DNA from: Bauldia sp.
Lineage (GTDB): Bacteria > Pseudomonadota > Alphaproteobacteria > Rhizobiales > Kaistiaceae
Length of the DNA stretch: 64,000 nt
Assembly (NCBI RefSeq): GCF_020442045.1
Contig: NZ_JAGRLA010000062.1
Span: 2,878-66,877 of the forward strand
Direction of reading: 5' to 3'
The translations under genes were made by a program, and so were the position numbers. The notes beneath the pieces were generated by a model. That model was not told the DNA's origin. It ran no database searches and saw only the letters and a program-made list of their open reading frames with translations. Below, in pieces: positions 1-64,000 of the stretch. How positions within the stretch are numbered: the stretch's first letter is position 1; the number at the start of each line of letters is the position of its first letter.

Positions 1-1260
1 GACCTCGACCTCCCTGCTGACCCTCAGGCCGACGATCACGTCGACGATCTTGAGGATGACGAAGGAGGCGATGACGCTCCACAGGATGGTCGCCAGGATG
101 CCATAGACCTGGATTCCGACCTGTCCGGGGTTGCCCTCGAGGAGTCCCGGCGTGCCACCGATCGCCTCGACGGCGAAGACGCCGGTGAGGATGGCGCCGA
201 CGATGCCGCCGACGGCATGGACGCCGAAGGCGTCAAGCGAGTCGTCATAGCCGATGCGCGGCTTGACCCAGACGACCATCCAGAAGCAGACGATGCCGGC
301 GGCGATGCCGATGACCAGGGCGCCGGTCGGCCCGACGAAGCCGGAAGCCGGGGTAATGGCGACAAGGCCGGCGACCGCGCCGGAGACGATACCGAGGACG
401 CTCGCCTTGCCGCGTCCGATCCACTCGGCGAACATCCAGGCCAGCGCCGCGGCCGCGGCCGCGATCTGGGTGACCAGCATCGCCATGCCGGCCGACCGGT
501 TGGCGGCCGCCGCGGAACCGGCGTTGAAGCCGAACCAGCCGACCCAGAGGAGGGAAGCGCCAATCAACGCGAATGCCAGGTTGTAGGGCGCCATATTGTC
601 GTGGCCGTAGCCGATGCGCTTGCCAAGGACGATAGCGCAGACGAGGCCGGCGACACCGGCGTTGATGTGAACGACCGTGCCTCCGGCGAAATCGAGGACG
701 CCGGCCTCGGCAAGGAAGCCGCCGCCCCAGACCCAATGGGTGACCGGCGCGTAGACGACGATACTCCACAGCGCCATGAACCAGAGCATGGCCGAGAATT
801 TCATCCGGTCGGCGAAAGCGCCGCAGATCAGCGCCGGCGTGATGATGGCGAAGGTCATCTGGAACATCAGGAAGACCGTCTCCGGGATGCTGCCGTTGAC
901 GCTGTCGACGCTCACCTTGTTGAGGAAGAAGTTCGACAGGCCACCGACGTAGTCGTTGACCGAGCCGCCGTCGGAGAAGGCCAGCGAATAGCCCGCGACC
1001 ATCCAGATGATGGTCATCAGGCAGGTTATGGCGAAGCTCTGCATGACGGTGGCGAGGAAGTTCTTCTTGCGCACCATGCCCGCATAGAAGAGAGCGAGGC
1101 CGGGGATCGTCATCAGCAGAACCAGGGCGGTCGACGTCAGCATCCAGGCGGTGTCGCCGGAATCGATCGCTGGCGCCTCTTCCTGTGCCAATGCCGACAC
1201 CGAAGCCGCCAGCAGCAGGCCGGCCGCTCCGACGAGCGGCCATGGACTGATCCTTTTCAT
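1..1260 (-). CDS. amtB: Ammonium transporter (Amt family), 3' end runs off the window
   Basis: Hand translation from ATG at 1260: MKRISPW...IDSGDTAWMLTSTALVLLMTIPGLALFYAGMVRKKN...DFAGGTVVHINAG...DAFGVHAVGG. Both pore histidines are present and the frame stays open to base 1. Confidence 0.95.
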   Translation of the reverse strand, partial: MKRISPWPLVGAAGLLLAASVSALAQEEAPAIDSGDTAWMLTSTALVLLMTIPGLALFYAGMVRKKNFLATVMQSFAITCLMTIIWMVAGYSLAFSDGGSVNDYVGGLSNFFLNKVSVDSVNGSIPETVFLMFQMTFAIITPALICGAFADRMKFSAMLWFMALWSIVVYAPVTHWVWGGGFLAEAGVLDFAGGTVVHINAGVAGLVCAIVLGKRIGYGHDNMAPYNLAFALIGASLLWVGWFGFNAGSAAAANRSAGMAMLVTQIAAAAAALAWMFAEWIGRGKASVLGIVSGAVAGLVAITPASGFVGPTGALVIGIAAGIVCFWMVVWVKPRIGYDDSLDAFGVHAVGGIVGAILTGVFAVEAIGGTPGLLEGNPGQVGIQVYGILATILWSVIASFVILKIVDVIVGLRVSREVEV

Positions 1261-1338
1261 TTGCCCCGTCCTCATACTCTTCAAGAATGTCAGATGATCC
1301 CGGTTGCCCGGTGGGAAGTCGTCACCCGCCTGGCGCGA

Positions 1339-1354
1339 TGCAATCCATATGCCG
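1339..1354 (-). promoter_or_regulatory. Sigma54 (-24/-12) promoter of the left amtB
   Basis: Minus strand reads CGGCAT-ATGGA-TTGCA, matching TGGCAC-N5-TTGC, about 80 nt upstream of the start codon. Confidence 0.75.
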
Positions 1355-1407
1355 GGTGCCGCAATATCGAGCATACGGACGCGGTATCCGCGGGAAGCTC
1401 ATAGTCG

Positions 1408-1424
1408 CGCACATTTATTGTGCA
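1408..1424. promoter_or_regulatory. NtrC-type binding site (UAS)
   Basis: CGCAC-ATTTATT-GTGCA fits GCAC-N7-GTGC with an AT-rich core, upstream of the 1339-1354 sigma54 site. A weaker second site follows at about 1427-1443. Confidence 0.65.
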
Positions 1425-1457
1425 TTTGCATCATTCGTGGGCGGGGTGATCGAGCAG

Positions 1458-1492
1458 CAAATAAAGAGGGCCGGCGAATCCCGCCGGCCCCC
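1458..1492 (-). terminator. Rho-independent terminator of the 1548-2894 amt gene
   Basis: GGGCCGGCG/CGCCGGCCC 9-bp stem with 5-nt loop, followed on the minus strand by TCTTTATTT. Confidence 0.7.
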
Positions 1493-1547
1493 TTCCGGTT
1501 TCGTGCGGTTCGGCCCCCACGCCGCCGGCGCCAGGGCCAGGCCGTGG

Positions 1548-2894
1548 CTAGCCGGTCTGGTTCGGCGCGAAGTCGGGATAGGCCTCGATGCCGATTTCCG
1601 CCTTGTCGAGTCCCATGACCTCCTGCTCCTCGGACACCCGGATGCCCATGGTGGCCTTGAGGATGAGCCACAGGATCAGGCTGACGATGAAGACGAAGGC
1701 GCCGATCGAGACGATGCCGACGAACTGGGTGCCGAAGCTGGTCCCCGGGTTGGTGATCGGAACCGCGATGGTGCCCCAGATGCCGGCGACCAGATGGACC
1801 GGGATCGCACCGACGACGTCGTCGATCTTCATGCGGTCGAGGATCGGAACGACGATGACGACGATGATGCCGCCGATACCGCCGATGATCGCTGCCCAGG
1901 GCAGGGAGGGCATCAGCGGCTCCGCGGTGATCGAGACGAGGCCGGCGAGGGCGCCGTTGAGCACCATCGTGATGTCGACCTTCTTGTAGAGGAGCTGGGT
2001 CAGCACCATCGCGGTGATGACGCCGGCCGCCGCCGCGGTGTTGGTGTTGACGAAGATCCGGGCGACCGAGGAGGCATTCTCCATCGAGCCAAGGGCGAGC
2101 TGGGAGCCGCCGTTGAACCCGAACCAGCCGAGCCACAGGATGAAGGTGCCGAGGGTCACCAGCGGCATCGACGAACCGGGCATCGGGTGGATGCTGCCGT
2201 CAGGACCGAACTTGCCCTTGCGCGCGCCGAGGACGAGAGCGCCGGCGAGCGCCGCCCAGCCACCGACCGAGTGGACCAGCGTCGACCCGGCGAAGTCGGA
2301 AAAGCCCATCGCGTAGAGCCAGCCCTGGCCCCATTGCCAGGCGCCGGTGATCGGGTAGATCAGACCGGTGAGGACGACGGTGAAGAGCATGAAGGGCCAG
2401 AGCTTGATGCGCTCGGCGAGGGTGCCGGAGACGATCGAGGCGGTGGTGGCGCAGAACACCATCTGGAAGAACCAGTCGGAGGCGGCCGCGTAGCTGCCGG
2501 GATCGGCATCCGGCGGCGGAATGACCTTCCAGCCGAGGGTGCCGATGAAGCCGCCGTCGACGCCGTCATACATGAGATTGTAGCCGATCAGCCAATACAT
2601 CAGGCCGGCCGTGGCATAGAGCGCGACATTCTTGGTGCACTGCATGGAGACATTCTTGGAGCGCACCATGCCAGCTTCGAGCATAGCGAAGCCCGCCGCC
2701 ATCCACATCACCAGGAAGCCCATGACGAGGAACAGCAGCGTGTTGAAGATGTAGGCGGTGTCCGCGGCGATGGCGAATTCGGATACCACTTCTTCCGCGA
2801 CCTCGGCGTCCTGGCCGAATGCCACGCCGGCGAAGGCGAGCAAGGTAACCGCGGCGGCGCCGACAATCGTCGACTGGCGGGTTGGGTAGTTCAT
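1548..2894 (-). CDS. amtB: Ammonium transporter (second Amt paralogue), 448 aa
   Basis: Motifs WMAAGFAMLEAG, DFAGSTLVHSVGG, LWLGWFGFNGGS and DDVVGAIPVH; SD GAGGAG upstream. Confidence 0.95.
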   Translation of the reverse strand: MNYPTRQSTIVGAAAVTLLAFAGVAFGQDAEVAEEVVSEFAIAADTAYIFNTLLFLVMGFLVMWMAAGFAMLEAGMVRSKNVSMQCTKNVALYATAGLMYWLIGYNLMYDGVDGGFIGTLGWKVIPPPDADPGSYAAASDWFFQMVFCATTASIVSGTLAERIKLWPFMLFTVVLTGLIYPITGAWQWGQGWLYAMGFSDFAGSTLVHSVGGWAALAGALVLGARKGKFGPDGSIHPMPGSSMPLVTLGTFILWLGWFGFNGGSQLALGSMENASSVARIFVNTNTAAAAGVITAMVLTQLLYKKVDITMVLNGALAGLVSITAEPLMPSLPWAAIIGGIGGIIVVIVVPILDRMKIDDVVGAIPVHLVAGIWGTIAVPITNPGTSFGTQFVGIVSIGAFVFIVSLILWLILKATMGIRVSEEQEVMGLDKAEIGIEAYPDFAPNQTG

Positions 2895-2984
2895 AGACTC
2901 TCTCCTCTGGGAACCAGGATGTTCCGTCGTGCCGGGAGGGTTGGCAGCACGGATGGCTTCAAGGCAATCACCGTCTCGGCTTGT

Positions 2985-3001
2985 TGCACAGTAATTGGGC
3001 G
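2985..3001. promoter_or_regulatory. NtrC-like site inside the predicted 5' UTR of the 1548-2894 amt gene
   Basis: TGCAC-AGTAATT-GGGCG, lying downstream of the 3028-3043 sigma54 site. Confidence 0.4.
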
Positions 3002-3027
3002 GCGATGGCCGCCGCTACGGAGGGAGT

Positions 3028-3043
3028 AGCAATCGGCGTGCCA
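3028..3043 (-). promoter_or_regulatory. Sigma54 (-24/-12) promoter of the 1548-2894 amt gene
   Basis: Minus strand reads TGGCAC-GCCGA-TTGCT, a perfect consensus match. Confidence 0.85.
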
Positions 3044-3073
3044 TGCCCGTTTCCGTCTCCAAAAAACTATATA

Positions 3074-3086
3074 TATCAATATTTTA
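3074..3086. promoter_or_regulatory. IHF binding site
   Basis: TATCAATATTTTA matches WATCAANNNNTTR within a very AT-rich patch (3061-3100) between the sigma54 site and the candidate UAS. Confidence 0.6.
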
Positions 3087-3129
3087 TATGGAAAATGGAG
3101 ATCGTCTCCAAAGTCGAAAACCGAGCCGA

Positions 3130-3146
3130 TGCCTAACAGAGAAGCA
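3130..3146. promoter_or_regulatory. Candidate NtrC UAS
   Basis: TGCCT-AACAGAG-AAGCA (TGC-N11-GCA), about 115-130 nt upstream of the predicted start site. Confidence 0.4.
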
Positions 3147-3398
3147 GCAAATCGGCGGCATCGATCCGCCCCGGACCCGGAGAGGTCGCGGTGATTGAAA
3201 GGAGGGGGCAACGGCTGGCATGCGGACCGCGGTGGCGCGCCGTCGGAGCCGGGCAGACCGGGACCTGTGCGCGACCAAAGGGATCGCGGGCGGCGCAATC
3301 GTGCCGGCGCGGGAGGCCGGAAATACGGCGTCGAATGGATTGCTTCAGGGGCGGGATGCGGCGGTTCGCACTGACGATGCGAATGCCGGAATCCGATG

Positions 3399-3428
3399 CA
3401 GAAACGGCGCCTCCAGGGGGGGCGCCGT
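3399..3428 (-). terminator. Terminator-like hairpin after glnK
   Basis: ACGGCGCC/GGCGCCGT stem followed by TTCTG on the minus strand, 45 nt after the glnK stop. Confidence 0.5.
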
Positions 3429-3472
3429 CCGCAGGTCCGTTCGCCCCTGTCGAGCGGCGTCGGCGGAAAAGC

Positions 3473-3862
<390 letters not shown>

Positions 3863-3919
3863 CTAGTGATCCATGCCGGACCGACGGCGCGCACCGCCGA
3901 TGTCGACCGGGCCTCACCA

Positions 3920-3935
3920 ATCAAGGTCTGTGCCA
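3920..3935 (-). promoter_or_regulatory. Sigma54-like promoter of glnK
   Basis: Minus strand reads TGGCAC-AGACC-TTGAT: perfect -24 element, with TTGA instead of TTGC at -12. Confidence 0.6.
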
Positions 3936-3954
3936 GTTGGAGACAAGCCCGAAA

Positions 3955-3983
3955 AACGCCAATTCGACCGGCGAATTGGCGTT
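3955..3983. repeat. Perfect 12-bp inverted repeat between tesB and the glnK promoter
   Basis: AACGCCAATTCG-ACCGG-CGAATTGGCGTT. Confidence 0.8.
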
Positions 3984-4017
3984 GAAAACCAGGCCCGACG
4001 GCCTTCATGCGCGAAAA

Positions 4018-4034
4018 TGATCGATTCTTGTGCA
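4018..4034. promoter_or_regulatory. Candidate NtrC UAS for glnK
   Basis: Minus strand reads TGCAC-AAGAATC-GATCA, about 110-125 nt upstream of the predicted start site. Confidence 0.4.
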
Positions 4035-4047
4035 GAACGAAGCGGCG

Positions 4048-4914
4048 TCAGGCCCGTTCCGGCCGAAGCCGGATCAGCCCCTCCTGCGCCACCGAGGCGA
4101 CCAGCGTGCCGTCCCGCCGGAACAGGCTGCCGCGGGTCAGGCCGCGCGATCCGGAAGCCGAGGGGCTGTCCATCGCGTAAAGCAGCCATTCGTCGGCACG
4201 GAAGGGGCGATGAAGCCAGAGCGAATGATCGAGGCTGGCGACCTGCAGGTCGCGGTCGAAGATCATCCGGCCATGGGCGAAGAGCGCGGTGTCGAGCAGC
4301 GTCATGTCGGAGGCATAGGCGAGGACGCAGCGGTGGATCTCCGGATCGTCGGGGAGACTGCCGGTGGTCCTGATCCAGATCGCCTGGGCGGGCTCGAGCT
4401 TGTCGCGGCTGATATAGTGGCGCAGGTCGGTCGGCCTGAGCTCGATCGGCCGGTCGCGCTCCCAGTAACGGCGCACGCCCTCCGGCGCGTCCTTGAGGAA
4501 GGCCGCCTTGATGTCCGCCTCGCTCGGCAGGTCCTCCGGCGCGGGGACGTCGGGCATCGGGATCTGGTGGTCGAGGCCCTCCTCCTCGACCTGGAAGGAC
4601 GCGGCCATGGAGAAGATGGCGTGGCCATGCTGGACGGCGACGACCCGCCGGGTGGTGAAGCTCTTGCCGTCGCGGATGCGATCGACCTCGTAGATGATCG
4701 GCACCTTGGGGTCGCCGGGGCGCATGAAATAGCAGTGCAGCGAATGGACCGAACGGCCCTCGACGGTCCTGGCCGCGGCGACCAGCGCCTGGCCGATGAC
4801 CTGTCCGCCGAAGACGCGCTGCCAGCCGACCTGCGGACTGCGGCCACGGAACAGGTTGTGTTCCAGCGGCTCGAGGTCGAGTATGGAAAGGAGCGTTTCA
4901 ACGGCGCTCGACAT
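4048..4914 (-). CDS. tesB: Acyl-CoA thioesterase II
   Basis: RVFGGQVIGQAL, HSLHCYF, YASDMTLL and ASLDHSLWLH motifs of the double hotdog fold. Confidence 0.93.
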   Translation of the reverse strand: MSSAVETLLSILDLEPLEHNLFRGRSPQVGWQRVFGGQVIGQALVAAARTVEGRSVHSLHCYFMRPGDPKVPIIYEVDRIRDGKSFTTRRVVAVQHGHAIFSMAASFQVEEEGLDHQIPMPDVPAPEDLPSEADIKAAFLKDAPEGVRRYWERDRPIELRPTDLRHYISRDKLEPAQAIWIRTTGSLPDDPEIHRCVLAYASDMTLLDTALFAHGRMIFDRDLQVASLDHSLWLHRPFRADEWLLYAMDSPSASGSRGLTRGSLFRRDGTLVASVAQEGLIRLRPERA

Positions 4915-5001
4915 GGCAATCCGGGCCTCGTTTGCGGGGGCCTTTTCGACCAGCCCGGCACCACCGTGTCAAGCGGACGAGGACGAAAGAGCAGCAGGCC
5001 G

Positions 5002-6228
5002 ATGGCGACCGAGATGGAATCAGATGTCGTGATAGCGGGCGGCGGGCATGTCGGCCTGTCGCTGGCGCTGGCGCTTGGCGCAGCGATGCCGTCGCTGACG
5101 GTGACGCTGGTCGACGCGGCGCCGCCGGAGGCCGCGACGCGCGACACCCGCGCCTCGGCGATCGCGGCGGCCGGCCGGCGGATGCTGATGCGCCTCGGCG
5201 TGTGGGACGAGATGAAGCCGGACGCGGAAGCGATCACCGAGATGGTGATCACCGACAGCCGCACCGGCGATGCGGTCCGGCCGGTCTTCCTGACCTTCGG
5301 CGGCAAGGTCGAGGACGGGCAGCCCTTCGCCCATATGGTGATGAATGCGTCGATGATCGGGGCGCTGCGCCGCGGCGCCGAGGCGGCGGGCGCTCGGCTC
5401 GTCGCGCCGCAGACCGTCCGCGACTTCACGGTCGGCGCCAGCGCGGTGACGGTGGAGCTGGGCAATGGCGACCGGATCAGGGCGCGGCTGCTGGTCGCCG
5501 CCGACGGCGTGCGCTCGCGGCTCCGCGCGCTTGCCGGGATCAGTACGGTCGGCTGGTCCTACGGCCAGTCGGGCATCGTCGTGACGGTGGCCCATGAGCG
5601 GCCGCACCACGGACGGGCGATCGAGCATTTCCTGCCGGGCGGGCCCTTCGCCATGCTGCCGCTTCCCGACAACCGCTCGTCGCTGGTCTGGACCGAGCGA
5701 ACGGAGACGGCCGACCGGCTGGTCAAGGGCGATGCCGACGTCTTCCAGTACGAGCTCGAACGACGCTTCGGCCATCAGCTCGGCGCCATCCATCCGGTGG
5801 GCCGCCCGCGCGCCTTCCCGCTCGGGCTGACGCTCGCCCGCTCCTTCGTCAAGCCGCGCTTCGCGCTCTGTGGCGATGCCGCGCATGGGATCCACCCGAT
5901 CGCCGGACAGGGGCTCAATCTCGGCTATCGCGACGTCGCAGCGCTGGCCGAGACAATCGTCGAGGCCGAGCGTCTCGGGCTCGACATCGGCTCGCTGGCG
6001 GTGCTCGAGCGCTACCAGAGCTGGCGGCGCTTCGACACGGTCGAGATGGGCGCCACCACCGATATCCTCAACCGGCTCTTTTCCAACGACAATCCCGTGC
6101 TTCGCTTCGGGCGGGATGTCGGCCTTGGCCTCGTCGACCGGCTGCCGGCGCTGAAGAAGATGTTCATCGGCCAGGCCGCCGGAAACGGCGGCGACCTGCC
6201 ACGTCTGCTGCGCGGCGAGGCGATCTAG
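5002..6228 (+). CDS. ubiH: FAD-dependent ubiquinone-biosynthesis hydroxylase (UbiH/UbiL family)
   Basis: DVVIAGGGHVG Rossmann motif, LLVAADG and GDAAHGIHPIAGQGLNLG. The start is ATG 5002 or 5014, not 4030 as in the ORF track. Confidence 0.85.
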   Translation: MATEMESDVVIAGGGHVGLSLALALGAAMPSLTVTLVDAAPPEAATRDTRASAIAAAGRRMLMRLGVWDEMKPDAEAITEMVITDSRTGDAVRPVFLTFGGKVEDGQPFAHMVMNASMIGALRRGAEAAGARLVAPQTVRDFTVGASAVTVELGNGDRIRARLLVAADGVRSRLRALAGISTVGWSYGQSGIVVTVAHERPHHGRAIEHFLPGGPFAMLPLPDNRSSLVWTERTETADRLVKGDADVFQYELERRFGHQLGAIHPVGRPRAFPLGLTLARSFVKPRFALCGDAAHGIHPIAGQGLNLGYRDVAALAETIVEAERLGLDIGSLAVLERYQSWRRFDTVEMGATTDILNRLFSNDNPVLRFGRDVGLGLVDRLPALKKMFIGQAAGNGGDLPRLLRGEAI

Positions 6229-6229
6229 G

Positions 6230-6961
6230 CTAGGCCGGGTCGGTACCGCCTCGCGGCTTGCCTTGGTCCGCAACCTTCGCGAGGCCGTCGACCAGCCGGC
6301 CGATGACCCCGGCGAGCGGGGCGGACCGGATGCCGCCAAGGGCGGTGTCGCCCGGAGGGTGATCGGCGAGGCCCGACCAGAGCAGGCGTGGCGGTGTCCG
6401 GTCCGACGGGTCGACATAGATGATCGGGATGTCTCTCGCGGCGGCGCGCCGGAGCAGGTCGGTGGTTCCGCCCTTTCCGCCTGACGGTCCGCCGTCCCAG
6501 ACGCCGAGGATGATGTCGGCGGTGTCGAGAATGACGCGGCCGACCGGATCATAGTCGCGGGCGGGAGCGTGATAATCGCCGGGCAGGATCTCGACCCTGC
6601 TCGCCGCGTCGATCAGTTGGCGATACTCCGTCCGCGAGGCCGGCTCGGCGAAATCCCGCTCATAGTCGGCGACGGGAAAAGGCAGGACGACGTCGAGCGC
6701 GATGCCGTTCCGCACCGCCGAACGGGCGGCGATACGGTCGGCGCCTTCGGCGAGGGCGGAGATCAGTGTCAGCGAGGCGGGTCCGTCTGCAGGGGCGGAG
6801 CGATGGCGCCGCTGCGCTTCCTCGGCCGCATGCCTGAGCGACAGAAGGATCCCGTCGATTCGCGCCTCGATGGCGGCTGTCTCCTGGGGCAGGCGGTTCG
6901 GCCGATGGCCGATGATGCCGACCGAGAGGCCGAATGCTGGCTTGGGGGAATTGCTGGTCAT
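6230..6961 (-). CDS. SLOG-superfamily (DprA/LOG/YspA-like) nucleotide-binding domain protein, 243 aa
   Basis: GIIGHRP, ISALAEGADRIAA and DIILGVWDGGPSGGKGGTTD are the characteristic SLOG motif set; no additional domain recognised. Confidence 0.7.
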   Translation of the reverse strand: MTSNSPKPAFGLSVGIIGHRPNRLPQETAAIEARIDGILLSLRHAAEEAQRRHRSAPADGPASLTLISALAEGADRIAARSAVRNGIALDVVLPFPVADYERDFAEPASRTEYRQLIDAASRVEILPGDYHAPARDYDPVGRVILDTADIILGVWDGGPSGGKGGTTDLLRRAAARDIPIIYVDPSDRTPPRLLWSGLADHPPGDTALGGIRSAPLAGVIGRLVDGLAKVADQGKPRGGTDPA

Positions 6962-7011
6962 TCAACCGGTGGTCTCGGGAAGGGCGATGTCAGGTATCGC
7001 GGCAGGGGTGC

Positions 7012-9129
7012 CTAGCGCAAGCCGCTTTGCGCGGCCTGGACCTCGGCCAGCCCGCGGATCGCATCGGGCGAGCCGGTGCCGGCGGCTGCCTGGAAGATGC
7101 GCCTGGCGTCGGCATAGCGCCGCATCTTCAGATAGGCCCAGCCGCGCAGGACGAGGAGGTCGTTCTGCTCCTGCGCATACTGGTTGCGGGCATCGAGCGC
7201 CAGGATGGTTTCCGCATAGCGGCCCTCGGCATAGAGGGCCAGGGCCTGCTGGGTGAGCACGCTGGTCATCAGCTCGGTCTGGCGCTTCGACGACTGCGGG
7301 GCGGACGCCGCGGCAACCGCCGCCTTGTCGGTGACGCCGGAGCGGAGGTTGGCAAGCGACGCGCCGTAGGCCGCATCGGAACGAACCTTGGCGTTTGGCG
7401 ACCGCATCGCGATCTCGAAGGCGGCGGCGGCCTCGACCGGCCGGTTGAGGTCCATGAGGCACCAGCCGCGCGGCAGCGCCTGGGTCGGCGTCAGGGTGTT
7501 GACCGGAGCCGAGCCGCCGCAGCGCGCCGGCGCCGCGGCCGGCGCGGCTGTCCTGCGGACAGGGGTCCTGACGATGCCGCCTTCGTCATAGACGGGGGCG
7601 TCGATGGTGTAGTTCGGTCCGCGGAGCTCGGTACGGCTGCCCGGCTTGCCGAGCTTCGCAATGCGCTCGGAGCGGTCCGCCCATTCGCGGATGACGACAT
7701 TGGCGCCGGTGCGATCCTTCAGGGCGAGCCGGGTGACCGCCAGGCCGTAGGCGGCCGACTCGTCCTCCGGATCCCATCTCAGCACGGTCTCGAACCACCG
7801 CGTCGCGGTCTTGATCTGTTTGAGGTTGTAGGCGTACCAGCCGAGCTGTTCGCCGGCGGCGGGGTCCCGCGCCTTGACGACCACGGAGACGATCCGTTCG
7901 AGGGTCGATTCCGATACCCTCGGCGGCGGGTCCATCGAAAGGAGTCCGACGACCGATCCGAGATAGGCGGCGAGATTGTCCTCCGTCGCGTCGGCCCAGT
8001 CGTAGCCAAAGGTCTCGGCTTCGGCGAAGCGATCGAGCTGGTTGAGGGACAGGGCATAGCCTTCGGCCGCCTTGGCGCTTTCGGGCGCCCGCTCCCGCGC
8101 ATCGGTGAACCAGTCGAGGGCGACGCCGGGCTTGTCGCGGCGGTAATAGTACCAGCCGAGCAGCGCGGGGTCGCCGCTATCGGCCGCCGCCCTGGCGAGG
8201 TCCTCGAGGCGGGTGAGGTCGGCGGGGTCGGCAAGGCCCTCTTCCGTCTCGGCTATCTTGCCAACGCGCCTGCGGATCTGGTCATCGCGGGCGGCGGCGA
8301 ATTCGTCGCCGCGCTCGAAGGTGAAGAGGGTGTCGGAGTCCTTCTCCGGCAGGAGCGCGACGGCCTTGCGGATCGTCGCCAGCCTTTCCTGGGGGTTATC
8401 GCAATTGGCCAGGATATAGGCGTAGGCGTCCTCGGCGCGGTTCGGCCGGTCGGTGTTGGCGAATGCCTCGGCGACCCGCCACAGCACGTCGACATAGTCG
8501 CAGGTGAGCAGGCTCGGCGTCTTCGCGGCGATATCGACGACGGCGCCCCATTGCTTGGCGTCCGAGGCGTTGGTGAGCCGGATCCGGGTGTCGGTCTGGT
8601 CGAGAAGCTGCACCAGCGCATCGGGCGGCTGCCATTGCGGCTCCTTCTTGCGGCGATCGGCGATTGCCGCGCGAACCTCGGCGTAGCGGCCCTCGGAGAA
8701 GAGCTGCCACATGCGGTCGAGCTCGTGGTCGGCATAGTCGACGGGGGCAAGCGGATCGGCCGGCGGTTGCCAGCCCGGATAGATCGCCCGCAGCCGGGCG
8801 ATCTCGGCTTCGAGCCGCCGGGCATCTCCCTGACGGGCGAAATAGCGCAACGCCGACTCGTCGACGTCCCCGCTGCGACGGTCCGTCGGCGGCGGGCTGG
8901 CCGTGCCGGGCGAATTGAGCTGGGTGTTCCGCGGAAGCTCGTCCGGCATCGCCTGGGTGATGACCAGCGGCCCCGCATCGGTGCGCCGCGCGGACGGAAT
9001 GGCGGTGCCGATCGCGCCGGTGGTGAGATCATCGACCCCGGGCGGGGTCGGCGGCATCAGGCCCTCCGTGACGATCCAGGTGGCGACGCCGGCGACCACC
9101 ACCAGTTGGACGAGTGTCTTCACAGACAT
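7012..9129 (-). CDS. TPR-repeat cellulose biosynthesis protein (BcsK/CelG-like, resembling the BcsC N-terminus), 705 aa
   Basis: N-terminal hydrophobic anchor; VDESALRYFARQGD...EAEIARLRAIYPGW and repeated LGWYxY TPR helices; overlaps the bcsZ stop; no beta-barrel region evident. Confidence 0.7.
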   Translation of the reverse strand: MSVKTLVQLVVVAGVATWIVTEGLMPPTPPGVDDLTTGAIGTAIPSARRTDAGPLVITQAMPDELPRNTQLNSPGTASPPPTDRRSGDVDESALRYFARQGDARRLEAEIARLRAIYPGWQPPADPLAPVDYADHELDRMWQLFSEGRYAEVRAAIADRRKKEPQWQPPDALVQLLDQTDTRIRLTNASDAKQWGAVVDIAAKTPSLLTCDYVDVLWRVAEAFANTDRPNRAEDAYAYILANCDNPQERLATIRKAVALLPEKDSDTLFTFERGDEFAAARDDQIRRRVGKIAETEEGLADPADLTRLEDLARAAADSGDPALLGWYYYRRDKPGVALDWFTDARERAPESAKAAEGYALSLNQLDRFAEAETFGYDWADATEDNLAAYLGSVVGLLSMDPPPRVSESTLERIVSVVVKARDPAAGEQLGWYAYNLKQIKTATRWFETVLRWDPEDESAAYGLAVTRLALKDRTGANVVIREWADRSERIAKLGKPGSRTELRGPNYTIDAPVYDEGGIVRTPVRRTAAPAAAPARCGGSAPVNTLTPTQALPRGWCLMDLNRPVEAAAAFEIAMRSPNAKVRSDAAYGASLANLRSGVTDKAAVAAASAPQSSKRQTELMTSVLTQQALALYAEGRYAETILALDARNQYAQEQNDLLVLRGWAYLKMRRYADARRIFQAAAGTGSPDAIRGLAEVQAAQSGLR

Positions 9130-10175
9130 TGGGGCTGCCTTTCGCGGACGTAGGACAGCGCCAACAGGTGAAGCGTCGACGGGTAGTAGGTGGTCGGCTC
9201 GAAGCGCCGCAGGTCTTCCGGCACCGGCGTTCCGGCCGCGCAGGCAAGGGCGGCATCGAGCATCCGGTAGCCCGGGTCGGTCAGCGTCTCGACCGGCTGA
9301 CCGGTGGCGATATCGATGATTGCCGGGCCGATCGAGGCCGCGGCGTGCTCGAAATTCTCGAGGAGCGGGCCGCTCTTCGCACCGGCGCGCAGGAGATAAA
9401 GCGGGATCCGGATGGCGTTATAGCCGTAGACGGCAGGGAAATCCGGCGCCGGGGTCAGCCCCTCGGCGGAAATCGCGACCCAGTCGGTGGGAAGCCTGGC
9501 GGGACCGAAGCGGGCAGCGTTGATCAGTTCCGCACCCGATGCGGCAAGCTGCTGCCAGGGGTGATCCGGGGCGAGCTTCTCCAGCATCGGGAAGGCTTCG
9601 AATATCCAGTAGGATGGATTGACGACAAGCATCCCGTTGTTGTCGGCGCGGCCGAAGCCTTCCGCGCCCGGACGCAGGACGATGCGGTTGTTGGCATCGG
9701 TCAGCAGATTCTCGCCGATCGCGGAGGCGAGACCGCGCGCGGCCTCGCTGTAGCGCTGGTTCCGCCAGCTCTCGCCGGCGAGGCCGAGGGCGTAGGCGAT
9801 CAGGACGTCGCCATCGCTGGCATTATTGACATCGACGACGTGGGGCTTGGCCGAGGCGTCCCACTTCCAGGCGGCGAGACGGTCGCTGCGGATCAGCAAC
9901 TCGTTGCGGGTGAAGGTCCAGATCCGATCGAACCCGTCGCGGTCGCCGGCGGAATAGGCGAGCAGCAATCCGTAGCCCTGGCTCTCGCTGTGGCTGATGC
10001 CGCCATTGACGTCGTCGACGACGCGGCCGTCTTCTCCGACGAAATGGTCAGCATAGGCCGTCCATTCAGCGCCGCTGACCGTGCCCTCCATCGTCGGGGC
10101 CGGCTGGGCGGCGACGGGAAGCGCCGTGTAACAGGCTGCGACCACGGCCAGGCGACGGAGGAGGGAAGCGCTCAC
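9120..10175 (-). CDS. bcsZ: Endo-1,4-beta-glucanase, GH8 (BcsZ/CelC)
   Basis: SHSESQGYG, NNASDGD and YNAIRIPLY GH8 motifs; signal peptide; GTG start overlaps the bcsB TGA (GTGA). Confidence 0.9.
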   Translation of the reverse strand: MSASLLRRLAVVAACYTALPVAAQPAPTMEGTVSGAEWTAYADHFVGEDGRVVDDVNGGISHSESQGYGLLLAYSAGDRDGFDRIWTFTRNELLIRSDRLAAWKWDASAKPHVVDVNNASDGDVLIAYALGLAGESWRNQRYSEAARGLASAIGENLLTDANNRIVLRPGAEGFGRADNNGMLVVNPSYWIFEAFPMLEKLAPDHPWQQLAASGAELINAARFGPARLPTDWVAISAEGLTPAPDFPAVYGYNAIRIPLYLLRAGAKSGPLLENFEHAAASIGPAIIDIATGQPVETLTDPGYRMLDAALACAAGTPVPEDLRRFEPTTYYPSTLHLLALSYVRERQPQCL

Positions 10176-12682
10176 GAACGCCTCCCGAGCCTGGAAAGCA
10201 GGGCCGACGAGCAGATTCCGAGGACCGCGCAGAGCAGCACGAGGCCAATCGCGTAGCCGACGATGTTGATCGACAGCCAATTGGCCGCGACGAGCCGGAG
10301 GTTCTGGAGCGAAAAACCGTCGCCGAGGATGAAACGCTGGCTGTCGGCCGGCAGGATCGTCAGTCCGCTGGCCGCGTCGTAGCTGGCGATGCGTCCGCCG
10401 ACCACCGACCAGTATTGCCTGGTGGTGATTTCGGCGAGGCTGTCGACCAGCGCCTCCGTGGTCGGCGAGGCGACCAGCGTCCAGGTCTGGTCGCCGGAGG
10501 CGGGCGACTCGGCGACGATCAGCGTCGACCGGTTCTCGGGGTAGAAGGGCGGCTCGGTCGCCGACATCAGGGCGAGGGACGACAACGAGAGCTCGAAGGT
10601 CCGTTCGAGCCAGTTTTCGAAAGCGAGCCAGGTGCCGCGGACGCCGGAGGGATTGACCAGCTCGGTCTGCCAGCGGTCGTAGACGCCTTCGGTCCCGGCC
10701 GTTTCGCCGAAGGTCGCCGGCGGCGATGCCAGCGGGTCGAAGTCGAAGGGCAATCCGGTCACTTCCCGCGCCGACTGGCCGGTCCAGGTATTCTGGGCCG
10801 CCTCGTCAATTCCCATTCCGGCGAGGATGGTGGCCGGGAATTGATTGAGCGTGCCGACGAAGATCGAGGGAGTGGTATTCGTCGCCTGGGTATGGCCGAT
10901 GGCCGCCGGCACGATCCGATCGGCGGAGATGGCCAGCCGGGTCAGCAACATCGCAGCCGCCGAATAGGTCGCCGGGTCCTCGCGTCCGAGCACGACCTGG
11001 ACGGGCGTCACGGCGCGATCATAGGGGGAGCCGGCGCCGGCCAGCGCGGCGAGGTTGGGCCAGCGGCCGATCCGGGCGAAGTCCGGCATCTCGAATTCGC
11101 TGGTATCGAAGATCGCGAAGCGGGCGGGCATGTCGTCCGACTTGACGGGCGTGCAGGCGGCGTCGGCCTCGGTGTCGAGCACCGCCTCGACCGTCACCCG
11201 GTTGACCCCCGGCCGGAAATGGGTGAGCGCCACGCTGATCGGCAGGTGGCGGAAGATGTCGCCCGTACGGGAGGTCAGGGGCGTGTTGGCGGCGATATAG
11301 CCGTTGACATAGACGTCGATATGGCTGCCGGGGATGACCTCGTCGGTATAGGCCGCGTCGAGGTAGATCGTCGCCTCGCCATAAGCTTCCGCGTAGAAGT
11401 CGCTGGGCAGCGCGACATGGAAGTCACTGTGCGAGCGCCGCCCGGTGAATTCGGTGGTCGGGACCGCCAGCTCGGAGAATTTCAGCCGCGTTTCCCCGGT
11501 CAGTATCGGCACGGTCGGCAGCAGCCAGGGCGTGGTGTCGACGGCCGTCGGTATCATCCCGGCGGGACGCGCGACGGAGCCGGCGATCCGGTCGATCGCC
11601 GCCTCGACGGCACTCTGATTGGGGCCGGAGATGACTAGGGTCGGCGTGGCGCCGCCGGTGCCGATGAAGCCGACCACCGGGCCGGCCCCGGCCTGATCGG
11701 GCAGACCCGGAAGGGTGGCGAGCTCGCTCGCCGTGCCGACGGCGATCTGCAGGGTGCCGGGCGGCGGCGACTGAAGCGCCGTCGGCTCGATCCGGACCAC
11801 CTGCTGGCGGAAATTGCCGCGCAACGCGATGGCCTGTACGAGGCGCAGGAGATCGGCGCCGGCCAGCATCCGGTTGCCGCCGGGCAGGACCAGGCGGAGC
11901 GTCGTCGTGCCGTCGTCGGCGAAGCCGACGGCCGGGAGATCGTCGAGGGTGGTGAAATCGTTTCCGGGCGGGGCGTCGGCATAGACCAGACCGGTGCCGG
12001 GGCTCTCGATGTCGGTCCACAATTCGTAGGTCGATTCGATCGTGCAATCGGTGCGATGGCGCTGGTCGATCTCGAAGGTCAGGACGTTGACGCCGGCCTT
12101 GAGGACGCCGGCGGGAAGGTCGATGGTGTCGCGCTTGCCGTCTGCGACCGCGGCGAGGGAACCTTCGAAGACCCGCTTGTCGTTGATGCTGATCCTGAGG
12201 CTGGAGCTCTCCGGCGCGACGTAGATCGAGCTGTTGCGGGCGATGACCAGTTCCCGCGCGCGCCGCGCCTGGGAAGCGGTCAGGGCCACGCCCCAGGAAC
12301 GCCGCCCGGCTTCGCCCTCGAAGCGGAGCTTGGCCGCCGGGAGGATGAAGCGATCGATGTCGCCGGCGTATCTCTCCTCCGGTTTCGGTGCGGGCGCCGG
12401 CTCGCTCGGCGCGGCCGGCATCGCCGGCTGGACCGGTGCGGCTGGCGGTTCCGGAGCCTCGGGCAAGATCGCCGGCGCCGGCTGCGTCGCGGTATCGTCC
12501 GGGCCGGCATCGGGGAGCGTGTCAAACGGCATGACGAAGGTATCGCCGCCGGAGGGCTGCCCGATCACCGGCTCATCGCCACGCTCCGGCGACATGTCGA
12601 AGGGCGTCTGGGCGGCGGCCAGGGTCGGCAGGATGATCGCCGTGGCAAGCAACAGGCCTCTAACGCGGAAGACCGGACTCAT
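10172..12682 (-). CDS. bcsB: Cellulose synthase periplasmic subunit BcsB, about 836 aa
   Basis: Signal peptide, Pro-rich linker, QRHRTDCTIESTYELWTDI motif and a C-terminal TM anchor; ATGA overlap with bcsA. Confidence 0.88.
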   Translation of the reverse strand: MSPVFRVRGLLLATAIILPTLAAAQTPFDMSPERGDEPVIGQPSGGDTFVMPFDTLPDAGPDDTATQPAPAILPEAPEPPAAPVQPAMPAAPSEPAPAPKPEERYAGDIDRFILPAAKLRFEGEAGRRSWGVALTASQARRARELVIARNSSIYVAPESSSLRISINDKRVFEGSLAAVADGKRDTIDLPAGVLKAGVNVLTFEIDQRHRTDCTIESTYELWTDIESPGTGLVYADAPPGNDFTTLDDLPAVGFADDGTTTLRLVLPGGNRMLAGADLLRLVQAIALRGNFRQQVVRIEPTALQSPPPGTLQIAVGTASELATLPGLPDQAGAGPVVGFIGTGGATPTLVISGPNQSAVEAAIDRIAGSVARPAGMIPTAVDTTPWLLPTVPILTGETRLKFSELAVPTTEFTGRRSHSDFHVALPSDFYAEAYGEATIYLDAAYTDEVIPGSHIDVYVNGYIAANTPLTSRTGDIFRHLPISVALTHFRPGVNRVTVEAVLDTEADAACTPVKSDDMPARFAIFDTSEFEMPDFARIGRWPNLAALAGAGSPYDRAVTPVQVVLGREDPATYSAAAMLLTRLAISADRIVPAAIGHTQATNTTPSIFVGTLNQFPATILAGMGIDEAAQNTWTGQSAREVTGLPFDFDPLASPPATFGETAGTEGVYDRWQTELVNPSGVRGTWLAFENWLERTFELSLSSLALMSATEPPFYPENRSTLIVAESPASGDQTWTLVASPTTEALVDSLAEITTRQYWSVVGGRIASYDAASGLTILPADSQRFILGDGFSLQNLRLVAANWLSINIVGYAIGLVLLCAVLGICSSALLSRLGRRS

Positions 12683-14895
12683 CGGCCGGCCTCCTCGACG
12701 ACGTCCTTCGGCTCCGGCGCCGGAGTCGGCTCGGGGATCGCCGCCTCGCGCACCGCACCGATGCGGCGCATCAGGTAGATCATGCCGCGGCCGCTCTGGA
12801 CGACCGACAGCTTGAGGAACCAGAGGGTCCCCTTGATGATCCCGATATTGACCCGGCGTGACTCCTGGAAGTCGCTCCACTGCTTGGAATTGGCGAAGAG
12901 GAGGTCGGCGATCAGGCGGAAGTGGCTTGCCCCGTGCGGCATGAAGCGACATCCGATGAGAAGCGCATTGTCCTCCATATTCGAACTGCGGATCGACAGC
13001 GGCAGCGTCTTCTCGCCGATGTCGGACAGCGGTTCGAAGCTGATGCTCGACAGGCGGGTCATATCCAGATGCGGGATCGCGGTTCCGAGCACCTTGATGC
13101 GGGCGCCGCCGATCGAAACGTCCTCGATCGAGGCCGGGATCACCTCGTCGCCATAGTGGAAATCGCAGCGCCTGACGATCTCGACGCGGTGGCTGCTTTG
13201 CGGGTTCCGCCGCTCCGAGACGACGCCGAGGGCGCAGCCGACCATCAGCAGATTGAGGATGTTCCAGGTACCGACGACAAGCGCGACATCGGCCTCATAT
13301 GGCTGCGAGATCAGCCGCCAGGCGGTCATGCCGACGCCGGCCAAGAGGATCGCGAAGATGATGTAGAAGGGGCCGCCGAGCTCGGAGATGTAGTTCCTGT
13401 CGAGCTTCTCGTCCTTGGCGGTCACCTTGAAGGTCGGCTTGCGGGGATTCATCAGGACCGAGATCAGCGCCGGCAGCAGATAGACCGACTGGATCAGCTC
13501 GTAGAGCTCGGAGATCCACGGCCACCGGTAGCGGCCGTAGAGGTAGTTCTGCATCATCAGGTTGACGATCATGTACATCAGCGTATAGGCGGCGAATTCG
13601 CCACCCGACGCGACGAAGATCTCGGCTCCGAAGAAGAGATAGAAGAGCGGCGAGATCAGGAAGATGATGCGCGGGATCGGGAACAGCCAGAACAGCGTGC
13701 TCGACATGTAGGCGAAGCGCTGCGACAGGGCGAGGCCGCGCTTAAGGGGCGGGAAGCGGAAGCGCAGGATCTGCATCATGCCCTGACCCCAGCGCGTTCG
13801 CTGGCCGATGAAGCTGGCGAAGGTGGTGGGCTGGAGACCGGCGATCAGCGGCTTGTCGACGTAGACGCTGTGCCAGCCGCGGGCGTGGAGCTCGAGAGCC
13901 GTCTCGCAATCCTCGGTGATGCTGATGCCCGAGAAGCCGCTGGTCTCGGCCAGCGCGGTCCGCCTCAGCACCGCCGCGGAACCGCAGAAGAAGGAGGCAT
14001 TCCACTTGTCGAGGCCGCGCTGGATGATGCCGTAGAACATCTCGTTCTCGGACGGCATCTTGTCGAAGGTCCTGAGGTTGCGCTCGAGTGGATCCGGGTT
14101 GATGAAGAAATGCGGCGTCTGGACGAGGAAGAGCTTCTCGTCCTCCTCGAAATAGCCGACCGTCTCGGTGAGGAAGTCGCGGGCCGGCGCATGGTCGGCA
14201 TCGAAGACCGCGACGAGTTCGCCGGTCGAATGGTCGAGGCCGTTGTTAAGGTTACCCGCCTTGGCATGCTCGTTGCGGGCGCGGGTGAGGTAGTTGACCT
14301 CCAGGTCCCTGCAGAGCTTCTGGAGCTGGGCGCGGCGCTGCTGGGCCGTGACCGCTTCCTCGACATTGTCGGAGTTGCATTTCTGGTCGGTGCCGCCGTC
14401 GTCGAGCAGCCAGATCGTCAGCTTGTCGGCCGGATAGTCGAGCCCCTTGGCCGCCGCCAGGGTCGTGGCGAGCAATCCGGCATCCTCGTTATAGGTCGGG
14501 ACGAAGATGTCGACGGTCGGCAGCTTCTTCGGCTTCGGCGCGACGCGGCTCGGAAGCGGCTTGGCGACGACGAAGAGGCTGAGGAAGAGCATGAAAACGT
14601 TGTAGAGCTCGGCGCCGAAGAGGAGCACGCCGGGAACGAAATTCTCGGGCTGGTTGATCGGCGGGATGGTCTCGGTCGAGCGCCAGTAGACGTAACGCAG
14701 GACGATCGCGATCCCCAGCGAGAGCGCCATCAGCCGCCAGATGCCCTCGGGCCTGACGACCTTGAGGCCGATCATCGCGGTGACCACGAGCGATCCGGCG
14801 ATCAACTGCGCCTGGAGGCTGATCGGCAGCGTTATCAGAAAGAGCGCTGCCGCTGCCGCAATCGCCCAAAGAAGTCCCAATCCGATCTTCGTCAT
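12679..14895 (-). CDS. bcsA: Cellulose synthase catalytic subunit BcsA/CelA, 738 aa
   Basis: DDG, HAKAGNLN, DADH, FFCGS, TED, QRTRW, FKVTAK gating loop and C-terminal PilZ (DVSIGG). Confidence 0.96.
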   Translation of the reverse strand: MTKIGLGLLWAIAAAAALFLITLPISLQAQLIAGSLVVTAMIGLKVVRPEGIWRLMALSLGIAIVLRYVYWRSTETIPPINQPENFVPGVLLFGAELYNVFMLFLSLFVVAKPLPSRVAPKPKKLPTVDIFVPTYNEDAGLLATTLAAAKGLDYPADKLTIWLLDDGGTDQKCNSDNVEEAVTAQQRRAQLQKLCRDLEVNYLTRARNEHAKAGNLNNGLDHSTGELVAVFDADHAPARDFLTETVGYFEEDEKLFLVQTPHFFINPDPLERNLRTFDKMPSENEMFYGIIQRGLDKWNASFFCGSAAVLRRTALAETSGFSGISITEDCETALELHARGWHSVYVDKPLIAGLQPTTFASFIGQRTRWGQGMMQILRFRFPPLKRGLALSQRFAYMSSTLFWLFPIPRIIFLISPLFYLFFGAEIFVASGGEFAAYTLMYMIVNLMMQNYLYGRYRWPWISELYELIQSVYLLPALISVLMNPRKPTFKVTAKDEKLDRNYISELGGPFYIIFAILLAGVGMTAWRLISQPYEADVALVVGTWNILNLLMVGCALGVVSERRNPQSSHRVEIVRRCDFHYGDEVIPASIEDVSIGGARIKVLGTAIPHLDMTRLSSISFEPLSDIGEKTLPLSIRSSNMEDNALLIGCRFMPHGASHFRLIADLLFANSKQWSDFQESRRVNIGIIKGTLWFLKLSVVQSGRGMIYLMRRIGAVREAAIPEPTPAPEPKDVVEEAGR

Positions 14896-15045
14896 ACGAG
14901 TCGTGCTGCTCTGGCCGTCGTCGGCGCCCCCTTATGGTTATCGCCCGCGGGTAGTTCCGGGATCGCTAACTCCGCGGATGGAGCTTGCGGTCCCGCCTGG
15001 TGAATCGTCATCGTGGCTAACAAATCCTTTATGCCGTCCTCCTCA

Positions 15046-15927
15046 TCAGCCCTCCGGTCCGGGAACACGGGCGTAGCTGCCGGGGGATTCCGGCTCGGGC
15101 AGTGGGACAATGGGCCCCTCGACGACCGGGGGGGGCGCCGGTGCCGGCTTCGGCCTCGAGGGGGCCGGACGGACCGGCTTCGGTTCGACCGGAAGCGTCG
15201 GTTCGAAAGGCGCCGACACGCCGCCGAGGCTCTCGCTGACCGGCGGCGGCTTGCCGTAAGGGTTCCAGAGGGGCGAGGGCAGGTAGCCGACGATGGTGAA
15301 GCCGTACATCACCGAAAGCAGCTGCTGCTCGCTGGCGCGGGCATCGCAGAGCCGCAGCCGGATGCCGACCGAGCCCGTCGTCGGCAGGATCTGGTCCTGG
15401 TGGCGGCCGATATGCTGCCAGGCATAGAGGCAACGGTCGCCGGTCGAGGCGATGCCGGTGGCGAAGCCGAAGGGCCCGTATTTGTTCTGGGCGTAAAGCT
15501 GCGAGCGCCTCATCGGGACGCCGAGCAGGTACCAGTTGAATTCCTTGGCGATCTGCGACGGCGAGATCGAGTTCGGGCCGAGGGCGTTGTCCTGGACGGT
15601 GGTGTAGCCGACCGGGCCGTAGAGGGTGATGTTGAGGAAGTTCTGTCCCGACACCCTGGCGTTGGTCTCGAGGATCGTCTCGCGGACGATGGCGTCCTTG
15701 AAACGCTTCTCGAGGACGCCGACCGTCGCCGGCCCGCCCGGCGGCAGCGTGACGAAGGACTGGTTGGCCGGGAGCTCGGTCTTGACCCCCGCGATCCGCG
15801 GTCCCGACGCGCAGCCGGCGAGCGAACAGAGCAGCAAGAGAGCGACCGACAGCCGTCCGCCCCGACGCGGCGAAGCGCGCCTGGCAGCAAGCGCGATTCC
15901 TGACGGGGTGGGCTCGGCCAAGATCAA
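15046..15927 (-). CDS. bcsN: BcsN-like lipoprotein of cellulose operons
   Basis: Lipobox LLCSLAGC; GQNFLNITLYGP, NKYGPFGFA, CLYAWQ and IRLRLC; sits at the head of the bcs operon. Start codon uncertain (TTG). Confidence 0.65.
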   Translation of the reverse strand: MILAEPTPSGIALAARRASPRRGGRLSVALLLLCSLAGCASGPRIAGVKTELPANQSFVTLPPGGPATVGVLEKRFKDAIVRETILETNARVSGQNFLNITLYGPVGYTTVQDNALGPNSISPSQIAKEFNWYLLGVPMRRSQLYAQNKYGPFGFATGIASTGDRCLYAWQHIGRHQDQILPTTGSVGIRLRLCDARASEQQLLSVMYGFTIVGYLPSPLWNPYGKPPPVSESLGGVSAPFEPTLPVEPKPVRPAPSRPKPAPAPPPVVEGPIVPLPEPESPGSYARVPGPEG

Positions 15928-16274
15928 TCACACGGGTTGGGCTCGGCCGCGGCGAAAGCCGTCGGCAAAAAGCGGCCAATTTCCAGTGGATTAACCGTGT
16001 CGAATTATGCTTAACGAAGTCCTAATATCGGCGGTTTCAGGCGGGTTTGAGCCCGGTTTTCGGCACCGGCCGGACATCCGTCGACCGGTGGTGGCCCGCA
16101 GCGGCGCCGCGACACCAAGATCAGCCTCCAACCACAGTATCGCGTTGGCCGCGCGCGAATCACGGCCCGACGGTGAACAGCCGGCGCCGCTCGGCCCGTC
16201 ACGGCGGCATCCCGCCCGGTTTCGCGATCGCGGGAATGGCGGAAAGAAAGCGGAATCCGCGCTCTTGCGGGCCG

Positions 16275-17258
16275 TCAGGCAGCGACCAGCGGCACCAGTC
16301 GCGGCGGCTGGCCGGAGAGACCGAAGAGATCGAGGGCGAGATCGACGGTCAGGCGGTTGACCCGATCGACCGCCTCGGCGGTGTTCGAGCCGTTATGGGT
16401 GCCGAACATCAGGTGGTCGAACTTGCGGAGCGGGCTGTCCATGGGCAGCGGCTCGGTCTCGAAGACGTCGAGCGCGGCGGTCGCCACCTTGCCGCTTTCG
16501 AGCGCGGCGACGAGCGCCGGTTCGTCGATGATCGGACCTCGGGCGACGTTGACGATGCGCACGCCGTCCTTCATCCGCGCGAAGGCGTCCGTCGAAAGGA
16601 GATGGAAGCTCTCCGGCGTCAGGGCGCAGGTGACGACGATGAAATCGCTGTCGGCAAGCAGGCGGTCGAGACTGACCTGGGCCGCGCCCTCGCGTTGCAT
16701 GAGCGCCGGATCGATCTCGGCCGGATCATAGCCGATCACGGTCATCCCGAAGGCGGCGAGCCGACGGCAGGTCGCCCGGCCGATGCCGCCGAGGCCGATG
16801 ACGCCGGCGGTGCATCGGGACAGCGAGGTGCCCTCGACCTTGAGCCAGCCGCCCGACCAGACCGACGCGCTCATCCGGTGGAGGCCACGGGCGAGGTTGA
16901 CGACATAGGCGGCCGCGCAGTCGGCGACCTCCTCCGAGAAGACGCCCGGCGTGTTGTAGACGGCGATGCCGAGCTCGGCGGCGGCGGCCTTGTCGATACC
17001 GTCGGTGCCGATGCCCCATTTGATGATCGCCTCGAGCCCCGTCGCCTTGCCGGCCTCGAGGACCGGGCGGCCGATGATGTCGTCGCCGGCGATCACCAGC
17101 CGCTGCCCGACGATGACCTTCTCCATCTCGGCGGAATCGAGTTGCTGTCCGTCGACCGGAGGGATGCTGACCTGGATGCCATGCCCTTCGATCTCGGTAC
17201 GGAAGCGCTGATAGTGGCGCATCAGGTGGCCACAGGTAACGAGCAGGGTATGGGTCAT
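16275..17258 (-). CDS. D-isomer-specific 2-hydroxyacid dehydrogenase (PGDH-like)
   Basis: KWGIGTDGID, NTPG, GVIGLGGIG, VNVARG, LDVFETEP and THNGS; ATGA overlap with the upstream cytidylyltransferase. Confidence 0.88.
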   Translation of the reverse strand: MTHTLLVTCGHLMRHYQRFRTEIEGHGIQVSIPPVDGQQLDSAEMEKVIVGQRLVIAGDDIIGRPVLEAGKATGLEAIIKWGIGTDGIDKAAAAELGIAVYNTPGVFSEEVADCAAAYVVNLARGLHRMSASVWSGGWLKVEGTSLSRCTAGVIGLGGIGRATCRRLAAFGMTVIGYDPAEIDPALMQREGAAQVSLDRLLADSDFIVVTCALTPESFHLLSTDAFARMKDGVRIVNVARGPIIDEPALVAALESGKVATAALDVFETEPLPMDSPLRKFDHLMFGTHNGSNTAEAVDRVNRLTVDLALDLFGLSGQPPRLVPLVAA

Positions 17259-17944
17259 GCCTTCAGTCGTCCTTCCGCGCGTTCCCGATAGACGACCTCG
17301 GCAATGCGGAAGTTGATTTCCTCATCGATATCAACGGCTTCCCATGGCGACATCTCGAACATATAGGGGCGCCGTCCGAGACGGTTGCGGGTTTCAAGCA
17401 AGGTGTCGCCGCCGAAGATATAGAGGCAGGAATTCTCCTCGTAGAGCGGCGGCAGGTCCTGGGTTCTCAAGAGGATATTGGCGTTGTGATTGACCGGCCG
17501 GCAGAGCTGGTCCCACAGGCGGGTCTGATGCGCCGTCACCGAGAACAGGCTGTCGTAGTTCGGATAGTTCTTCTGGAAGGTCTCGACCGCGCCGTCGATC
17601 GTCTCGGTGGTGATCAGCGGGTTGGTCGAATGGGTCTGCAGATAGAAGCGCGACGGGACCTGCGCCATGTCGTGAAGCAGCACCTCGTTCATCGGGGTGG
17701 TGCCGTCGGTCAGATGGGCGGGCCGCTCGATCAGCACGACCGAGGGATATTTCTCGGCGCATTGCTCCATGATGATCGGCGAATCCGTATCGATGACCAC
17801 CTTCTCGACCGCCTTGCAGGCGAGGAGCACGTCGAGGACATGCTGGTAGAGGGGGCGGCCGTCTCCGAATGCCCGGTAGTTCTTTCCGGGCACGCGTTCC
17901 GAGCTGTGCCGCATCGGCATCAGTGCAACGATTTCGTGGGTCAT
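17255..17944 (-). CDS. Acylneuraminate cytidylyltransferase family protein (NeuA/KdsB-like)
   Basis: PMRHSSERVPGKN (P-x-R-x-x-S-x-R-x-x-x-K-N), QTHSTNPL, ENSCLY and AVDIDEE. Confidence 0.85.
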   Translation of the reverse strand: MTHEIVALMPMRHSSERVPGKNYRAFGDGRPLYQHVLDVLLACKAVEKVVIDTDSPIIMEQCAEKYPSVVLIERPAHLTDGTTPMNEVLLHDMAQVPSRFYLQTHSTNPLITTETIDGAVETFQKNYPNYDSLFSVTAHQTRLWDQLCRPVNHNANILLRTQDLPPLYEENSCLYIFGGDTLLETRNRLGRRPYMFEMSPWEAVDIDEEINFRIAEVVYRERAEGRLKA

Positions 17945-18990
17945 ACCGACGTGGATGCTTTCGATACGGATGGAGGATTCACTTCGGTCGAAACCGACAG
18001 GTCGTCTTCGTAGCTGATCCGCGCCCTCGACGCATGGGCCGACGTGTGGCCGACATGCGCCGGACCGTGGTGGCTCTCGGCGTCCGGCGGGAAGTAGAAG
18101 CGGTTCTTGATCTCGCTGGTGACCTCGGCCTGGAAACGATGGCCGAGATACGTGCCCCAGAACTGGTTGAAGCGGAACAGAAGGATGCCGCCGAACTCGC
18201 GGCGGAGCTGCCCCTCGCGCGCCGCCTGCCGGCTGTCGGCAATCACGGTGCGGACGGTCAGCGTGGCGAAATCGAGGATGGAGAAACGCAGGCCGGGCTC
18301 GATGCTGCGCAGCGCCATCGCCTCGCGGCGGTAGCGGTTGCGGACGCGTCCCCAGGATTCGTCGTGGACATGGATCACCTCCGCCTCGCTGGCATAGGAG
18401 ATCTGGATGCCGCTGCGCTTCAGCTCCTTGGACCAGGCGATGTCCTCCAGCCCGGTCAGCGTCTCGTCATAGGGACGGGTCTGCCAAAGGCTGCGGCGGA
18501 TGGCGCAATTGGCGTTGTTGCAGAAATAGCTCGACTGGCGGTGGGCCGACTGGTTCGGGAACCACTTGGCGAAAATCTGCCGCTCGGAGAATTTGGTGAT
18601 CTCGTTGCCGCGCTGCATGCCGTAGACGAGGCCGACGGCGGCATCGTCGAAGGGCTCGACCATCCGCTCGAGCCAGTCGATCCGTGTCGGATAGACGTGG
18701 GCGCTGGCGAAGACCAGGATGTCGCCATGGGCGGCCTCGCAACCGACATTCAGGGACCGGCCGAAGGAGAATTCCGCCTTGGGGATCGGGACGATGCGGG
18801 CACCGTAGGACTGCGCGATCGGCACGGTATCGTCGGTCGAGCCGGAGTCGACGAGGATGACCTCGAAATCCTGACGTGACTGGAGGGCGAGTCCCGCGAA
18901 AAGGCGACCGATGAAGCGCTCTTCGTTATAGGCGCGGATAACAACCGATATTTTCGGCCTGCTTCCGGAAACCTGATGTGAATCAGACAT
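17941..18990 (-). CDS. Glycosyltransferase family 2 (GT-A)
   Basis: ISVVIRAYNEE, LVDSGSTDDT, FSFGRSLNVG and GLEDIAW; FASAHVYP at the usual DxD position. Confidence 0.88.
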   Translation of the reverse strand: MSDSHQVSGSRPKISVVIRAYNEERFIGRLFAGLALQSRQDFEVILVDSGSTDDTVPIAQSYGARIVPIPKAEFSFGRSLNVGCEAAHGDILVFASAHVYPTRIDWLERMVEPFDDAAVGLVYGMQRGNEITKFSERQIFAKWFPNQSAHRQSSYFCNNANCAIRRSLWQTRPYDETLTGLEDIAWSKELKRSGIQISYASEAEVIHVHDESWGRVRNRYRREAMALRSIEPGLRFSILDFATLTVRTVIADSRQAAREGQLRREFGGILLFRFNQFWGTYLGHRFQAEVTSEIKNRFYFPPDAESHHGPAHVGHTSAHASRARISYEDDLSVSTEVNPPSVSKASTSV

Positions 18991-19256
18991 CTACCCGTCT
19001 CTGTCAGCGCGCCCCGCCAGACCTTCAGCCCGCATCGAACCGGCCGCGGGACTGCTCCCCGACCCTTGGCCCGACGCATCGTGATATATCCGAGGGCGGC
19101 GCGCAAAGTAAAGCGCGCCAACGGTCGCGCCGCAGCACCGTTCCGGGCTTTCCCGGCGGGTGTGTCATTGTTGCGGGCAGCGGCCGCAACCGCCGGCAAA
19201 CGGGACAAAGGGACCGACGATCACCGCGAGGCGCCCGAGGAAGCCGGTGACGGGCC

Positions 19257-20270
19257 TCAGGACTCCGCCGCGGTCGGGAAGCTCCGCTTCATCCGGCGCG
19301 CCTTCATCGCCTCCTGGGCCTCGGGCGTTCCGTCGTGGAAGGTGCCGAACCACCGGTCGAGCGGCACCATGCCGTCGGCATAGTTCACCTCGAAATATTT
19401 GTGGTGGAGATAGTGGGCGTAATACGAGGTGTCCATGCTCGTCTCGTCGCCCATCACCACCCGGTCGAATCCGGTGTGGCCCTGCGCCGGCGCCACGCCG
19501 AGCCGCGACGCGAGGTTGATCATGTGGATCGGATGGGACGGAATGAGGAAGAAAAGCAGGATGGTGGAGAAATAGGCAACGTGCTCGATCGGATGCATCG
19601 ACAGGCCGGACCACGGTCCCGGATTGACGTTGCGATGATGCAGGCTATGGGCGATCCGGTAGAGCGGCGGCCAGTGCATCAGGCGGTGGGCGAGGTAGAA
19701 GCCGACCTCGTGGATGAAGGGGACGATGAAGAACACCGCCACGAACCACACCGGATAATCGCCGAAGGTGATCAGCGGCGCGATGTCGTTGGCATAGGCC
19801 CACAGCAGCAGCACCTCATAGGCGGTCCAGATCGGCACGCCGCTCGCGAGCGTGTGGAACATGTTGTCCCAGGTCTGGTTGCCGAAGGCGAAGGCGGCGG
19901 ATTTTTCCTTCGGCCACTGGCGATTGTATTTGAACAACGTTCCCTGCTTCCGCCAGGAATACAGCCAGAGATGCCAGGCTCCGTAGACGGCGACCGCGAG
20001 GCCGAGATTGCGGACGAGGATGATGGCGACCCAGCCGATCGAGAAGTCGCGCATGGTTTCCAGCGACGGGGTGAGGAATTCCCAGATCAGGATCGCGGCG
20101 ACGGCATAGAGCAGGTTCCAGGGAAGGAAATATCCCGGGAAGCCGAAGAAGAACTTCAGGAGGGCACGGGGATCGGGTGGCCAGTCGAAAACCGGCCCAT
20201 AGCTCACCGGCTTGTTCGGCACCCAGTAAGCACCGCGCGCATCCAGCTTGCCGTATCTCGAATCGTCCAT
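19257..20270 (-). CDS. Sterol desaturase / fatty acid hydroxylase family di-iron membrane enzyme
   Basis: His boxes HRLMH, HSLHH and HYLHH; TM segments; SD GGGGAGG before ATG 20270. Confidence 0.85.
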   Translation of the reverse strand: MDDSRYGKLDARGAYWVPNKPVSYGPVFDWPPDPRALLKFFFGFPGYFLPWNLLYAVAAILIWEFLTPSLETMRDFSIGWVAIILVRNLGLAVAVYGAWHLWLYSWRKQGTLFKYNRQWPKEKSAAFAFGNQTWDNMFHTLASGVPIWTAYEVLLLWAYANDIAPLITFGDYPVWFVAVFFIVPFIHEVGFYLAHRLMHWPPLYRIAHSLHHRNVNPGPWSGLSMHPIEHVAYFSTILLFFLIPSHPIHMINLASRLGVAPAQGHTGFDRVVMGDETSMDTSYYAHYLHHKYFEVNYADGMVPLDRWFGTFHDGTPEAQEAMKARRMKRSFPTAAES

Positions 20271-20460
20271 GGCCGCATCCTCCCCGACCGATGATACCAC
20301 CTTGTCACCTCCCCGCGCAGCCTCCCCGTGGCGGAGCATTCATGCGGCGCGGGCAGGCGTTCCCTGATCGTGTCGCCGGGCGCGCCGGCGGGGTCTATGC
20401 CGCATCGCGTGTCCCGGGCTATTCCCTTTCCCGGTTCCAACCAGGCCAGGAAGGACTGAC

Positions 20461-21123
20461 ATGACCGTGCTTGTTCATCCCGTTTCCGGATCGATGCTTG
20501 CGGCCGAGGAGATCGAGGCCTGGCGGATGATCCCCGTCGCGGTCGCGGTCGACCTGACGCGCGACATCGGGCAGATCGATCCGGCCATACGTCCGCTCAA
20601 CCCGCCGGGACGGCAGCCGCGCCTGTTTGGTCGCGCCGTGACCGCGCGTTGCGAGCCGCCGGATTTCGGCGCGGTGGTCCATGCGCTGGATGTCGCCGGC
20701 CCCGGCGACGTGTTGATGATCTCCGCAGCGGGCAATGCCGACTTCGCCATGATCGGCGAGGTCCTCGGCGGATACCTGCGGCGGCGCGGCTGCGCCGGCC
20801 TGGTCTGCGATGGCGCGGTTCGCGACGTCGGCACCCTGGCGGGCTGGCCGAACTTTTCCGTCTATGCGCGGTCGATCACGCCACGCGGGCCGGAATCCGC
20901 CGAACGAGGGGCGGTCAACGCGCCCGTCGTGATCGGCGGGCAGCCGGTATCGGCCGGCGACCTTGTGATCGGCGACGATGACGGGGTCGTCGCCCTGCCG
21001 CCGGAGGCCGCCCGCTCCCGGATCGGGGCCGCGCAAGGCAGGCTCGCCCTCGAAGCCGAGTGGCAGCAAAGCCTGGCAAGCGGACGAACGGCGGCGGAGA
21101 CCTTCGGTTCCGGGACGGCCTGA
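20461..21123 (+). CDS. RraA family / HMG-CHA aldolase-like protein
   Basis: GPGDVLMI, AMIGEV, VCDGAVRD, GDLVIGDDDGVV; SD AGGAAGG. Confidence 0.85.
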   Translation: MTVLVHPVSGSMLAAEEIEAWRMIPVAVAVDLTRDIGQIDPAIRPLNPPGRQPRLFGRAVTARCEPPDFGAVVHALDVAGPGDVLMISAAGNADFAMIGEVLGGYLRRRGCAGLVCDGAVRDVGTLAGWPNFSVYARSITPRGPESAERGAVNAPVVIGGQPVSAGDLVIGDDDGVVALPPEAARSRIGAAQGRLALEAEWQQSLASGRTAAETFGSGTA

Positions 21124-21135
21124 TCCGGCGCCCGG

Positions 21136-21155
21136 CCGCCAGGCAAGCCTGGCGG
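21136..21155. terminator. Hairpin between convergent genes
   Basis: CCGCCAGG-CAAG-CCTGGCGG, 13 nt after the RraA-family stop. Confidence 0.45.
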
Positions 21156-21332
21156 CGAGGCGGTCGTGGAAAGACGCGGTCCTCCGGGAGCGTTCGGGCG
21201 GTGCGGATCGTGCCGGCGGCCATCACGGTGCCATCCCGCGTCGCGTTCCACGACGGGGTGGCGTCGTCGCCCGTCCCGCGAAATGGGGGGCGTGCCAGAA
21301 GGCTCCTCCGGCCGCCACGTCCTGAAGCGCGC

Positions 21333-22265
21333 CTATTGCCGGGACGGCCCGTCCGGTGACGACACCTGGATGTCGGGCCTGGCCAGGTGCGTGCGGACGA
21401 AACCGAGGCTGCGCCGCACGGCGGCGACGACCTCGCTGCTCGAAGGCGCCCTGGCCTGCCGCACGGGGTCTCCCCGCCCTGGTCGCCTAAGCCGGATCGG
21501 ATGCTCGATCCCGACCGGAATGCCGGCCTCGCGGATCGCGCCGAAGACCTCATCGTTGTAATTCACTACACCCTCTCCGATCGGACAATAGACCCAGTCA
21601 GCGCCCGACTCGCGCACATCCTTCAGATGAATATGCGCGCTGAATGGCAACGCCGCCTTCAGGTCGTCCAGCGCGTCGGTCTTGCGGCCGCCGTAGGTGA
21701 GCGCATTGCCGATGTCGTAGTTCAGTCGAAGATTGGGATGGGCGATCGCCGCCACGATTCGGGCGGATTCCTGTCCGGCCGGCAACAGGGCATCGGCTCC
21801 GTGGCCGGGGTTCTCGATTGCAAGCGTAACACCTGTGGAGGCGAAGGCGTCCAGCACCCCGCCGAGCAGGGCCTCAAACGTTGCTCGCCGCTCCAAGGTC
21901 GTGGCGTTGGAAATCAGGATCGAAGCGCCGGCCGCCGCGGCGAAATCGAGGCGGCGCAGGAGCTTCCCGGCGCTCTCGGCACGACCAAGATCCATATGCG
22001 CGGACAGCGCCCGAAGAGCCAGGCCGGCATCGGCGGCCGCGGCTGCCAGCGCGTTGCCGTTCCTCTCGGAGAACGTGGTCTCGTCGAACGGCATATAGCC
22101 GTCGATGTATGCGGGTTCGACCGCCGTCGCGCCGGCTTGCGCGATCATCTCAAGGCCCCGTCGGAACGAGGCGCCGTCGGTCACGACGGTCGATACGGAT
22201 ATCTGGGGCGACGCCTCGCGGTCGCCGTTCCCGACGCCTTTCGACACCAGACTTCTCCATGACAT
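21333..22265 (-). CDS. Sugar phosphate isomerase/epimerase (xylose isomerase-like TIM barrel)
   Basis: Metal-ligand pattern LAIENPG, LNYDIGN, HIHLKD and GIEH. The true start may be a few codons downstream. Confidence 0.8.
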   Translation of the reverse strand: MSWRSLVSKGVGNGDREASPQISVSTVVTDGASFRRGLEMIAQAGATAVEPAYIDGYMPFDETTFSERNGNALAAAAADAGLALRALSAHMDLGRAESAGKLLRRLDFAAAAGASILISNATTLERRATFEALLGGVLDAFASTGVTLAIENPGHGADALLPAGQESARIVAAIAHPNLRLNYDIGNALTYGGRKTDALDDLKAALPFSAHIHLKDVRESGADWVYCPIGEGVVNYNDEVFGAIREAGIPVGIEHPIRLRRPGRGDPVRQARAPSSSEVVAAVRRSLGFVRTHLARPDIQVSSPDGPSRQ

Positions 22266-22279
22266 CGTTGATGTTATGA

Positions 22280-22298
22280 TGGTATACTGAGTATGCTA
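22280..22298. promoter_or_regulatory. Imperfect palindrome, candidate GntR/FadR operator in a divergent promoter
   Basis: TGGTATACT-G-AGTATGCTA (2 mismatches from a perfect palindrome) in an AT-rich 85-bp divergent spacer. Confidence 0.45.
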
Positions 22299-22350
22299 TC
22301 CGAAGATCAAGCCGGAGCAGACAACCGGCTGGGCGATGCGGGGGGAGCAA

Positions 22351-23190
22351 ATGACGCGTTCGGTTGCCGTATTCGGGGCGGGCGGAAAAATGGGCTTCCG
22401 CGTCGCCAAGAAGCTGTTCGATGCCGGCTACGACCTGCGGGCGATCGAGATCGGCGAAGCAGGCAAGAAGCGTCTCACCGACGGCGGCATCGAGCCGGTG
22501 GGCATCGATGCCGGTCTCGACAGGGCCGAGGTCGTCGTGCTGGCCCTGCCCGACAACATCATCGGCAAGGTCGCGGCCGAGATCGAGCCGAAGCTGCCGG
22601 CCGGCACGATGCTCCTCATCCTCGATGCGGCGGCGCCCTACGCGGATGACCTTCCCAAGAACCGCCCGGACCTGACGTATTTCGTCGGCCATCCCTGCCA
22701 CCCGCCGCTCTATAACGACGAGACCGAATGGGACGCGCGCCGCGACTATCACGGCGGCGTCGCCAAACAGGCGATCGTGTGCGCGCTGATGCAGGGGCCG
22801 GAAGCGCATTACGCCGTCGGTGCAGAGATTTGCGAGGCCATGTGGTCACCGGTCACGACCACGCATCGCGTGACGACCGAACAGCTGGCGATTCTGGAGC
22901 CCGGCCTCTCCGAGATGCTCGCCATGTGCATGGTCGACGTCATGTGCGAGGCGGTCGACGAATGCGAGACCAAATACGGCATCCCCCGGCAGGCCGCGCA
23001 TGACTTCCTGATCGGCCATCTCAATGTCGAGATCGCAATGTGGTTCGGCTATTCGCCGAAGGTTCCATCCGATGCCGCGCTGCGCCTGCTGAGATTCGGC
23101 AAGTCGAAGATCATGCGCGAAGGCTGGCGCGATGCGCTTTCGCCCGCGGTCGTGCGCGAGGCGGCGGAGCTGATCGTCAATGCCAAGTAG
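22351..23190 (+). CDS. D-apionate oxidoisomerase-like protein (ApnO / PGDH_C family)
   Basis: AVFGAGGKMG, LALPDNIIG, LDAAAP, YFVGHPCHPP, ALMQGPE and LEPGLSE, recognised as the ApnO family signature; SD GGGGGAG. Confidence 0.75.
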   Translation: MTRSVAVFGAGGKMGFRVAKKLFDAGYDLRAIEIGEAGKKRLTDGGIEPVGIDAGLDRAEVVVLALPDNIIGKVAAEIEPKLPAGTMLLILDAAAPYADDLPKNRPDLTYFVGHPCHPPLYNDETEWDARRDYHGGVAKQAIVCALMQGPEAHYAVGAEICEAMWSPVTTTHRVTTEQLAILEPGLSEMLAMCMVDVMCEAVDECETKYGIPRQAAHDFLIGHLNVEIAMWFGYSPKVPSDAALRLLRFGKSKIMREGWRDALSPAVVREAAELIVNAK

Positions 23191-23232
23191 GGCGGCGCCC
23201 GCGATCCGGGCTCGGTGCGGGCGGGCCGGTCG

Positions 23233-23427
23233 ATGACCTGTCGCGGCGCCCTGATCGGATGCGGTTTCCTCGCTGAGGATCACATGGATGCCCGGGCCGG
23301 GATCGGCGGTACGGAAATCGCTGCCGCCCGCGGTCTCGGCGTGACGTTCGCCATCGGGTCCTTGCGAGCCGGCGAGGCCGTGGTGCCGCCGCCTCGCCAA
23401 GGAATCAACCAGCCGGCGCCGCGATGA
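23233..23427 (+). pseudogene. Remnant of a Gfo/Idh/MocA oxidoreductase (N-terminal ~32 codons)
   Basis: MTCRGALIGCGFLAEDHMDARAGIGGTEIAAA resembles the GxLIGCGFF..H..AW..I.G.EIVA start of Gfo/Idh/MocA enzymes, then loses similarity and stops at 23427. Confidence 0.6.
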
Positions 23428-23554
23428 AGCGCGCCGAAACGAAGGGATGCCGAGCGCCGCGGGGCGAGATGCAAATCCTGGTTTCGGGTTGCCCGGACCT
23501 TGATGGGAGCGACCGCTCCCGACCACCACACCAGCAAATGATGGGAGGAAGACC

Positions 23555-24547
23555 ATGAGATCGCTGACATCCACCGTAACTGCCTCGCTGATCGCCCTTG
23601 GCGGAATCGTGGCCGGTACCTCGGCCAACGCGGCGACGATCTGCTTCGCCTTCCAGGATCTGGAGACGGAATTCTGGGTCGCCGGTCACAAGGCGATCAC
23701 CACGACGCTTGCCGACCAGGGCCATACCGTCCTGGAGCGGAACGCAAACGAGGATGCCAACAAGCAGCTCGAGCAGATCAAGGATTGTATCGCCCAGGGC
23801 GTCGACGGCATCATCGTCATCCCGCAGGATGGCGAGAGCGCAGTGACCATCGTCAAGGAGGCTCAGTCGGCCGACGTGCCGATCGCCGTGTTCAACCGGC
23901 CGCCCACCGACACCTCCAAGGGCATCGTCGTCGTCGCCGACAACAAGACCATCGCCGAGCAGGCGGTCGACTACATCGTCGAGGAAGCTCTGGCCAAGGC
24001 TCCCGCCGACAAGACGCTGAACGCGATCATCATCGTCGGCGACCTGGGCGACCCCAACGCCGTGGGCCGCAAGGACGGCTTCTATGCGGCGATCGACAAG
24101 CACAAGGATCGCTTCAACGTCGTCGAGGTCGCGTCGAAGTGGGATGCCGCCACGGCGCTCGCCAACCTGGAGGCGGCGGTGACCGCGAACCCGGAGGTGG
24201 ACCTCCTCTTCACGTCCTCCGACTTCCTGTTCCCGACCATCCGTTCGGTCTTCGAGCCGCGCGGCCTCTGGAAAAAGCCGGGCGAGGACGGGCACGTGAT
24301 GATGGCCGGGCTCGACGGTGACAAGACCGCCTGCCAGCTGATCAAGGACGGCTACGTCGATGCCACCGGCGTCCAGGACCTCTACTTCGAGGCGGATGCG
24401 TCGCTGAAGGCCATCCTGGCGGCCATCGATGGCGGCGAGGCCCAGCCGAATGAAGTCGTGCAGGATCCCGGCTTCGCGCTGACGCAGGCCAACCTCGGCA
24501 CTGATGAAATGAAGATGTGGGGCTGCGTCCTTCTCGCTGGCAAGTAA
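23555..24547 (+). CDS. Sugar ABC transporter substrate-binding protein (RbsB-like)
   Basis: Signal peptide, EFWVAG, QGVDGIIVIP and AGLDGD; SD GGGAGG. Confidence 0.9.
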   Translation: MRSLTSTVTASLIALGGIVAGTSANAATICFAFQDLETEFWVAGHKAITTTLADQGHTVLERNANEDANKQLEQIKDCIAQGVDGIIVIPQDGESAVTIVKEAQSADVPIAVFNRPPTDTSKGIVVVADNKTIAEQAVDYIVEEALAKAPADKTLNAIIIVGDLGDPNAVGRKDGFYAAIDKHKDRFNVVEVASKWDAATALANLEAAVTANPEVDLLFTSSDFLFPTIRSVFEPRGLWKKPGEDGHVMMAGLDGDKTACQLIKDGYVDATGVQDLYFEADASLKAILAAIDGGEAQPNEVVQDPGFALTQANLGTDEMKMWGCVLLAGK

Positions 24548-24566
24548 CGTTCCCCGACGAGAGCAA

Positions 24567-24600
24567 CCATCGGGCAGGCCGATCGCTGCCTGCCCGATGG
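24567..24600 (+). other. Intercistronic stem-loop after the SBP gene
   Basis: Perfect 13-bp IR CCATCGGGCAGGC-N8-GCCTGCCCGATGG, typical of mRNA-stabilising hairpins that raise SBP over permease expression. Confidence 0.65.
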
Positions 24601-24617
24601 GCCTGCGGAGCCCGCAA

Positions 24618-25736
24618 ATGCCGTCAGCCGCCTCCAGCCCATCCCGGAAATGGGCGTCGAGACTGTTTCTCTCGGACTATTTCGTCCTCTACCTGTCGCT
24701 GGCCTATGTCGCCATCCTGGCGCCGTTCCTTCCGACGCTCCTCAATCCGGCCAATATTTCCAACGTCCTTTCAAACCTGTGGCCGCTGCTGGTGGTCGCG
24801 ACCGGACAGACCTTCATCCTGGCCACCGCCGGGATCGATCTCAGCCAGGGCGCCGTCATCGCCGTGACGTCGGTGATAGGTGCGATGCTGATCGCCGTCA
24901 CCGGCAACGCGGCCGTGCTTTCGAACGCGCCGATCTGGGGTGTCTTCATTGGCGAGCAGGGCGGGATTCTCGCCGGCAGCATCGGCGGCATCGCCGTTGC
25001 CATCGCCATCATGATGCTTGTCGCGATCCTGATCGGCCTGCTGAACGGGGTGTCCGTGGCCGTCTTCGGCATGCCGGCCTTCATGGTGACGCTGGTGACC
25101 ATGATCGTCATCGGCGCCGTGGCGATCTATCTTTCGCTTTCCGAAAACATCAGCAACCTGCCGGATGCCTTCGTCACCCTCGGCAAGGGCGATCTCGTGT
25201 CGGTCTATTTCGGGGCGCAGGACGAAAGCAAAATCCCCCGCAAGATCATCTATTCCTTCGTGACCTATCCGATGGTCATCGCCGTGGCGGTCGCCGTCGC
25301 GGCTCACTATCTCCTGAACCGGACCGTGTTCGGGCGCCAGGTCGTTGCCGTCGGTTCCAACAAGCGCAACGCCGAGGTCTCGGGCATCCCGGTGCGGCGG
25401 GTGATCGTCGCGGTCTTCGTCATCTCCGCCGTCTGCGCGGCGATCGGCTCGATCCTCTACTCGGCCCGGCTGGAGGCGGGCCGTCCGACGCTGGGCGCCG
25501 GCACCTTCCTTCTCGACGTGATCGGCGCAACCGTGATCGGCGGCACGAGCCTCTTCGGCGGCAAGGCGAAGATCATCTGGACCTTCTTCGGCGTGCTGTT
25601 CTTCGTGCTCCTGTCGAATACGCTCAACCTGATGAACCTGTCCGCCTTCCAGGTCGACATGGTCAAGGGCGCGGTCATTCTCGCCGCGGCCCTTCTCGAC
25701 GTGCTGCGAACCCGGCTGACCCGGGAGTTGACGTGA
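24618..25736 (+). CDS. Sugar ABC transporter permease
   Basis: GIDLSQG, PAFMVTL, VFGRQVVAVGSN..AEVSGI (EAA loop) and IGGTSLFGG. Confidence 0.9.
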   Translation: MPSAASSPSRKWASRLFLSDYFVLYLSLAYVAILAPFLPTLLNPANISNVLSNLWPLLVVATGQTFILATAGIDLSQGAVIAVTSVIGAMLIAVTGNAAVLSNAPIWGVFIGEQGGILAGSIGGIAVAIAIMMLVAILIGLLNGVSVAVFGMPAFMVTLVTMIVIGAVAIYLSLSENISNLPDAFVTLGKGDLVSVYFGAQDESKIPRKIIYSFVTYPMVIAVAVAVAAHYLLNRTVFGRQVVAVGSNKRNAEVSGIPVRRVIVAVFVISAVCAAIGSILYSARLEAGRPTLGAGTFLLDVIGATVIGGTSLFGGKAKIIWTFFGVLFFVLLSNTLNLMNLSAFQVDMVKGAVILAAALLDVLRTRLTRELT

Positions 25737-27235
25737 TGGGCGACCTGCTGGCGTTCGAGGGGCTGTCGAAAAGCTGGTTCGGCGTGCCGGCGGTCTCCGA
25801 TCTGACCCTGGCGATGCGTGAGAATTCGCTCCTCGGGGTGATCGGGCAGAATGGCGCCGGCAAGTCGACGCTCATGAACATGATCGGCGGGATCGTTGAG
25901 CCGACGAGCGGCCGGATGCGATGGAAGGGCGCGGATTACGAGCCGAAATCGGCCGCCGATGCGAGCGAGGCGGGCATCGCCTTCATCCATCAGGAACTCA
26001 ATCTTTTCACCAACCTGACCGTAGCGGAGAACCTCTACATAGATGGTTTTCCGCGAAAATTCGGGATGATCGATTGGGCGACGATCAACGAGCGCACCCG
26101 ACATATCCTCGGACGGCTGGCCCTCGACGTCGAGCCGTCGGTGAATGTCGGCCACCTGTCGCCCGGCGAGCGTCAGCTCGTCGAGATTGCCCGCGCGCTT
26201 CACAACGAGGCCGAGCTCGTCATCTTCGACGAGCCGACGACCTCGCTGACCCCGCGCGAAACGGAGCGGCTCTTCGAAACCATCGCCACACTGCGGGGGG
26301 AGGGGCGTTCCATCGTCTACATCTCCCACATCCTGAGCGACGTGAAGAAGCTGTCGGACGACGTCGCGGTCCTTCGTGACGGCAAGTTGGTCGACCAGGG
26401 GCCAGCGAGCGATTTCTCCATCGCGCGCATGATCCGCTCGATGATCGGACGCGACCTTGGCGGCCAATTCCCGGAACGCAGCAACACGCCGACGACCAGC
26501 GCCATCCTGTCCGCCCGATCCCTGTCGCAGCCGGGCGTTCTGCAGGATGTCTCCATCGCGGTGAATCGAGGTGAGATTCTTGGATTATTCGGCCTCATGG
26601 GCGCCGGCCGCAGCGAATTGGCGCGGGTCATCTTCGGCCTTGATCCGCACGAGACCGGCGAGATCGAGATCGATGGCAAGCCGCTCGCCGGCGGTCCGCG
26701 CGAGCGCATCGCCGCCGGGCTCGCCTTCGTCACCGAAGACAGGCGCGCGGAGGGACTCATGCTCGAGGCGCCGATCGCCGAGAATCTCGCCCTGGTATCG
26801 ATCGACCGGTTTGGCAAAAAGCCCTTCATGCTGGTCGATCGCGAACGGGTGGCGGAAGAAACCGAGGCGATGAAGGACAACCTTTCGATAAAGGCGGGCA
26901 ACATCGCCCGCCAGCCGGCCAAGGCCCTGTCGGGCGGCAACCAGCAGAAGGTCGTGATCGGAAAATGGCAGATGCAGTCGCCGAAGCTCTTCATCCTCGA
27001 TGAACCGACTCGCGGAGTCGATGTCGGCGCCAAATACGAGATCTACACGCTGATCGACCGGATCGCGGCCACCGGCGGCGGTATTCTGATGATTTCCTCC
27101 GAGCTCGAAGAGCTGCTCGGCATGGCGGATCGCATCGTCGTGATGAATCGCGGCGAGGTGGTCGGCGAGGTCGGTCGCGACGAGTTCGATCGCGAGACCA
27201 TCCTTTCAATGGCATTCCGCGAGGTGATCGCGTGA
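25736..27235 (+). CDS. Sugar ABC transporter ATP-binding protein (two fused NBDs)
   Basis: GQNGAGKST, IFDEPT, LSGGNQQK and ILDEPTRGVDVGAK; start overlaps the upstream stop. Confidence 0.93.
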   Translation: MGDLLAFEGLSKSWFGVPAVSDLTLAMRENSLLGVIGQNGAGKSTLMNMIGGIVEPTSGRMRWKGADYEPKSAADASEAGIAFIHQELNLFTNLTVAENLYIDGFPRKFGMIDWATINERTRHILGRLALDVEPSVNVGHLSPGERQLVEIARALHNEAELVIFDEPTTSLTPRETERLFETIATLRGEGRSIVYISHILSDVKKLSDDVAVLRDGKLVDQGPASDFSIARMIRSMIGRDLGGQFPERSNTPTTSAILSARSLSQPGVLQDVSIAVNRGEILGLFGLMGAGRSELARVIFGLDPHETGEIEIDGKPLAGGPRERIAAGLAFVTEDRRAEGLMLEAPIAENLALVSIDRFGKKPFMLVDRERVAEETEAMKDNLSIKAGNIARQPAKALSGGNQQKVVIGKWQMQSPKLFILDEPTRGVDVGAKYEIYTLIDRIAATGGGILMISSELEELLGMADRIVVMNRGEVVGEVGRDEFDRETILSMAFREVIA

Positions 27236-28212
27236 CCCGGTCGATGGACAAGATCAGCGATTTCGTCTTCCGCAACGCCACCTATCTGATCTTCGCCGGC
27301 GTGCTGATCTACTACGGCATCCAGGCGCCGTCATTCCTGACCCCGGAAAGCCTCGTCAACATCGTCAAGCAGGCGTCGTTTACCGGCATCGCCGCCGTCG
27401 GAATGACTTTCGTGCTTCTGACCGCCGGCATCGACCTGTCCGTCGGCTCGGTCATGTTCCTCGCGCCGCTGATGGCAGGCTATGTGATGCGCGACCTCGG
27501 CATGCCGGTGCCGGTCGCCGTGGTTGCCGCTGTCCTGACCGGCGTGGTCCTCGGCTCGATCAACGCCATTCTGATCGTTCGCCTGCGTGTCATCCCGTTC
27601 ATCACGACACTGGCGACGCTCTTTCTCTTTCGCGGGTTCGGTACCTGGCTGACGAGCTCGCAGCAGTTCGACTTTCCGGATGAAATCCGCGCCTTCGGCC
27701 TTTCCGGTGTGTTCGGCATTCCGACGCCGATCATCGTCTTCACGGCCGTCGCATTGGTGGCGCATCTTGTCCTGGCGCATACGGAATTCGGCCGCCAGGT
27801 ATATGCGTTCGGCAATTCTCCGGAAGGCGCGCGGAAGGCGGGGCTCAAGGTTGGCTGGATCCAGGCGCGGGTCTACATCATCTGCTCGGCCTGTGCGGCG
27901 CTTTCGGGCTTCATGCTGATCGCCCAGATCGGCCGACTCGATGCCGCTTTCGGCGAAGGGGCCGAATTCGACGTGATCGCCGCCGCCGTGCTCGGCGGCG
28001 CGAGCCTGTTCGGTGGCATCGGCTCCGCCTTCGGGGCGGTGATCGGCGCGACACTCATCCAAACGGTAAAGCTCGGCCTGGTTTTCACAGGCGTCAACCT
28101 GTATCTGCAGCCAATCATTCAGGGCGTTATCATCTTCATCGCGGTCCTCGTTGACGGCATGCGCGAGAAGCAGGTCCTGGCGAAGATGAAACGAACGATC
28201 CGTCCATTGTAG
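27232..28212 (+). CDS. Sugar ABC transporter permease
   Basis: GIDLSVG, IPFITTLA, FGRQVYAFGNS and LGGASLFGG. Confidence 0.9.
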   Translation: MTRSMDKISDFVFRNATYLIFAGVLIYYGIQAPSFLTPESLVNIVKQASFTGIAAVGMTFVLLTAGIDLSVGSVMFLAPLMAGYVMRDLGMPVPVAVVAAVLTGVVLGSINAILIVRLRVIPFITTLATLFLFRGFGTWLTSSQQFDFPDEIRAFGLSGVFGIPTPIIVFTAVALVAHLVLAHTEFGRQVYAFGNSPEGARKAGLKVGWIQARVYIICSACAALSGFMLIAQIGRLDAAFGEGAEFDVIAAAVLGGASLFGGIGSAFGAVIGATLIQTVKLGLVFTGVNLYLQPIIQGVIIFIAVLVDGMREKQVLAKMKRTIRPL

Positions 28213-28362
28213 GATGCCGAGCGGAAATCAGTCTGAGCGAGGGATCCAACGGGGGAAGCGCATCCAGTACCTGGGCCGCGGGATTGCTTCTGACCGGGCC
28301 GTTTGCCAATTGGGCGGCAACTCGCAATATGAAGCCGAACAGGTTTCGAATCGAAGGCACGT

Positions 28363-29103
28363 GTGAAACAGCGCGCACCCGAACAGATCGAGAAGCGACG
28401 CCTCTATCAGGAGGTGATGGAGCGTCTGATCTCCCTCATCAAGGAGGGCGGCCTGCGCCCCGGCGACAGGCTACCGTCGGAGCGCGCGCTCATGGAACGC
28501 TATGGCGTTGGCCGGCCGGCCGTCCGCGAGGCGCTGCAGAACATGGCCAATATCGGCCTGGTCACCCTGACACAGGGCGAAAGGGCGAGTGTCGCGGCGC
28601 CAAGCTTCTCGAACCTGATACAGACCGTGTCGCTCACCACCAAGGGCATTTTGAGACACAGCAGCGAGAGCCTCGATGACCTGAAGGAGGCGCGGCTCCT
28701 GTTTGAATCGCAGATGGTGCGCCTTGCCGTCGAACGCGCAACGGACGAACAGATCATGGTGCTGGAACAACGCCTGAAGGAGCACTCGGGATCCCTCGAC
28801 AACCTCGGTACGTTCTTGCACCACGACATGCTGTTTCATCGCGAGATCGCCGCCATGACCGGCAACTCGATCTTCCCGCATCTGAGCGAGGCGCTGATCG
28901 GGTGGCTCGCCGAGTTCCACCTCGAACTCGTTCGACTTCCGGGCGCCGAGCAGCTGACCCTGTCCGAGCACGCATCGATTTTCGACGCGGTCAAGGCACG
29001 TGACGCCGATGCCGCCGAAGAGGCGATGCGCAATCACCTGACCCGGGCCAACAAGCTTTACCAGCATCTCCTTCCGGAGAGCCTCCCTTCCGATACCGCC
29101 TGA
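28363..29103 (+). CDS. GntR/FadR family regulator (NanR-like, FCD domain)
   Basis: LRPGDRLPSERALMERYGVGRPAVREAL HTH; DMLFHREIA and EHASIFDAV FCD motifs. Confidence 0.9.
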   Translation: MKQRAPEQIEKRRLYQEVMERLISLIKEGGLRPGDRLPSERALMERYGVGRPAVREALQNMANIGLVTLTQGERASVAAPSFSNLIQTVSLTTKGILRHSSESLDDLKEARLLFESQMVRLAVERATDEQIMVLEQRLKEHSGSLDNLGTFLHHDMLFHREIAAMTGNSIFPHLSEALIGWLAEFHLELVRLPGAEQLTLSEHASIFDAVKARDADAAEEAMRNHLTRANKLYQHLLPESLPSDTA

Positions 29104-29186
29104 ACAAGCGCGACCCGAATCGTCGAGCTTCGTCCAGAAGGTCCTGGCGGTCGCTTCCAGGCGCAGCTCCGGCTGATCCGAAAAAC

Positions 29187-29263
29187 TGGTGACCCCGACA
29201 GGATTCGAACCTGTGACCCTCAGATTAGGAATCTGATGCTCTATCCTGCTGAGCTACGGGGCC
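29187..29263 (-). tRNA. tRNA-Arg (anticodon CCT)
   Basis: 77 nt GGCCCCGTAGCTCAGCAGGATAGAGCA-TCAGA-TTCCTAA-TCTGA-GGGTCACAGGTTCGAATCCTGTCGGGGTCACCA with encoded CCA. Confidence 0.96.
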
Positions 29264-29399
29264 CCACCAAGCGAGGACCGGATAGCGCCGGTCCTGTATC
29301 ATCCGCAGTGTAATAGCTTGCCGGGCCGGTGGCGACAACACGCCAGGTTCCGGCGGCGGGAGCGCGGGGACAGGGGTAGCAGGGGGAGCGGACACGCCG

Positions 29400-30236
29400 G
29401 TGGCGGAGCAGGTGGCGGGGTGTGGCATCAAGCGACGGACCGGGCGGCGGGCCCGGGGCCTCGGCCTGGCCGGGCTGCTCGTCGCGGGCGCGATGGCGCC
29501 GGTATCGGCCCTCGCGGCGGAGGGATGTCCGTCGTTGCCGACCGAGAGGCTGGCCGCGGTCGAGGCGATCGATGGCGACACCATCGCGCTGGAGGGTGGC
29601 GGGGTCCTCAAGCTCGCGGGGATCGAGGCGGCCGGCTCGCCGGGATTTGGCGATTCCTTTCAGGCCACCGCGGCTCGCGGCGCGCTCGAATCGCGGATTG
29701 CCGGGCGGGAACTCGGGCTCGTGCCGGTCGGCCCCGCGGCCGATCGCTACGGCCGCCGACATGCCCAGGTATTCCTTCCCGACGGAACCTGGCTGCAGGA
29801 GGCGCTTGTCGGGCTCGGCTGGGCGCGTGTCCATCCGGTCGCGGGGGAGAGGGCCTGCGTCGTGGCCCTTCTGGAGGCGGAAAGACAAGCGCGGGCGGCG
29901 GGACTCGGGGTCTGGTCGGACAGAAGGTCGGGCCCCCGGAGGGCCGATGATCCTTCGCTTTCGCAACGAAGCGGCTTATATGAAGTCGTTGAAGGGCGGG
30001 TGCAGTCGGTCGGGCACGGGTCGTATATGGTATTTCTGGATTTCGGCCGGAACTATCGCCGCGATTTCACGGCCATGATACCCGCGCCGGTCGCCGAGCG
30101 CCTTGCCAATGCCGGAATTCCGTCGGATTCCCTGAAGGGCCGGTATGTTCGGGTGCGCGGCGTGATCGAGGAAAGCGGCGGTCCGGCGATCCGGATCGAT
30201 GATCCGGTCGTGCTGGAGGTTTTGGACGGCAGGTAA
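29400..30236 (+). CDS. Thermonuclease (SNase-like) family protein
   Basis: IDGDT, LAGIEA, DRYGR and C-terminal VRVRGVIEESGGPAI. Start uncertain. Confidence 0.8.
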   Translation: MAEQVAGCGIKRRTGRRARGLGLAGLLVAGAMAPVSALAAEGCPSLPTERLAAVEAIDGDTIALEGGGVLKLAGIEAAGSPGFGDSFQATAARGALESRIAGRELGLVPVGPAADRYGRRHAQVFLPDGTWLQEALVGLGWARVHPVAGERACVVALLEAERQARAAGLGVWSDRRSGPRRADDPSLSQRSGLYEVVEGRVQSVGHGSYMVFLDFGRNYRRDFTAMIPAPVAERLANAGIPSDSLKGRYVRVRGVIEESGGPAIRIDDPVVLEVLDGR

Positions 30237-31714
30237 TGGCGTTGGTGGCGGGATCAGTGTCTCGCGGCGTTCGGGAGCGTCGGAAGCGGCTCGCAACGGC
30301 TTGCGGGCTGATGCTTGCCGCTGCGCTGCTGGCCGGCTGCAATTCGCTGATGAATGCCGGCAGCATCGGGCCCAATGCCGCGATCGTCGGCAAGGACGTG
30401 TCGTCCGGGCCCGAGGAACATGCCCGCATCGTCGCCGCCTATGGCGGCATCTATCACGACGCCAAGCTCGAGCAGAACGTCGCGCGGATCGTCGGGCGGA
30501 TCGTCGCCGCGTCCGACCAGCCCGACCAGCCCTACCGGATCACCATCCTCAACGCGCCGGCGATCAACGCCTTCGCCCTGCCGGGCGGCTATCTCTACGT
30601 GACCCGTGGGCTCCTGACGCTCGCCAACGATTCCTCCGAGGTCGCCGCGGTGCTGGCGCATGAGATGGCGCATGTCACCGCCAACCACGCGATCGAACGC
30701 CAGAACAAGGCCCGTAACGCCGTCATCGTCAGCCGGGTCGTCACCGACGTGCTCGAGGACGACGACGGCCGCCTCGCGCTCGCTTCCAGCCAGCGTTCGC
30801 TGGCGAGCTTCTCGCGCCAGCAGGAGCTCGAGGCCGACGCGATGGGGGTCAAGACGATCGGCCGGGCGGGCTACGATCCCTTCGCCGCGGCGCGCTTCCT
30901 CGCGACGATGGCGGCTTACGCGAATTACCGCTCGGCCTCCGGCCCGACGCTGGAAAAGGCCCCTGATTTCCTCGCCTCGCACCCGTCGACGCCGCAACGG
31001 GTCGAATTCGCGACCAAGGCGGCACGGCAGTTCGGCGCGCCCGGTATCGGCGACCGCGACCGTGACCGCTATCTCGCGGGTATCGACGGCGTCGTCTACG
31101 GCGACGATCCGAGCCAGGGCTATGTGCGCGACCGCACCTTCATCCATCCGACGCTCGGCGTCGGCTTCTCGGTTCCCGACGGCTTCGTCATCGACAATAC
31201 CAGCGACGCGGTGCTCGCCACCGGCGCGGACGGCACAGCGCTCCGCTTCGATGCTGTCGCGCTCGTCAAAGGGGCGGATCTCGGCCAGTACCTCGCGTCC
31301 GGCTGGGTGAACGGGCTCGACGAATCCTCGATCAGGCGATTCTCGGTCAACGGCATGCCGGCCGCCTCGGCCAATGCCAGCGCCAAGGGATGGGAGTTCC
31401 GCATCGCCATCGTCCAGGCCCCGACCGGCGCGACCTACCGCTTCATCTTCGCGAACGAGGAAGCGACGAAGGGGCTGGACCACGCCGCGTCGCTGACGGT
31501 GTCGAGCTTCCAGAAGCTCGACCAGCAGGCGCTTGCCAGGCTTCGGCCGCTCAGCATCAAGATCGTCAAGGCGCGGCCCGGAGACACACAGGCGACGCTC
31601 GCCGCGCAGATGCGCGGCGTGAACCGGCCGCAGGAGCTTTTCCGGGTGCTCAACGACTTCGACCCCGGTGCGCCGGTTCCTGCCGGCACACGCGTCAAGG
31701 TCGTCACCGACTGA
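30236..31714 (+). CDS. M48 family Zn metalloprotease lipoprotein (BepA/YfgC-like)
   Basis: Lipobox LLAGC, NAFALPGG, HEMAH (HExxH), ELEAD and FLASHP. Confidence 0.9.
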   Translation: MALVAGSVSRGVRERRKRLATACGLMLAAALLAGCNSLMNAGSIGPNAAIVGKDVSSGPEEHARIVAAYGGIYHDAKLEQNVARIVGRIVAASDQPDQPYRITILNAPAINAFALPGGYLYVTRGLLTLANDSSEVAAVLAHEMAHVTANHAIERQNKARNAVIVSRVVTDVLEDDDGRLALASSQRSLASFSRQQELEADAMGVKTIGRAGYDPFAAARFLATMAAYANYRSASGPTLEKAPDFLASHPSTPQRVEFATKAARQFGAPGIGDRDRDRYLAGIDGVVYGDDPSQGYVRDRTFIHPTLGVGFSVPDGFVIDNTSDAVLATGADGTALRFDAVALVKGADLGQYLASGWVNGLDESSIRRFSVNGMPAASANASAKGWEFRIAIVQAPTGATYRFIFANEEATKGLDHAASLTVSSFQKLDQQALARLRPLSIKIVKARPGDTQATLAAQMRGVNRPQELFRVLNDFDPGAPVPAGTRVKVVTD

Positions 31715-31754
31715 CCGACGGGCGGAGCAGCCCGCGCCGGAGGCGTGTCCCGAT

Positions 31755-32618
31755 CTATATGAAGGTGGCGCGGTCGGGATTCTCGCGCAGCAGCGCCGTC
31801 CTCAGCTTTTCCAGCGCCCGGTTCTCGATCTGGCGCACACGCTCCTTGGATATGCCGAGGCTTTCGCCCAGGGATTCCAGCGTCGCGCCATCGTCCTGCA
31901 GCCGCCGTTCGCTGACGATCCGCAATTCCCGCTCGTTCAGCACGGTCAGGGCGGACCGCAGCCACTCCATCCGCCGTTCGGTGTCGATGGTGTCGCTCAC
32001 CGTCTCGTCGGGCAGCGGCACGCTGTCGACGAGGAAATCCTGGCGGTCCGAGGTTCCGCCATCGGCTTCGCCAAGCGGCGCGTTGAGCGACGTATCCGGT
32101 CCCGACAGGCGGGAATCCATCACTTCGACATCGTTCTTCGAGACACCGACGGCGCTGGCGATCTCGGCGAAGATCAACTGGCGCGGTCGCGGATCGGCCG
32201 ACTGGGACAGCCGCGCCCGCAGCCGGCGGAGATTGAAGAACAGCGCCTTCTGCGACGAGGAGGTTCCGCCGCGGACGATCGACCAGTTGCGCAGGATGTA
32301 GTCCTGGATCGAGGCGCGGATCCACCAAGTGGCGTAGGTGGAGAAACGAACCTCGCGCTCCGGCTCGAACCGCGCCGCCGCTTCCAGGAGGCCGACATGG
32401 CCCTCCTGGATCATGTCGCTCATCGGCAGGCCGAAATTGCGGAACCGCGCCGCGATGGCGATGACGAGGCGCATATGGGCCTGGGTCAGGCGGTGAAGCG
32501 CGGCCTGGTCCTTCGCTTCCCGCCACTGGACCGCGAGCTCATGCTCTTCCTCGCGCTCCAGATACGGCGCGCGCATCGCCGCCCTGACGAAGTCCTGCGA
32601 TCCGGCTGCCCTGCCCAT
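31755..32618 (-). CDS. rpoH2: RNA polymerase sigma-32 paralogue (RpoH2-like)
   Basis: DMIQEGHVGL, RFSTYATWWI, RpoH box QKALFFNL and ISKERVRQIE; conserved position downstream of carD. Confidence 0.8.
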   Translation of the reverse strand: MGRAAGSQDFVRAAMRAPYLEREEEHELAVQWREAKDQAALHRLTQAHMRLVIAIAARFRNFGLPMSDMIQEGHVGLLEAAARFEPEREVRFSTYATWWIRASIQDYILRNWSIVRGGTSSSQKALFFNLRRLRARLSQSADPRPRQLIFAEIASAVGVSKNDVEVMDSRLSGPDTSLNAPLGEADGGTSDRQDFLVDSVPLPDETVSDTIDTERRMEWLRSALTVLNERELRIVSERRLQDDGATLESLGESLGISKERVRQIENRALEKLRTALLRENPDRATFI

Positions 32619-32730
32619 CGAAATGTCTCTTCCGCGCGACGTGCCAATGAGTCGAGGGAAGCTTAGCGGCTTGCAGGCGATGCCGGTCACACAATGCCGT
32701 GATGGGGGGCAAGCCCTTTTTGCGGTTCAG

Positions 32731-32773
32731 GAAATAGCATTCGGGCGCCGACCGGCCGGCCGACGCCCGAATG
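32731..32773 (-). terminator. Terminator-like hairpin after carD
   Basis: CATTCGGGCG...CGCCCGAATG 10-bp IR followed by CTATTTC on the minus strand. Confidence 0.5.
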
Positions 32774-32797
32774 GAAAAACGGCGGAAAAAGCGGCGA

Positions 32798-33991
32798 TCA
32801 GGCCGCCTTGTCCTGTGCTTCCTCGGCCTCGCCTTCGGGCTTCGCGCCGCGGCGCGGGCTCTTGGCAAGGTTCTGCTCGATCTGGCGGATCGCCTCGGTC
32901 TCCGAGATGCGACTGACCGAGGAAATCTCGCGAGCCATGCGGTCGAGCGCCGCTTCGTAGAGCTGGCGTTCGCTGTAGGACTGCTCGGGCTGGCTCTCGG
33001 ACCGGTAGAGGTCGCGGACCACCTCGGCGATGGCGATCAGATCACCCGAATTGATCTTGGCTTCGTATTCCTGGGCGCGGCGGCTCCACATCGTCCGCTT
33101 GATCCGGGCGCGACCGCGCACGGTTTCGAGCGACTTCTTGACGGTGGCGGCGTCGGCAAGCTTGCGCATGCCGACCGAGGTCGCCTTCGGCACCGGAACA
33201 CGCAGTGTCATCTTGTCCTTGATGAAGCTGATGACGAAGAGGTCGAGCTTGATGCCCGCGACCTCCTGGGTGTCGATGCCCACGATACGGCCAACGCCAT
33301 GTGCCGGATAAACAATATGCTCTCCGGTCTTGAACTCGGAACGCGCGGTTGGCTTCTTCACAGGCATGCTGGTTTCAACTCCATTCTGCGCGGGGAGGCG
33401 CGCTTTTGCGGGAACTGCTTTGCTGTCAGCCGCCGGCGCTGCCGGCGCCGGCTTCGTGACAGCGGCTGCTACGACCGGCCTTGCCGGCGGAGCCTTGATC
33501 TTCTTCGCCGCCACGGTCTTGGCCGTGGCCGCCCTGGCGGCGGGTTTCGCCGAGGATTTCCTAGCCGCCACCGGGGGCTTTGCCGCCTTCACCGCAGGCT
33601 TGCCGCCCTTGGCAGCGGCGACCTTTTTTGCCGTGGCCGGCCTGGCCGCGGGCTTCGGCGCCTTGGTCCTGGCGGAAGATGCGGCCTTGGGAGCCGCCTT
33701 CGCCGGCGCCCTGGCCTTGCCCGTCGCGCCCTTGCGGGCAGCGGCCGGGGCGGTGGTCTTTTTCGCGGCGGTCTTCTTCGCGACCGTCTTCGTGGCCGCT
33801 GTCTTCTTCGCGGCGGGCCTGGCCGTGGTCTTGCCGGCAGGCTTCGCCGTCGTTGCCTTTCGCGCCGCGGACGCCGAGCGCTTCGGCGCGGCCGCCTTGG
33901 ACGATCGCGACGACCCGGCCGGTTTCCTCGCGGTTGCCGCGGCCTGACCCGATGGACTGCCCTTTTTCGCCTTGGACTTGGTCGTCGACAT
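32798..33991 (-). CDS. carD: CarD/CdnL transcription factor with a ~208-aa Lys/Ala-rich N-terminal extension
   Basis: CarD core FKTGEHIVYPAHGVG...MWSRRAQEY...GDLIAIAEVVRDL. Two SD-backed ATGs in frame: 33991 (GGAGG) and 33367 (GGAG). Confidence 0.88.
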   Translation of the reverse strand: MSTTKSKAKKGSPSGQAAATARKPAGSSRSSKAAAPKRSASAARKATTAKPAGKTTARPAAKKTAATKTVAKKTAAKKTTAPAAARKGATGKARAPAKAAPKAASSARTKAPKPAARPATAKKVAAAKGGKPAVKAAKPPVAARKSSAKPAARAATAKTVAAKKIKAPPARPVVAAAVTKPAPAAPAADSKAVPAKARLPAQNGVETSMPVKKPTARSEFKTGEHIVYPAHGVGRIVGIDTQEVAGIKLDLFVISFIKDKMTLRVPVPKATSVGMRKLADAATVKKSLETVRGRARIKRTMWSRRAQEYEAKINSGDLIAIAEVVRDLYRSESQPEQSYSERQLYEAALDRMAREISSVSRISETEAIRQIEQNLAKSPRRGAKPEGEAEEAQDKAA

Positions 33992-34297
33992 GTTACTCAC
34001 GCCTCCACTCGGCACCAGCGCGGACAATCCTGCAACCGCCTTAGCGGCGACACGATCCCTTCCGGCGAAGCACGCCGGTCAAACAGCCGACCGCTGGGGA
34101 TTGGTCAACGCAAACAAGGCGCGCGTTTTGCGCGCAAAGCGCCTGATTACTCCAACAATGAGGGCAATATAGCACAAAATCCGGAAATTTCAATGGTTTA
34201 CCGCAGCCACGGTAAATCAATCCGGGCAATTAGACATTTTCGACCCAAATGAATGCTGCGATGCGCAACAAAGGGGATCGCCGGGGATGCGTTCGGC

Positions 34298-34636
34298 TCA
34301 ATCTCCTTCGCCGGGCTCGGGCGAGAAGTATTTCTCGAACTTGCCCTCGACGCCCTCGAACTCCTTGGCGTCGGCCGGCGCGTCATGGCGCGCGGTGATG
34401 TTCGGCCACTTCGACGCGTAATCCGCGTTGACCGACAACCACTTTTCCACTCCCGGTTCGGTGTCCGGCTTGATCGCGTCAACCGGGCATTCGGGTTCGC
34501 AGACGCCACAATCGATGCATTCGTCGGGATGGATGACCAGCATGTTCTCTCCCTCGTAGAAGCAATCGACGGGGCAGACTTCGACGCAATCCGTGTATTT
34601 GCAGCGGATGCAATTGTCGTTGACGATATAGGTCAC
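34298..34636 (-). CDS. fdxA: 7Fe ferredoxin FdxA
   Basis: [17 protein letters not shown] and [12 protein letters not shown]. Confidence 0.95.
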
Positions 34637-34766
34637 CGGGATTCCTCGATTGGCGGGACGTCAGGCGGGAGATCGTGATTTTTCGTGGATTGGGTATCCG
34701 GTTTGGCGGGGGCGCGCAAGAAATGGCGATGCGGCCTCAAGGCGCGGGGCAGCGGCGACATTCCGC

Positions 34767-35165
34767 TCAATCGGCGGTCGGAGGAAAATCGTCGTCAACC
34801 GGCGCGACCGAGAGCAGGCTGTCGAGCTTGCGCCGGTCCCGCTTCGTCGGTCGCGGGCCGATCCTCCGCGCCTCGGACCGGTCGCGCGGCGGCTCGGGCA
34901 GGGTAAGGTCCTCGTAGAGGAGGCGGGCCTCGCTCGCCGGGCCGCGCCGTTCGCCGAGGCCGACGACGCGAAGCACCCGCACCCCGGATCCGAGCCCGAC
35001 CGTCAGGACGTCACCGATCCGGATCGTGCGGCTGGCGCTGGTGTTCTTTTCGCTGTTGACCCTTACGCTGCCGGAAATTGCCAGCTTCTGCGCCGCAGTC
35101 CGGGTCCTCGCGAGGCGGACATACCAGAGCCACTTGTCGATGCGCCGACCCGCTCCGGCCGCCAC
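34767..35165 (-). CDS. S4-domain RNA-binding protein (Hsp15/HslR-like)
   Basis: RIDKWLWYVRLARTRTAA...GDVLT...GRPT-like tail PRPTKRDRR. Confidence 0.85.
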   Translation of the reverse strand: MAAGAGRRIDKWLWYVRLARTRTAAQKLAISGSVRVNSEKNTSASRTIRIGDVLTVGLGSGVRVLRVVGLGERRGPASEARLLYEDLTLPEPPRDRSEARRIGPRPTKRDRRKLDSLLSVAPVDDDFPPTAD

Positions 35166-35179
35166 CGCCGGCGCTCCGC

Positions 35180-38100
35180 CTAGCCGTCCTGGTCCCGCGA
35201 TTCCAATTGCGCCTTCAGCGCGGCGAGCGCCGCGAAGGGCGAATTCGGATCAGCGGTCTTTTCGCGCGGCTGGCGGCTGGCGGCGGGCTGCCTCGGCTTG
35301 CCGCCGCGATGGCCCTCGGCCTTCCGGTCGCCGCCTCGCGGCTTGCGCTGGCGATTCTTCTGCCCGTTGTCGCCGCCATCGGCTTTCGCCGCCTGCGCGG
35401 CGCGATCGTCCGGCCTCGTCGCGCCGCCGGGCCTTGTCCGCGCCTGGCGGTCGGGCCTGCCGTGGCGGCCGGCGGGGCGGCCCGAGCGCTGCGGCCGCCA
35501 GATCTCGACAAACGCCGGCTCGTCCGGCCCGGCGGCTTCGACCGGGGCCGTGCCGGCGGTCTCGGTAGCCGGGATCCCGGCGCCCTCGGCGGCCACCGCT
35601 GGCGCGGCTTCCGCCGGTGCCACGGGCGCTGCCTCCTCCGTCACGGCCACGGGCTGGTCGGCGCCGCCATCGGGGGCCGTCGATCCGGCAGCTTCGTCCG
35701 GCACGACCGTTTCAATCGGACCATCGGCCGCGACTGCTGTTTCCTCCGGCGGCTCGGCGTCCCCGGCAGGTGCGTCCCCGGTATCGCCGCCAGACGTGGC
35801 GGCGTCGCCGGCCGCCGGTGGTTCAGCCGGCTTCGGCTTGCGTTCCATCCGGTAGCCAAGGGCGCGGAGGACCGAGGAAAAATCCTCGCCGGAGCAGCCG
35901 AGCAGCGACGTCATCGCGACCGTGACGGTGAAGCCGTTGCCGGGAACGGCGCCTTCGGGCGGCTCCGGCCGATCCGTCGTCGGCCGCCAGGCGATCAGCG
36001 GCCGGATCAGGTCGGCCAGCCGTTCGAGGATATCGATGCGGATCGCCATGTTGCCGGCGACGCGATAGCCGACGACGCGGTAGAGAGCCGCCGGGATGGC
36101 GGGATCGACGGGAACGCTGGTGCGGCCGGTGGCGGCGAGGGTGGTCAACCCGCCGACCTCGTCGAAGCCGCCATGCCTGAGGACCCAGAACGTTGCGAGC
36201 AGGGCGCTTGGCGCCGGCTTCAGCAGCGCCGGCACGTAGATGTGATGCGCTCCGAAGCGCACGCCCAGGGCGCGCATTCCGGCGCGGGCGTCCTGATCGA
36301 GGCCGCGGACCTCCTCGGCGATCTCCGATCGATCGATGGTGCCGAAATTCTCCGCCAGCCGGAAGGCGATGCCGCGCGCCGCGGGCGCAAGATTCTCCGC
36401 GTCGCGGAGGTCGAAGAGCGGTTTCAGCAACTCGCCGGCCCGGGTGGCGAGCCAGAGGTCGATGCGGGTCTGCACGAGCTCACGCGAGGCGGGCGCCAGG
36501 GCATCGTCGGCGAGCAGGATCAGACGGGGGCGAAGCGCGTCGTCGCTTTCGGCCAGGCGGGCGATCGCCGCGCCCTGCCAGCGCAGGGTGCCGTCGGTCG
36601 CCAGCGCGAAATCGGCATTGCCGGCGGCGGCGACCTGTTCGGCGCGCCTGGCGATCTCGCCGGCGAGCGACTTGGCCGCGGTCGCGCGCAGCGCCTTGGC
36701 GTCGGGGCCGTCCGCTCCGGCGTCCGGGGCAAACCGGAAGCCGGACAGCGTGCCGATATGCTGGCCCTCGACCAGCACGTCGCCACCGGACGTGATCTCC
36801 GCTTCGAGCATCGCCTTCTCTTTCAGTCGCCTCAGCAGCACGCTTGTCCGGCGATCGACGAAACGGGCGGTCAGCCGCTCGTGCAGCGCGTCGGACAGAC
36901 GATCCTCTATCGCGCGCGTGCGCTCCTGCCAATGGCCGGGATCAGCGAGCCAGTGAGGGCGATTGGCGGCGAAGGTCCAGGTGCGGATATGCGCGACGCG
37001 GTTGGCGAGGGTATCGATGTCGCCGTCATCGCGATCGGCGAAGGCGACCTGGCGGGCGAACCAGTCGTCGGCAATCCGGCCGTCGCGGGCGAGGAATCCG
37101 AAGATCGTCGTCACCAGCTCGGCGTGATTGGCCGGTGCGATCTTGCGGTAGTCGGGGATCTGGCAGACGTCCCAGAGCATCGAGACATCGGCCGGCGACG
37201 TCGCGGCGTCGCGTATCTCCGGGCTTCGGCTGACCGCTTCGAGCACCGTGACGTCGACGGTCGGCGGCGCCTTGGTGAGCGCGCCATCCGGCGGCGCCTG
37301 GTCGAGGCTCGCCTTGAGGGCGACGAGGGAGGAGAAGTCGAGATCGCGACTCCGCCATTGCACGGTCTTGACCGGATCGAATTCGTGGCATTCCAGGGCG
37401 GCGACCAGTTCGTCGGGGAAGGGGTCGACGCGTCCGGTGACCCCGAAGCTGCCGTCGCGCATGTGGCGCCCGGCGCGTCCGGCGATCTGGCCGAATTCCG
37501 AGGCGGTCAGGCGGCGGAACTGAAAGCCGTCGAACTTGCGGTCGGCGGCGAAGGCGACATGCTCGACGTCGAGATTGAGGCCCATGCCGATCGCGTCGGT
37601 GGCGACGAGGAAATCGACGTCGCCGGACTGGAAGAGCTCGACCTGGGCGTTCCGCGCCCGCGGGCTCAGCGAGCCGAGGACCACCGCCGCGCCACCGCGC
37701 TGGCGGCGGATCAGCTCGGCGATCGCATAGACCTCGTCGGCGGAGAAGGCGACGACCGCGGCGCGGCTCGGCAGCCGGGTGATCTTCTTCTGGCCCGAAT
37801 AGCTGAGCACCGACATGCGCGGCCGGGTGACGATATTGGCATCAGGGAACAGCCGCTCGACGATGCCGCGCATGGTGGCGGCGCCGAGGAGCAGCGTTTC
37901 CTCGCGCCCGCGCAGGTGCAGGATGCGGTCGGTGAAGACGTGACCCCGCTCGAGGTCGCCGGCAAGCTGGATCTCGTCGACGGCGAGAAACGCCGCGTCG
38001 GTATCGTTGGGCATCGCCTCGACGGTGCAGACACGGTATTTCGCGTCCGGCGGGATGACTTTCTCCTCGCCGGTGATCAGCGCGACCTTGTCCGGGCCGA

Positions 38101-38284
38101 CCCGTTGGGCGACGCGGCCATAGACCTCGGCGGCGAGGAGACGCAGCGGAAGGCCGATCAGGCCACTCTCGTGGCCGAGCATCCGCTCGATGGCGAGGTG
38201 GGTCTTGCCGGTGTTGGTCGGGCCGAGGACGGCAACCAGCTTTCCGCCATGGGACGCGCCGTTCGAATTCGACTGGAAACTCAT
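35180..38284 (-). CDS. SUV3-like superfamily 2 helicase (MgpS/HelO-type)
   Basis: LGPTNTGKT, DEIQ, ATDAIGMGLN and QIAGRAGR; low-complexity C-terminal tail. Confidence 0.88.
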   Translation of the reverse strand: MSFQSNSNGASHGGKLVAVLGPTNTGKTHLAIERMLGHESGLIGLPLRLLAAEVYGRVAQRVGPDKVALITGEEKVIPPDAKYRVCTVEAMPNDTDAAFLAVDEIQLAGDLERGHVFTDRILHLRGREETLLLGAATMRGIVERLFPDANIVTRPRMSVLSYSGQKKITRLPSRAAVVAFSADEVYAIAELIRRQRGGAAVVLGSLSPRARNAQVELFQSGDVDFLVATDAIGMGLNLDVEHVAFAADRKFDGFQFRRLTASEFGQIAGRAGRHMRDGSFGVTGRVDPFPDELVAALECHEFDPVKTVQWRSRDLDFSSLVALKASLDQAPPDGALTKAPPTVDVTVLEAVSRSPEIRDAATSPADVSMLWDVCQIPDYRKIAPANHAELVTTIFGFLARDGRIADDWFARQVAFADRDDGDIDTLANRVAHIRTWTFAANRPHWLADPGHWQERTRAIEDRLSDALHERLTARFVDRRTSVLLRRLKEKAMLEAEITSGGDVLVEGQHIGTLSGFRFAPDAGADGPDAKALRATAAKSLAGEIARRAEQVAAAGNADFALATDGTLRWQGAAIARLAESDDALRPRLILLADDALAPASRELVQTRIDLWLATRAGELLKPLFDLRDAENLAPAARGIAFRLAENFGTIDRSEIAEEVRGLDQDARAGMRALGVRFGAHHIYVPALLKPAPSALLATFWVLRHGGFDEVGGLTTLAATGRTSVPVDPAIPAALYRVVGYRVAGNMAIRIDILERLADLIRPLIAWRPTTDRPEPPEGAVPGNGFTVTVAMTSLLGCSGEDFSSVLRALGYRMERKPKPAEPPAAGDAATSGGDTGDAPAGDAEPPEETAVAADGPIETVVPDEAAGSTAPDGGADQPVAVTEEAAPVAPAEAAPAVAAEGAGIPATETAGTAPVEAAGPDEPAFVEIWRPQRSGRPAGRHGRPDRQARTRPGGATRPDDRAAQAAKADGGDNGQKNRQRKPRGGDRKAEGHRGGKPRQPAASRQPREKTADPNSPFAALAALKAQLESRDQDG

Positions 38285-38404
38285 GCCGTCTTCAGGGGCT
38301 CCGTTCACTCAAAAGCGGCCGTCGACCGGCCGCTGCCCTGAGCCGATGTAGCACGGAGACGCAACGGTTTTGCTGCGGAATTTCGCGGAAAACCCTCGTC
38401 GGTG

Positions 38405-38419
38405 GAACGAGACTGGAAC
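38405..38419. promoter_or_regulatory. Alphaproteobacterial LexA (SOS) box upstream of the helicase
   Basis: GAAC-GAGACTG-GAAC, an exact GAAC-N7-GAAC match. A second one-mismatch site TTTC-N7-GTTC lies at 38450-38464. Confidence 0.6.
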
Positions 38420-38633
38420 AAAACCGGCCCGAATCGCTGACTCCAGATGTTTCCCGCTCCGTTCCCTACGACATGTGCGCGCGGTCCCGGGACTCGCCCC
38501 AATATCTAGGTGAAACAGGGATAATGCACAAATTCTGGCGCATCGGCCCAAGAAAGCGAGTCGGCACACGCTCAAATGTGGCGAAAACGTGTCAAGCGAG
38601 ATCCGGGCCTCTGTGGATAGCGGGGACAAGAGC

Positions 38634-39497
38634 CTACTCGGCGGACGCCCGCTCTTCCGTCGCGTCCGTCGTGAAGCGTGTCGCATAGACGATGACGTCG
38701 CCAAGCCTGGTGCCGATCAGGATGCGATAGGGGACGAGCAGGTTCTTCTTCTCCACCGGCGCCAGCCAGACCTCGAGGCGGTTGTCGTCGAGGAGGTCAT
38801 TGAGGGAATCGGCGTGCGAACGATGGCCGGCAACCGGGACATAATGGGCCCCGCAGACGATGATCCTGCCGGCATATTTGCCGTCCCCGCCATCGACCGC
38901 CTTGGTCTGCTTGTAGAAGAGCCGCACGTCGAACCGCGTCCAGCCGTCGAAGATATTGATGGTGCGGTCGCAGGTGGCGCGTCCGGAAACCGGGCCGCCA
39001 TGGGCGACCGGCACGATGAAGGCGCCGAGCGGATCGACGATGCCGGTCTTGTGGCGCGGCGTCACCGGAACCCGGTCGGGGGCGGCGGAAAGGCTCGGCA
39101 CCGCGACGAGATTGGTGATCTTTCCGCCCTTCATGGCCATGCTGACATAGGTGCCGAAACCGCGCTCCATGGTTTCCTGATTGAACGTCGCGGGCAGGAC
39201 CTTGGTGCCGGAGATATGGCCGGAGCCGGAAAGCCGCGCCCGCGCGTCGGAGACGAGACGCGACACGCCGCCGGTCGAGCCGGTGATCGTCGCCGCATAG
39301 GAATCGCCGGCGAAACGGCTTTCGACATTGGCGTGGCCGACGACGGCGGTGCCGATGGCGATGGCATAGGTCGCCTTCAGCGTGGTGGTTTCGAGCGCGC
39401 TGAGGCCTGTTGGAAAGAGGGTGAGGGAAAACAGGGCCGCGACCGCAGAAAGCCGGGTACCGATACCGCCTGTTCGAATTTGGCCGCTCATTGGCAT
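38634..39497 (-). CDS. DUF3108-type exported protein
   Basis: Signal-like N-terminus, GIVDPLGA, IFDGWTRFDV and LEVWLAP; conserved position divergent from rpmB. Confidence 0.7.
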   Translation of the reverse strand: MPMSGQIRTGGIGTRLSAVAALFSLTLFPTGLSALETTTLKATYAIAIGTAVVGHANVESRFAGDSYAATITGSTGGVSRLVSDARARLSGSGHISGTKVLPATFNQETMERGFGTYVSMAMKGGKITNLVAVPSLSAAPDRVPVTPRHKTGIVDPLGAFIVPVAHGGPVSGRATCDRTINIFDGWTRFDVRLFYKQTKAVDGGDGKYAGRIIVCGAHYVPVAGHRSHADSLNDLLDDNRLEVWLAPVEKKNLLVPYRILIGTRLGDVIVYATRFTTDATEERASAE

Positions 39498-39621
39498 GAT
39501 GATGCCACATCAGCCGGCCAGGCCGGCAGTCCCATCGCCGCACCGTGAGCGCGGACGGTTAATGATTCGCCGTCTCCCTTAATAAGGGAATTGACCACGA
39601 GGGTCACGCGCCTATCCCTGC

Positions 39622-39650
39622 TTGACGCTCGCGCGACGGCTGACTATAGG
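39622..39650 (+). promoter_or_regulatory. Sigma70 promoter of rpmB
   Basis: TTGACG-N17-TATAGG. Confidence 0.65.
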
Positions 39651-39730
39651 ATGCCGCCTTCCATCAGGATTTCAGTCGCTGCCTTGCCGAATGGGCGGGG
39701 CGCGCTCGCGAAGACAAAAGGACGTATCCC

Positions 39731-40033
39731 ATGGCGCGCCGCTGTGAGTTGACCGGTAAAGCGGTCCAGACCGGCAACAATGTCAGCCACGCGAACAACA
39801 AGACGCGCCGGCGGTTCTTGCCCAATCTCAACCAGGTGACGCTGATGAGCGACGCACTCGGCCAGAGGGTGCGGCTCAAGATCAGCTCCAAGGCCCTGCG
39901 CTCGGTCGAGCATCGCGGCGGGCTCGACAAGTTCCTGCTGGCTTCGCGCGACAGCGAGCTGTCGCTTCACGCCCGTCGCATCAAGCGGCAGGTCGAGAAG
40001 CGCGTCGCCGCCGAGCAGGCGCAGGCCTCCTGA
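39731..40033 (+). CDS. rpmB: 50S ribosomal protein L28
   Basis: [10 protein letters not shown]...[19 protein letters not shown]. Confidence 0.96.
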
Positions 40034-40067
40034 GGGATTTCGGCCCGAACCGGCGCACCGGCGCGGT

Positions 40068-41090
40068 TCATCCGATCAGCGCGAAGTAGAGCAGCAGGGT
40101 CCGCTGCAGCGGGCTGCCGTTGTCGTCCGATACGATGGCGATGATGGTCTCGCCTTGCTCGTTCACATGGACGGCGAGGCCTTCCATGTTGTCGATCTGG
40201 AAGCGGAGATCCGCCGCGACCAGGGTTTCCGCGGCGACCACAGCGCCGCTCGCCAATTCCTCGCCGGCGATCCTGCGGATCCGCATCGTGAAGCCGAAAG
40301 GGAAGCTCAGCGCGCGCTCGAGGATCAGCAGGTCGCCGTCGGGCAGGAAGGCGGCGTCGGTGATCCCGTAATCGCTGTCGCCCGATATCTCGAACGATCC
40401 CGCCTTCGGCCCGCCGACGATCCAGCCGCGGTGATCGTCGCTGCCGCGCGGCGGTTCCTCCGCGATCACCACGAAGGCCCCGCCGAGGGGGCCTGAGGCC
40501 GGCGCGATCGCCAGCGCTTCAAGCCCGGTATTACGGGGGAGCGAGCGAACGGCGCCCGGCAGATCGACAGGATGCGACGCCGAGATCGCGAAGTCGGGAC
40601 CATCGAACCGGCGCATGTCGTTGACGCCCTCGAAGGTGACGTAAGCCACGTCGTGCGAGCCGTCTTTGTCGATGCGAAAACCTTCGGCGTCGCCCCAGGC
40701 CTTGCCGGAGAGCGGAATGCCGGCGTTGTTGAGCATCGGCGCGACGCGCCCGTCCTCGAGTCCGGTCAGGCGCCCGTCGGTCGTGACCGGTCGCGCCGCG
40801 AACCAGCGTCCACGATCGGAAACGGCGTAGAGCGTGCCGTCGGAGGCGAAGTCCAGTCCCGAGAGCGAGCCGAAGCGGCGGTCCGGGGAGGAGAGCTCCA
40901 GCCCGCCGCGGAATTGCAGGGGGCCGAAGACCTGCTTCGGCAGCGACGGGAGGAAGGTCTCGATCGGCCTGGCGTGGAGCGCGATCGGCTGGAAACCGGG
41001 AGACGCCGCGCGGGCAAGAACCGGCAGCGCCAGGCAAAGAAAGCCGCCGGAAAGCAACGAACGGCGGTCGACCCCGTGCCGCCGGCTCAT
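40068..41090 (-). CDS. Esterase-like activity of phytase family protein
   Basis: Tat-like RRSLL signal, [22 protein letters not shown] and VSDDN; ATGA overlap with cobT. Confidence 0.8.
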
Positions 41091-42985
41091 TGCAGCAGGG
41101 CGCGCCTTCTGGTGCGCGCCGGCCGCGGCGCCGATACGCCCTCCTCGCTGAACAGCTCGGCGAGCTTGTCGGTCATTGCGCCGGCCAGTTCCTCGGCATC
41201 GACGATCGTCACCGCGCGCCGGTAGTAGCGGGTGACGTCGTGGCCGATGCCGATGGCGATCAATTCGACCGGCGAACGGGTCTCGATCTCCTCGATGACG
41301 TGGCGCAGGTGACGCTCGAGATAGTTGCCGGGGTTGACGGAAAGCGTCGAGTCGTCGACCGGCGCCCCGTCCGAGATCATCATCAGGACCTTGCGCTGCT
41401 CGGGCCGCCCGATCAGCCGCGCATGCGCCCAGGCGAGCGCCTCGCCGTCGATATTCTCCTTCAGCAGCCCCTCGCGCATCATCAGGCCGAGATTCCGCCG
41501 TGAGCGGCGCCAGGGCGCGTCGGCGCCCTTGTAGACGATGTGACGAAGGTCGTTGAGCCGGCCCGGATTGGCGGGCTTGCCCGCCTGCAGCCACGCCTCG
41601 CGGGACTGGCCGCCTTTCCAGGCGCGGGTGGTGAAGCCGAGAATCTCGACCTTGACGCCGCAGCGCTCGAGCGTACGGGCGAGGATGTCGGCGCAGGTCG
41701 CCGCGACGGTGATCGGCCGCCCGCGCATCGACCCGGAATTGTCAAGCAGCAGCGTCACCACGGTGTCGCGGAATTCGGTGTCGCGCTCGGCCTTGAAGGA
41801 AAGCGGATGCATCGGGTCGGTGACGACGCGCGACAGGCGCGCGGCGTCGATCAGGCCCTCTTCGAGGTCGAATTCCCAGGCGCGGTTCTGCTGCGCCATC
41901 AATCGTCTTTGAAGGCGGTTGGCGAGGCGCGCGACGGCGCCCTGGAGATTGACGAGCTGCTTGTCGAGATAGGCGCGCAGGCGGTCGAGCTCGGCGGTGT
42001 CGCAAAGCTCCTCCGCCTTGATGGTCTCGTCGTAGCGGGTGGTGAAGGCGCGATAGTCGGAGGTCGGCGGCATGTTCGAGAAAGGCGCCTCGGCGCGACG
42101 CGATTCGCCCGCCTCGCGCGCATCGGACAGCTCGCTATCCTCGATCATCTCCTCGGTTTCGGCCTCGGCCGATTCACCTTCGCCGGCCTCGGCATCCTCG
42201 GCCGCGGCCTCGACGTTTTCAGGGCTCGCGGCCTCGGCGGCCTCGCTCGCATCGGCGGCGCCGTCATTCTCCTCCGGCTCGCCGGCGTCACCCTCGTCGC
42301 CGTCGTCGTCGCCGCTCTCGCCGCCGAGCTCGTCGGCCATGTCGAGCGAGGCGATCAGGTCGCGGAGGGCGAGCGCGAAGCGCCCCTGGTCGTCCAGCGC
42401 GGCGTCGAGCCTTTCGAGATCGTCGCCGGCCCGCTCCTCGATCCAGTCGCGCCAGAGGTCGACGACCTTGCGGCTCGATTCCGGCGGCGGCTTTCCGGTC
42501 AGCCGCTCGCGAACGATCATCGCCACCGCGTCCTCCAGCGGCGCGTCGGCCTGGTCGGTGATCTCGTGGTAGTTGCCGCGATGGTAGCGGTCCTCGAGCA
42601 TCGCATCGAGATTCTCCGCGACGCCGCCCATCCTCAGCGAACCCAGGGCCTCGACCCGGGCCTGCTCGACCGCGTCATAGACCGACCGGGCGTTTCGCCC
42701 CTCGGGCATGTTGGCACGATGGATCGCCGTGTCGTGGCAGGCGAGCCGCAACGCGATCGAATCGCCGAGCCCGCGGGTCACGGCGATGTCGTTCGCCGTC
42801 ATCTTGCGCGGCGGATCGGGGAGACGCGCCTTGTGGCCGGACAGGAGCGGCCGATCGGCCGCGAAGCTCACCTCGAGCTCGGGGTCGCCCGCGATCGCCC
42901 GCATGCAGCCGGTGATCGACCGCTTCAGCGGATCAGCCGGGCTCTCGGCACCCTTGCCACGCGATGTCTCGTTGGATCCAGCCAC
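41087..42985 (-). CDS. cobT: Cobaltochelatase subunit CobT
   Basis: Acidic linker plus v[15 protein letters not shown] and [11 protein letters not shown]. Confidence 0.93.
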
Positions 42986-42994
42986 GACGCACCG

Positions 42995-43981
42995 TCAGCT
43001 CAGGACGACGTTGGCAGCCGACTGAGGCAGCTCCTGGTTGAAGCAGCGCTGATAGAATTCAGCGACCAGCGGCTGCTCGAGTTCGTCGCATTTGTTGATG
43101 AAGGTCACCCGCAGGGCGAAGGCGATATCCGAGAAGATCTCGGCATTCTCCGCCCAGGTGATCACCGTACGCGGGCTCATGACCGTCGAAAGGTCGCCGT
43201 TGATGAAGGCGTTGCGGGTCATATCGGCGACGCGGACCATCTTGCCGATGATGTCGCGCTGCTCGGCATCGCGATAGCTCGGTACCTTGGCGGCGACGAT
43301 ATCGACCTCCTTGTCGTGCGGCAGGTAGTTCAGCGTGGTGACGATCGACCAGCGGTCCATCTGGCCCTGGTTGATCTGCTGGGTGCCGTGATAGAGGCCG
43401 GAGGTGTCGCCGAGGCCGACGGTGTTGGCGGTCGCGAAGAGCCGGAAGGCCGGGTGCGGCCGGATCACCTTGTTCTGGTCGAGCAGCGTCAGGCGGCCCT
43501 GGACCTCCAGGACACGCTGGATAACGAACATGACGTCCGGCCGGCCGGCGTCATACTCGTCGAAGCAGAGCGCGATATTGTGCTTCAGCGCCCAGGGCAG
43601 GATGCCGTCGCGGAACTCGGTGAATTGCTGGCCGTCGCGCAGCACGATGGCATCGCGGCCGATGAGGTCGATCCGGCTGATATGGCTGTCGAGATTGACC
43701 CGGACGCAGGGCCAGTTGAGGCGCGCCGCGATCTGCTCGATGTGGCTCGACTTGCCGGTACCGTGATAGCCCGAGACCAGAACCCGGCGATTGTGGGCAA
43801 AGCCGGCAAGGATGGCGAGCGTCGTCTCGCGGTCGAAGAGGTAGTCCGGATCGGTATCCGGAACATGCTCGTCGCCGACGGAATAGGCCGGAACCTCGAG
43901 ATCGCTGTCGATCCCGAAGACCTGGCGAACGGAAACCTTCATATCGGGCGTGGGAGCCCGTTCTTCTTGCGCTTCAATCAT
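42995..43981 (-). CDS. cobS: Cobaltochelatase AAA+ subunit CobS
   Basis: [19 protein letters not shown] and NQGQMDRW. Confidence 0.95.
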
Positions 43982-44156
43982 AATTCCCCCGCAGGGCGAG
44001 TTCGCGTGCCCTCGGTTCGAGGTGTCAAAAAAGGCTGTGATCGCGGAAATCAGGCGCAGACCAACAGGATTGGCGTGCTTTATATAGGAAGTCCGCCGGA
44101 ATTGGGAAACAGCTTCGTCGGCCGGAGAAGGATAACGCCCCGCGTCGCGACGGGGC

Positions 44157-44759
44157 TCAGCAGAAGCCCGCGGATTTGAGGTAGTTGTAGGCCTGAATGA
44201 TTTGCCGCAGCCGGTCTTCCAGGCTGCGATCGCCGCCGTTGGCGTCCGGATGGAGGCGCTTCACCAGCTCCTTGTAGCGCGCCTTGATCTCCTGGCCGCT
44301 TTCCGTCCCCTCCAGATCCAGCGCCTCGAAGGAACGGCGTTCGAAATTGCCGAGGGGGCGCCGCGGCTCGGGCTCGGCGGATTGTCCATTGGCCGCGCCG
44401 CCGAAAAAGCCGAAGGGATCGACAAAGGCCTCGCTCCATTGCGGCCGGGCCGAACCGCCGGCCCCCATCTTGTTGACGCCGACATTCCAGGTCGGCCGAT
44501 GCCCGGTCGAGGCGGAGCGCTGATAGGCGACGATGTCGTCGTCCTGCATGCCTTCGAAATAGTTGTAGGACTTGTTGTATTCGCGGACATGGGCGATGCA
44601 GAAATTATGATATTCACCCTCGCGGTGCCGGCCCTTGGGGGCGCGGTAGCCGCCGGCGTTCCGGCACCCTTCCCATTCGCAGCGTTGCGGCTCCTGCGGT
44701 TCCGCGGGATTCTCCGGCTTGATGCGGATGCTGTCGAAATATTTTGAGTTCAGATCCAT
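44157..44759 (-). CDS. DnaJ-domain protein (C-terminal J domain)
   Basis: [15 protein letters not shown]...RAPK...[16 protein letters not shown] and LHPDANGG. Confidence 0.88.
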
Positions 44760-44825
44760 GGCCCGAATTATTATCTGCCGGTCGATGGCCGACAAGAAGT
44801 GGATCGGCTTCAGGGGGACGATTTG

Positions 44826-45095
44826 ATGACGACCGGTACGGAAGAGAGAATCACGCGGACGTTAACCGAGGCTTTTCGTCCGGCCCAGATCGATGTGGTC
44901 GATGAATCCGATCTGCACAAGGGTCACGCGGGCCATCGTCCCGAAGGCGAAACGCATTTCCGCGTCCGCATCGTGTCCGAGGCCTTCCGCGGACGGAGCC
45001 GCGTCGACACCCACCGCCTGATCAACGCCGCGCTCAAGCAGGAACTCGAGGGCGGCGTCCATGCCCTGGCGATCGAGGCGAAGGCTCCCGACTAG
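44826..45095 (+). CDS. bolA: BolA family protein
   Basis: DESDLHKGHAG, ETHFRVRIVS, HRLINAAL and VHALAI. Confidence 0.9.
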   Translation: MTTGTEERITRTLTEAFRPAQIDVVDESDLHKGHAGHRPEGETHFRVRIVSEAFRGRSRVDTHRLINAALKQELEGGVHALAIEAKAPD

Positions 45096-45616
45096 GTCGC
45101 CCGTTCCGTCCCCGCCTCGCGCTGGCGGCGGGTATTGGTCTCGAAATCCTCGATCGCTTCCGGAGCGATCTGCCGCAGCGTCTCCGGGATATCCCCGGCG
45201 ATCGGCATCTCGAGATAGATCGGCCGCGGATAGCCCGGCGCGACGACGACCAGGTAATGGGTCCGGACGTTCCGCTTGGCGACCTTGATCCAGTGCCGCC
45301 AGCCGGTGAGCTGGCCGAGATCCTGTTCCAGCACCAGCGGGCGATAGGGCCGCCAGACCGCGATCGCCGACTTGCCGCTGGCGGGATCCGCATCAAGCCA
45401 CTGGGCCTGGTCGCGCCCTTCGTTCCAGACGGTATAGCCGCCGACGATGCCGCCACCGACGAACAGGACGCCGAACATCGCCCCCGTCGGGTCCGGCGAC
45501 CCGAGGGCGAAGGCGTTCCAGAGGTCCCACAGGCCGAACAGGATCACGACGACCAGGACGATCACCGAGATGTTCGACGTTCGCGCCAGCCGGCGGTTCT
45601 CGAAGACGCGGGTCAT
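45092..45616 (-). CDS. Hypothetical membrane protein (2 TM plus soluble domain)
   Basis: Two hydrophobic helices; follows leuB on the same strand; stop shares a CTAG with bolA. Confidence 0.65.
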   Translation of the reverse strand: MTRVFENRRLARTSNISVIVLVVVILFGLWDLWNAFALGSPDPTGAMFGVLFVGGGIVGGYTVWNEGRDQAQWLDADPASGKSAIAVWRPYRPLVLEQDLGQLTGWRHWIKVAKRNVRTHYLVVVAPGYPRPIYLEMPIAGDIPETLRQIAPEAIEDFETNTRRQREAGTERAT

Positions 45617-45653
45617 CGCGAAGGCTCCGACCGGGCGTGCGAACGGTTGCTGA

Positions 45654-46760
45654 TCATGCGGCTGCTTCGAGCTCCGAGATGATCGCGGCGGTCATTTCGC
45701 CGGTACCGACGAGAGTGGACCCCTCGCTCATCAGATCGGGCGTCCTGAGGCCCTTGGCAAGAGCCGCGGCGATCGCCGCGTCGAGCTGGTCGGCCTCGGC
45801 GACCATGTTGAAGGAGTAGCGCAGCGCCATGCCGAAGCTCGCGATCATCGCGATCGGATTGGCTCTTCCCTGGCCGGCGATGTCGGGGGCGGAGCCATGG
45901 ACCGGCTCGTAGAGCGCCTTGCGCTTGCCGGTCAGCGCGTCCGGCGCGCCGAGCGAGGCCGAAGGCAGCATGCCGAGCGAGCCGGTGAGCATCGCCGCGA
46001 CGTCGGACAGCATGTCGCCGAACAGGTTGTCGGTGACGATGACGTCGAATTGCTTCGGTGCGCGGACCAGCTGCATGCCGCCGGCGTCAGCCAGCATGTG
46101 CTCGAGCTCGACGTCCTCGTATCCGTGCCTGTGGGTCTCGGTCACGACCTCGCGCCACAGCACGCCCGACTTCATGACGTTGCGCTTCTCCATCGAGGTG
46201 ACCTTGTTCCGCCGGGTGCGGGCAAGCTCGAACGCGACGCGGGCGATCCGCTCGATTTCATAGGAGTCATAGACCTGGGTGTCGATCGCGCGCTTCTGGC
46301 CGTTGCCGATATCGGTGATCGTCTTCGGCTCGCCGAAATAGACGCCCCCGGTGAGCTCGCGCAGGATCAGGATGTCGAGGCCCTCGACCAGCTCGCGCTT
46401 CAGCGACGAGGCGTCGGCGAGCGCCGGGTAGACGATGGCGGGGCGAAGATTGGCGAACAGCTCGAGCTCCTTGCGGAGCCGCAGGAGACCTGCCTCGGGC
46501 CGGACGTCATAGCCGACATCGTCCCACTTGGGGCCGCCGACGGCGCCGAAGAGGACGGCATCGGCGGCAAGCGCCTTCTCCATCGTCGCATCGGCAATCG
46601 CCGCGCCATGAACGTCATAGGCGCTGCCGCCGACGAGGTCCTCCTCGCAGGCGAATCCCGCGCCGCGGGCATTGAACCAGTCGATCACGCTCCGGGTCGC
46701 CGCCATGACTTCCGGACCGATGCCGTCGCCGGGGAGAAGAAGGAGGTTCTTGGTGGTCAT
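45654..46760 (-). CDS. leuB: 3-isopropylmalate dehydrogenase
   Basis: [18 protein letters not shown] and [13 protein letters not shown]. Confidence 0.96.
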
Positions 46761-46904
46761 CGTGAGCCTTGAATAGATTTCGAAAGCGCTGGCGTACCGG
46801 TGAGACCCGGCAAATGCAAGTGTGGTCTGCCCGCCCGCGGGGGCAAACCGGACGACCCGGAGATGGCCGGAAAGGCGCGCCGGGTCGCCGTGCCGCGAAG
46901 CCTT

Positions 46905-46933
46905 TTGACGCGCTGCGGCACAGGCGCTAGAAC
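46905..46933 (+). promoter_or_regulatory. Sigma70 promoter of the sdh operon
   Basis: TTGACG-N17-TAGAAC. Confidence 0.6.
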
Positions 46934-46977
46934 CGTTCCGACAGCCTTATTCATTCACGCCGACAGGCACCGGGAAC

Positions 46978-47376
46978 ATGTCAACCGCCGATACCAAGGC
47001 GAACCGCCCGCTCTCGCCGCATATTCAGATTTACCACTGGCACCTGACGATGGCGATGTCGATCGCCCATCGGGCGACCGGAATCGCGCTCTATGCCGGT
47101 ACCCTGCTGCTCACCTGGTGGCTGCTCGCCGCCGCGACGGGCAAAGGCTATTTCAAGCTCGTCAACGGCATCTTCGGCTCGTGGATCGGGCTGATCATCC
47201 TCTTCGGCTTCACCTGGGCCCTGATCCATCACATGCTCGGCGGCATCCGGCACTTCGTCTGGGATTTCGGTCATGGTTTCGGCAAGCCGGCGCGCGACCA
47301 GCTGGCGCTGGCGAACCTGATCGGCTCGATCGCGATCACGATCCTGGTGTGGATCATCGGACTGGCGGTGCGCTGA
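46978..47376 (+). CDS. sdhC: Succinate dehydrogenase cytochrome b556 subunit
   Basis: [18 protein letters not shown] and HMLGGIRH. Confidence 0.95.
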
Positions 47377-47762
47377 TGGCTTCCGACATGCGCACGCCGC
47401 TGCATCGGGTTCTCGGGCTCGGCTCGTCCCACTCCGGCACCCTGCATTTCTGGCGGCAGCGGGTGACCGGCCTCGCCAACATCCCGTTGACCATCGCCTT
47501 CGTGATCATCGTCATCTGCATCGCGGGGCGTCCGTATGGCGAGGTCGTCGACGTGCTGTCCTCGCCGGTCATCGCCATCATCCTGGCCCTGATGATGCTG
47601 TCGATCGCCGTGCATATGCGCCTCGGCATGCAGGTGGTGATCGAGGACTATGTCCACGGGCCGGTGGCACGGCCGCTCGCGCTGATAGCCAATACATTCT
47701 TTGCGTTCGTGATCGGCGCGGGCTCGATCTTCGCGATACTGAAGCTCGCCTTTGGAGGCTGA
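47376..47762 (+). CDS. sdhD: Succinate dehydrogenase hydrophobic anchor subunit
   Basis: [21 protein letters not shown] and [13 protein letters not shown]. Confidence 0.95.
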
Positions 47763-47767
47763 ACGAC

Positions 47768-49603
47768 ATGGCGGACGGCTCCAACGGTGACAATCGCGCG
47801 CCCGGCGTCAATGGCCGCGCCTATCCCTTCATCGACCACACCTTCGACGTCGTCGTCGTCGGTGCCGGCGGCTCGGGATTGCGCGCGACCCTCGGCGCCA
47901 GCGAAGCGGGCCTGAAGACGGCCTGCATCAGCAAGGTCTTCCCGACGCGCTCGCATACGGTGGCCGCCCAGGGCGGCATCGCCGCCTCGCTCGGCAACAT
48001 GAGCAAGGACGACTGGCGGTGGCACATGTATGACACCGTCAAGGGGTCGGACTGGCTCGGCGACCAGGATGCGATCGAATACCTTTGCCGCGAGGCGCCG
48101 GCCGCGGTCTACGAGCTCGACCATTACGGGCTGCCCTTCTCGCGGACCGAGGACGGCAAGATCTACCAGCGGCCGTTCGGCGGCATGACGACGGAGTTCG
48201 GCGAGGGACCGCCGGCGCAGCGCACCTGCGCGGCGGCCGACCGCACCGGTCATGCCATGCTCCATACCCTCTACGGCCAGTCGCTCAGGCATTCGGCGGA
48301 ATTCTTCATCGAGTATTTCGCCATCGACCTGATCATGGAGGACGGCGCCTGCCGCGGCGTCGTCGCGCTCTGCCTCGAGGACGGGACGCTCCACCGCTTC
48401 CGCGCCCACCGGACGATCCTTGCCACCGGCGGCTACGGACGGGCCTATTTCTCCTGCACCTCGGCCCATACCTGCACCGGCGACGGCAACGGCATGGTGC
48501 TCCGCGCCGGGCTGCCGCTGCAGGACATGGAATTCGTCCAGTTCCACCCGACCGGCGTCTACGGCGCCGGCGTGCTGATCACCGAGGGCGTGCGCGGCGA
48601 GGGCGGCTACCTGACCAATTCGGAAGGCGAGCGCTTCATGGAGCGCTATGCGCCCCACGCCAAGGACCTCGCCTCGCGCGACGTGGTCAGCCGTGCCATG
48701 ACGATCGAGATCCGCGAGGGACGCGGCCATGGCACGGGCAAGGACCATATCCACCTGCACCTGTCGCATCTCGACCCGCAGGTGATCCACCAGCGGCTGC
48801 CGGGCATTGCCGAATCGGCGCGGATCTTCGCCGGAGTCGACGTCACCCGCGATCCGATCCCGGTGCTGCCGACGGTGCATTACAACATGGGCGGCATCCC
48901 GACGAATTATCACGGCGAGGTGCTGAACAAGGTCAATGGCGACCCCGACCAGACGGTGCCCGGCCTGATGGCGCTCGGCGAGGCCGCCTGCGTCTCGGTC
49001 CATGGCGCCAACCGGCTCGGCTCGAACTCGCTGATCGACCTCGTGGTGTTCGGCCGGGCGGCGGCGATCCGCTGCGCCGAGACCATCGAGCGGGACGGGA
49101 AGCATCGCGACCTGCCGAAGGATGCAGGGGAAATGGCGCTCACCCGGCTCGACCATTTCCGCTACGCGGATGGCGGCACGCCGACGGCGGAGCTCCGGCT
49201 CAGGATGCAGATGGCGATGCAGGAGGATTGCGCGGTCTTCCGGACCGGCGACGTCCTGCAGAACGGCCGCGACCGGGTCCAGGAAATCTGGAAGGGCAGC
49301 GACGACATCAAGGTCACCGATCGCTCCCTGATCTGGAACTCGGACCTCGTCGAGACGCTGGAATATGACAACCTGATCGTCCAGGCGATGGTGACGGTGC
49401 AATCGGCGCTGAACCGGACCGAGTCGCGCGGCGCCCACGCCCGCGAGGACTATCCGGATCGCGACGACGGCACGTGGATGAAGCACACCCTGGCCTTCAT
49501 CGATCCCGAGAAGCACACCGTGCGGCTCGACAACCGCCCGGTCCACACCTACACGCTGACCAACGACGTCCAGTATATCGAGCCCAAGGCGCGGGTATAT
49601 TGA
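47768..49603 (+). CDS. sdhA: Succinate dehydrogenase flavoprotein
   Basis: [10 protein letters not shown] (covalent FAD His), HPTG, HYNMGG and RLGSNSL. Confidence 0.97.
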
Positions 49604-49633
49604 GCGGCGGGGCGGGCAGCGGCCGCTTCACAC

Positions 49634-50335
49634 ATGATCCTCAGCCATAAGTACCGTTTCATCTTCCTGAAGACCGCGAAGACCGGTGGCACCAGCACCG
49701 AGCTGGCGCTGTCGCCGGTCTGCGGGCCGGACGACATCCTGGCGCCGCTCAGCCGGCCGGAGGAGCGGAAGCGGAAGGATTCGCCGGCGCGCAACTACGC
49801 GCTCGGCCTCGGCAGGCTCGGCATCCGTCTGCCCGGCGAGTTCCGCCATCACTTCCCGCAATTCTACGGCTATTACAACCACATGCCGGCGCGGCAGGTG
49901 CGAAGGATGGCCGGCGAGGAGACCTGGCGGGACTATTACAAATTCACGATCGAGCGGAATCCCTGGGACCGTCAGGTGTCCTTCTATTTCTGGCGGACGC
50001 GGCATGCGAAGCCGCGGCCCGACTTCCGCACCTTCATGCTGTCGCCGCGCCATCGCGGCAAGGCCTTCCGCTCGGCGCGGATGAAGAACTGGTGGACCTA
50101 TACGATCGACGACCGGGTCGCCGTCGACCGGGTCATCCGCTACGAAGACCTGGCGGGCGAATTCGACGCGGTGTGCGACCATCTCGGTATCGGCGGCTCG
50201 GTTGCACTTCCCGGCGCCAAGGGCCACACTCGCAAGGACATTCGTCACTATCGGGACTTCTATGACGACGAAACGCGCGCGCTTGTCGCGCGTTGGTATG
50301 CGCGGGAGATCGATACTTTCGGCTACGAGTTCTAG
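49634..50335 (+). CDS. Sulfotransferase family 2 (carbohydrate sulfotransferase-like) protein
   Basis: FIFLKTAKTGGTS (5'-PSB loop), ERNPWDRQVS (3'-PB) and C-terminal EIDTFGYEF. Confidence 0.8.
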   Translation: MILSHKYRFIFLKTAKTGGTSTELALSPVCGPDDILAPLSRPEERKRKDSPARNYALGLGRLGIRLPGEFRHHFPQFYGYYNHMPARQVRRMAGEETWRDYYKFTIERNPWDRQVSFYFWRTRHAKPRPDFRTFMLSPRHRGKAFRSARMKNWWTYTIDDRVAVDRVIRYEDLAGEFDAVCDHLGIGGSVALPGAKGHTRKDIRHYRDFYDDETRALVARWYAREIDTFGYEF

Positions 50336-50411
50336 ACAGTCTGCCGACTGAGGCGTTTTTCGCCGGCGGACGGGGTCTTGCCGATGGGTCAGTCCGGCGG
50401 AGACAACGGCC

Positions 50412-51098
50412 ATGATCATCAGCCACAAACACCGCTTCATCTTCCTGAAGACCGAGAAGACGGCGAGCACAAGCCTCCAGATGGCTCTGGCGAATGCCTG
50501 CGGGCCGGATGACATCATCATCGGCGCCCGGCGCGATCCGGTGACCAACAAGCCCAGGGGGAAGAAGCCGAGCCTCGGTATCGGCCGCTACGTCAGCGTT
50601 CCGGCGGAGATCAGGCGGCGCATGCCGTGGGCCGCCGGCTTCTATCCGCACATGACGGCCCGCCAGGTTCGCAAGGTGGTCGGGCGTGAGGTCTGGAACG
50701 GCTACTTCAAGTTCGCCGTCGAGCGGAATCCCTGGGACCGGCAGGTGTCCAACTACTTCCATCGCCAGCGCCGCCGGGCGGAAAAGAAGGATTTCGAGCG
50801 CTATCTCTCCGATCCGATCTATCGCGGGCTTCACCATGTCCGGCTGAACAACTGGCGCATCTACACGATCGACGACGAGATCGCCGTCGATGCGATGATC
50901 CGCTACGAGGATCTGCAGGGCGGCTATCGGAAGGTCCAGCGAAACCTCGGCCTGACCGGCGACGTCACGCTGCCGCGGCGGCGATCGACGCACCGGGGCG
51001 ATGACGGCGGCTATCGCCGCTACTATTCGCGTCGCACGGCCGGCCTCGTCGCCGGCTGGTACGCCAGGGAAATCGATGCCTTCGGCTACGAGTTCTGA
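50412..51098 (+). CDS. Sulfotransferase family 2 protein, tandem paralogue
   Basis: FIFLKTEKTASTS, ERNPWDRQVS and EIDAFGYEF. Confidence 0.8.
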   Translation: MIISHKHRFIFLKTEKTASTSLQMALANACGPDDIIIGARRDPVTNKPRGKKPSLGIGRYVSVPAEIRRRMPWAAGFYPHMTARQVRKVVGREVWNGYFKFAVERNPWDRQVSNYFHRQRRRAEKKDFERYLSDPIYRGLHHVRLNNWRIYTIDDEIAVDAMIRYEDLQGGYRKVQRNLGLTGDVTLPRRRSTHRGDDGGYRRYYSRRTAGLVAGWYAREIDAFGYEF

Positions 51099-51099
51099 G

Positions 51100-51537
51100 A
51101 TGGCGACGGCAACGCCGGCCGGCTATTCGGGCAAGCCGCTCCCCGTCAAGCTCGGCTTCAAGCCGGGGATGGCGGCCGCCTTCGTCGCGCTGCCGCCCGA
51201 ATGCGAGGCGCTTGCCGACTGGGCCGACTTCGCCAGCGTCGAGCGGATCGACGATTGGCGGGCCGGACTCGGCAGGCGCCGCTACGACCTGATCCACGCC
51301 TTCACCACCCGTCGCGCCGATATCCTGGGGGGCCTTCCGAGGCTCCAGGCGGCGATCAGGCCGAATGGCATGATCTGGGTGTCCTGGCCCAAGAAGGCGT
51401 CGAAGGTGCCGAGCGACGTCACCGAAGACGTCGTCCGGGCGGAGGCGTTGAAAGGCGACCTGGTCGACGTGAAGGTCGCGGCGGTGGATGCCGTCTGGTC
51501 GGCCCTGAAGCTGGTTATTCGCAAGGACAGGCGATAA
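51100..51537 (+). CDS. DUF3052-like protein
   Basis: AGYSGKPLPVKLGFK, WVSWPKKASKVPSDVTED and DVKVAAVDAVWSALKLVIR. Confidence 0.75.
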   Translation: MATATPAGYSGKPLPVKLGFKPGMAAAFVALPPECEALADWADFASVERIDDWRAGLGRRRYDLIHAFTTRRADILGGLPRLQAAIRPNGMIWVSWPKKASKVPSDVTEDVVRAEALKGDLVDVKVAAVDAVWSALKLVIRKDRR

Positions 51538-51635
51538 TGTCGGCCTGTTGCCATGGCGGGCGGTCGCGGCCGTCGCAATGATCTCCGGCGGGCGGTGAAG
51601 GCTGCCGCCGGGCGATGTCAGGGAAGGTGTTGAGG

Positions 51636-52415
51636 ATGGTTGAAATCACGCTGCCAAAGAATTCGCGGGTCCAGGCGGGCAAGGCCTGGGACAAGCCGAA
51701 GGCAGGCGGCAAGGTCCGCGAATTCCGGATCTATCGCTACGATCCGGACAAGGGGCAGAACCCGACGATCGACACCTATTTCGTCGACACTGACGATTGC
51801 GCGCCGATGGTTCTCGACGGGCTGATCTGGATCAAGAGCAGGGTCGATCCCGGACTGACCTTCCGCCGCTCGTGCCGGGAGGGGGTTTGCGGCTCCTGCG
51901 CGATGAATATCGACGGAACCAACACGCTCGCCTGCACGCGGGCGATGGAGGATATCGACGGGCCGATCACCATCTACCCCCTGCCGCATCTCGGCGTGGT
52001 CAAGGATCTGGTCGCCGATCTGAGCACCTTCTACGCCCAGCTGCGCTCGATCGAGCCGTGGCTGCAGACCGAATCGCCCGCCCCGCAGGCCGAATGGCGC
52101 CAGTCGCCGGAAGAGCGGGAGAAGCTCGACGGCCTCTACGAGTGCATCCTGTGCGCCTGCTGCTCGACGGCCTGTCCCTCCTATTGGTGGAATGGCGAAC
52201 GCTATCTCGGTCCGGCGGTGCTGCTGCAAGCCTATCGGTGGCTGATCGATTCGCGCGACGAGGCGACCGGGGCCCGGCTTGACGAGCTCGAGGACCCCTA
52301 CCGGCTCTATCGCTGCCACACGATCATGAATTGCGCCCAGACCTGCCCCAAGGGACTCAACCCGGCAAAGGCGATCGCCGAGGTCAAGAGAATGATGGTC
52401 GAGCGGCGCGTCTAG
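51636..52415 (+). CDS. sdhB: Succinate dehydrogenase iron-sulfur subunit
   Basis: [22 protein letters not shown] and [12 protein letters not shown]. Confidence 0.97.
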
Positions 52416-52534
52416 CCGCCGGCATCCCTCCTTCCGTCCGATTCCGTTTGCAGAGGGAAAGTCGTCGCAAGGGGTTCACCCCGGCGGCCACAATCCCCAT
52501 GTCAGGTTTGTCGTCATCCAGTCGGAGGAAGGTC

Positions 52535-52723
52535 ATGACGGACAATGTCACATTGAATGCCGGCTCACCCTGGACGCTGACCGCAGTCGAGAAGCTGCAG
52601 GAGCTGTGGAAAGAAGGGGTCAAGCCGGCACTGATCGGCCAGGCCATCGGCCGGCCCGAGGACGAGGTTCGTGCCAAGGCGGCGGAGCTGAAACTGCCGC
52701 AACACGTCGAATCATCGAGCTGA
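52535..52723 (+). CDS. 62-aa protein resembling the GcrA N-terminal HTH
   Basis: Strong SD GGAGGAAGG; PWTLTAVEKLQELWKEG...IGQAIGRPEDEVRAKAAELKL. Confidence 0.7.
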   Translation: MTDNVTLNAGSPWTLTAVEKLQELWKEGVKPALIGQAIGRPEDEVRAKAAELKLPQHVESSS

Positions 52724-52913
52724 CGGGCCTTATTGACGGCACATTCGTCCCCGAAGTCATCGGCGAAGGGCGTGGTGTGGCGACGTGAAACCCTTGTTCC
52801 GAGCCAATAAGGGGTTGCCAAAACACGTGGATTGCCCGAAACCCGCTTTATTTCGGCGCTAGGTTCGGGATTCGCTCGGTCGTCGCTGGCCGGATCAAGG
52901 GGATATATTGCTG

Positions 52914-53447
52914 ATGCCGGTTAACCGTCTCATCCCGGTCTTGTGTGCACTGACACTCGCCGGTTGTGGTTCGATCGGAGCGGTCGGGGTGAACTCCCGC
53001 AACCAGACCGGCCAGGTCGCCGGCGGTCTGCCGCCGCCCCCGATGGGACAGGATGTGGCCGGCGCTCCTCCCGGCGGCGCGGTGATTGCCGAACCGCTTC
53101 CGGCCGCGCCCGGGACCGCCAATGCGGCGGTCGCGACAGCCGCCCCGGCGGCGCCGGCTTCGTCGGGCTCGGTCGGCCGCACCGATCTCCTCGGGGGCTG
53201 GACGATCGCGTCCAGCGGTGAATCCTGCCAGCTCTTCATGACGCTGACCAGTTGGACCGGCGGCTATCGCGCGTCGACGCGCGGGTGCTCGTCCGCGACG
53301 CTGAAGTCGATCTCGGCCTGGAACCTGCAGGGCAACCAGGTCATCCTCGCGGGCCAGGGCGGCACGCCGATCGCCACCTTGCAGCCGTCGGGCGGAAGCC
53401 GCTTCGATGGCTCCGCCGGCGGTGTTCCGGTATCCTTCTACCGATAG
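52914..53447 (+). CDS. AprI/Inh (Omp19-like) protease-inhibitor lipoprotein
   Basis: Lipobox LAGC; LLGGWTI, SCQLF, RGC and ISAWNLQGNQVIL. Confidence 0.8.
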   Translation: MPVNRLIPVLCALTLAGCGSIGAVGVNSRNQTGQVAGGLPPPPMGQDVAGAPPGGAVIAEPLPAAPGTANAAVATAAPAAPASSGSVGRTDLLGGWTIASSGESCQLFMTLTSWTGGYRASTRGCSSATLKSISAWNLQGNQVILAGQGGTPIATLQPSGGSRFDGSAGGVPVSFYR

Positions 53448-53465
53448 CCTATCCGATCCCGGCCG

Positions 53466-55719
<2,254 letters not shown>

Positions 55720-55745
55720 CCGACGGACGGACGGTTGGGGACAAC

Positions 55746-56948
<1,203 letters not shown>

Positions 56949-56990
56949 GCCGGGCGGGCGCGGAACACTGACCCGGTGGGTGGAGTGACG

Positions 56991-57596
56991 ATGTCGAGCA
57001 TCCCGATCGCGCTGTCGTTCCTGACCACTGCGATTGGCATGTGCGCCGCGGCTGGCGGCGCCGATGCCGCGACGGACCCGAGGGTCGAGGCGTTTCGCAC
57101 CACCTGCATCGAGGATCGGCAGGATTTCGAAGCCCTCAAGCGTCGTGCTCTCATCGACGGATGGGCGCCGGTCCATGCCGGCGTCAACACCGAGCTCGAC
57201 TCGATGATGGCGCGCGCCGCCGAGGCCGAATTCGATCCCGGCACGACGGCGCTGCTCGAAAGTTATCTCAAGGCGGTGGCCGGCAACGACGCCTTTCTCG
57301 TCCTCACCTCGGTTGCCAGCGAGCAGATCGACATCGTCGGCTGCTATGTCTACGACTTCGAGGCGACCGCGCCGATTCCGCCATCCCTGATCACCGACTG
57401 GCTCGGCGTTCCGCCGTCGGACACCGTCGACGAGCCGGATTTCATCATCGGCTACACCTGGGAAACGCCCGAGCAGTTGCCAGGCACCTGGGACATCTAC
57501 CTCGCCTATCTTCCCGAAGATGGCGGGGCCAGTGATCTCGCCGGATTCAGCGGCGTCCTCATCAAAATCACCTCGGTCGATCCGAAGGAAGAATGA
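56991..57596 (+). CDS. Hypothetical exported acidic protein inserted between sucC and sucD
   Basis: SD GGAG, signal peptide ending ADA, two mature Cys; its TGA directly abuts the sucD ATG. Confidence 0.7.
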
Positions 57597-58481
57597 ATGT
57601 CCATCCTTATTGACGCGAACACCCGGGTCATCTGCCAGGGCTTCACCGGCACCAACGGCACGTTCCACTCCGAGCAGGCGATCGCCTACGGGACCAAGAT
57701 GGTCGGGGGCGTTTCGCCGGGCAAGGGCGGCCGCACCCATCTCGACCTGCCGGTCTTCGACACGGTCCGCCAGGCGAAGCAGGCGACCGGGGCCGATGCA
57801 TCGGTGATCTATGTTCCGCCGCCCTTCGCCGCCGATGCCATTCTTGAGGCAATCGACGCCGGGATCGCCCTCATCGTGTGCATCACGGAAGGCATCCCGG
57901 TCGGCGACATGGTCAGGGTCAACCGGGCGCTCTGTGGCTCGGAATCGCGGCTGGTCGGACCGAACTGTCCGGGCGTCATGACGGCGGGCGAATGCAAGAT
58001 CGGCATCATGCCGGGCAGCATCTTCCAGCCGGGGTCGGTCGGCATCGTGTCCCGGTCCGGGACGCTGACCTACGAGGCGGTTTTCCAGACGACGAATGTC
58101 GGCCTTGGCCAGACCACCGCGGTCGGAATCGGCGGCGATCCGGTGAAGGGCATGGATTTCATCGAGGTGCTCGAGCTGTTGCTCGCCGACGAGGCGACGA
58201 AGTCGATCGTCATGATCGGGGAGATCGGCGGCTCTTCCGAGGAACAGGCGGCGCAGTTCCTCAAGGACGAGGCGGCTCGCGGGCGGGCGAAGCCGGTCGT
58301 CGGCTTCATTGCCGGACGGACCGCCCCGCCCGGCCGGCGCATGGGCCATGCCGGCGCGATCATTGCCGGAGGCCAGGGTGGCGCCGATGACAAGATCGAG
58401 GCGATGCGGTCGGCCGGAATCCGTGTGTCGGAATCGCCGGCCAGGCTGGGGACGACCCTCGCCGAAGTCTTGAAGGCGTGA
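57597..58481 (+). CDS. sucD: Succinyl-CoA synthetase alpha subunit
   Basis: [20 protein letters not shown] and MGHAGA. Confidence 0.97.
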
Positions 58482-58609
58482 AACGAAAGACCATCTTGAA
58501 CCGATGCAGAAAATGAGTCGTTGATTTCGACAGGACCGGCCGTTAGAGCGTGGCGCGTGGCCGCGCACAGATTGAAGAGCGCGAGTATCCTCCGCCTCGC
58601 GGGATGACA

Positions 58610-61597
<2,988 letters not shown>

Positions 61598-61621
61598 GCA
61601 CAGGACGGCCAGGAGAAATCG

Positions 61622-62890
<1,269 letters not shown>

Positions 62891-62914
62891 GGTCCGGGCC
62901 GGCGGGAGGCAGCG

Positions 62915-63115
62915 ATGACCCGCTACGGCCATCATCCGGCATTCGGAGCGACGGTTACCGCGTCGCTCCTTTGTTTCACGGCTTTCGTCGGCCTGTTCCG
63001 TCGCGACCCCGGCGACCCCAACGTCGCCGCCACCACCTTTGCCGCGATCGGCGTGGTGATCGCCGTGGCGAGTCGCCTTGCGGCGCGCCGGACGAACCGT
63101 CATGGGACAAGCTGA
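62915..63115 (+). CDS. 66-aa two-helix membrane protein
   Basis: SD GGGAGG; two hydrophobic segments; lies between sucB and lpdA. Confidence 0.55.
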   Translation: MTRYGHHPAFGATVTASLLCFTAFVGLFRRDPGDPNVAATTFAAIGVVIAVASRLAARRTNRHGTS

Positions 63116-63214
63116 GCCTCCCGGACAGGTCTGACCCGCCGCGGAGGCGCTTGAAGATCGGGGCAGGACATCACATACCGGTGAGCGACAGGAAACCGGC
63201 AGGGGAACCAATCG

Positions 63215-64000
63215 ATGTCATATGATCTCGCCGTTATCGGCAGCGGCCCGGGCGGCTATGTCTGTGCCATCCGCGCCGCGCAGCTCGGCCTCAAGGTCGC
63301 GGTGATCGAGAAGGACGCGACCCTCGGCGGTACCTGCCTGAACGTCGGCTGCATCCCCTCCAAGGCGCTGCTCTACAGCTCCGAGATGCTCGAACGGGCG
63401 GGGCATGACTTCGCGACGCTCGGCATCAAGATCGCGCCGCCCGAGCTCGATCTTGGCGCGATGATGGCCCACCGGGTGGCGATGGTAGAGGCGAACACTT
63501 CCGGCGTCGAATATCTCTTCAAGAAGAACAAGATCGAGACCATCCGCGGGCGCGGCGCGGTCGCCGGCCCGGGCAAGGTCAGCGTCACCGCCGACGACGG
63601 TGCGACCAGCATGGTCGAGGCCAGGGCGATCGTCATCGCCACGGGCTCCGAGTCGACCCCGCTGCCGGGCGTCACGATCGACGAGAAGCGCATTGTTTCC
63701 TCGACCGGCGCGCTGGCGCTCGACGCCGTGCCGAAGCGACTGGTCGTGGTCGGCGCCGGGGTGATCGGCCTCGAGCTCGGGTCGGTCTGGCGGCGGCTTG
63801 GCAGCGAGGTGACGGTCGTCGAGTTCCTCGACCGCATCCTGCCGGGCCTCGACGGCGAGGTGGCGAAGCAGTCGCAGCGCGTCCTTGCCAGGCAGGGGAT
63901 GGCCTTCAAGCTCGCCAGCAAGGTCGCCGCGGTGGACGATTCCGGCGACACGCTGAAGGTGACCATCGAGCCGGCCGCCGGCGGCGATGCCGAAATACTG
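63215..64000 (+). CDS. lpdA: Dihydrolipoamide dehydrogenase E3 (partial, runs off the window)
   Basis: MSYDLAVIGSGPGGYVCAIRAAQLG, GGTCLNVGCIPSK and GAGVIGLELG. Confidence 0.96.
   Translation, partial: MSYDLAVIGSGPGGYVCAIRAAQLGLKVAVIEKDATLGGTCLNVGCIPSKALLYSSEMLERAGHDFATLGIKIAPPELDLGAMMAHRVAMVEANTSGVEYLFKKNKIETIRGRGAVAGPGKVSVTADDGATSMVEARAIVIATGSESTPLPGVTIDEKRIVSSTGALALDAVPKRLVVVGAGVIGLELGSVWRRLGSEVTVVEFLDRILPGLDGEVAKQSQRVLARQGMAFKLASKVAAVDDSGDTLKVTIEPAAGGDAEIL

Follow-up and report, generated by a model that had tools for sequence, protein, structure and literature searches.

The single-copy bcsA gene of this Bauldia-like Hyphomicrobiales bacterium encodes a genuine cellulose synthase, predicted to be active, in which the two residues of the autoinhibitory Arg-Glu latch are replaced by Gln566 and Thr357. 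Judging from the sequences compared here, we give about even credence to the reading that this latch-less BcsA retains a non-canonical but functional PilZ sensor, with its control rewired and not discarded. In BcsA of Rhodobacter sphaeroides, the salt bridge between R580 and E371 tethers the gating loop, and the linker arginines R579, R580, and R584 contact c-di-GMP. To our knowledge, no other mechanism of c-di-GMP activation has been defined structurally for a cellulose synthase, and reviews call this salt bridge conserved.

The gene lies in a probable type III bcsN-bcsA-bcsB-bcsZ-bcsK operon of the window (the whole stretch of 64,000 nucleotides analysed), in which BcsK is assigned by position; the operon class is that of Romling & Galperin 2015, to the extent that it is summarised in PMC8892547. 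The features of the locus are as follows:
15046..15927, minus strand, bcsN, the first gene of the operon, lipoprotein-like, 293 aa (Pfam PF17038 CBP_BcsN, E 5e-57, 192.8 bits)
12679..14895, minus strand, bcsA, UDP-forming cellulose synthase catalytic subunit, 738 aa (TIGR03030 CelA, 910.9 bits, cut-off 699.1)
13825..13827, minus strand, codon of T357, the position of the latch Glu (E371) in R. sphaeroides (alignment and script)
13414..13431, minus strand, gating-loop motif FKVTAK, residues 489-494 (aligned with FAVTAK of R. sphaeroides)
13183..13230, minus strand, TM8-to-PilZ linker, residues 556-571, LGVVSERRNPQSSHRV (clade conservation)
13198..13200, minus strand, codon of Q566 (CAA), the R580 position and first Arg of RxxxR (alignment and script)
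13186..13188, minus strand, codon of R570, the R584 position and second Arg of RxxxR, retained (alignment and script)
12895..13197, minus strand, PilZ beta-barrel domain, residues 567-667 (Pfam PF07238, 30.6 bits, cut-off 22.5)
13105..13122, minus strand, DVSIGG, residues 592-597, the intact DxSxxG c-di-GMP motif (script)
10172..12682, minus strand, bcsB, 836 aa counted from M91 of a long ORF (Pfam PF03170 BcsB, E 2e-44)
9120..10280, minus strand, bcsZ, GH8 endoglucanase (PF01270, E 6e-51; NF008305 BcsZ, E 1e-46, under the cut-off of that model)
7012..9129, minus strand, TPR protein in the BcsK position, 705 aa (TPR Pfam matches; BcsK role from position)

The start of bcsB was placed at the ATG at 12682, which overlaps the bcsA stop at 12679-12681 (an ATGA overlap), and the gene is adjacent to and co-oriented with bcsA. 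The genes bcsC, bcsD, bcsE, and bcsG are absent among the ORFs of the operon, in which the TPR gene stands after bcsZ and bcsN stands before bcsA; both placements are kept in genera g1, g6, and g12 of our operon comparison. No second bcsA paralogue was found in the genome. The GT2 catalytic motifs of BcsA are present as DDG (165-167), DAD (232-234), TED (327-329), and QRTRW (365-369), together with the FxVTxK gating loop. In the translation, residues 353-369 read GLQPTTFASFIGQRTRW and residues 560-571 read SERRNPQSSHRV.

A first-pass annotation of this DNA had equated T357 with E371 and Q566 with R580 by motif register, and phmmer, MAFFT, and the Pfam PilZ match all uphold this assignment. The phmmer alignment with PDB 4HG6/4P00 (E 1e-193) runs ungapped from TM8 through beta-1 and pairs 'liaglqpTtfasf' with 'miaglqpEtfasf' and 'serrnpQsshRv' with 'aekqqrRaapRv', which gives the equivalences T357=E371, P565=R579, Q566=R580, and R570=R584. 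The Pfam PilZ match begins at residue 567, corresponding to profile position 4; the two motif arginines of the model, which we take to be profile positions 3 and 7, would hence be residues 566 and 570. The MAFFT alignments, one of 121 homologues and one of 150 family representatives, are gap-free in this region for the close relatives. At these columns the near relatives P0018, P0020, and P0048 read NP-R-xSH-R, which makes Q566 a simple R-to-Q exchange, and the R570 position is Arg in 121 of 121 homologues. R562 or R563, the other candidates for the R580 position, are ruled out by the ungapped HMMER and MAFFT alignments and by the NP-R-xSH-R relatives, and the Pfam match is consistent with this; the multiple sequence alignment that the annotation had proposed as a check thus agrees with its register. 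The codons of both substituted residues (13825-13827 and 13198-13200) were verified by script, which likewise bore out that RxxxR is lacking while DxSxxG and FxVTxK are intact: no RxxxR occurs in any register of residues 560-571.

Compared with R. sphaeroides BcsA (PDB 4HG6, 4P00, and 5EJ1; 44% identity over the full length in the Foldseek alignment), the protein shares the TM/GT/PilZ architecture, the catalytic motifs, the FxVTxK loop, DxSxxG, and the R584 equivalent, whereas E371 is replaced by T, R579 by P, and R580 by Q. A salt bridge of the R580-E371 type cannot form here because its two positions are occupied by Gln and Thr. The AF2 model of BcsA (pLDDT 87.2) gives 4P00, 5EJ1, and 4HG6 as the top Foldseek matches with TM 0.90-0.91 (4P00 0.91), and the overall fold agrees with BcsA, comprising 8 TM helices, the GT-A domain, the C-terminal PilZ domain, and the hinge helix. 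The PilZ strands (571-651) are modelled, with 10-residue pLDDT blocks across residues 571-660 mostly at 86-94, and the mean pLDDT of residues 561-570 is 64. The model is as close to the bound as to the free R. sphaeroides structures and hence does not discriminate between the readings considered below.

The strongest alternative is that the enzyme is a constitutively unlocked, c-di-GMP-blind synthase in which transcription, the supply of substrate, or a partner (BcsN or BcsK, for instance) determines the output and the PilZ domain is retained only to support the GT domain structurally. We consider this unlikely, although it fits T357 and Q566 at the latch positions, and PMC5567048, where it cites Morgan et al. 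2014, describes R580A as constitutively active in R. sphaeroides BcsA. It also gains from P565 and H569, which stand where Rhizobium has the R579 equivalent and the shifted Arg, from the degenerate PilZ motifs of other BcsA lineages (18 of 144 family representatives, some of them fragments), and from position 357, which drifts among T, S, A, and G within the genus and therefore has no specific partner residue. On the other side stands the conservation of the sensor. The substitution combination is shared by 10 of the 10 bcsA-carrying species of the genus, whose linker is SERRNPQS[S/T]HRV with only the R584 equivalent kept. Among 24 clade rows (~18 distinct proteins), residues 556-571 are invariant at 15 of the 16 positions (binomial p 4e-4 vs 51% overall), and the IEDVSxGGAR block (590-599) is invariant at 9 of 10 (binomial p 2e-4 vs 31% for the barrel). 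Q566 is invariant in the clade, as are D592, S594, and G597, and no part of the C-terminal half of BcsA is more conserved than the linker and the DxSxxG block.

Loss of sensor function would be expected to relax the constraint on the PilZ domain; no such relaxation was seen, which counts against the c-di-GMP-blind reading. The control was the Kaistia-like sister genus (g12) of the same family, whose BcsA (~65% identity, A357, identical bcsN-A-B-Z-K operon) keeps R566xxxR570 in the canonical register (ENRQSRR). The NG86 dN/dS of the linker and PilZ domain is 0.286 in the genus vs 0.291 in the sister genus, that of the GT domain is 0.137 vs 0.143, and PilZ values range over 0.29-0.36 vs 0.29-0.32; dS is high (0.7-0.9), which makes the individual values approximate, and for this reason the two genera were only compared with each other. 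Relaxed selection on the PilZ domain is accordingly rejected: the linker is under selection, and the altered sensor is strictly conserved across the genus. The conservation of the linker and DxSxxG could nevertheless reflect packing against the GT domain or the gating loop instead of ligand binding.

The genomic surroundings point the same way. The genome encodes 10 GGDEF domains and 5 EAL domains, as well as a tandem-PilZ protein with canonical RRHER/DLSLSG motifs. The first-pass annotation had argued that an enzyme unlocked or bound to another ligand must be controlled through transcription or a partner, and this finds no support: none of the 10 GGDEF matches lies on the contig of the window, no Rfam riboswitch or known RNA matched at E<=1 in 14600-16600 upstream of bcsN/bcsA, and the operon comparison gave no genus-specific partner, the same N-A-B-Z-K order occurring in genera with and without RxxxR. 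A SLOG-like ORF at 6230-6961 was tried as a partner and rejected, as its PF10686 match is only sub-threshold (E 0.0096); it occurs near the operon only in the closest relative and is absent in the other PQ-type species.

The CelA/BcsA proteins of Rhizobiaceae (R. leguminosarum, the R. etli complex, R. tropici, Ensifer, Sinorhizobium, and Neorhizobium), at 64-67% identity, belong to the same, probably type III, operon family and the same tree clade; they too have lost the Glu (A357), carry a residue other than Arg at 566, and keep DxSxxG intact. The caveat raised in the annotation, that Rhizobiaceae may lack the Glu while keeping a shifted RxxxR, was borne out: 80 of 80 species loci have A357 and non-Arg at 566, mostly with R565-x-x-x-R569-R570. 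Rhizobiaceae thus mostly keep R565 (the R579 equivalent) and R569-R570, forming a shifted R565xxxR569, whereas the genus studied here has P565 and H569. In R. etli, cellulose is negligible in vivo until c-di-GMP is raised (PMC9495663), so that a Rhizobium with the double loss is not constitutive; as this evidence is in vivo, the effect may run through cel gene transcription. In A. tumefaciens, synthase activity in extracts rises with c-di-GMP, as PMC4018554 relates in citing Amikam & Benziman 1989, the latch state of its CelA being taken from its family, where close relatives stand in for Atu3309 and for RHE_CH01542 (R. etli CFN42). The Rhizobium precedent carries over only in part, since Rhizobium keeps the R579 and R584 equivalents and R569.

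A further alternative, which we consider doubtful, is that the PilZ domain is functional with a changed input received through the Gln/His linker, namely monomeric c-di-GMP, a different nucleotide, or a protein partner. Such a change would suit the strict conservation of the novel linker N564-P565-Q566...H569, with residues 564-566 among only 11 clade-specific positions of the whole protein. The residue preceding RxxxR reportedly governs monomer versus dimer binding in PilZ proteins, which would also favour this reading, and the linker is evolutionarily plastic, residue 565 being W, Y, K, L, or P elsewhere in the sub-clades compared. The proposal is speculative, however; the guanine-binding DxSxxG is unchanged, and nothing linked to the operon offers a candidate for an alternative ligand or a partner gene. 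A literature search for 'QxxxR' PilZ variants turned up no papers.

The order of the losses was read from a tree built with the trait columns removed. Family-wide, the Arg-Glu latch is the rule: among 144 informative representatives (50%-identity clusters), 104 are canonical in having an acidic residue, RxxxR, and DxSxxG, 7 are non-acidic at 357 with RxxxR and DxSxxG intact, and only 1 is non-acidic without RxxxR and with DxSxxG intact. The acidic state at 357 needs only 2 changes on the tree, of which one falls at the root of a 135-row clade (SH-aLRT 94) and the other concerns P0024 (E357). Loss of the Glu was thus a single event basal to a large group of Hyphomicrobiales with Rhizobium, Sinorhizobium/Ensifer, Mesorhizobium, and Kaistia among its members, from which the latch would be absent as a whole. 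The R566 state, by comparison, changes at least 4 times. Because P0020 (T357 and R566) falls inside the PQ clade and A357 occurs together with R566 in Kaistia, the sequences suggest that the Glu was lost first and R566 later. In the Hyphomicrobiales set, all E/D357 sequences but one have R566, and in no case did R566 disappear before the Glu. If the two positions are functionally coupled, this Glu-then-Arg pattern is what one would predict, and the coupling argument is made from the order of events, as the independent-contrast comparison of 357 and 566 yields only 1-2 pairs of independent changes, too few for a sign test. That the substitutions are neutral, the latch being peculiar to R. sphaeroides BcsA and the regulation of the clade indistinguishable from that of canonical BcsA, is very improbable, for although the 7 non-acidic representatives with intact motifs and the R566 of Kaistia would allow it, 104 of 144 representatives keep the complete set and R566 disappears only once the Glu is gone. 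The double substitution alone does not predict independence from c-di-GMP, because the loss of the Glu is ancestral and both Rhizobium and A. tumefaciens are c-di-GMP-responsive. The c-di-GMP independence first proposed for this synthase is only partly supported: the substitutions are real, but selection is maintained and relatives with the double loss respond.

According to the preferred reading, that of a latch-less BcsA with a rewired sensor, the Glu disappeared a single time, in a deep ancestor common to this genus and to Rhizobiaceae, Mesorhizobium, and Kaistia, and the Arg-Glu latch cannot form here. The Arg, released from its part in the latch, was replaced afterwards in several lineages independently, here by Gln. 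The enzyme would still be held off and switched on via the PilZ domain, c-di-GMP probably binding to the intact DxSxxG face and to the non-canonical conserved linker R562 R563 N P Q566 S S/T H569 R570 and thereby activating this BcsA. Binding would shift the linker and the hinge helix relative to the gating loop, with no salt bridge to break, and the affinity and stoichiometry (dimer or monomer) would probably be unlike those of canonical BcsA. Against a functional sensor, just one of the three c-di-GMP-contacting linker arginines (the R579, R580, and R584 equivalents) is kept, and in PilZ proteins of other kinds binding is usually lost when the first Arg of RxxxR is mutated. A case of retained control is provided by BgsA of Sinorhizobium meliloti, a mixed-linkage beta-glucan synthase: c-di-GMP activates it although it has no canonical RxxxR/DxSxxG PilZ domain (PMC5567048), which shows that c-di-GMP control can survive the loss of canonical motifs. 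BgsA is likewise a BcsA-related GT2 synthase without canonical motifs; however, it has no PilZ fold and is a distinct paralogue with BgsB as its partner, whereas the protein described here keeps the PilZ barrel and BcsB.

The clade that lost the latch, in a single event, includes rhizobia of agricultural importance, and decay of the Arg followed there several times. Since Rhizobium cellulose is still triggered by c-di-GMP in vivo, this clade must have a second way of gating the enzyme that works without the latch. What appears new here is the genus-specific linker in which only the R584 equivalent is kept, the loss of the Glu itself being old and widespread. We put forward tentatively, as a possibility for this entire genus of free-living alphaproteobacteria, that its BcsA has either lost c-di-GMP control or uses its PilZ domain with a new ligand or binding mode through the R-R-N-P-Q-S-S-H-R linker, and that throughout the latch-less Rhizobiaceae/Mesorhizobium/Kaistia/Bauldia clade gating by c-di-GMP is of a different, undescribed kind. 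With one of three linker arginines left and a frozen new linker, the genus is the extreme case and a natural test system: if its BcsA does not bind c-di-GMP, it would be a natural constitutive BcsA of interest for bacterial cellulose production, and if it does, it would exhibit a new PilZ binding mode.

[quoted passage not shown] It scores 910.9 bits on the TIGR03030 CelA model (cut-off 699.1) and aligns with R. sphaeroides BcsA (4HG6/4P00) at an E-value of 1e-193 in HMMER, and among named homologues the nearest come from Bauldia MAGs (88% identity). The catalytic motifs are complete (DDG 165-167, DAD 232-234, TED 327-329, and QRTRW 365-369), the gating-loop motif FKVTAK occupies residues 489-494, and the gene is the single bcsA in its own genome (4.19 Mb, 98% complete). 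The operon order, bcsN-A-B-Z-K, is consistent with the type III layout as summarised in PMC8892547:

15046-15927, co-oriented with bcsA: bcsN (PF17038, E 5e-57)
12679-14895, minus strand: bcsA, a 738-aa open reading frame for a full-length BcsA
10172-12682, co-oriented with bcsA: bcsB (PF03170), its ATG overlapping the bcsA stop codon
9120-10280, co-oriented with bcsA: bcsZ (GH8)
7012-9129, co-oriented with bcsA: TPR protein in the BcsK position, 705 aa

The longest bcsB open reading frame (10172-12952, minus strand, 926 aa) begins 270 nt within bcsA; translation probably starts instead at M91, whose ATG at 12682 gives a protein of 836 aa. The resulting ATGA overlap with the bcsA stop codon implies translational coupling.

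The HMMER alignment runs without gaps from TM8 into beta-1 and pairs T357 with E371, P565 with R579, Q566 with R580, and R570 with R584, which upholds the register that the first-pass annotation had set by motif. Its residues and coordinates are likewise all correct (T357, 13825-13827; Q566, 13198-13200; R570, 13186-13188; DVSIGG, residues 592-597), and the absence of RxxxR was borne out in every register of SERRNPQSSHRV. The Pfam PilZ match starts at residue 567, profile position 4, and the consensus of that model is presumably consistent with motif arginines at 566 and 570. In the same alignment columns, the close relatives P0018, P0020, and P0048 read NP-R-xSH-R, so that, given the ungapped register, Q566 is a simple Arg-to-Gln replacement. 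Placement of R562/R563 at the R580 position was ruled out, since the register puts Q566 there.

The R580-E371 salt bridge has been termed conserved (PMC5567048), and we found that the latch pair is indeed the rule across the family. The comparison took 150 family members, each standing for a 50%-identity cluster in a set of 1.84 billion proteins; both sites are present in 144 of them. The acidic residue, RxxxR, and DxSxxG occur together in 104, RxxxR is retained beside a non-acidic residue in 7, and 18, some of them fragments, have degenerate or missing PilZ motifs. Only one of the 144 joins a non-acidic residue and no RxxxR to an intact DxSxxG. Closer Hyphomicrobiales homologues depart strongly from this: among 121 of them, position 357 is Ala in 86, Thr in 9, Ser in 6, Gly in 1, and acidic in 19, and only 29 carry Arg at 566. 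We found no literature report of the pair missing from the Rhizobiaceae/Mesorhizobium/Kaistia/Bauldia clade, nor of a Gln-for-Arg PilZ linker in BcsA.

A maximum-likelihood tree of 161 sequences was built with position 357 and residues 560-571 taken out of the alignment. The outgroup and basal Hyphomicrobiales (Microvirga, Bosea, Ancylobacter, and Faunimonas types) have Glu or Asp at 357 and Arg at 566. The acidic residue was lost in one 135-row clade (SH-aLRT 94), within which the Kaistia-like genus retains R566 (ENRQSRR). R566 gave way to Ala, Ser, or Thr in the 76-row Rhizobiaceae/Mesorhizobium clade (GERAATRR, with R565xxxR569-R570), was replaced in the small clade of genus g6 (RERQRTRR), and became Gln in the 25-row clade containing the window's protein (SH-aLRT 99), where one member, P0020, keeps it (T357, RSNPRASHR). 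This distribution, with minima of two changes for the acidic state and four for R566, indicates that Glu was lost first and Arg afterwards, repeatedly, as expected if R566 had two jobs, in the latch and in ligand contact, and lost one. Too few changes arose independently to allow a formal contrast test of coupling between 357 and 566.

The regulatory module of the window's genus shows no sign of decay. All 10 bcsA-carrying species (74-90% identity) share SERRNPQS[S/T]HRV, while position 357 drifts among Thr, Ser, Ala, and Gly. The alignment of 24 rows from the clade, representing some 18 different proteins, is invariant at 51% of positions overall and at 31% within the PilZ barrel, compared with 15 of 16 positions in linker 556-571 (p 4e-4) and 9 of 10 in IEDVSxGGAR (590-599; p 2e-4). 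Q566 does not vary in the clade, and N564, P565, and Q566 belong to a set of just 11 positions, over the full length of the protein, that are specific to the clade. No relaxed constraint on linker plus PilZ was seen between the two genera: Nei-Gojobori dN/dS is 0.286 for the window's genus against 0.291 for its Kaistia-like sister, which keeps R566xxxR570 (GT domain, 0.137 and 0.143), values that, because synonymous divergence is high, are meaningful only as a between-genus comparison. In R. sphaeroides, T511 also touches R580 in the resting state; its equivalent is K497 (beyond codons 13414-13431) in the window's protein and its two closest relatives, Thr in the other species of the genus, and Ser in the Kaistia-like one. 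At the position of E514 stands Arg or Lys (R500 in the window's protein).

The best-supported reading, at about even odds, is a latch-less BcsA whose PilZ module is still a regulatory input, most simply for c-di-GMP. Input would enter through DxSxxG, R570, and the remodelled but conserved linker, and affinity or stoichiometry would probably differ. An enzyme that is constitutive by nature and blind to c-di-GMP, as the first-pass annotation had proposed from the double substitution, is rather unlikely: the substitution does not by itself imply independence, as cellulose synthesis in R. etli and A. tumefaciens responds to c-di-GMP, and comparative sequence evidence does not favour it. A357 with a non-Arg residue at 566 occurs in 80 of 80 Rhizobiaceae species loci from the genome collection, including R. 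leguminosarum bv. viciae and R. etli complex species, and in chromid copies of R. tropici CIAT 899, Ensifer adhaerens, Neorhizobium galegae, and S. medicae; several Rhizobiaceae have Lys, Gln, Leu, or Pro at 565 and hence no RxxxR whatever. R. etli CFN42 makes negligible cellulose in laboratory conditions and celAB-dependent cellulose when PleD* raises c-di-GMP (PMC3953490, PMC9495663), in vivo evidence that transcriptional control of cel expression could also explain. In A. tumefaciens crude extracts, synthase activity rose with micromolar c-di-GMP, according to the passage of PMC4018554 citing Amikam & Benziman 1989. The residue states of CFN42 and C58 are those of relatives, not of their own sequences. 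Rhizobium, moreover, keeps the R579 and R584 equivalents and R569, whereas the window's genus has only R570 (=R584), with P565, Q566, and H569, and R562-R563 upstream, a stronger departure.

Five proteins of a Rhizobiaceae/Mesorhizobium-type sub-clade (P0041, P0071, P0077, P0078, and P0103) have Trp at 565 (ERREW[S/T]xTRR), where most of their relatives have Arg (R579 equivalent); this aromatic residue could stack on guanine. Other sub-clades have Lys, Gln, Leu, Tyr, or Pro at 565, so this linker changes readily over evolution.

It is improbable that the ligand or the mode of binding has changed, and very unlikely that the substitutions are neutral. The AlphaFold2 model (mean pLDDT 87.2; TM 0.90-0.91 to 4P00, 5EJ1, and 4HG6) cannot choose among these readings, since its confidence is lowest at the linker (pLDDT 64) and in the gating loop (55) and it fits c-di-GMP-bound and c-di-GMP-free structures equally. 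The window's BcsA is a good experimental lead.

The transcriptional or partner-based control also put forward in the first-pass annotation found no support: no Rfam family, c-di-GMP riboswitches included, matched upstream of bcsN or bcsA, and genera that keep RxxxR share the same bcsN-A-B-Z-K operon with genera that lack it. The genome encodes 10 GGDEF domains, none of them on the window's contig, 5 EAL domains, and, besides BcsA, one further PilZ match. This is a 205-aa tandem-PilZ protein (contig C189:11385-11927, loci L002/L004), whose first domain reads RRRFQR and DMSPGS (Gly to Ser) and whose second reads canonical RRHER and DLSLSG, so c-di-GMP signalling and canonical receptors are in use. 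A 243-aa open reading frame (6230-6961, minus strand), which follows the TPR gene after 50 nt, gives only a sub-threshold PF10686 match (YspA/SLOG, E 0.0096). The closest relative, G001, is the only one with a homologue near its bcs operon (60% identity, lying about 1.8 kb farther downstream); other species of the genus and sister genera have none there. Two loci of the window's genus have unusual bcsA frames. In L014 (genome G003), bcsA has one in-frame TGA, which may point to a pseudogene, an error in the sequence, or recoding. In L012 (genome G008), the open frame through bcsA spans 1488 aa (longest open reading frame in the locus, 1233 aa), which suggests a bcsA-bcsB fusion or a stop codon lost in the MAG; the family representatives, too, often carry BcsA fused to BcsB (1250-1770 aa).

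Follow-up and report, generated by a model that had tools for sequence, protein, structure and literature searches.

A conserved three-gene cassette with a DxD-less GT2-fold protein as a candidate route to CMP-activated keto acids in surface glycans

The gene trio and its cellulose neighbourhood

The window, by which we mean the whole 64,000-nucleotide stretch of Bauldia sp. DNA that was analysed, carries on its minus strand a trio of genes that open-reading-frame calls and Pfam identify as a GT2-fold gene, here called GT2x, a CTP_transf_3 cytidylyltransferase and a D-2-hydroxyacid dehydrogenase (Table 1). A sequence-only reading of this DNA had described three genes joined by ATGA overlaps, on the strand of bcsN and about 350 bp upstream of it, and that description holds: both junctions are ATGA, and the dehydrogenase stop is separated from the TTG start of bcsN by 347 bp. 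A terminator-like hairpin likely forms the 5' boundary of the trio transcription unit, and the genes upstream of the trio show no conservation in the two nearest genomes.

Table 1. Features of the trio and its surroundings (positions in the window)
Feature	Position	Strand	Remarks
GT2x (GT2-fold protein, 349 aa)	17941..18990	-	trio gene 1; proposed transferase for the CMP-activated acid
CTP_transf_3 cytidylyltransferase, 229 aa	17255..17944	-	trio middle gene; PF02348
D-isomer-specific 2-hydroxyacid dehydrogenase, 327 aa	16275..17258	-	PF02826; SerA-like, not SerA; proposed aldonate 2-dehydrogenase
ATGA stop/start overlap, GT2x/cytidylyltransferase	17941..17944	-	sequence ggtATGAccc
ATGA stop/start overlap, cytidylyltransferase/dehydrogenase	17255..17258	-	sequence ggcATGAccc
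S96-A97-H98 codons, GT-A DxD position	18697..18705	-	HMMER alignments to solved GT2 structures
Terminator-like hairpin 3' of the upstream fatty-acid-hydroxylase gene	19112..19131	-	pattern scan, weak consensus match only
bcsN, first gene of the bcsN-A-B-Z-(TPR) cellulose operon	15046..15927	-	PF17038, 5e-57; context, outside the module
Conserved non-coding element directly upstream of bcsN	15914..16027	-	six-genome alignment
RraA-like gene	20461-21123	+	PF03737, 1.8e-35

Genes for BcsB, GH8 and a TPR protein lie downstream of bcsN, and the sequence-only reading had entertained a connection with cellulose. The trio would then be an accessory of the bcs operon, attaching an acidic residue to cellulose or to a component of the Bcs machinery; the shared strand, the short gap in which a pattern scan predicts no terminator, and the trio-bcsN-A-B-Z order kept in the two nearest genomes agree with such a role. 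Wider comparison makes it barely credible. Among 13 Bauldia genomes, bcs is present in 11 and the trio in three, eight having bcs without the trio, while outside the genus bcs genes occur in none of 85 loci (80 surveyed and five other alphaproteobacterial ones); the link is confined to one Bauldia sub-clade, and the adjacency amounts to a single evolutionary event. The non-coding element upstream of bcsN aligns in six Bauldia genomes, of which three carry the trio and three lack it, with conservation ending upstream of the element. It has no match in Rfam, is probably the promoter or leader of bcsN itself, and would mark the 3' boundary of a trio inserted beside an ancestral cellulose operon, upstream of the operon's own leader. 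Bcs coupling was rejected as a general link on the strength of the 85 outside loci, the eight trio-free genomes and a leader that is conserved regardless. Known cellulose modifications are periplasmic. No membrane segment is found in GT2x, which has no 19-residue hydrophobic window, or in the other two trio proteins; all three are therefore probably cytoplasmic, which makes secreted cellulose an unlikely acceptor. The adjacency is thus probably not functional and the cellulose neighbourhood incidental.

The RraA-like aldolase suggested earlier as a helper fared no better: the gene is real, but neither it nor the other genes upstream of the trio recur beside the trio, whether in the two nearest genomes or at any other locus, and we rejected it as a missing synthase.

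GT2x and its Ser-x-His motif

GT2x matches Glycos_transf_2 (PF00535) at 86 bits, against a gathering cut-off of 23.3 (E = 3.6e-24, Pfam), and is predicted to adopt the GT-A fold, its AF2 model (pLDDT 76.8) pairing with TarS, TarP, WrtF, PcManGT and GpgS at a Foldseek probability of 1.0 and a TM of ~0.5. Like inverting GT-A family-2 enzymes (TarS, TarP, WrtF and SpsA-like proteins, with GpgS as a GT-A relative), it combines the Pfam domain and predicted fold with a VDxGSTD nucleotide motif, here VDSGSTD, and with an invariant E-D pair at the usual catalytic-base position, E182-D183, the putative catalytic residues.

It departs from these enzymes where DxD, the metal-diphosphate-binding motif that marks GT2/GT-A membership, should stand. 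HMMER alignments place the S-A-H of GT2x opposite D-A-D of 6p61, D-S-D of 3bcv and D-S-D of TarS (5tze). Homologues number more than 7800, and in 74 of 74 taken from several phyla both S96 and H98 are invariant, as are R19, E182, D183, H207, H209 and E211; SAH is thus a family signature, neither chance nor a decayed motif, and the replacement of DxD proposed from the sequence alone is confirmed. The usual PxYN has become RxYN through an invariant Arg for Pro, and an invariant HxHxE follows downstream of SAH. The C-terminal half (CNNAN, HxHxE, RNRYRRE, FRxNQFxGT) is unique to GT2x, with no sequence match found in the PDB, and GT2x further differs from its structural relatives in being obligately linked, and often fused, to the cytidylyltransferase.

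Loss of DxD suggests metal independence. H98 together with H207, H209 and E211 could nonetheless hold a metal in the way of DxH-type GT-A enzymes, and GT2x may then still use an NDP-sugar. It would in that case be an ordinary glycosyltransferase, with its metal on His98 and His207/209, that serves the same glycan, for example by adding the accepting residue, and leaves transfer of the CMP-acid to an unrelated enzyme. We regard this as unlikely, for all that the invariant His at the second Asp position, the HxHxE and an overall typical GT2/GT-A fold with VDSGSTD fit it, and that we know of no GT2 enzyme with a CMP donor. The invariant Ser in place of the first Asp and the Arg of RxYN suggest altered phosphate handling, co-occurrence with the cytidylyltransferase is perfect at the genome level and fusion with it frequent, and about half of the carrier genomes have no other candidate CMP-dependent transferase. 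Comparative evidence of this kind, rather than biochemistry, supports GT2x as the best candidate for the transferase of the trio. Glycosyl-glycerate, bacillithiol-like and F420-like chemistries, raised by weak matches to GpgS and MftF models, were dropped because they would leave the cytidylyltransferase without a role.

Partner enzymes, distribution and synthase independence

The cytidylyltransferase (PF02348, CTP_transf_3; 102 bits, E = 5.4e-29, Pfam) falls below the equivalog cut-offs of PseF (81 versus 205.7 bits) and kdsB (24.6 versus 155.2), and reaches 35-39 bits with PRK05450-type models whose cut-offs are 193-255. Its P-loop residues R12, S15, K21 and N22 and its D205-I-D207, the D-x-D Mg site, align with those of the N. 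meningitidis CMP-NeuAc synthetase (NmCNS; 1eyr). At the position of the carboxylate-binding Arg165 of NmCNS it has T161, preceded by R160, whereas NeuB-linked relatives keep the Arg. It falls in a clade of its own, apart from NeuA, KdsB, PseF and the NeuB-linked cytidylyltransferases: members of one class share 55-63% identity, and the dehydrogenase-linked class is 23% identical to the NeuB-linked one.

The dehydrogenase (PF02826, 2-Hacid_dh_C; 1.3e-54, 184.7 bits; PF00389, 50.9 bits) likewise remains below the equivalog cut-offs of PGDH (192 versus 454 bits for TIGR01327; 132 versus 404 for PRK11790). In the PDB it matches PHGDH best, at 151 bits, and the catalytic R/E/H residues align, VARG, ETEP and THNG pairing with the Arg-Glu-His of PHGDH 7dkm. 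The GhrB model and 9m0t are also among its matches, and the 2-hydroxyacid dehydrogenase family includes 2-ketogluconate reductases. Against an oxidative role stand its closeness to SerA and an equilibrium that normally favours reduction.

Our survey sample comprised 80 loci from Chloroflexota, Bacteroidota, Cyanobacteria, Mycobacterium, Acidimicrobiia and Proteobacteria, of which 58 have the cytidylyltransferase and 49 have the dehydrogenase. Where enough flank was available (71 loci), 43 keep the three genes in colinear order. Where GT2x and the cytidylyltransferase are not adjacent (18 genomes), exactly one orthologous cytidylyltransferase is encoded elsewhere in 15, and among 251 Alphaproteobacteria both genes occur in the same five genomes and in no others, always side by side. 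Fusions join GT2x to the cytidylyltransferase in at least 40 cases, with SAH and QTHSTNPL retained, and the cytidylyltransferase to the dehydrogenase in natural proteins that include two EukProt records; fusions in both directions point to the cytidylyltransferase as the middle step. Counting thousands of metagenomic proteins, the cassette extends through Mycobacterium, Chloroflexota, Bacteroidota, Cyanobacteria, Proteobacteria and eukaryote records, and on these comparisons the trio is the minimal form, or core, of a widespread conserved cassette. No description of it was found in full-text literature searches; the SugarBase preprint reports new CMP-ulosonates and ties nothing to the trio genes.

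The cytidylyltransferase does not depend on a NeuB/KdsA-type synthase acting before it. Fourteen of 24 carrier genomes have no NeuB, among them the source genome, both nearest relatives and four Mycobacterium, and four of these 14 have no member of the DAHP_synth_1/KdsA family either, although absences from MAGs may reflect incompleteness. Carriers free of both families include Mycobacterium, Acidimicrobiales and Caenibius. The earlier claim that no NeuB or KdsA synthase is present is correct for the window and, for NeuB, genome-wide; it does not extend to the KdsA family, which has two genes in the source genome outside the window.

These KdsA-family genes, and the catalytic motifs that the cytidylyltransferase has in common with NeuA and KdsB, would suit a trio that handles a standard ulosonic acid, with a second CMP-Kdo (or Kdn/Neu5Ac) synthetase, a dehydrogenase that modifies Kdo or a precursor, and a GT2 that adds the sugar to LPS or capsule. 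We find this very unlikely given the carriers that have neither NeuB nor the KdsA family, the scores far under the PseF and KdsB cut-offs, and pocket residues unlike those of NeuB-linked cytidylyltransferases, including the Thr for Arg165. The source genome moreover has a separate, stronger-scoring CTP_transf_3 gene, probably kdsB. The comparisons support a cassette that is independent of NeuB or KdsA synthases.

An oxidative supply of substrate is suggested by the genes that accompany the trio. Of the 80 loci, 41 also carry an SDR, which gave only generic SDR matches in a sequence search of the PDB. An SMP-30/gluconolactonase (PF08450, 5.6e-67; regucalcin as top PDB match) belongs to the module or flanks it at L060, L061, L065, L076, L080, L105 and L106 and on the Sulfitobacter sp. 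D7 plasmid p4SUD7, and its gene frequently comes straight after that of the SDR. The cassette thus shares its families with oxidative, non-phosphorylative sugar and ketogluconate pathways (SDR aldose 1-dehydrogenase, SMP-30 lactonase, GhrB/TkrA) and may follow the same logical order, from aldose through lactone and aldonate to 2-ketoaldonate, with SDR-lactonase gene pairs adjoining the trio in several phyla. It differs from them in being apparently biosynthetic, situated in glycan loci and coupled to CMP activation, in lacking a dehydratase or aldolase, and in a dehydrogenase nearer SerA than GhrB. At some loci the neighbour of GT2x is a KynB-type 'cyclase' hydrolase, which would suit N-acyl chemistry more than lactone hydrolysis.

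The same neighbours allow GT2x to be cast as an early enzyme, a GT-A-fold NDP-sugar hydrolase that frees an aldose in the manner of NeuC or PseG; the SDR, lactonase and dehydrogenase would then oxidise the aldose, CMP activation would follow, and an MptE-like or other enzyme would transfer the product. GT2x is indeed the first gene of the module, a free aldose requires a source, GalE adjoins the trio on the Sulfitobacter plasmid, and downstream of the module 24 of 80 loci encode MptE-like proteins, plausible CMP-sugar transferases; the source genome encodes, outside the window, a 1630-residue protein containing two weak MptE/CST-I-like domains. However, 13 of 28 carrier genomes, four of them complete or near-complete, have no MptE-like domain (PF01973) and would be left with no transferase (absences from MAGs may reflect incompleteness), while GT2x is present in all 28. 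Trio-only loci, such as that of the Bauldia window, lack the SDR and lactonase required next, one would expect a UDP-sugar hydrolase to retain DxD, and a GT2x-cytidylyltransferase fusion would unite steps one and four of that route, where fusion of consecutive steps is more natural. We therefore hold a hydrolase role to be decidedly unlikely.

The proposed pathway and its implications

We favour, with roughly even credence, a minimal and self-sufficient surface-glycan cassette without an aldol-type synthase, in which an aldonate is converted to a 2-ketoaldonate, activated with CMP and transferred by the His-for-DxD GT2x. The steps would be as follows:

(i) An aldonic acid is supplied. In the fuller cassettes a free aldose would be converted to the aldonate by the SDR as a sugar 1-dehydrogenase together with the SMP-30 lactonase, whereas no SDR or lactonase adjoins the trio of the Bauldia window, so that its aldonate is assumed to be drawn from general metabolism.

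(ii) The SerA-like dehydrogenase would oxidise the C2 hydroxyl of the aldonic acid to give a 2-keto-aldonic (3-hydroxy-2-ulosonic) acid. Supply of a 2-keto acid for activation is the most plausible role of this enzyme on the comparative evidence.

(iii) The NeuA-like cytidylyltransferase would convert the keto acid into a CMP-glycoside, pulling the unfavourable oxidation forward.

(iv) GT2x would move the acid, in the cytoplasm, onto a glycan or lipid-linked acceptor.

The sequence-only reading had already run from a keto acid through CMP activation to an atypical GT2. Strict co-occurrence, fusions in both directions, carriers free of NeuB and KdsA, and the accompanying SDR and gluconolactonase genes support, comparatively rather than biochemically, its single functional unit, its independence from a synthase, its role for the dehydrogenase and its candidate transferase; its RraA and bcs elements have fallen away.

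With the CMP-nonulosonate and CMP-Kdo pathways (NeuB/NeuA, PseI/PseF, LegI/LegF, KdsA/KdsB) the cassette shares a CTP_transf_3 enzyme with conserved P-loop and D-I-D, a place in surface-polysaccharide loci (Wza/Wzc/Wzx/Wzy contexts) and a dedicated partner transferase, here a candidate, and in Anaerolineae its cytidylyltransferase adjoins a true NeuB module. It differs in needing no PEP-aldolase synthase, several carriers having neither NeuB nor KdsA, in the D-2-hydroxyacid dehydrogenase, with or without SDR and lactonase, as partner, in the separate clade of its cytidylyltransferase, and in a transferase candidate of GT2 fold that belongs to none of GT29/42/52/80, GT30, GT99/107 or Maf.

To our knowledge, all described CMP-activated sugars derive from PEP-aldol synthases of the NeuB and KdsA types. 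It is on these synthases that genomic searches for sialic-acid-like sugars depend, and an oxidative route without one would be invisible to them. Somewhat more tentatively than the pathway itself, we suggest that the cassette represents an aldolase-independent route to CMP-2-ulosonic acids, in which the dehydrogenase may be physically coupled to the cytidylyltransferase, and that GT2x may be the first CMP-sugar transferase to derive from GT2 and to rely on His, probably without a metal. If this is true, the cassette would reveal a previously undescribed class of acidic surface sugar, extend the largest glycosyltransferase family to a new donor chemistry and offer glyco-engineering a compact three-gene unit. 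Its product would be a residue of 3-hydroxy-2-ulosonic (e.g. hex-2-ulosonic) acid, isobaric with hexuronic acid and acid-labile, which glycan analyses across many phyla and in some protists could for that reason have missed.

A hexulosonic acid in a surface glycan would have a parallel in the E. coli K3 capsule, whose residue is a 4-deoxy-2-hexulosonic acid. In that capsule, non-Kdo hexulosonic acids form acid-labile side branches (bioRxiv 10.1101/2025.01.29.635457).

Table. Coordinates of the features discussed (window positions unless a contig, C, is named; G, genome, G000 being the Bauldia sp. source genome; L, locus)
Feature	Coordinates	Strand	Size	Domain match
GT2 gene of the trio	17941-18990	minus	349 aa	Pfam Glycos_transf_2, 3.6e-24
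Codons of S96-A97-H98 (GT2)	18697-18705
Cytidylyltransferase gene of the trio	17255-17944	minus	229 aa	Pfam CTP_transf_3, 5.4e-29
Dehydrogenase gene of the trio	16275-17258	minus	327 aa	Pfam 2-Hacid_dh_C, 1.3e-54; 2-Hacid_dh, 1.7e-13
Genes upstream of the trio	19257-24547
Non-coding element upstream of bcsN	~15914-16027	minus	~110 nt
bcsN	15046-15927			PF17038, 5e-57
BcsA/BcsB open reading frames as listed	10172-12952, 12679-14895
bcs genes, two relatives	G008:C32:15913-18075; G005:C94:7883-10084
Multidomain protein, other contig	G000 C108:27335-32227 (L107:7336-12228)	minus	1630 aa
Sulfitobacter sp. D7 cassette (L108)	NZ_CP020698.1 41231-55744

A three-gene unit and its conservation

The three genes of the trio are joined by ATGA stop/start overlaps at both junctions, and their products, none of which has a hydrophobic segment, are probably cytoplasmic. 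No member reaches a curated NCBIfam equivalog cut-off: the cytidylyltransferase scores 81 bits on the PseF model (cut-off 205.7) and 25-39 bits on KdsB models, the dehydrogenase 192 bits on the PGDH model against a cut-off of 454, and the GT2 protein at best 62 bits, on the MftF model. The GT2 family is large (>7800 matches, the nearest from Bauldia litoralis at 80%), and full-text literature searches found no description of the cassette.

Across 80 loci taken from one-genome-per-species contigs, the GT2 gene is accompanied by an orthologous cytidylyltransferase in 58 and by the dehydrogenase in 49, and the colinear order GT2, cytidylyltransferase, dehydrogenase is kept in 43 of the 71 loci whose downstream sequence is long enough to show it. 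Where the genes are not adjacent, 15 of 18 genomes hold exactly one cytidylyltransferase orthologue elsewhere. Among an even sample of 251 alphaproteobacterial genomes, the same five hold both GT2 and cytidylyltransferase, always adjacent, and none holds only one of the two. Searches with concatenated queries recovered natural fusions of two kinds, at least 40 joining GT2 to cytidylyltransferase (541-576 aa; Thermodesulfobacteriota and others) and a second group joining cytidylyltransferase to dehydrogenase (528-622 aa), with a domain order that repeats the gene order and with SAH and the cytidylyltransferase motif QTHSTNPL retained. The cytidylyltransferase is the common partner of both, as expected if it catalyzes the middle of three consecutive steps. 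Two fusions of the second kind, from the same clade, are EukProt records in eukaryote protein sets (P0148, 'Clim_evm135s157'; P0149, 'SAG11_NODE_1560...'), and the pathway is therefore not confined to bacteria.

The sequence-only reading had remarked that no NeuB synthase is present, and this holds for the entire Bauldia sp. genome (98% complete), which has no homologue of the NeuB, Capsule_synth, or sulfotransferase kinds found at other loci. NeuB (PF03102) is missing from 14 of 24 genomes carrying trio-family genes, among them this genome, its two nearest relatives, and four Mycobacterium, and four of the NeuB-less carriers (two Mycobacterium, an Acidimicrobiales MAG, and a Caenibius MAG) lack the DAHP_synth_1/KdsA family as well. 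In Anaerolineae loci where NeuB lies nearby, it has an SDR and a cytidylyltransferase of its own; NeuB-linked and dehydrogenase-linked cytidylyltransferases are 23% identical, versus 55-63% inside each class, and differ in the pocket (H105 vs R, T161 vs R, N171-S172 vs T-G). Bauldia sp. has a separate CTP_transf_3 gene, presumably kdsB, that scores higher than the trio cytidylyltransferase. We consider it likely that the three genes form a unit that needs neither NeuB nor KdsA.

The S-A-H motif and the candidate transferring enzymes

The earlier observation that S-A-H stands in place of DxD in the GT2 protein is confirmed by its alignment, its invariance, and the GT-A fold. In both pairwise and profile HMMER alignments, S-A-H lines up with D-A-D in 6p61 and with D-S-D in 3bcv and TarS. 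S96 and H98 are invariant in 74 homologues drawn from Chloroflexota, Bacteroidota, Cyanobacteria, Actinomycetota, and Proteobacteria, together with D48, D53, E182, D183, H207, H209, E211, and R19, the last occupying the position where GT2 enzymes usually carry the Pro of PxYN. The AlphaFold model (pLDDT 76.8) shares its fold with ordinary GT-A GT2 enzymes (TarS, TarP, WrtF, PcManGT, GpgS) at probability 1.0 and TM ~0.5, and sequence likeness to solved structures ends near residue 120. S-A-H is thus a signature of the family, not decay. In sialyltransferases, catalytic His residues act on the monophosphate leaving group, and by analogy H98 could do the same at the DxD position; equally, H98, H207, and H209 could hold a metal, as in DxH-type GT-A enzymes.

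The obvious alternative transferase is an MptE-like protein, related to Maf and Cst enzymes; an MptE-like/DUF115 gene lies beside the trio in 24/80 loci. At E <= 0.001, 13 of 28 carrier genomes have no MptE-like domain, including the complete or near-complete G004, G091, G050, and G047, while GT2 is present in all. These absences and the fusions make the GT2 protein the favoured candidate for using the CMP-acid.

A 1630-aa protein encoded on another Bauldia sp. contig contains an N-terminal GT2, two GNGPSLKGF domains (weak matches: MptE-like, CST-I sialyltransferase-like), and an FkbM methyltransferase domain. Its gene adjoins those for GDP-mannose 4,6-dehydratase, an epimerase, and UDP-glucose dehydrogenase in a GDP-sugar locus. 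Possibly it encodes a polymerase-terminator of O-antigen or EPS, which might also be a second enzyme that consumes a CMP-sugar.

Neighbouring genes and the proposed chemistry

Genes recurring beside the trio encode a classical SDR (41/80 loci), Capsule_synth (27/80), sulfotransferase (25/80), a second GT2 (21/80), and NeuB (18/80), as well as PMT_2, FkbM methyltransferases, and a PF04199 'cyclase' hydrolase. The module forms part of Wza/Wzc/Wzx/Wzy polysaccharide loci in Bacteroidota and Mycobacterium. An SMP-30/gluconolactonase (PF08450, 5.6e-67; PDB matches led by regucalcin, then luciferin-regenerating enzyme and an Smp-30/Cgr1-family protein) is encoded within or next to the module in three Mycobacterium loci, one Acidimicrobiaceae locus, Caenibius, two more Alphaproteobacteria, and plasmid p4SUD7 of Sulfitobacter sp. 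D7, often immediately after the SDR gene. In the loci sampled, it and the PF04199 hydrolase are mutually exclusive, and the latter might be either an amidohydrolase or an analogue of the lactonase.

SDR aldose 1-dehydrogenases, SMP-30 lactonases, and 2-ketoaldonate reductases are established enzymes of the route from aldose through lactone and aldonate to 2-ketoaldonate, and the trio dehydrogenase family includes the 2-ketoaldonate reductase GhrB/TkrA. Because these families are known for such steps, we propose that the SDR and lactonase of fuller cassettes would supply an aldonate, which the dehydrogenase would oxidize to a 2-keto-aldonate, the cytidylyltransferase would convert to a CMP-glycoside, and GT2 would transfer to a glycan. 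We hold this complete scheme, its chemistry inferred from family membership, to be evenly balanced between right and wrong. Hexulosonic-acid residues do exist in nature, since the E. coli K3 capsule bears an acid-labile hexulosonic-acid side branch (preprint, bioRxiv 10.1101/2025.01.29.635457).

Plasmid p4SUD7 (85 kb), from a cultured roseobacter, carries a full cassette of SMP-30 lactonase, SDR, GT2, cytidylyltransferase, dehydrogenase, GalE, a 960-aa MptE-like protein, and a methyltransferase, and offers a practical experimental system. In six Saprospiraceae and Sphingobacteriales loci (L001, L003-L006, L033), GT2 occurs with the FkbM methyltransferase and PF04199 hydrolase, in some cases separated by a Uma2 nuclease gene, and the cytidylyltransferase is encoded at another site in the genome.

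Upstream of the Bauldia sp. trio are genes for a membrane fatty-acid-hydroxylase-family protein, an RraA-like protein (on the opposite strand), a xylose-isomerase-like TIM barrel, a 6-phosphogluconate-dehydrogenase C-terminal domain, and a sugar ABC transporter. The group resembles a sugar-acid catabolic island with no relation to the trio.

Position beside the cellulose operon

Downstream of the trio lie bcsN, bcsA, bcsB, the GH8 gene bcsZ, and a TPR protein gene. The interpretation in the sequence-only reading, which named cellulose as one possible acceptor, is partly supported, and the neighbourhood survey speaks against a tie to bcs. Genus-wide, BcsA occurs in 11 of 13 genomes and the trio in three, which are those with the most similar BcsA (89-90%) and all have the order trio-bcsN-A-B-Z. 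No bcs genes occur at the 80 species-representative loci or at five other alphaproteobacterial loci. Directly upstream of bcsN, a non-coding element holding ATTAGGACTTCGTTAAGCATAATTCGACACGG and TGTGATTGATC, with no Rfam match, is kept in all six genus genomes compared, trio present or not, and similarity stops upstream of it; a promoter or leader of bcs is a possible identity for it. Because the three relatives examined have bcsN-A-B(-Z) without the trio, the element is kept regardless, and other loci lack bcs, the trio is an accessory that was inserted next to an ancestral cellulose operon, which keeps its own probable leader. The adjacency is a single evolutionary event, and a functional tie to bcs is most likely absent.

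No terminator is predicted in the 347-bp gap between trio and bcsN. The interval that separates GT2 from the gene upstream of it contains a weak terminator-like hairpin. The listed BcsA and BcsB frames overlap by ~270 nt, so BcsB probably starts further downstream. One genus relative has a bcsA open frame of 1488 aa, a possible BcsA-BcsB fusion, and another has an in-frame TGA within bcsA.

Follow-up and report, generated by a model that had tools for sequence, protein, structure and literature searches.

Locus structure

We analysed positions 20461–29103 of a 64-kb stretch of DNA (the window), calling genes with Pfam and NCBIfam profiles (Table 1). Every component listed in an earlier note on this DNA is present, but the order and strands it gave did not hold. 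The regulator gene lies at the 3' end of the locus and the RraA-like gene at the 5' end, and the TIM-barrel gene runs on the minus strand, so that it diverges from the ApnO-like gene and converges with the RraA-like gene. Apart from a remnant of apsD, none of the eight genes is disrupted, and their GC3 of 0.80–0.89 is of coding type.

Table 1. Genes and features of the locus, in window coordinates
Feature	Position	Strand	Evidence
RraA-like gene	20461–21123	+	PF03737 family
Xylose-isomerase-like TIM barrel (TIM-W)	21333–22265	-	PF01261, E 5e-21
Sigma-70-like promoter with GGTATA box	22259–22288	+	10/12 matches
PGDH_C/ApnO-like oxidoisomerase, type III	22351–23190 (ORF also from 22336)	+	PF16896, 200 bits
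apsD remnant, ~30 codons	23233–23325	+	tblastn
CUT2 SBP, Peripla_BP_4	23555–24547	+	PF13407
ABC permease 1	24597–25736	+	NCBIfam AraH/RbsC-like
ABC ATPase, two cassettes	25733–27235	+	PF00005 x2; AraG/RbsA-like, 486 bits
ABC permease 2	27232–28212	+	PF02653
GntR/FCD regulator, NanR subfamily	28363–29103	+	PF00392 + PF07729

The ApnO-like protein has 279 aa from the ATG at 22351, where database homologues also start. TIM-W probably starts downstream of its first ATG, because homologues align from about residue 22. An 861-aa ORF at 24650–27235 is an artefact; the ATPase is only its last ~500 residues. The ATPase start overlaps the permease 1 stop by 4 nt, and its stop overlaps the permease 2 start by another 4 nt.

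The spacer between the ApnO-like and SBP genes contains about the first 30 codons of apsD, the gene for a Gfo/Idh/MocA D-apiose dehydrogenase. The earlier note overlooked this remnant. It is 65% identical over 34 aa (tblastn) to the N-terminus of the ApsD at the same position in the related locus L028, and ApsD lies between ApnO and the SBP in L025–L028. Elsewhere in this genome there is no close ApsD (best match, 33% identity). With apsD deleted, the window copy must begin from apionate or use another dehydrogenase.

Transport and regulation

The window SBP is 72–79% identical to the SBPs of related D-apiose clusters with a type III oxidoisomerase (see below). Solved SBPs are only remote relatives, among them the apiose-binding 5ibq (E 3e-15), which belongs to another CUT2 lineage. 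The regulator was rightly called NanR-like: it scores above the NCBIfam NanR subfamily cut-off (NF003011, 284 bits vs 260). Annotations of canonical apionate clusters include regulators of this kind.

The 85-bp divergent spacer between the TIM-W and ApnO genes holds a promoter of the form ATGACA-18-TATACT with TG; the search found one match, against 0.2 expected. Its -10 region carries TGGTATACT, the GGTATA box, and the motif occurs once without mismatch in the window. A TGACA-N17-TGGTATACTA arrangement is also found upstream of ApnO in L025–L029, and the GGTATA box upstream of ApnO in L015, L038 and L039. We propose the TGGTATACT box as a possible operator of the NanR-like regulator.

The oxidoisomerase

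Characterised D-apionate oxidoisomerases (ApnO, EC 1.1.1.421) include B9JK75, F8GV06, Q6D8V3, C0CMQ7 and AaApnO (Carter 2018; Watanabe 2026 PMC13753588). The window protein shares their PF16896 architecture, a Rossmann N-domain with PGDH_C in ~280 aa (KARI_N match weak). It matches PDB 3c24 with 412 bits and 5t57 with 289 bits. The 3c24-like sequences form a separate clade in the tree, type III, with 100/100 support and a long stem. The type III structure 3c24 was deposited merely as a ‘putative oxidoreductase’. Window ApnO is ~50–56% identical to type I sequences, which appears above the 39–46% of two characterised ApnOs against AaApnO, going by published figures only.

Window ApnO and the other aligned type III sequences (19 in all) keep the full set of ten residues considered for catalysis, metal and coenzyme: D68, D92, H113, H116, E183, E188, F218 and S239, which are essential in AaApnO, a crystallised ApnO (PMC13753588), as well as S187 and H222. 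The hydrophobic pocket of AaApnO is not kept; F133, V225, L226, F238 and C242 correspond to H, V, E, P and A. Positions 226 and 242 are variable among the other ApnO types. Types I and II and the enterobacterial (Pantoea) ApnO retain F133 and F238, where type III has His and Pro. Since these two changes are specific to type III, substrate specificity could differ.

For genomic context we compared 21 type III loci, namely the window and 20 related loci gathered by similarity to the query, several of them cut by contig ends. In the related loci (n = 20), type III ApnO lies within ordinary D-apiose clusters with ApsD, ApnL (NCBIfam NF049900, 358 bits), OiaK and a RuBisCO-like protein (RLP); these orthologues are 67–82% identical to window ApnO. 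At least 10 loci have ApsD and ApnL immediately beside the type III gene. The genome of Ahrensia marina has no PGDH_C match other than its type III gene, which sits inside a full ApsD/ApnL/OiaK/RLP cluster. Because of these contexts and the Ahrensia marina case, type III ApnO is most likely a true D-apionate oxidoisomerase, a bona fide ApnO by the company it keeps though in a separate clade. The earlier suggestion of a paralogous oxidoisomerase acting on another branched sugar thus survives in its first half, given the distinct clade and two remodelled pocket residues; orthologues in full D-apiose clusters speak against the second.

Gene content varies among these loci. Minimal modules of ApnO and TIM-W, with or without ABC genes and ApsD and with no kinase or RLP nearby, are found in the window, L015, L026–L028, L035 and L070; several loci have the order GntR-RLP-ApnO-TIM. 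The RLPs of type III loci score 433–476 bits on the OiaX model vs 785 bits for the R. etli RLP, and appear to be of the OiaT type, which would need no erythrulose-phosphate isomerase. Neither the window nor any type III locus contains LerI/DerI-type (TPI-type, RpiB-type) isomerase genes or a DAK/LerK-type L-erythrulose kinase gene. Within the genus the type III locus is patchy (2 of 13 genomes).

The partner enzyme TIM-W

TIM-W is a PF01261 barrel with a divalent-metal site, as indicated by the domain match, by the metal tetrad E151/D184/H213/E254 (invariant in 34 homologues) and by an AF2 model with pLDDT 92. The closest PDB folds are ketose and ketose-phosphate 3-epimerases, and the single NCBIfam match, a weak one, is L-ribulose-5-P 3-epimerase.

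The TIM-W gene is present in 17 of the 21 type III loci and adjoins apnO. Among 251 sampled Hyphomicrobiales genomes there are four TIM-W matches at 40% identity or more, each of them adjoining type III ApnO. The two genomes whose type III locus is free of TIM-W have no homologue genome-wide, and have OiaK and an RLP instead. Elsewhere, relatives of TIM-W are grouped with a dehydrogenase, a DAK kinase and an acid transporter of the TRAP or MFS type; the more distant ones in Klebsiella and Pasteurella have TPI-family and RpiB genes of their own alongside. A RuBisCO-like gene is present in all six genomes checked that carry the type III and TIM-W pair, this one included, so TIM-W could act downstream of a RuBisCO-like branch. 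No Dak1 match is found in G042, one of the TIM-W genomes.

Comparison with known routes

The route 3 cluster (ApnO-OiaC-LerK-LerI-DerI) is seen on plasmid pPAT9B04 of Pantoea sp. At-9b, which we take to match the Pectobacterium cluster of Carter 2018. Like it, the window locus places a PF01261 TIM barrel beside ApnO, and the two barrels have the E-D-H-E metal tetrad in common (hhalign 98%); entry at the acid level is possible, and a DAK kinase gene is also present in the window genome. Unlike it, the locus has no DAK, TPI-family or RpiB genes and has an ABC importer instead of an MFS transporter. With the Pantoea protein standing in for OiaC, TIM-W is only 24% identical (39 bits) and falls outside the route 3 subfamily, whose members score 116 bits or more against one another; among TIM-W sequences the scores are 145 bits or more. 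The barrel is therefore divergent, as had been proposed, and not a standard OiaC. At this level of identity we infer its role, with action on the 3-oxo acid as the most likely one.

With routes 1 and 2 (ApsD, ApnL, ApnO, OiaK, and OiaX or OiaT; R. etli plasmid cluster) the locus shares the regulator type, the CUT2 ABC system and ApnO, and its relatives have the whole set. The locus itself lacks ApsD, ApnL, OiaK and RLP. The reported absence of kinase, RLP and transketolase is correct for the locus and the whole window, which has neither a DUF1537 kinase nor an RLP and so no OiaK/RLP branch in place, but not for the genome: contig C147 carries GntR, RLP, OiaK, ApnO2, HpcH and 2-hydroxyacid dehydrogenase genes, plus ApnL. 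Its best NCBIfam matches are OiaK (545 bits) and OiaX (457 bits), both under 700-bit cut-offs, and ApnL (590 bits). The second ApnO paralogue of the genome thus sits in a canonical kinase/RuBisCO-like cluster. Erythrulose kinase genes elsewhere, also raised in the earlier note, are weakly matched by DhaK-like genes in the genome outside the locus, one of them 53% identical to the DhaK of the R. etli apiose cluster.

Interpretation

We read the locus as a reduced D-apiose/D-apionate uptake-and-oxidation module (probability about 0.55), D-apiose being a sugar of plant cell walls, with substrates and activities predicted from homology and gene context. The NanR-like GntR repressor would control the divergent promoter region between the TIM-W gene and the ApnO-ABC operon, and the CUT2 ABC system would bring in the sugar or its acid. 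Type III ApnO would then convert D-apionate to 3-oxo-isoapionate, a beta-keto acid, as characterised ApnO does, by NAD-dependent C2 oxidation coupled to hydroxymethyl migration. TIM-W, with its metal-dependent enediolate-stabilising fold, would most likely decarboxylate 3-oxo-isoapionate to L-erythrulose, filling an OiaC-like role from a different subfamily, and a DhaK-type kinase encoded elsewhere would phosphorylate the L-erythrulose. Another possibility is that the keto acid is handed to the OiaK/RuBisCO-like branch on C147.

The exit step had previously been assigned to aldol cleavage of the oxidoisomerase or TIM product by the RraA/HMG-type aldolase. The RraA-like gene is only 209 bp from the TIM-W gene and shares the fold and family of HMG/CHA aldolase/RraA (PF03737; PDB 3noj), a family with aldolases that, by their NCBIfam names, can also decarboxylate the beta-keto acid oxaloacetate. 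However, it scores under the NCBIfam equivalog cut-offs (120 vs 179 and 105 vs 304 bits), and neither conservation, orientation nor motif links it to ApnO: only 1 of 21 type III loci has it, it is transcribed convergently and it has no GGTATA box upstream in the window motif scan. Its orthologues (68–76% identity) are in other contexts in three congeners without type III ApnO; in two of these (G010, G011) its neighbours are an AraC regulator gene and a BMC/aldehyde-dehydrogenase cluster. On its rarity, orientation and these other contexts, the RraA-like gene is a bystander, a chance neighbour, and an aldolase exit is very improbable. The loss of apsD, with no close ApsD elsewhere, could mean that the locus is decaying, the deletion marking a loss of function and the rest no longer being used for apiose. 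A second, complete apionate locus on C147 and the patchiness within the genus would fit, but the other eight genes are intact with coding-type GC3, the catalytic residues of ApnO and TIM-W and the promoter/operator are conserved, and ApsD-less clusters starting from apionate have been described (PMC13753588). We consider decay quite unlikely.

Another acid, such as D-ribonate, D-erythronate or another branched one, might be the preferred substrate of a neofunctionalised type III paralogue, with TIM-W handling the keto product. F133A and F238A cut the kcat of AaApnO 17- to 40-fold, AaApnO itself accepts several acids (PMC13753588), and type III shares a genome or cluster with type I or II ApnO in G000, G007, G041, G043, G125, G210 and S. 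meliloti LMB1. The Ahrensia marina cluster, the adjacency to ApsD and ApnL and the apsD remnant in the window locus all argue against such a shift, which we regard as unlikely. Somewhat less doubtful is that TIM-W is a tetrulose(-phosphate) 3-epimerase or isomerase and not a decarboxylase, interconverting L- and D-erythrulose or substituting for LerI on L-erythrulose-1-phosphate, while the 3-oxo acid loses CO2 spontaneously, as reported for related acids (PMC13753588), or through the RuBisCO-like branch. Its structural and NCBIfam matches point this way, as do the missing TPI-type and RpiB-type isomerases, the RLP in 6/6 TIM-W genomes and the GntR-RLP-ApnO-TIM order. Against it stand the minimal modules with no nearby kinase or RLP, the RLPs that would be OiaT type and isomerase-independent, and the Klebsiella and Pasteurella relatives that already have their own isomerase genes.

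Beyond the reduced-module reading, we tentatively suggest, at less than even odds, that type III ApnO and TIM-W form a branch of apionate catabolism that is still undescribed, in which a TIM barrel not orthologous to OiaC would replace OiaC or perform another step on the keto acid or tetrulose, and the His133/Pro238 pocket would be co-adapted to TIM-W. Type III differs from characterised ApnO in its long-stemmed clade, in F133H/F238P and in its near-constant TIM-W partner. It belongs to a distinct ApnO branch that travels with TIM-W, in a gene set that is otherwise a trimmed copy of the known D-apiose set.

Locus organization

Pfam and NCBIfam scans recovered every gene that the earlier note had listed for this ApnO-type locus; its gene order and orientation did not hold and are corrected in the table. 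The RraA and TIM-barrel genes are convergent (209 bp between), the TIM-barrel and PGDH_C genes are divergent (85 bp between) and the permease, ATPase and permease genes overlap by 4 nt at each junction. The window ApnO gene has its nearest relatives among Alphaproteobacteria, in Rhodobacterales and Hyphomicrobiales records. The substrate-binding protein (SBP) is not diagnostic. GC content of the window is high (~66%), and an 861-aa ORF at 24650-27235 (+) is an artefact of high GC: for its first ~360 codons it runs across the true permease gene in a different reading frame, and the ATPase occupies just the last ~500.

Genes of the ApnO-type locus in the window
Gene	Position	Strand	Basis
RraA-like	20461-21123	+	Pfam + NCBIfam scans
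Xylose-isomerase-like TIM barrel (TIM-W)	21333-22265	-	Pfam + NCBIfam scans
PGDH_C protein (ApnO-like)	22351-23190	+	Pfam + NCBIfam scans
Peripla_BP_4 SBP	23555-24547	+	Pfam + NCBIfam scans
Permease	24597-25736	+	Pfam + NCBIfam scans
ATPase, two cassettes	25733-27235	+	Pfam + NCBIfam scans
Permease	27232-28212	+	Pfam + NCBIfam scans
GntR/FCD regulator	28363-29103	+	NanR-subfamily cut-off passed, 284 vs 260 bits

A distinct ApnO clade

In a maximum-likelihood tree of 33 ApnO-family (PGDH_C, PF16896) sequences from the collected loci, the window protein and 18 others form a clade on a long stem with 100/100 support, here called type III. The window protein scores 412 bits against PDB 3c24 ('putative oxidoreductase') and 289 bits against 5t57. 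Its paralogue elsewhere in the genome, on contig C147, is 44% identical to it and nearer 5t57 (336 bits), and one on a Sinorhizobium plasmid, adjoining ApsD and ABC genes, reaches 441 bits against 5t57. Both PDB entries come from structural genomics, 5t57 under the title 'semialdehyde dehydrogenase NAD-binding protein'; by sequence, 3c24 is a type III and 5t57 a type I member of the ApnO family. None of the NCBIfam models for OiaK, OiaX and ApnL matched the ApnO-like or TIM proteins.

The crystallised Aurantimonas ApnO contacts metal, NAD and substrate through D68, D92, H113, H116, E183, S187, E188, F218, H222 and S239 (Watanabe et al., 2026; PMC13753588). All ten residues are invariant across types I, II and III in our alignment. 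Pocket positions F133 and F238 are occupied by His and Pro in all type III sequences, whereas types I and II and the Pantoea ApnO keep Phe at both.

We scored a further 20 type III loci against the window proteins and proteins from canonical clusters; the loci had been gathered by their similarity to the query, and contig ends cut several of them. Type III genes adjoin a Gfo/Idh/MocA dehydrogenase 42-47% identical to that of the R. etli, S. meliloti and Salipiger apiose clusters, and a protein whose sole NCBIfam match is the D-apionate lactonase ApnL (358 bits). The loci also hold a DUF1537 kinase, a RuBisCO-like protein (RLP) and an SBP 72-79% identical to that of the window. Ahrensia marina, with the order GntR / SBP-permease-ATPase-permease-ApnO-ApnL-ApsD-RLP-OiaK, has its type III ApnO as the sole PF16896 match in the genome. 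Because of these D-apiose gene contexts, type III is best read as genuine ApnO.

The architectures nearest the window, L026 and L028, are TIM / ApnO-ApsD-SBP-permease-ATPase-permease-GntR. The 364-bp ApnO-SBP spacer of the window retains ~30 codons of an ApsD N-terminus, 65% identical to the L028 ApsD, followed by unrelated sequence; apsD has therefore been deleted here. The rest of the genome has no close ApsD (best match 33% identical). Four loci (L002 on S. meliloti LMB1 pA, L031, L033 and L074) carry type I and type III ApnO in single clusters, with the paralogues surrounding a single RuBisCO-like gene; the order is GntR-RLP-ApnO(III)-TIM. Such two-paralogue clusters suggest that the two types are not redundant.

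A second apionate branch

Contig C147 (31000-50999; L001 in G000, the window genome) encodes GntR, an RLP, a DUF1537 OiaK-like kinase and ApnO2. Genes for an HpcH aldolase, a 2-hydroxyacid dehydrogenase and a CUT1 ABC system come immediately afterwards, and this aldolase/dehydrogenase/transporter tail is kept in congeners (L016, L018-L020). The best NCBIfam matches on C147 are OiaK (545 bits), OiaX (457 bits) and ApnL (590 bits), all below the equivalog cut-offs; the ApnL-like gene lies 8 kb from the OiaK/OiaX-like cluster. Since the RLPs of C147 and the type III loci score 433-476 bits against the OiaX model, compared with 785-788 for those of R. etli and R. jaguaris, we infer from sequence that they are of the OiaT-like kind. 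The end of C147 holds a DhaK-like gene that shares 53% identity with the DhaK of the R. etli apiose cluster, and another contig, C113, carries a PTS-type DhaKLM set. One Dak1 gene is divided between the contig ends C147:73841-74590 and C123:41045-41197, so the two contigs probably abut in the genome.

The TIM barrel and the proposed exit step

The window's TIM barrel belongs to a subfamily (TIM-W) found in 17 of the 21 type III loci, divergent from ApnO or directly downstream. It is less conserved than its partner, with identities ~0.5-0.7 of those of ApnO (38-57% vs 68-82%). Among 251 sampled Hyphomicrobiales genomes, 33 contain PGDH_C and five a TIM-W match; all four matches of at least 40% identity adjoin a type III ApnO. 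The type III loci of Ahrensia and Sulfitobacter D35 have OiaK and an RLP instead of the TIM gene, and no homologue occurs anywhere in either genome. Relatives 34-38% identical to TIM-W are found in settings that lack ApnO: in R. tropici the neighbours are DhaK/DhaL, an oxidoreductase and a TRAP transporter, and in Sphaerotilus they are a split transketolase, a TRAP transporter and an SDR. Klebsiella and Pasteurella have more remote relatives within DAK/TPI/RpiB clusters. A TIM barrel, a dehydrogenase, an acid transporter and a ketose kinase recur together in these neighbourhoods.

As a proxy for standard OiaC, we used the TIM barrel of a Pantoea sp. At-9b cluster (MFS-DAK-TPI family-TIM-ApnO, with rpiB and tkt nearby) that resembles the ApnO-OiaC-LerK-LerI-DerI route. 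TIM-W matches it at 24% identity and 39 bits, against at least 116 bits within the Pantoea type and at least 145 within TIM-W, although profile comparison gives 98% probability with the same metal motifs. No Pantoea-type TIM lies beside a PGDH_C gene in the 251 Hyphomicrobiales genomes, and a search of Rhizobium/Sinorhizobium replicons for an ApnO-OiaC-LerK cluster found only canonical route-1 clusters (the ApsD-ApnL-ApnO-OiaK kind). In L072 (G288) and L073 (G145), a Pantoea-type, OiaC-like TIM immediately precedes DhaK/DhaL and has no PGDH_C gene within 10 kb of it, a layout mirroring the TIM-W-DhaK-DhaL order of R. tropici pRtrCIAT899a. The E. coli apiose paper, searched for apionate-pathway terms, contains none.

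In its AF2 model (pLDDT 92), TIM-W has a fold similar to that of ketose and ketose-phosphate 3-epimerases (TM 0.65-0.75, 14-19% identity). ESM Atlas returns only generic 'sugar phosphate isomerase' clusters, and a PDB sequence search gave no match better than E 8e-4. The modelled fold is compatible with either a decarboxylase or an epimerase acting via the same enediolate, and the recurring gene neighbourhood fits a role at the keto-acid-to-ketose level. We rank decarboxylation ahead of the epimerase/isomerase reading. The Sphaerotilus cluster, with its TIM and split transketolase, suggested a D-apiose isomerase; we set this aside because it leaves the two-gene ApnO+TIM modules unexplained and because that cluster has a carboxylate-type (TRAP) transporter and an SDR.

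The earlier note had proposed the RraA/HMG aldolase as the exit step, which proved a misleading lead: none of the 20 other type III loci has a homologue. Orthologues (68-76% identity) occur in three congeners without type III ApnO, in G010 and G011 flanked by an AraC regulator on one side and an aldehyde-dehydrogenase/BMC-shell gene cluster on the other, and none of the three congener contexts has a gene in common with the window. The protein scores below the NCBIfam aldolase equivalog cut-offs. Given this absence, the unrelated contexts and the sub-cut-off scores, we treat the gene as a bystander. It is monocistronic in the window, and its G004 orthologue has an in-frame TGA.

Regulation

The sole sigma-70-like site of the region, ATGACA-18-TATACT, lies in the TIM/ApnO divergent spacer, and its predicted -10 element falls within TGGTATACT. 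The layout TGACA-N17-TGGTATACTA is kept upstream of ApnO in L025-L029, and a GGTATA box is present in L015, L038 and L039; no GGTATA-type box was found upstream of RraA. Because the E. coli NanR operator consists of GGTATA repeats, it is reasonable to suppose that the NanR-like regulator binds the candidate box TGGTATACT.

Significance

The branched sugar D-apiose occurs in pectin (RG-II) and in plant glycosides, and to our knowledge assays cover no more than a handful of the enzymes that break it down. The window locus appears to be a reduced form of a known kind of pathway; its real oddity is the pairing of an uncharacterised TIM-barrel subfamily with a separate ApnO clade whose pocket is remodelled. 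The gain is incremental, in pathway annotation and enzyme discovery, and brings no new principle. The analysis removes the RraA aldolase from the reading of this locus, gives the orphan crystal structure 3c24 a probable function and resolves at least three clades within the ApnO family, each defined by context. The TIM-W subfamily, which accompanies one of these clades, could be an alternative 3-oxo-isoapionate decarboxylase or a tetrulose epimerase.
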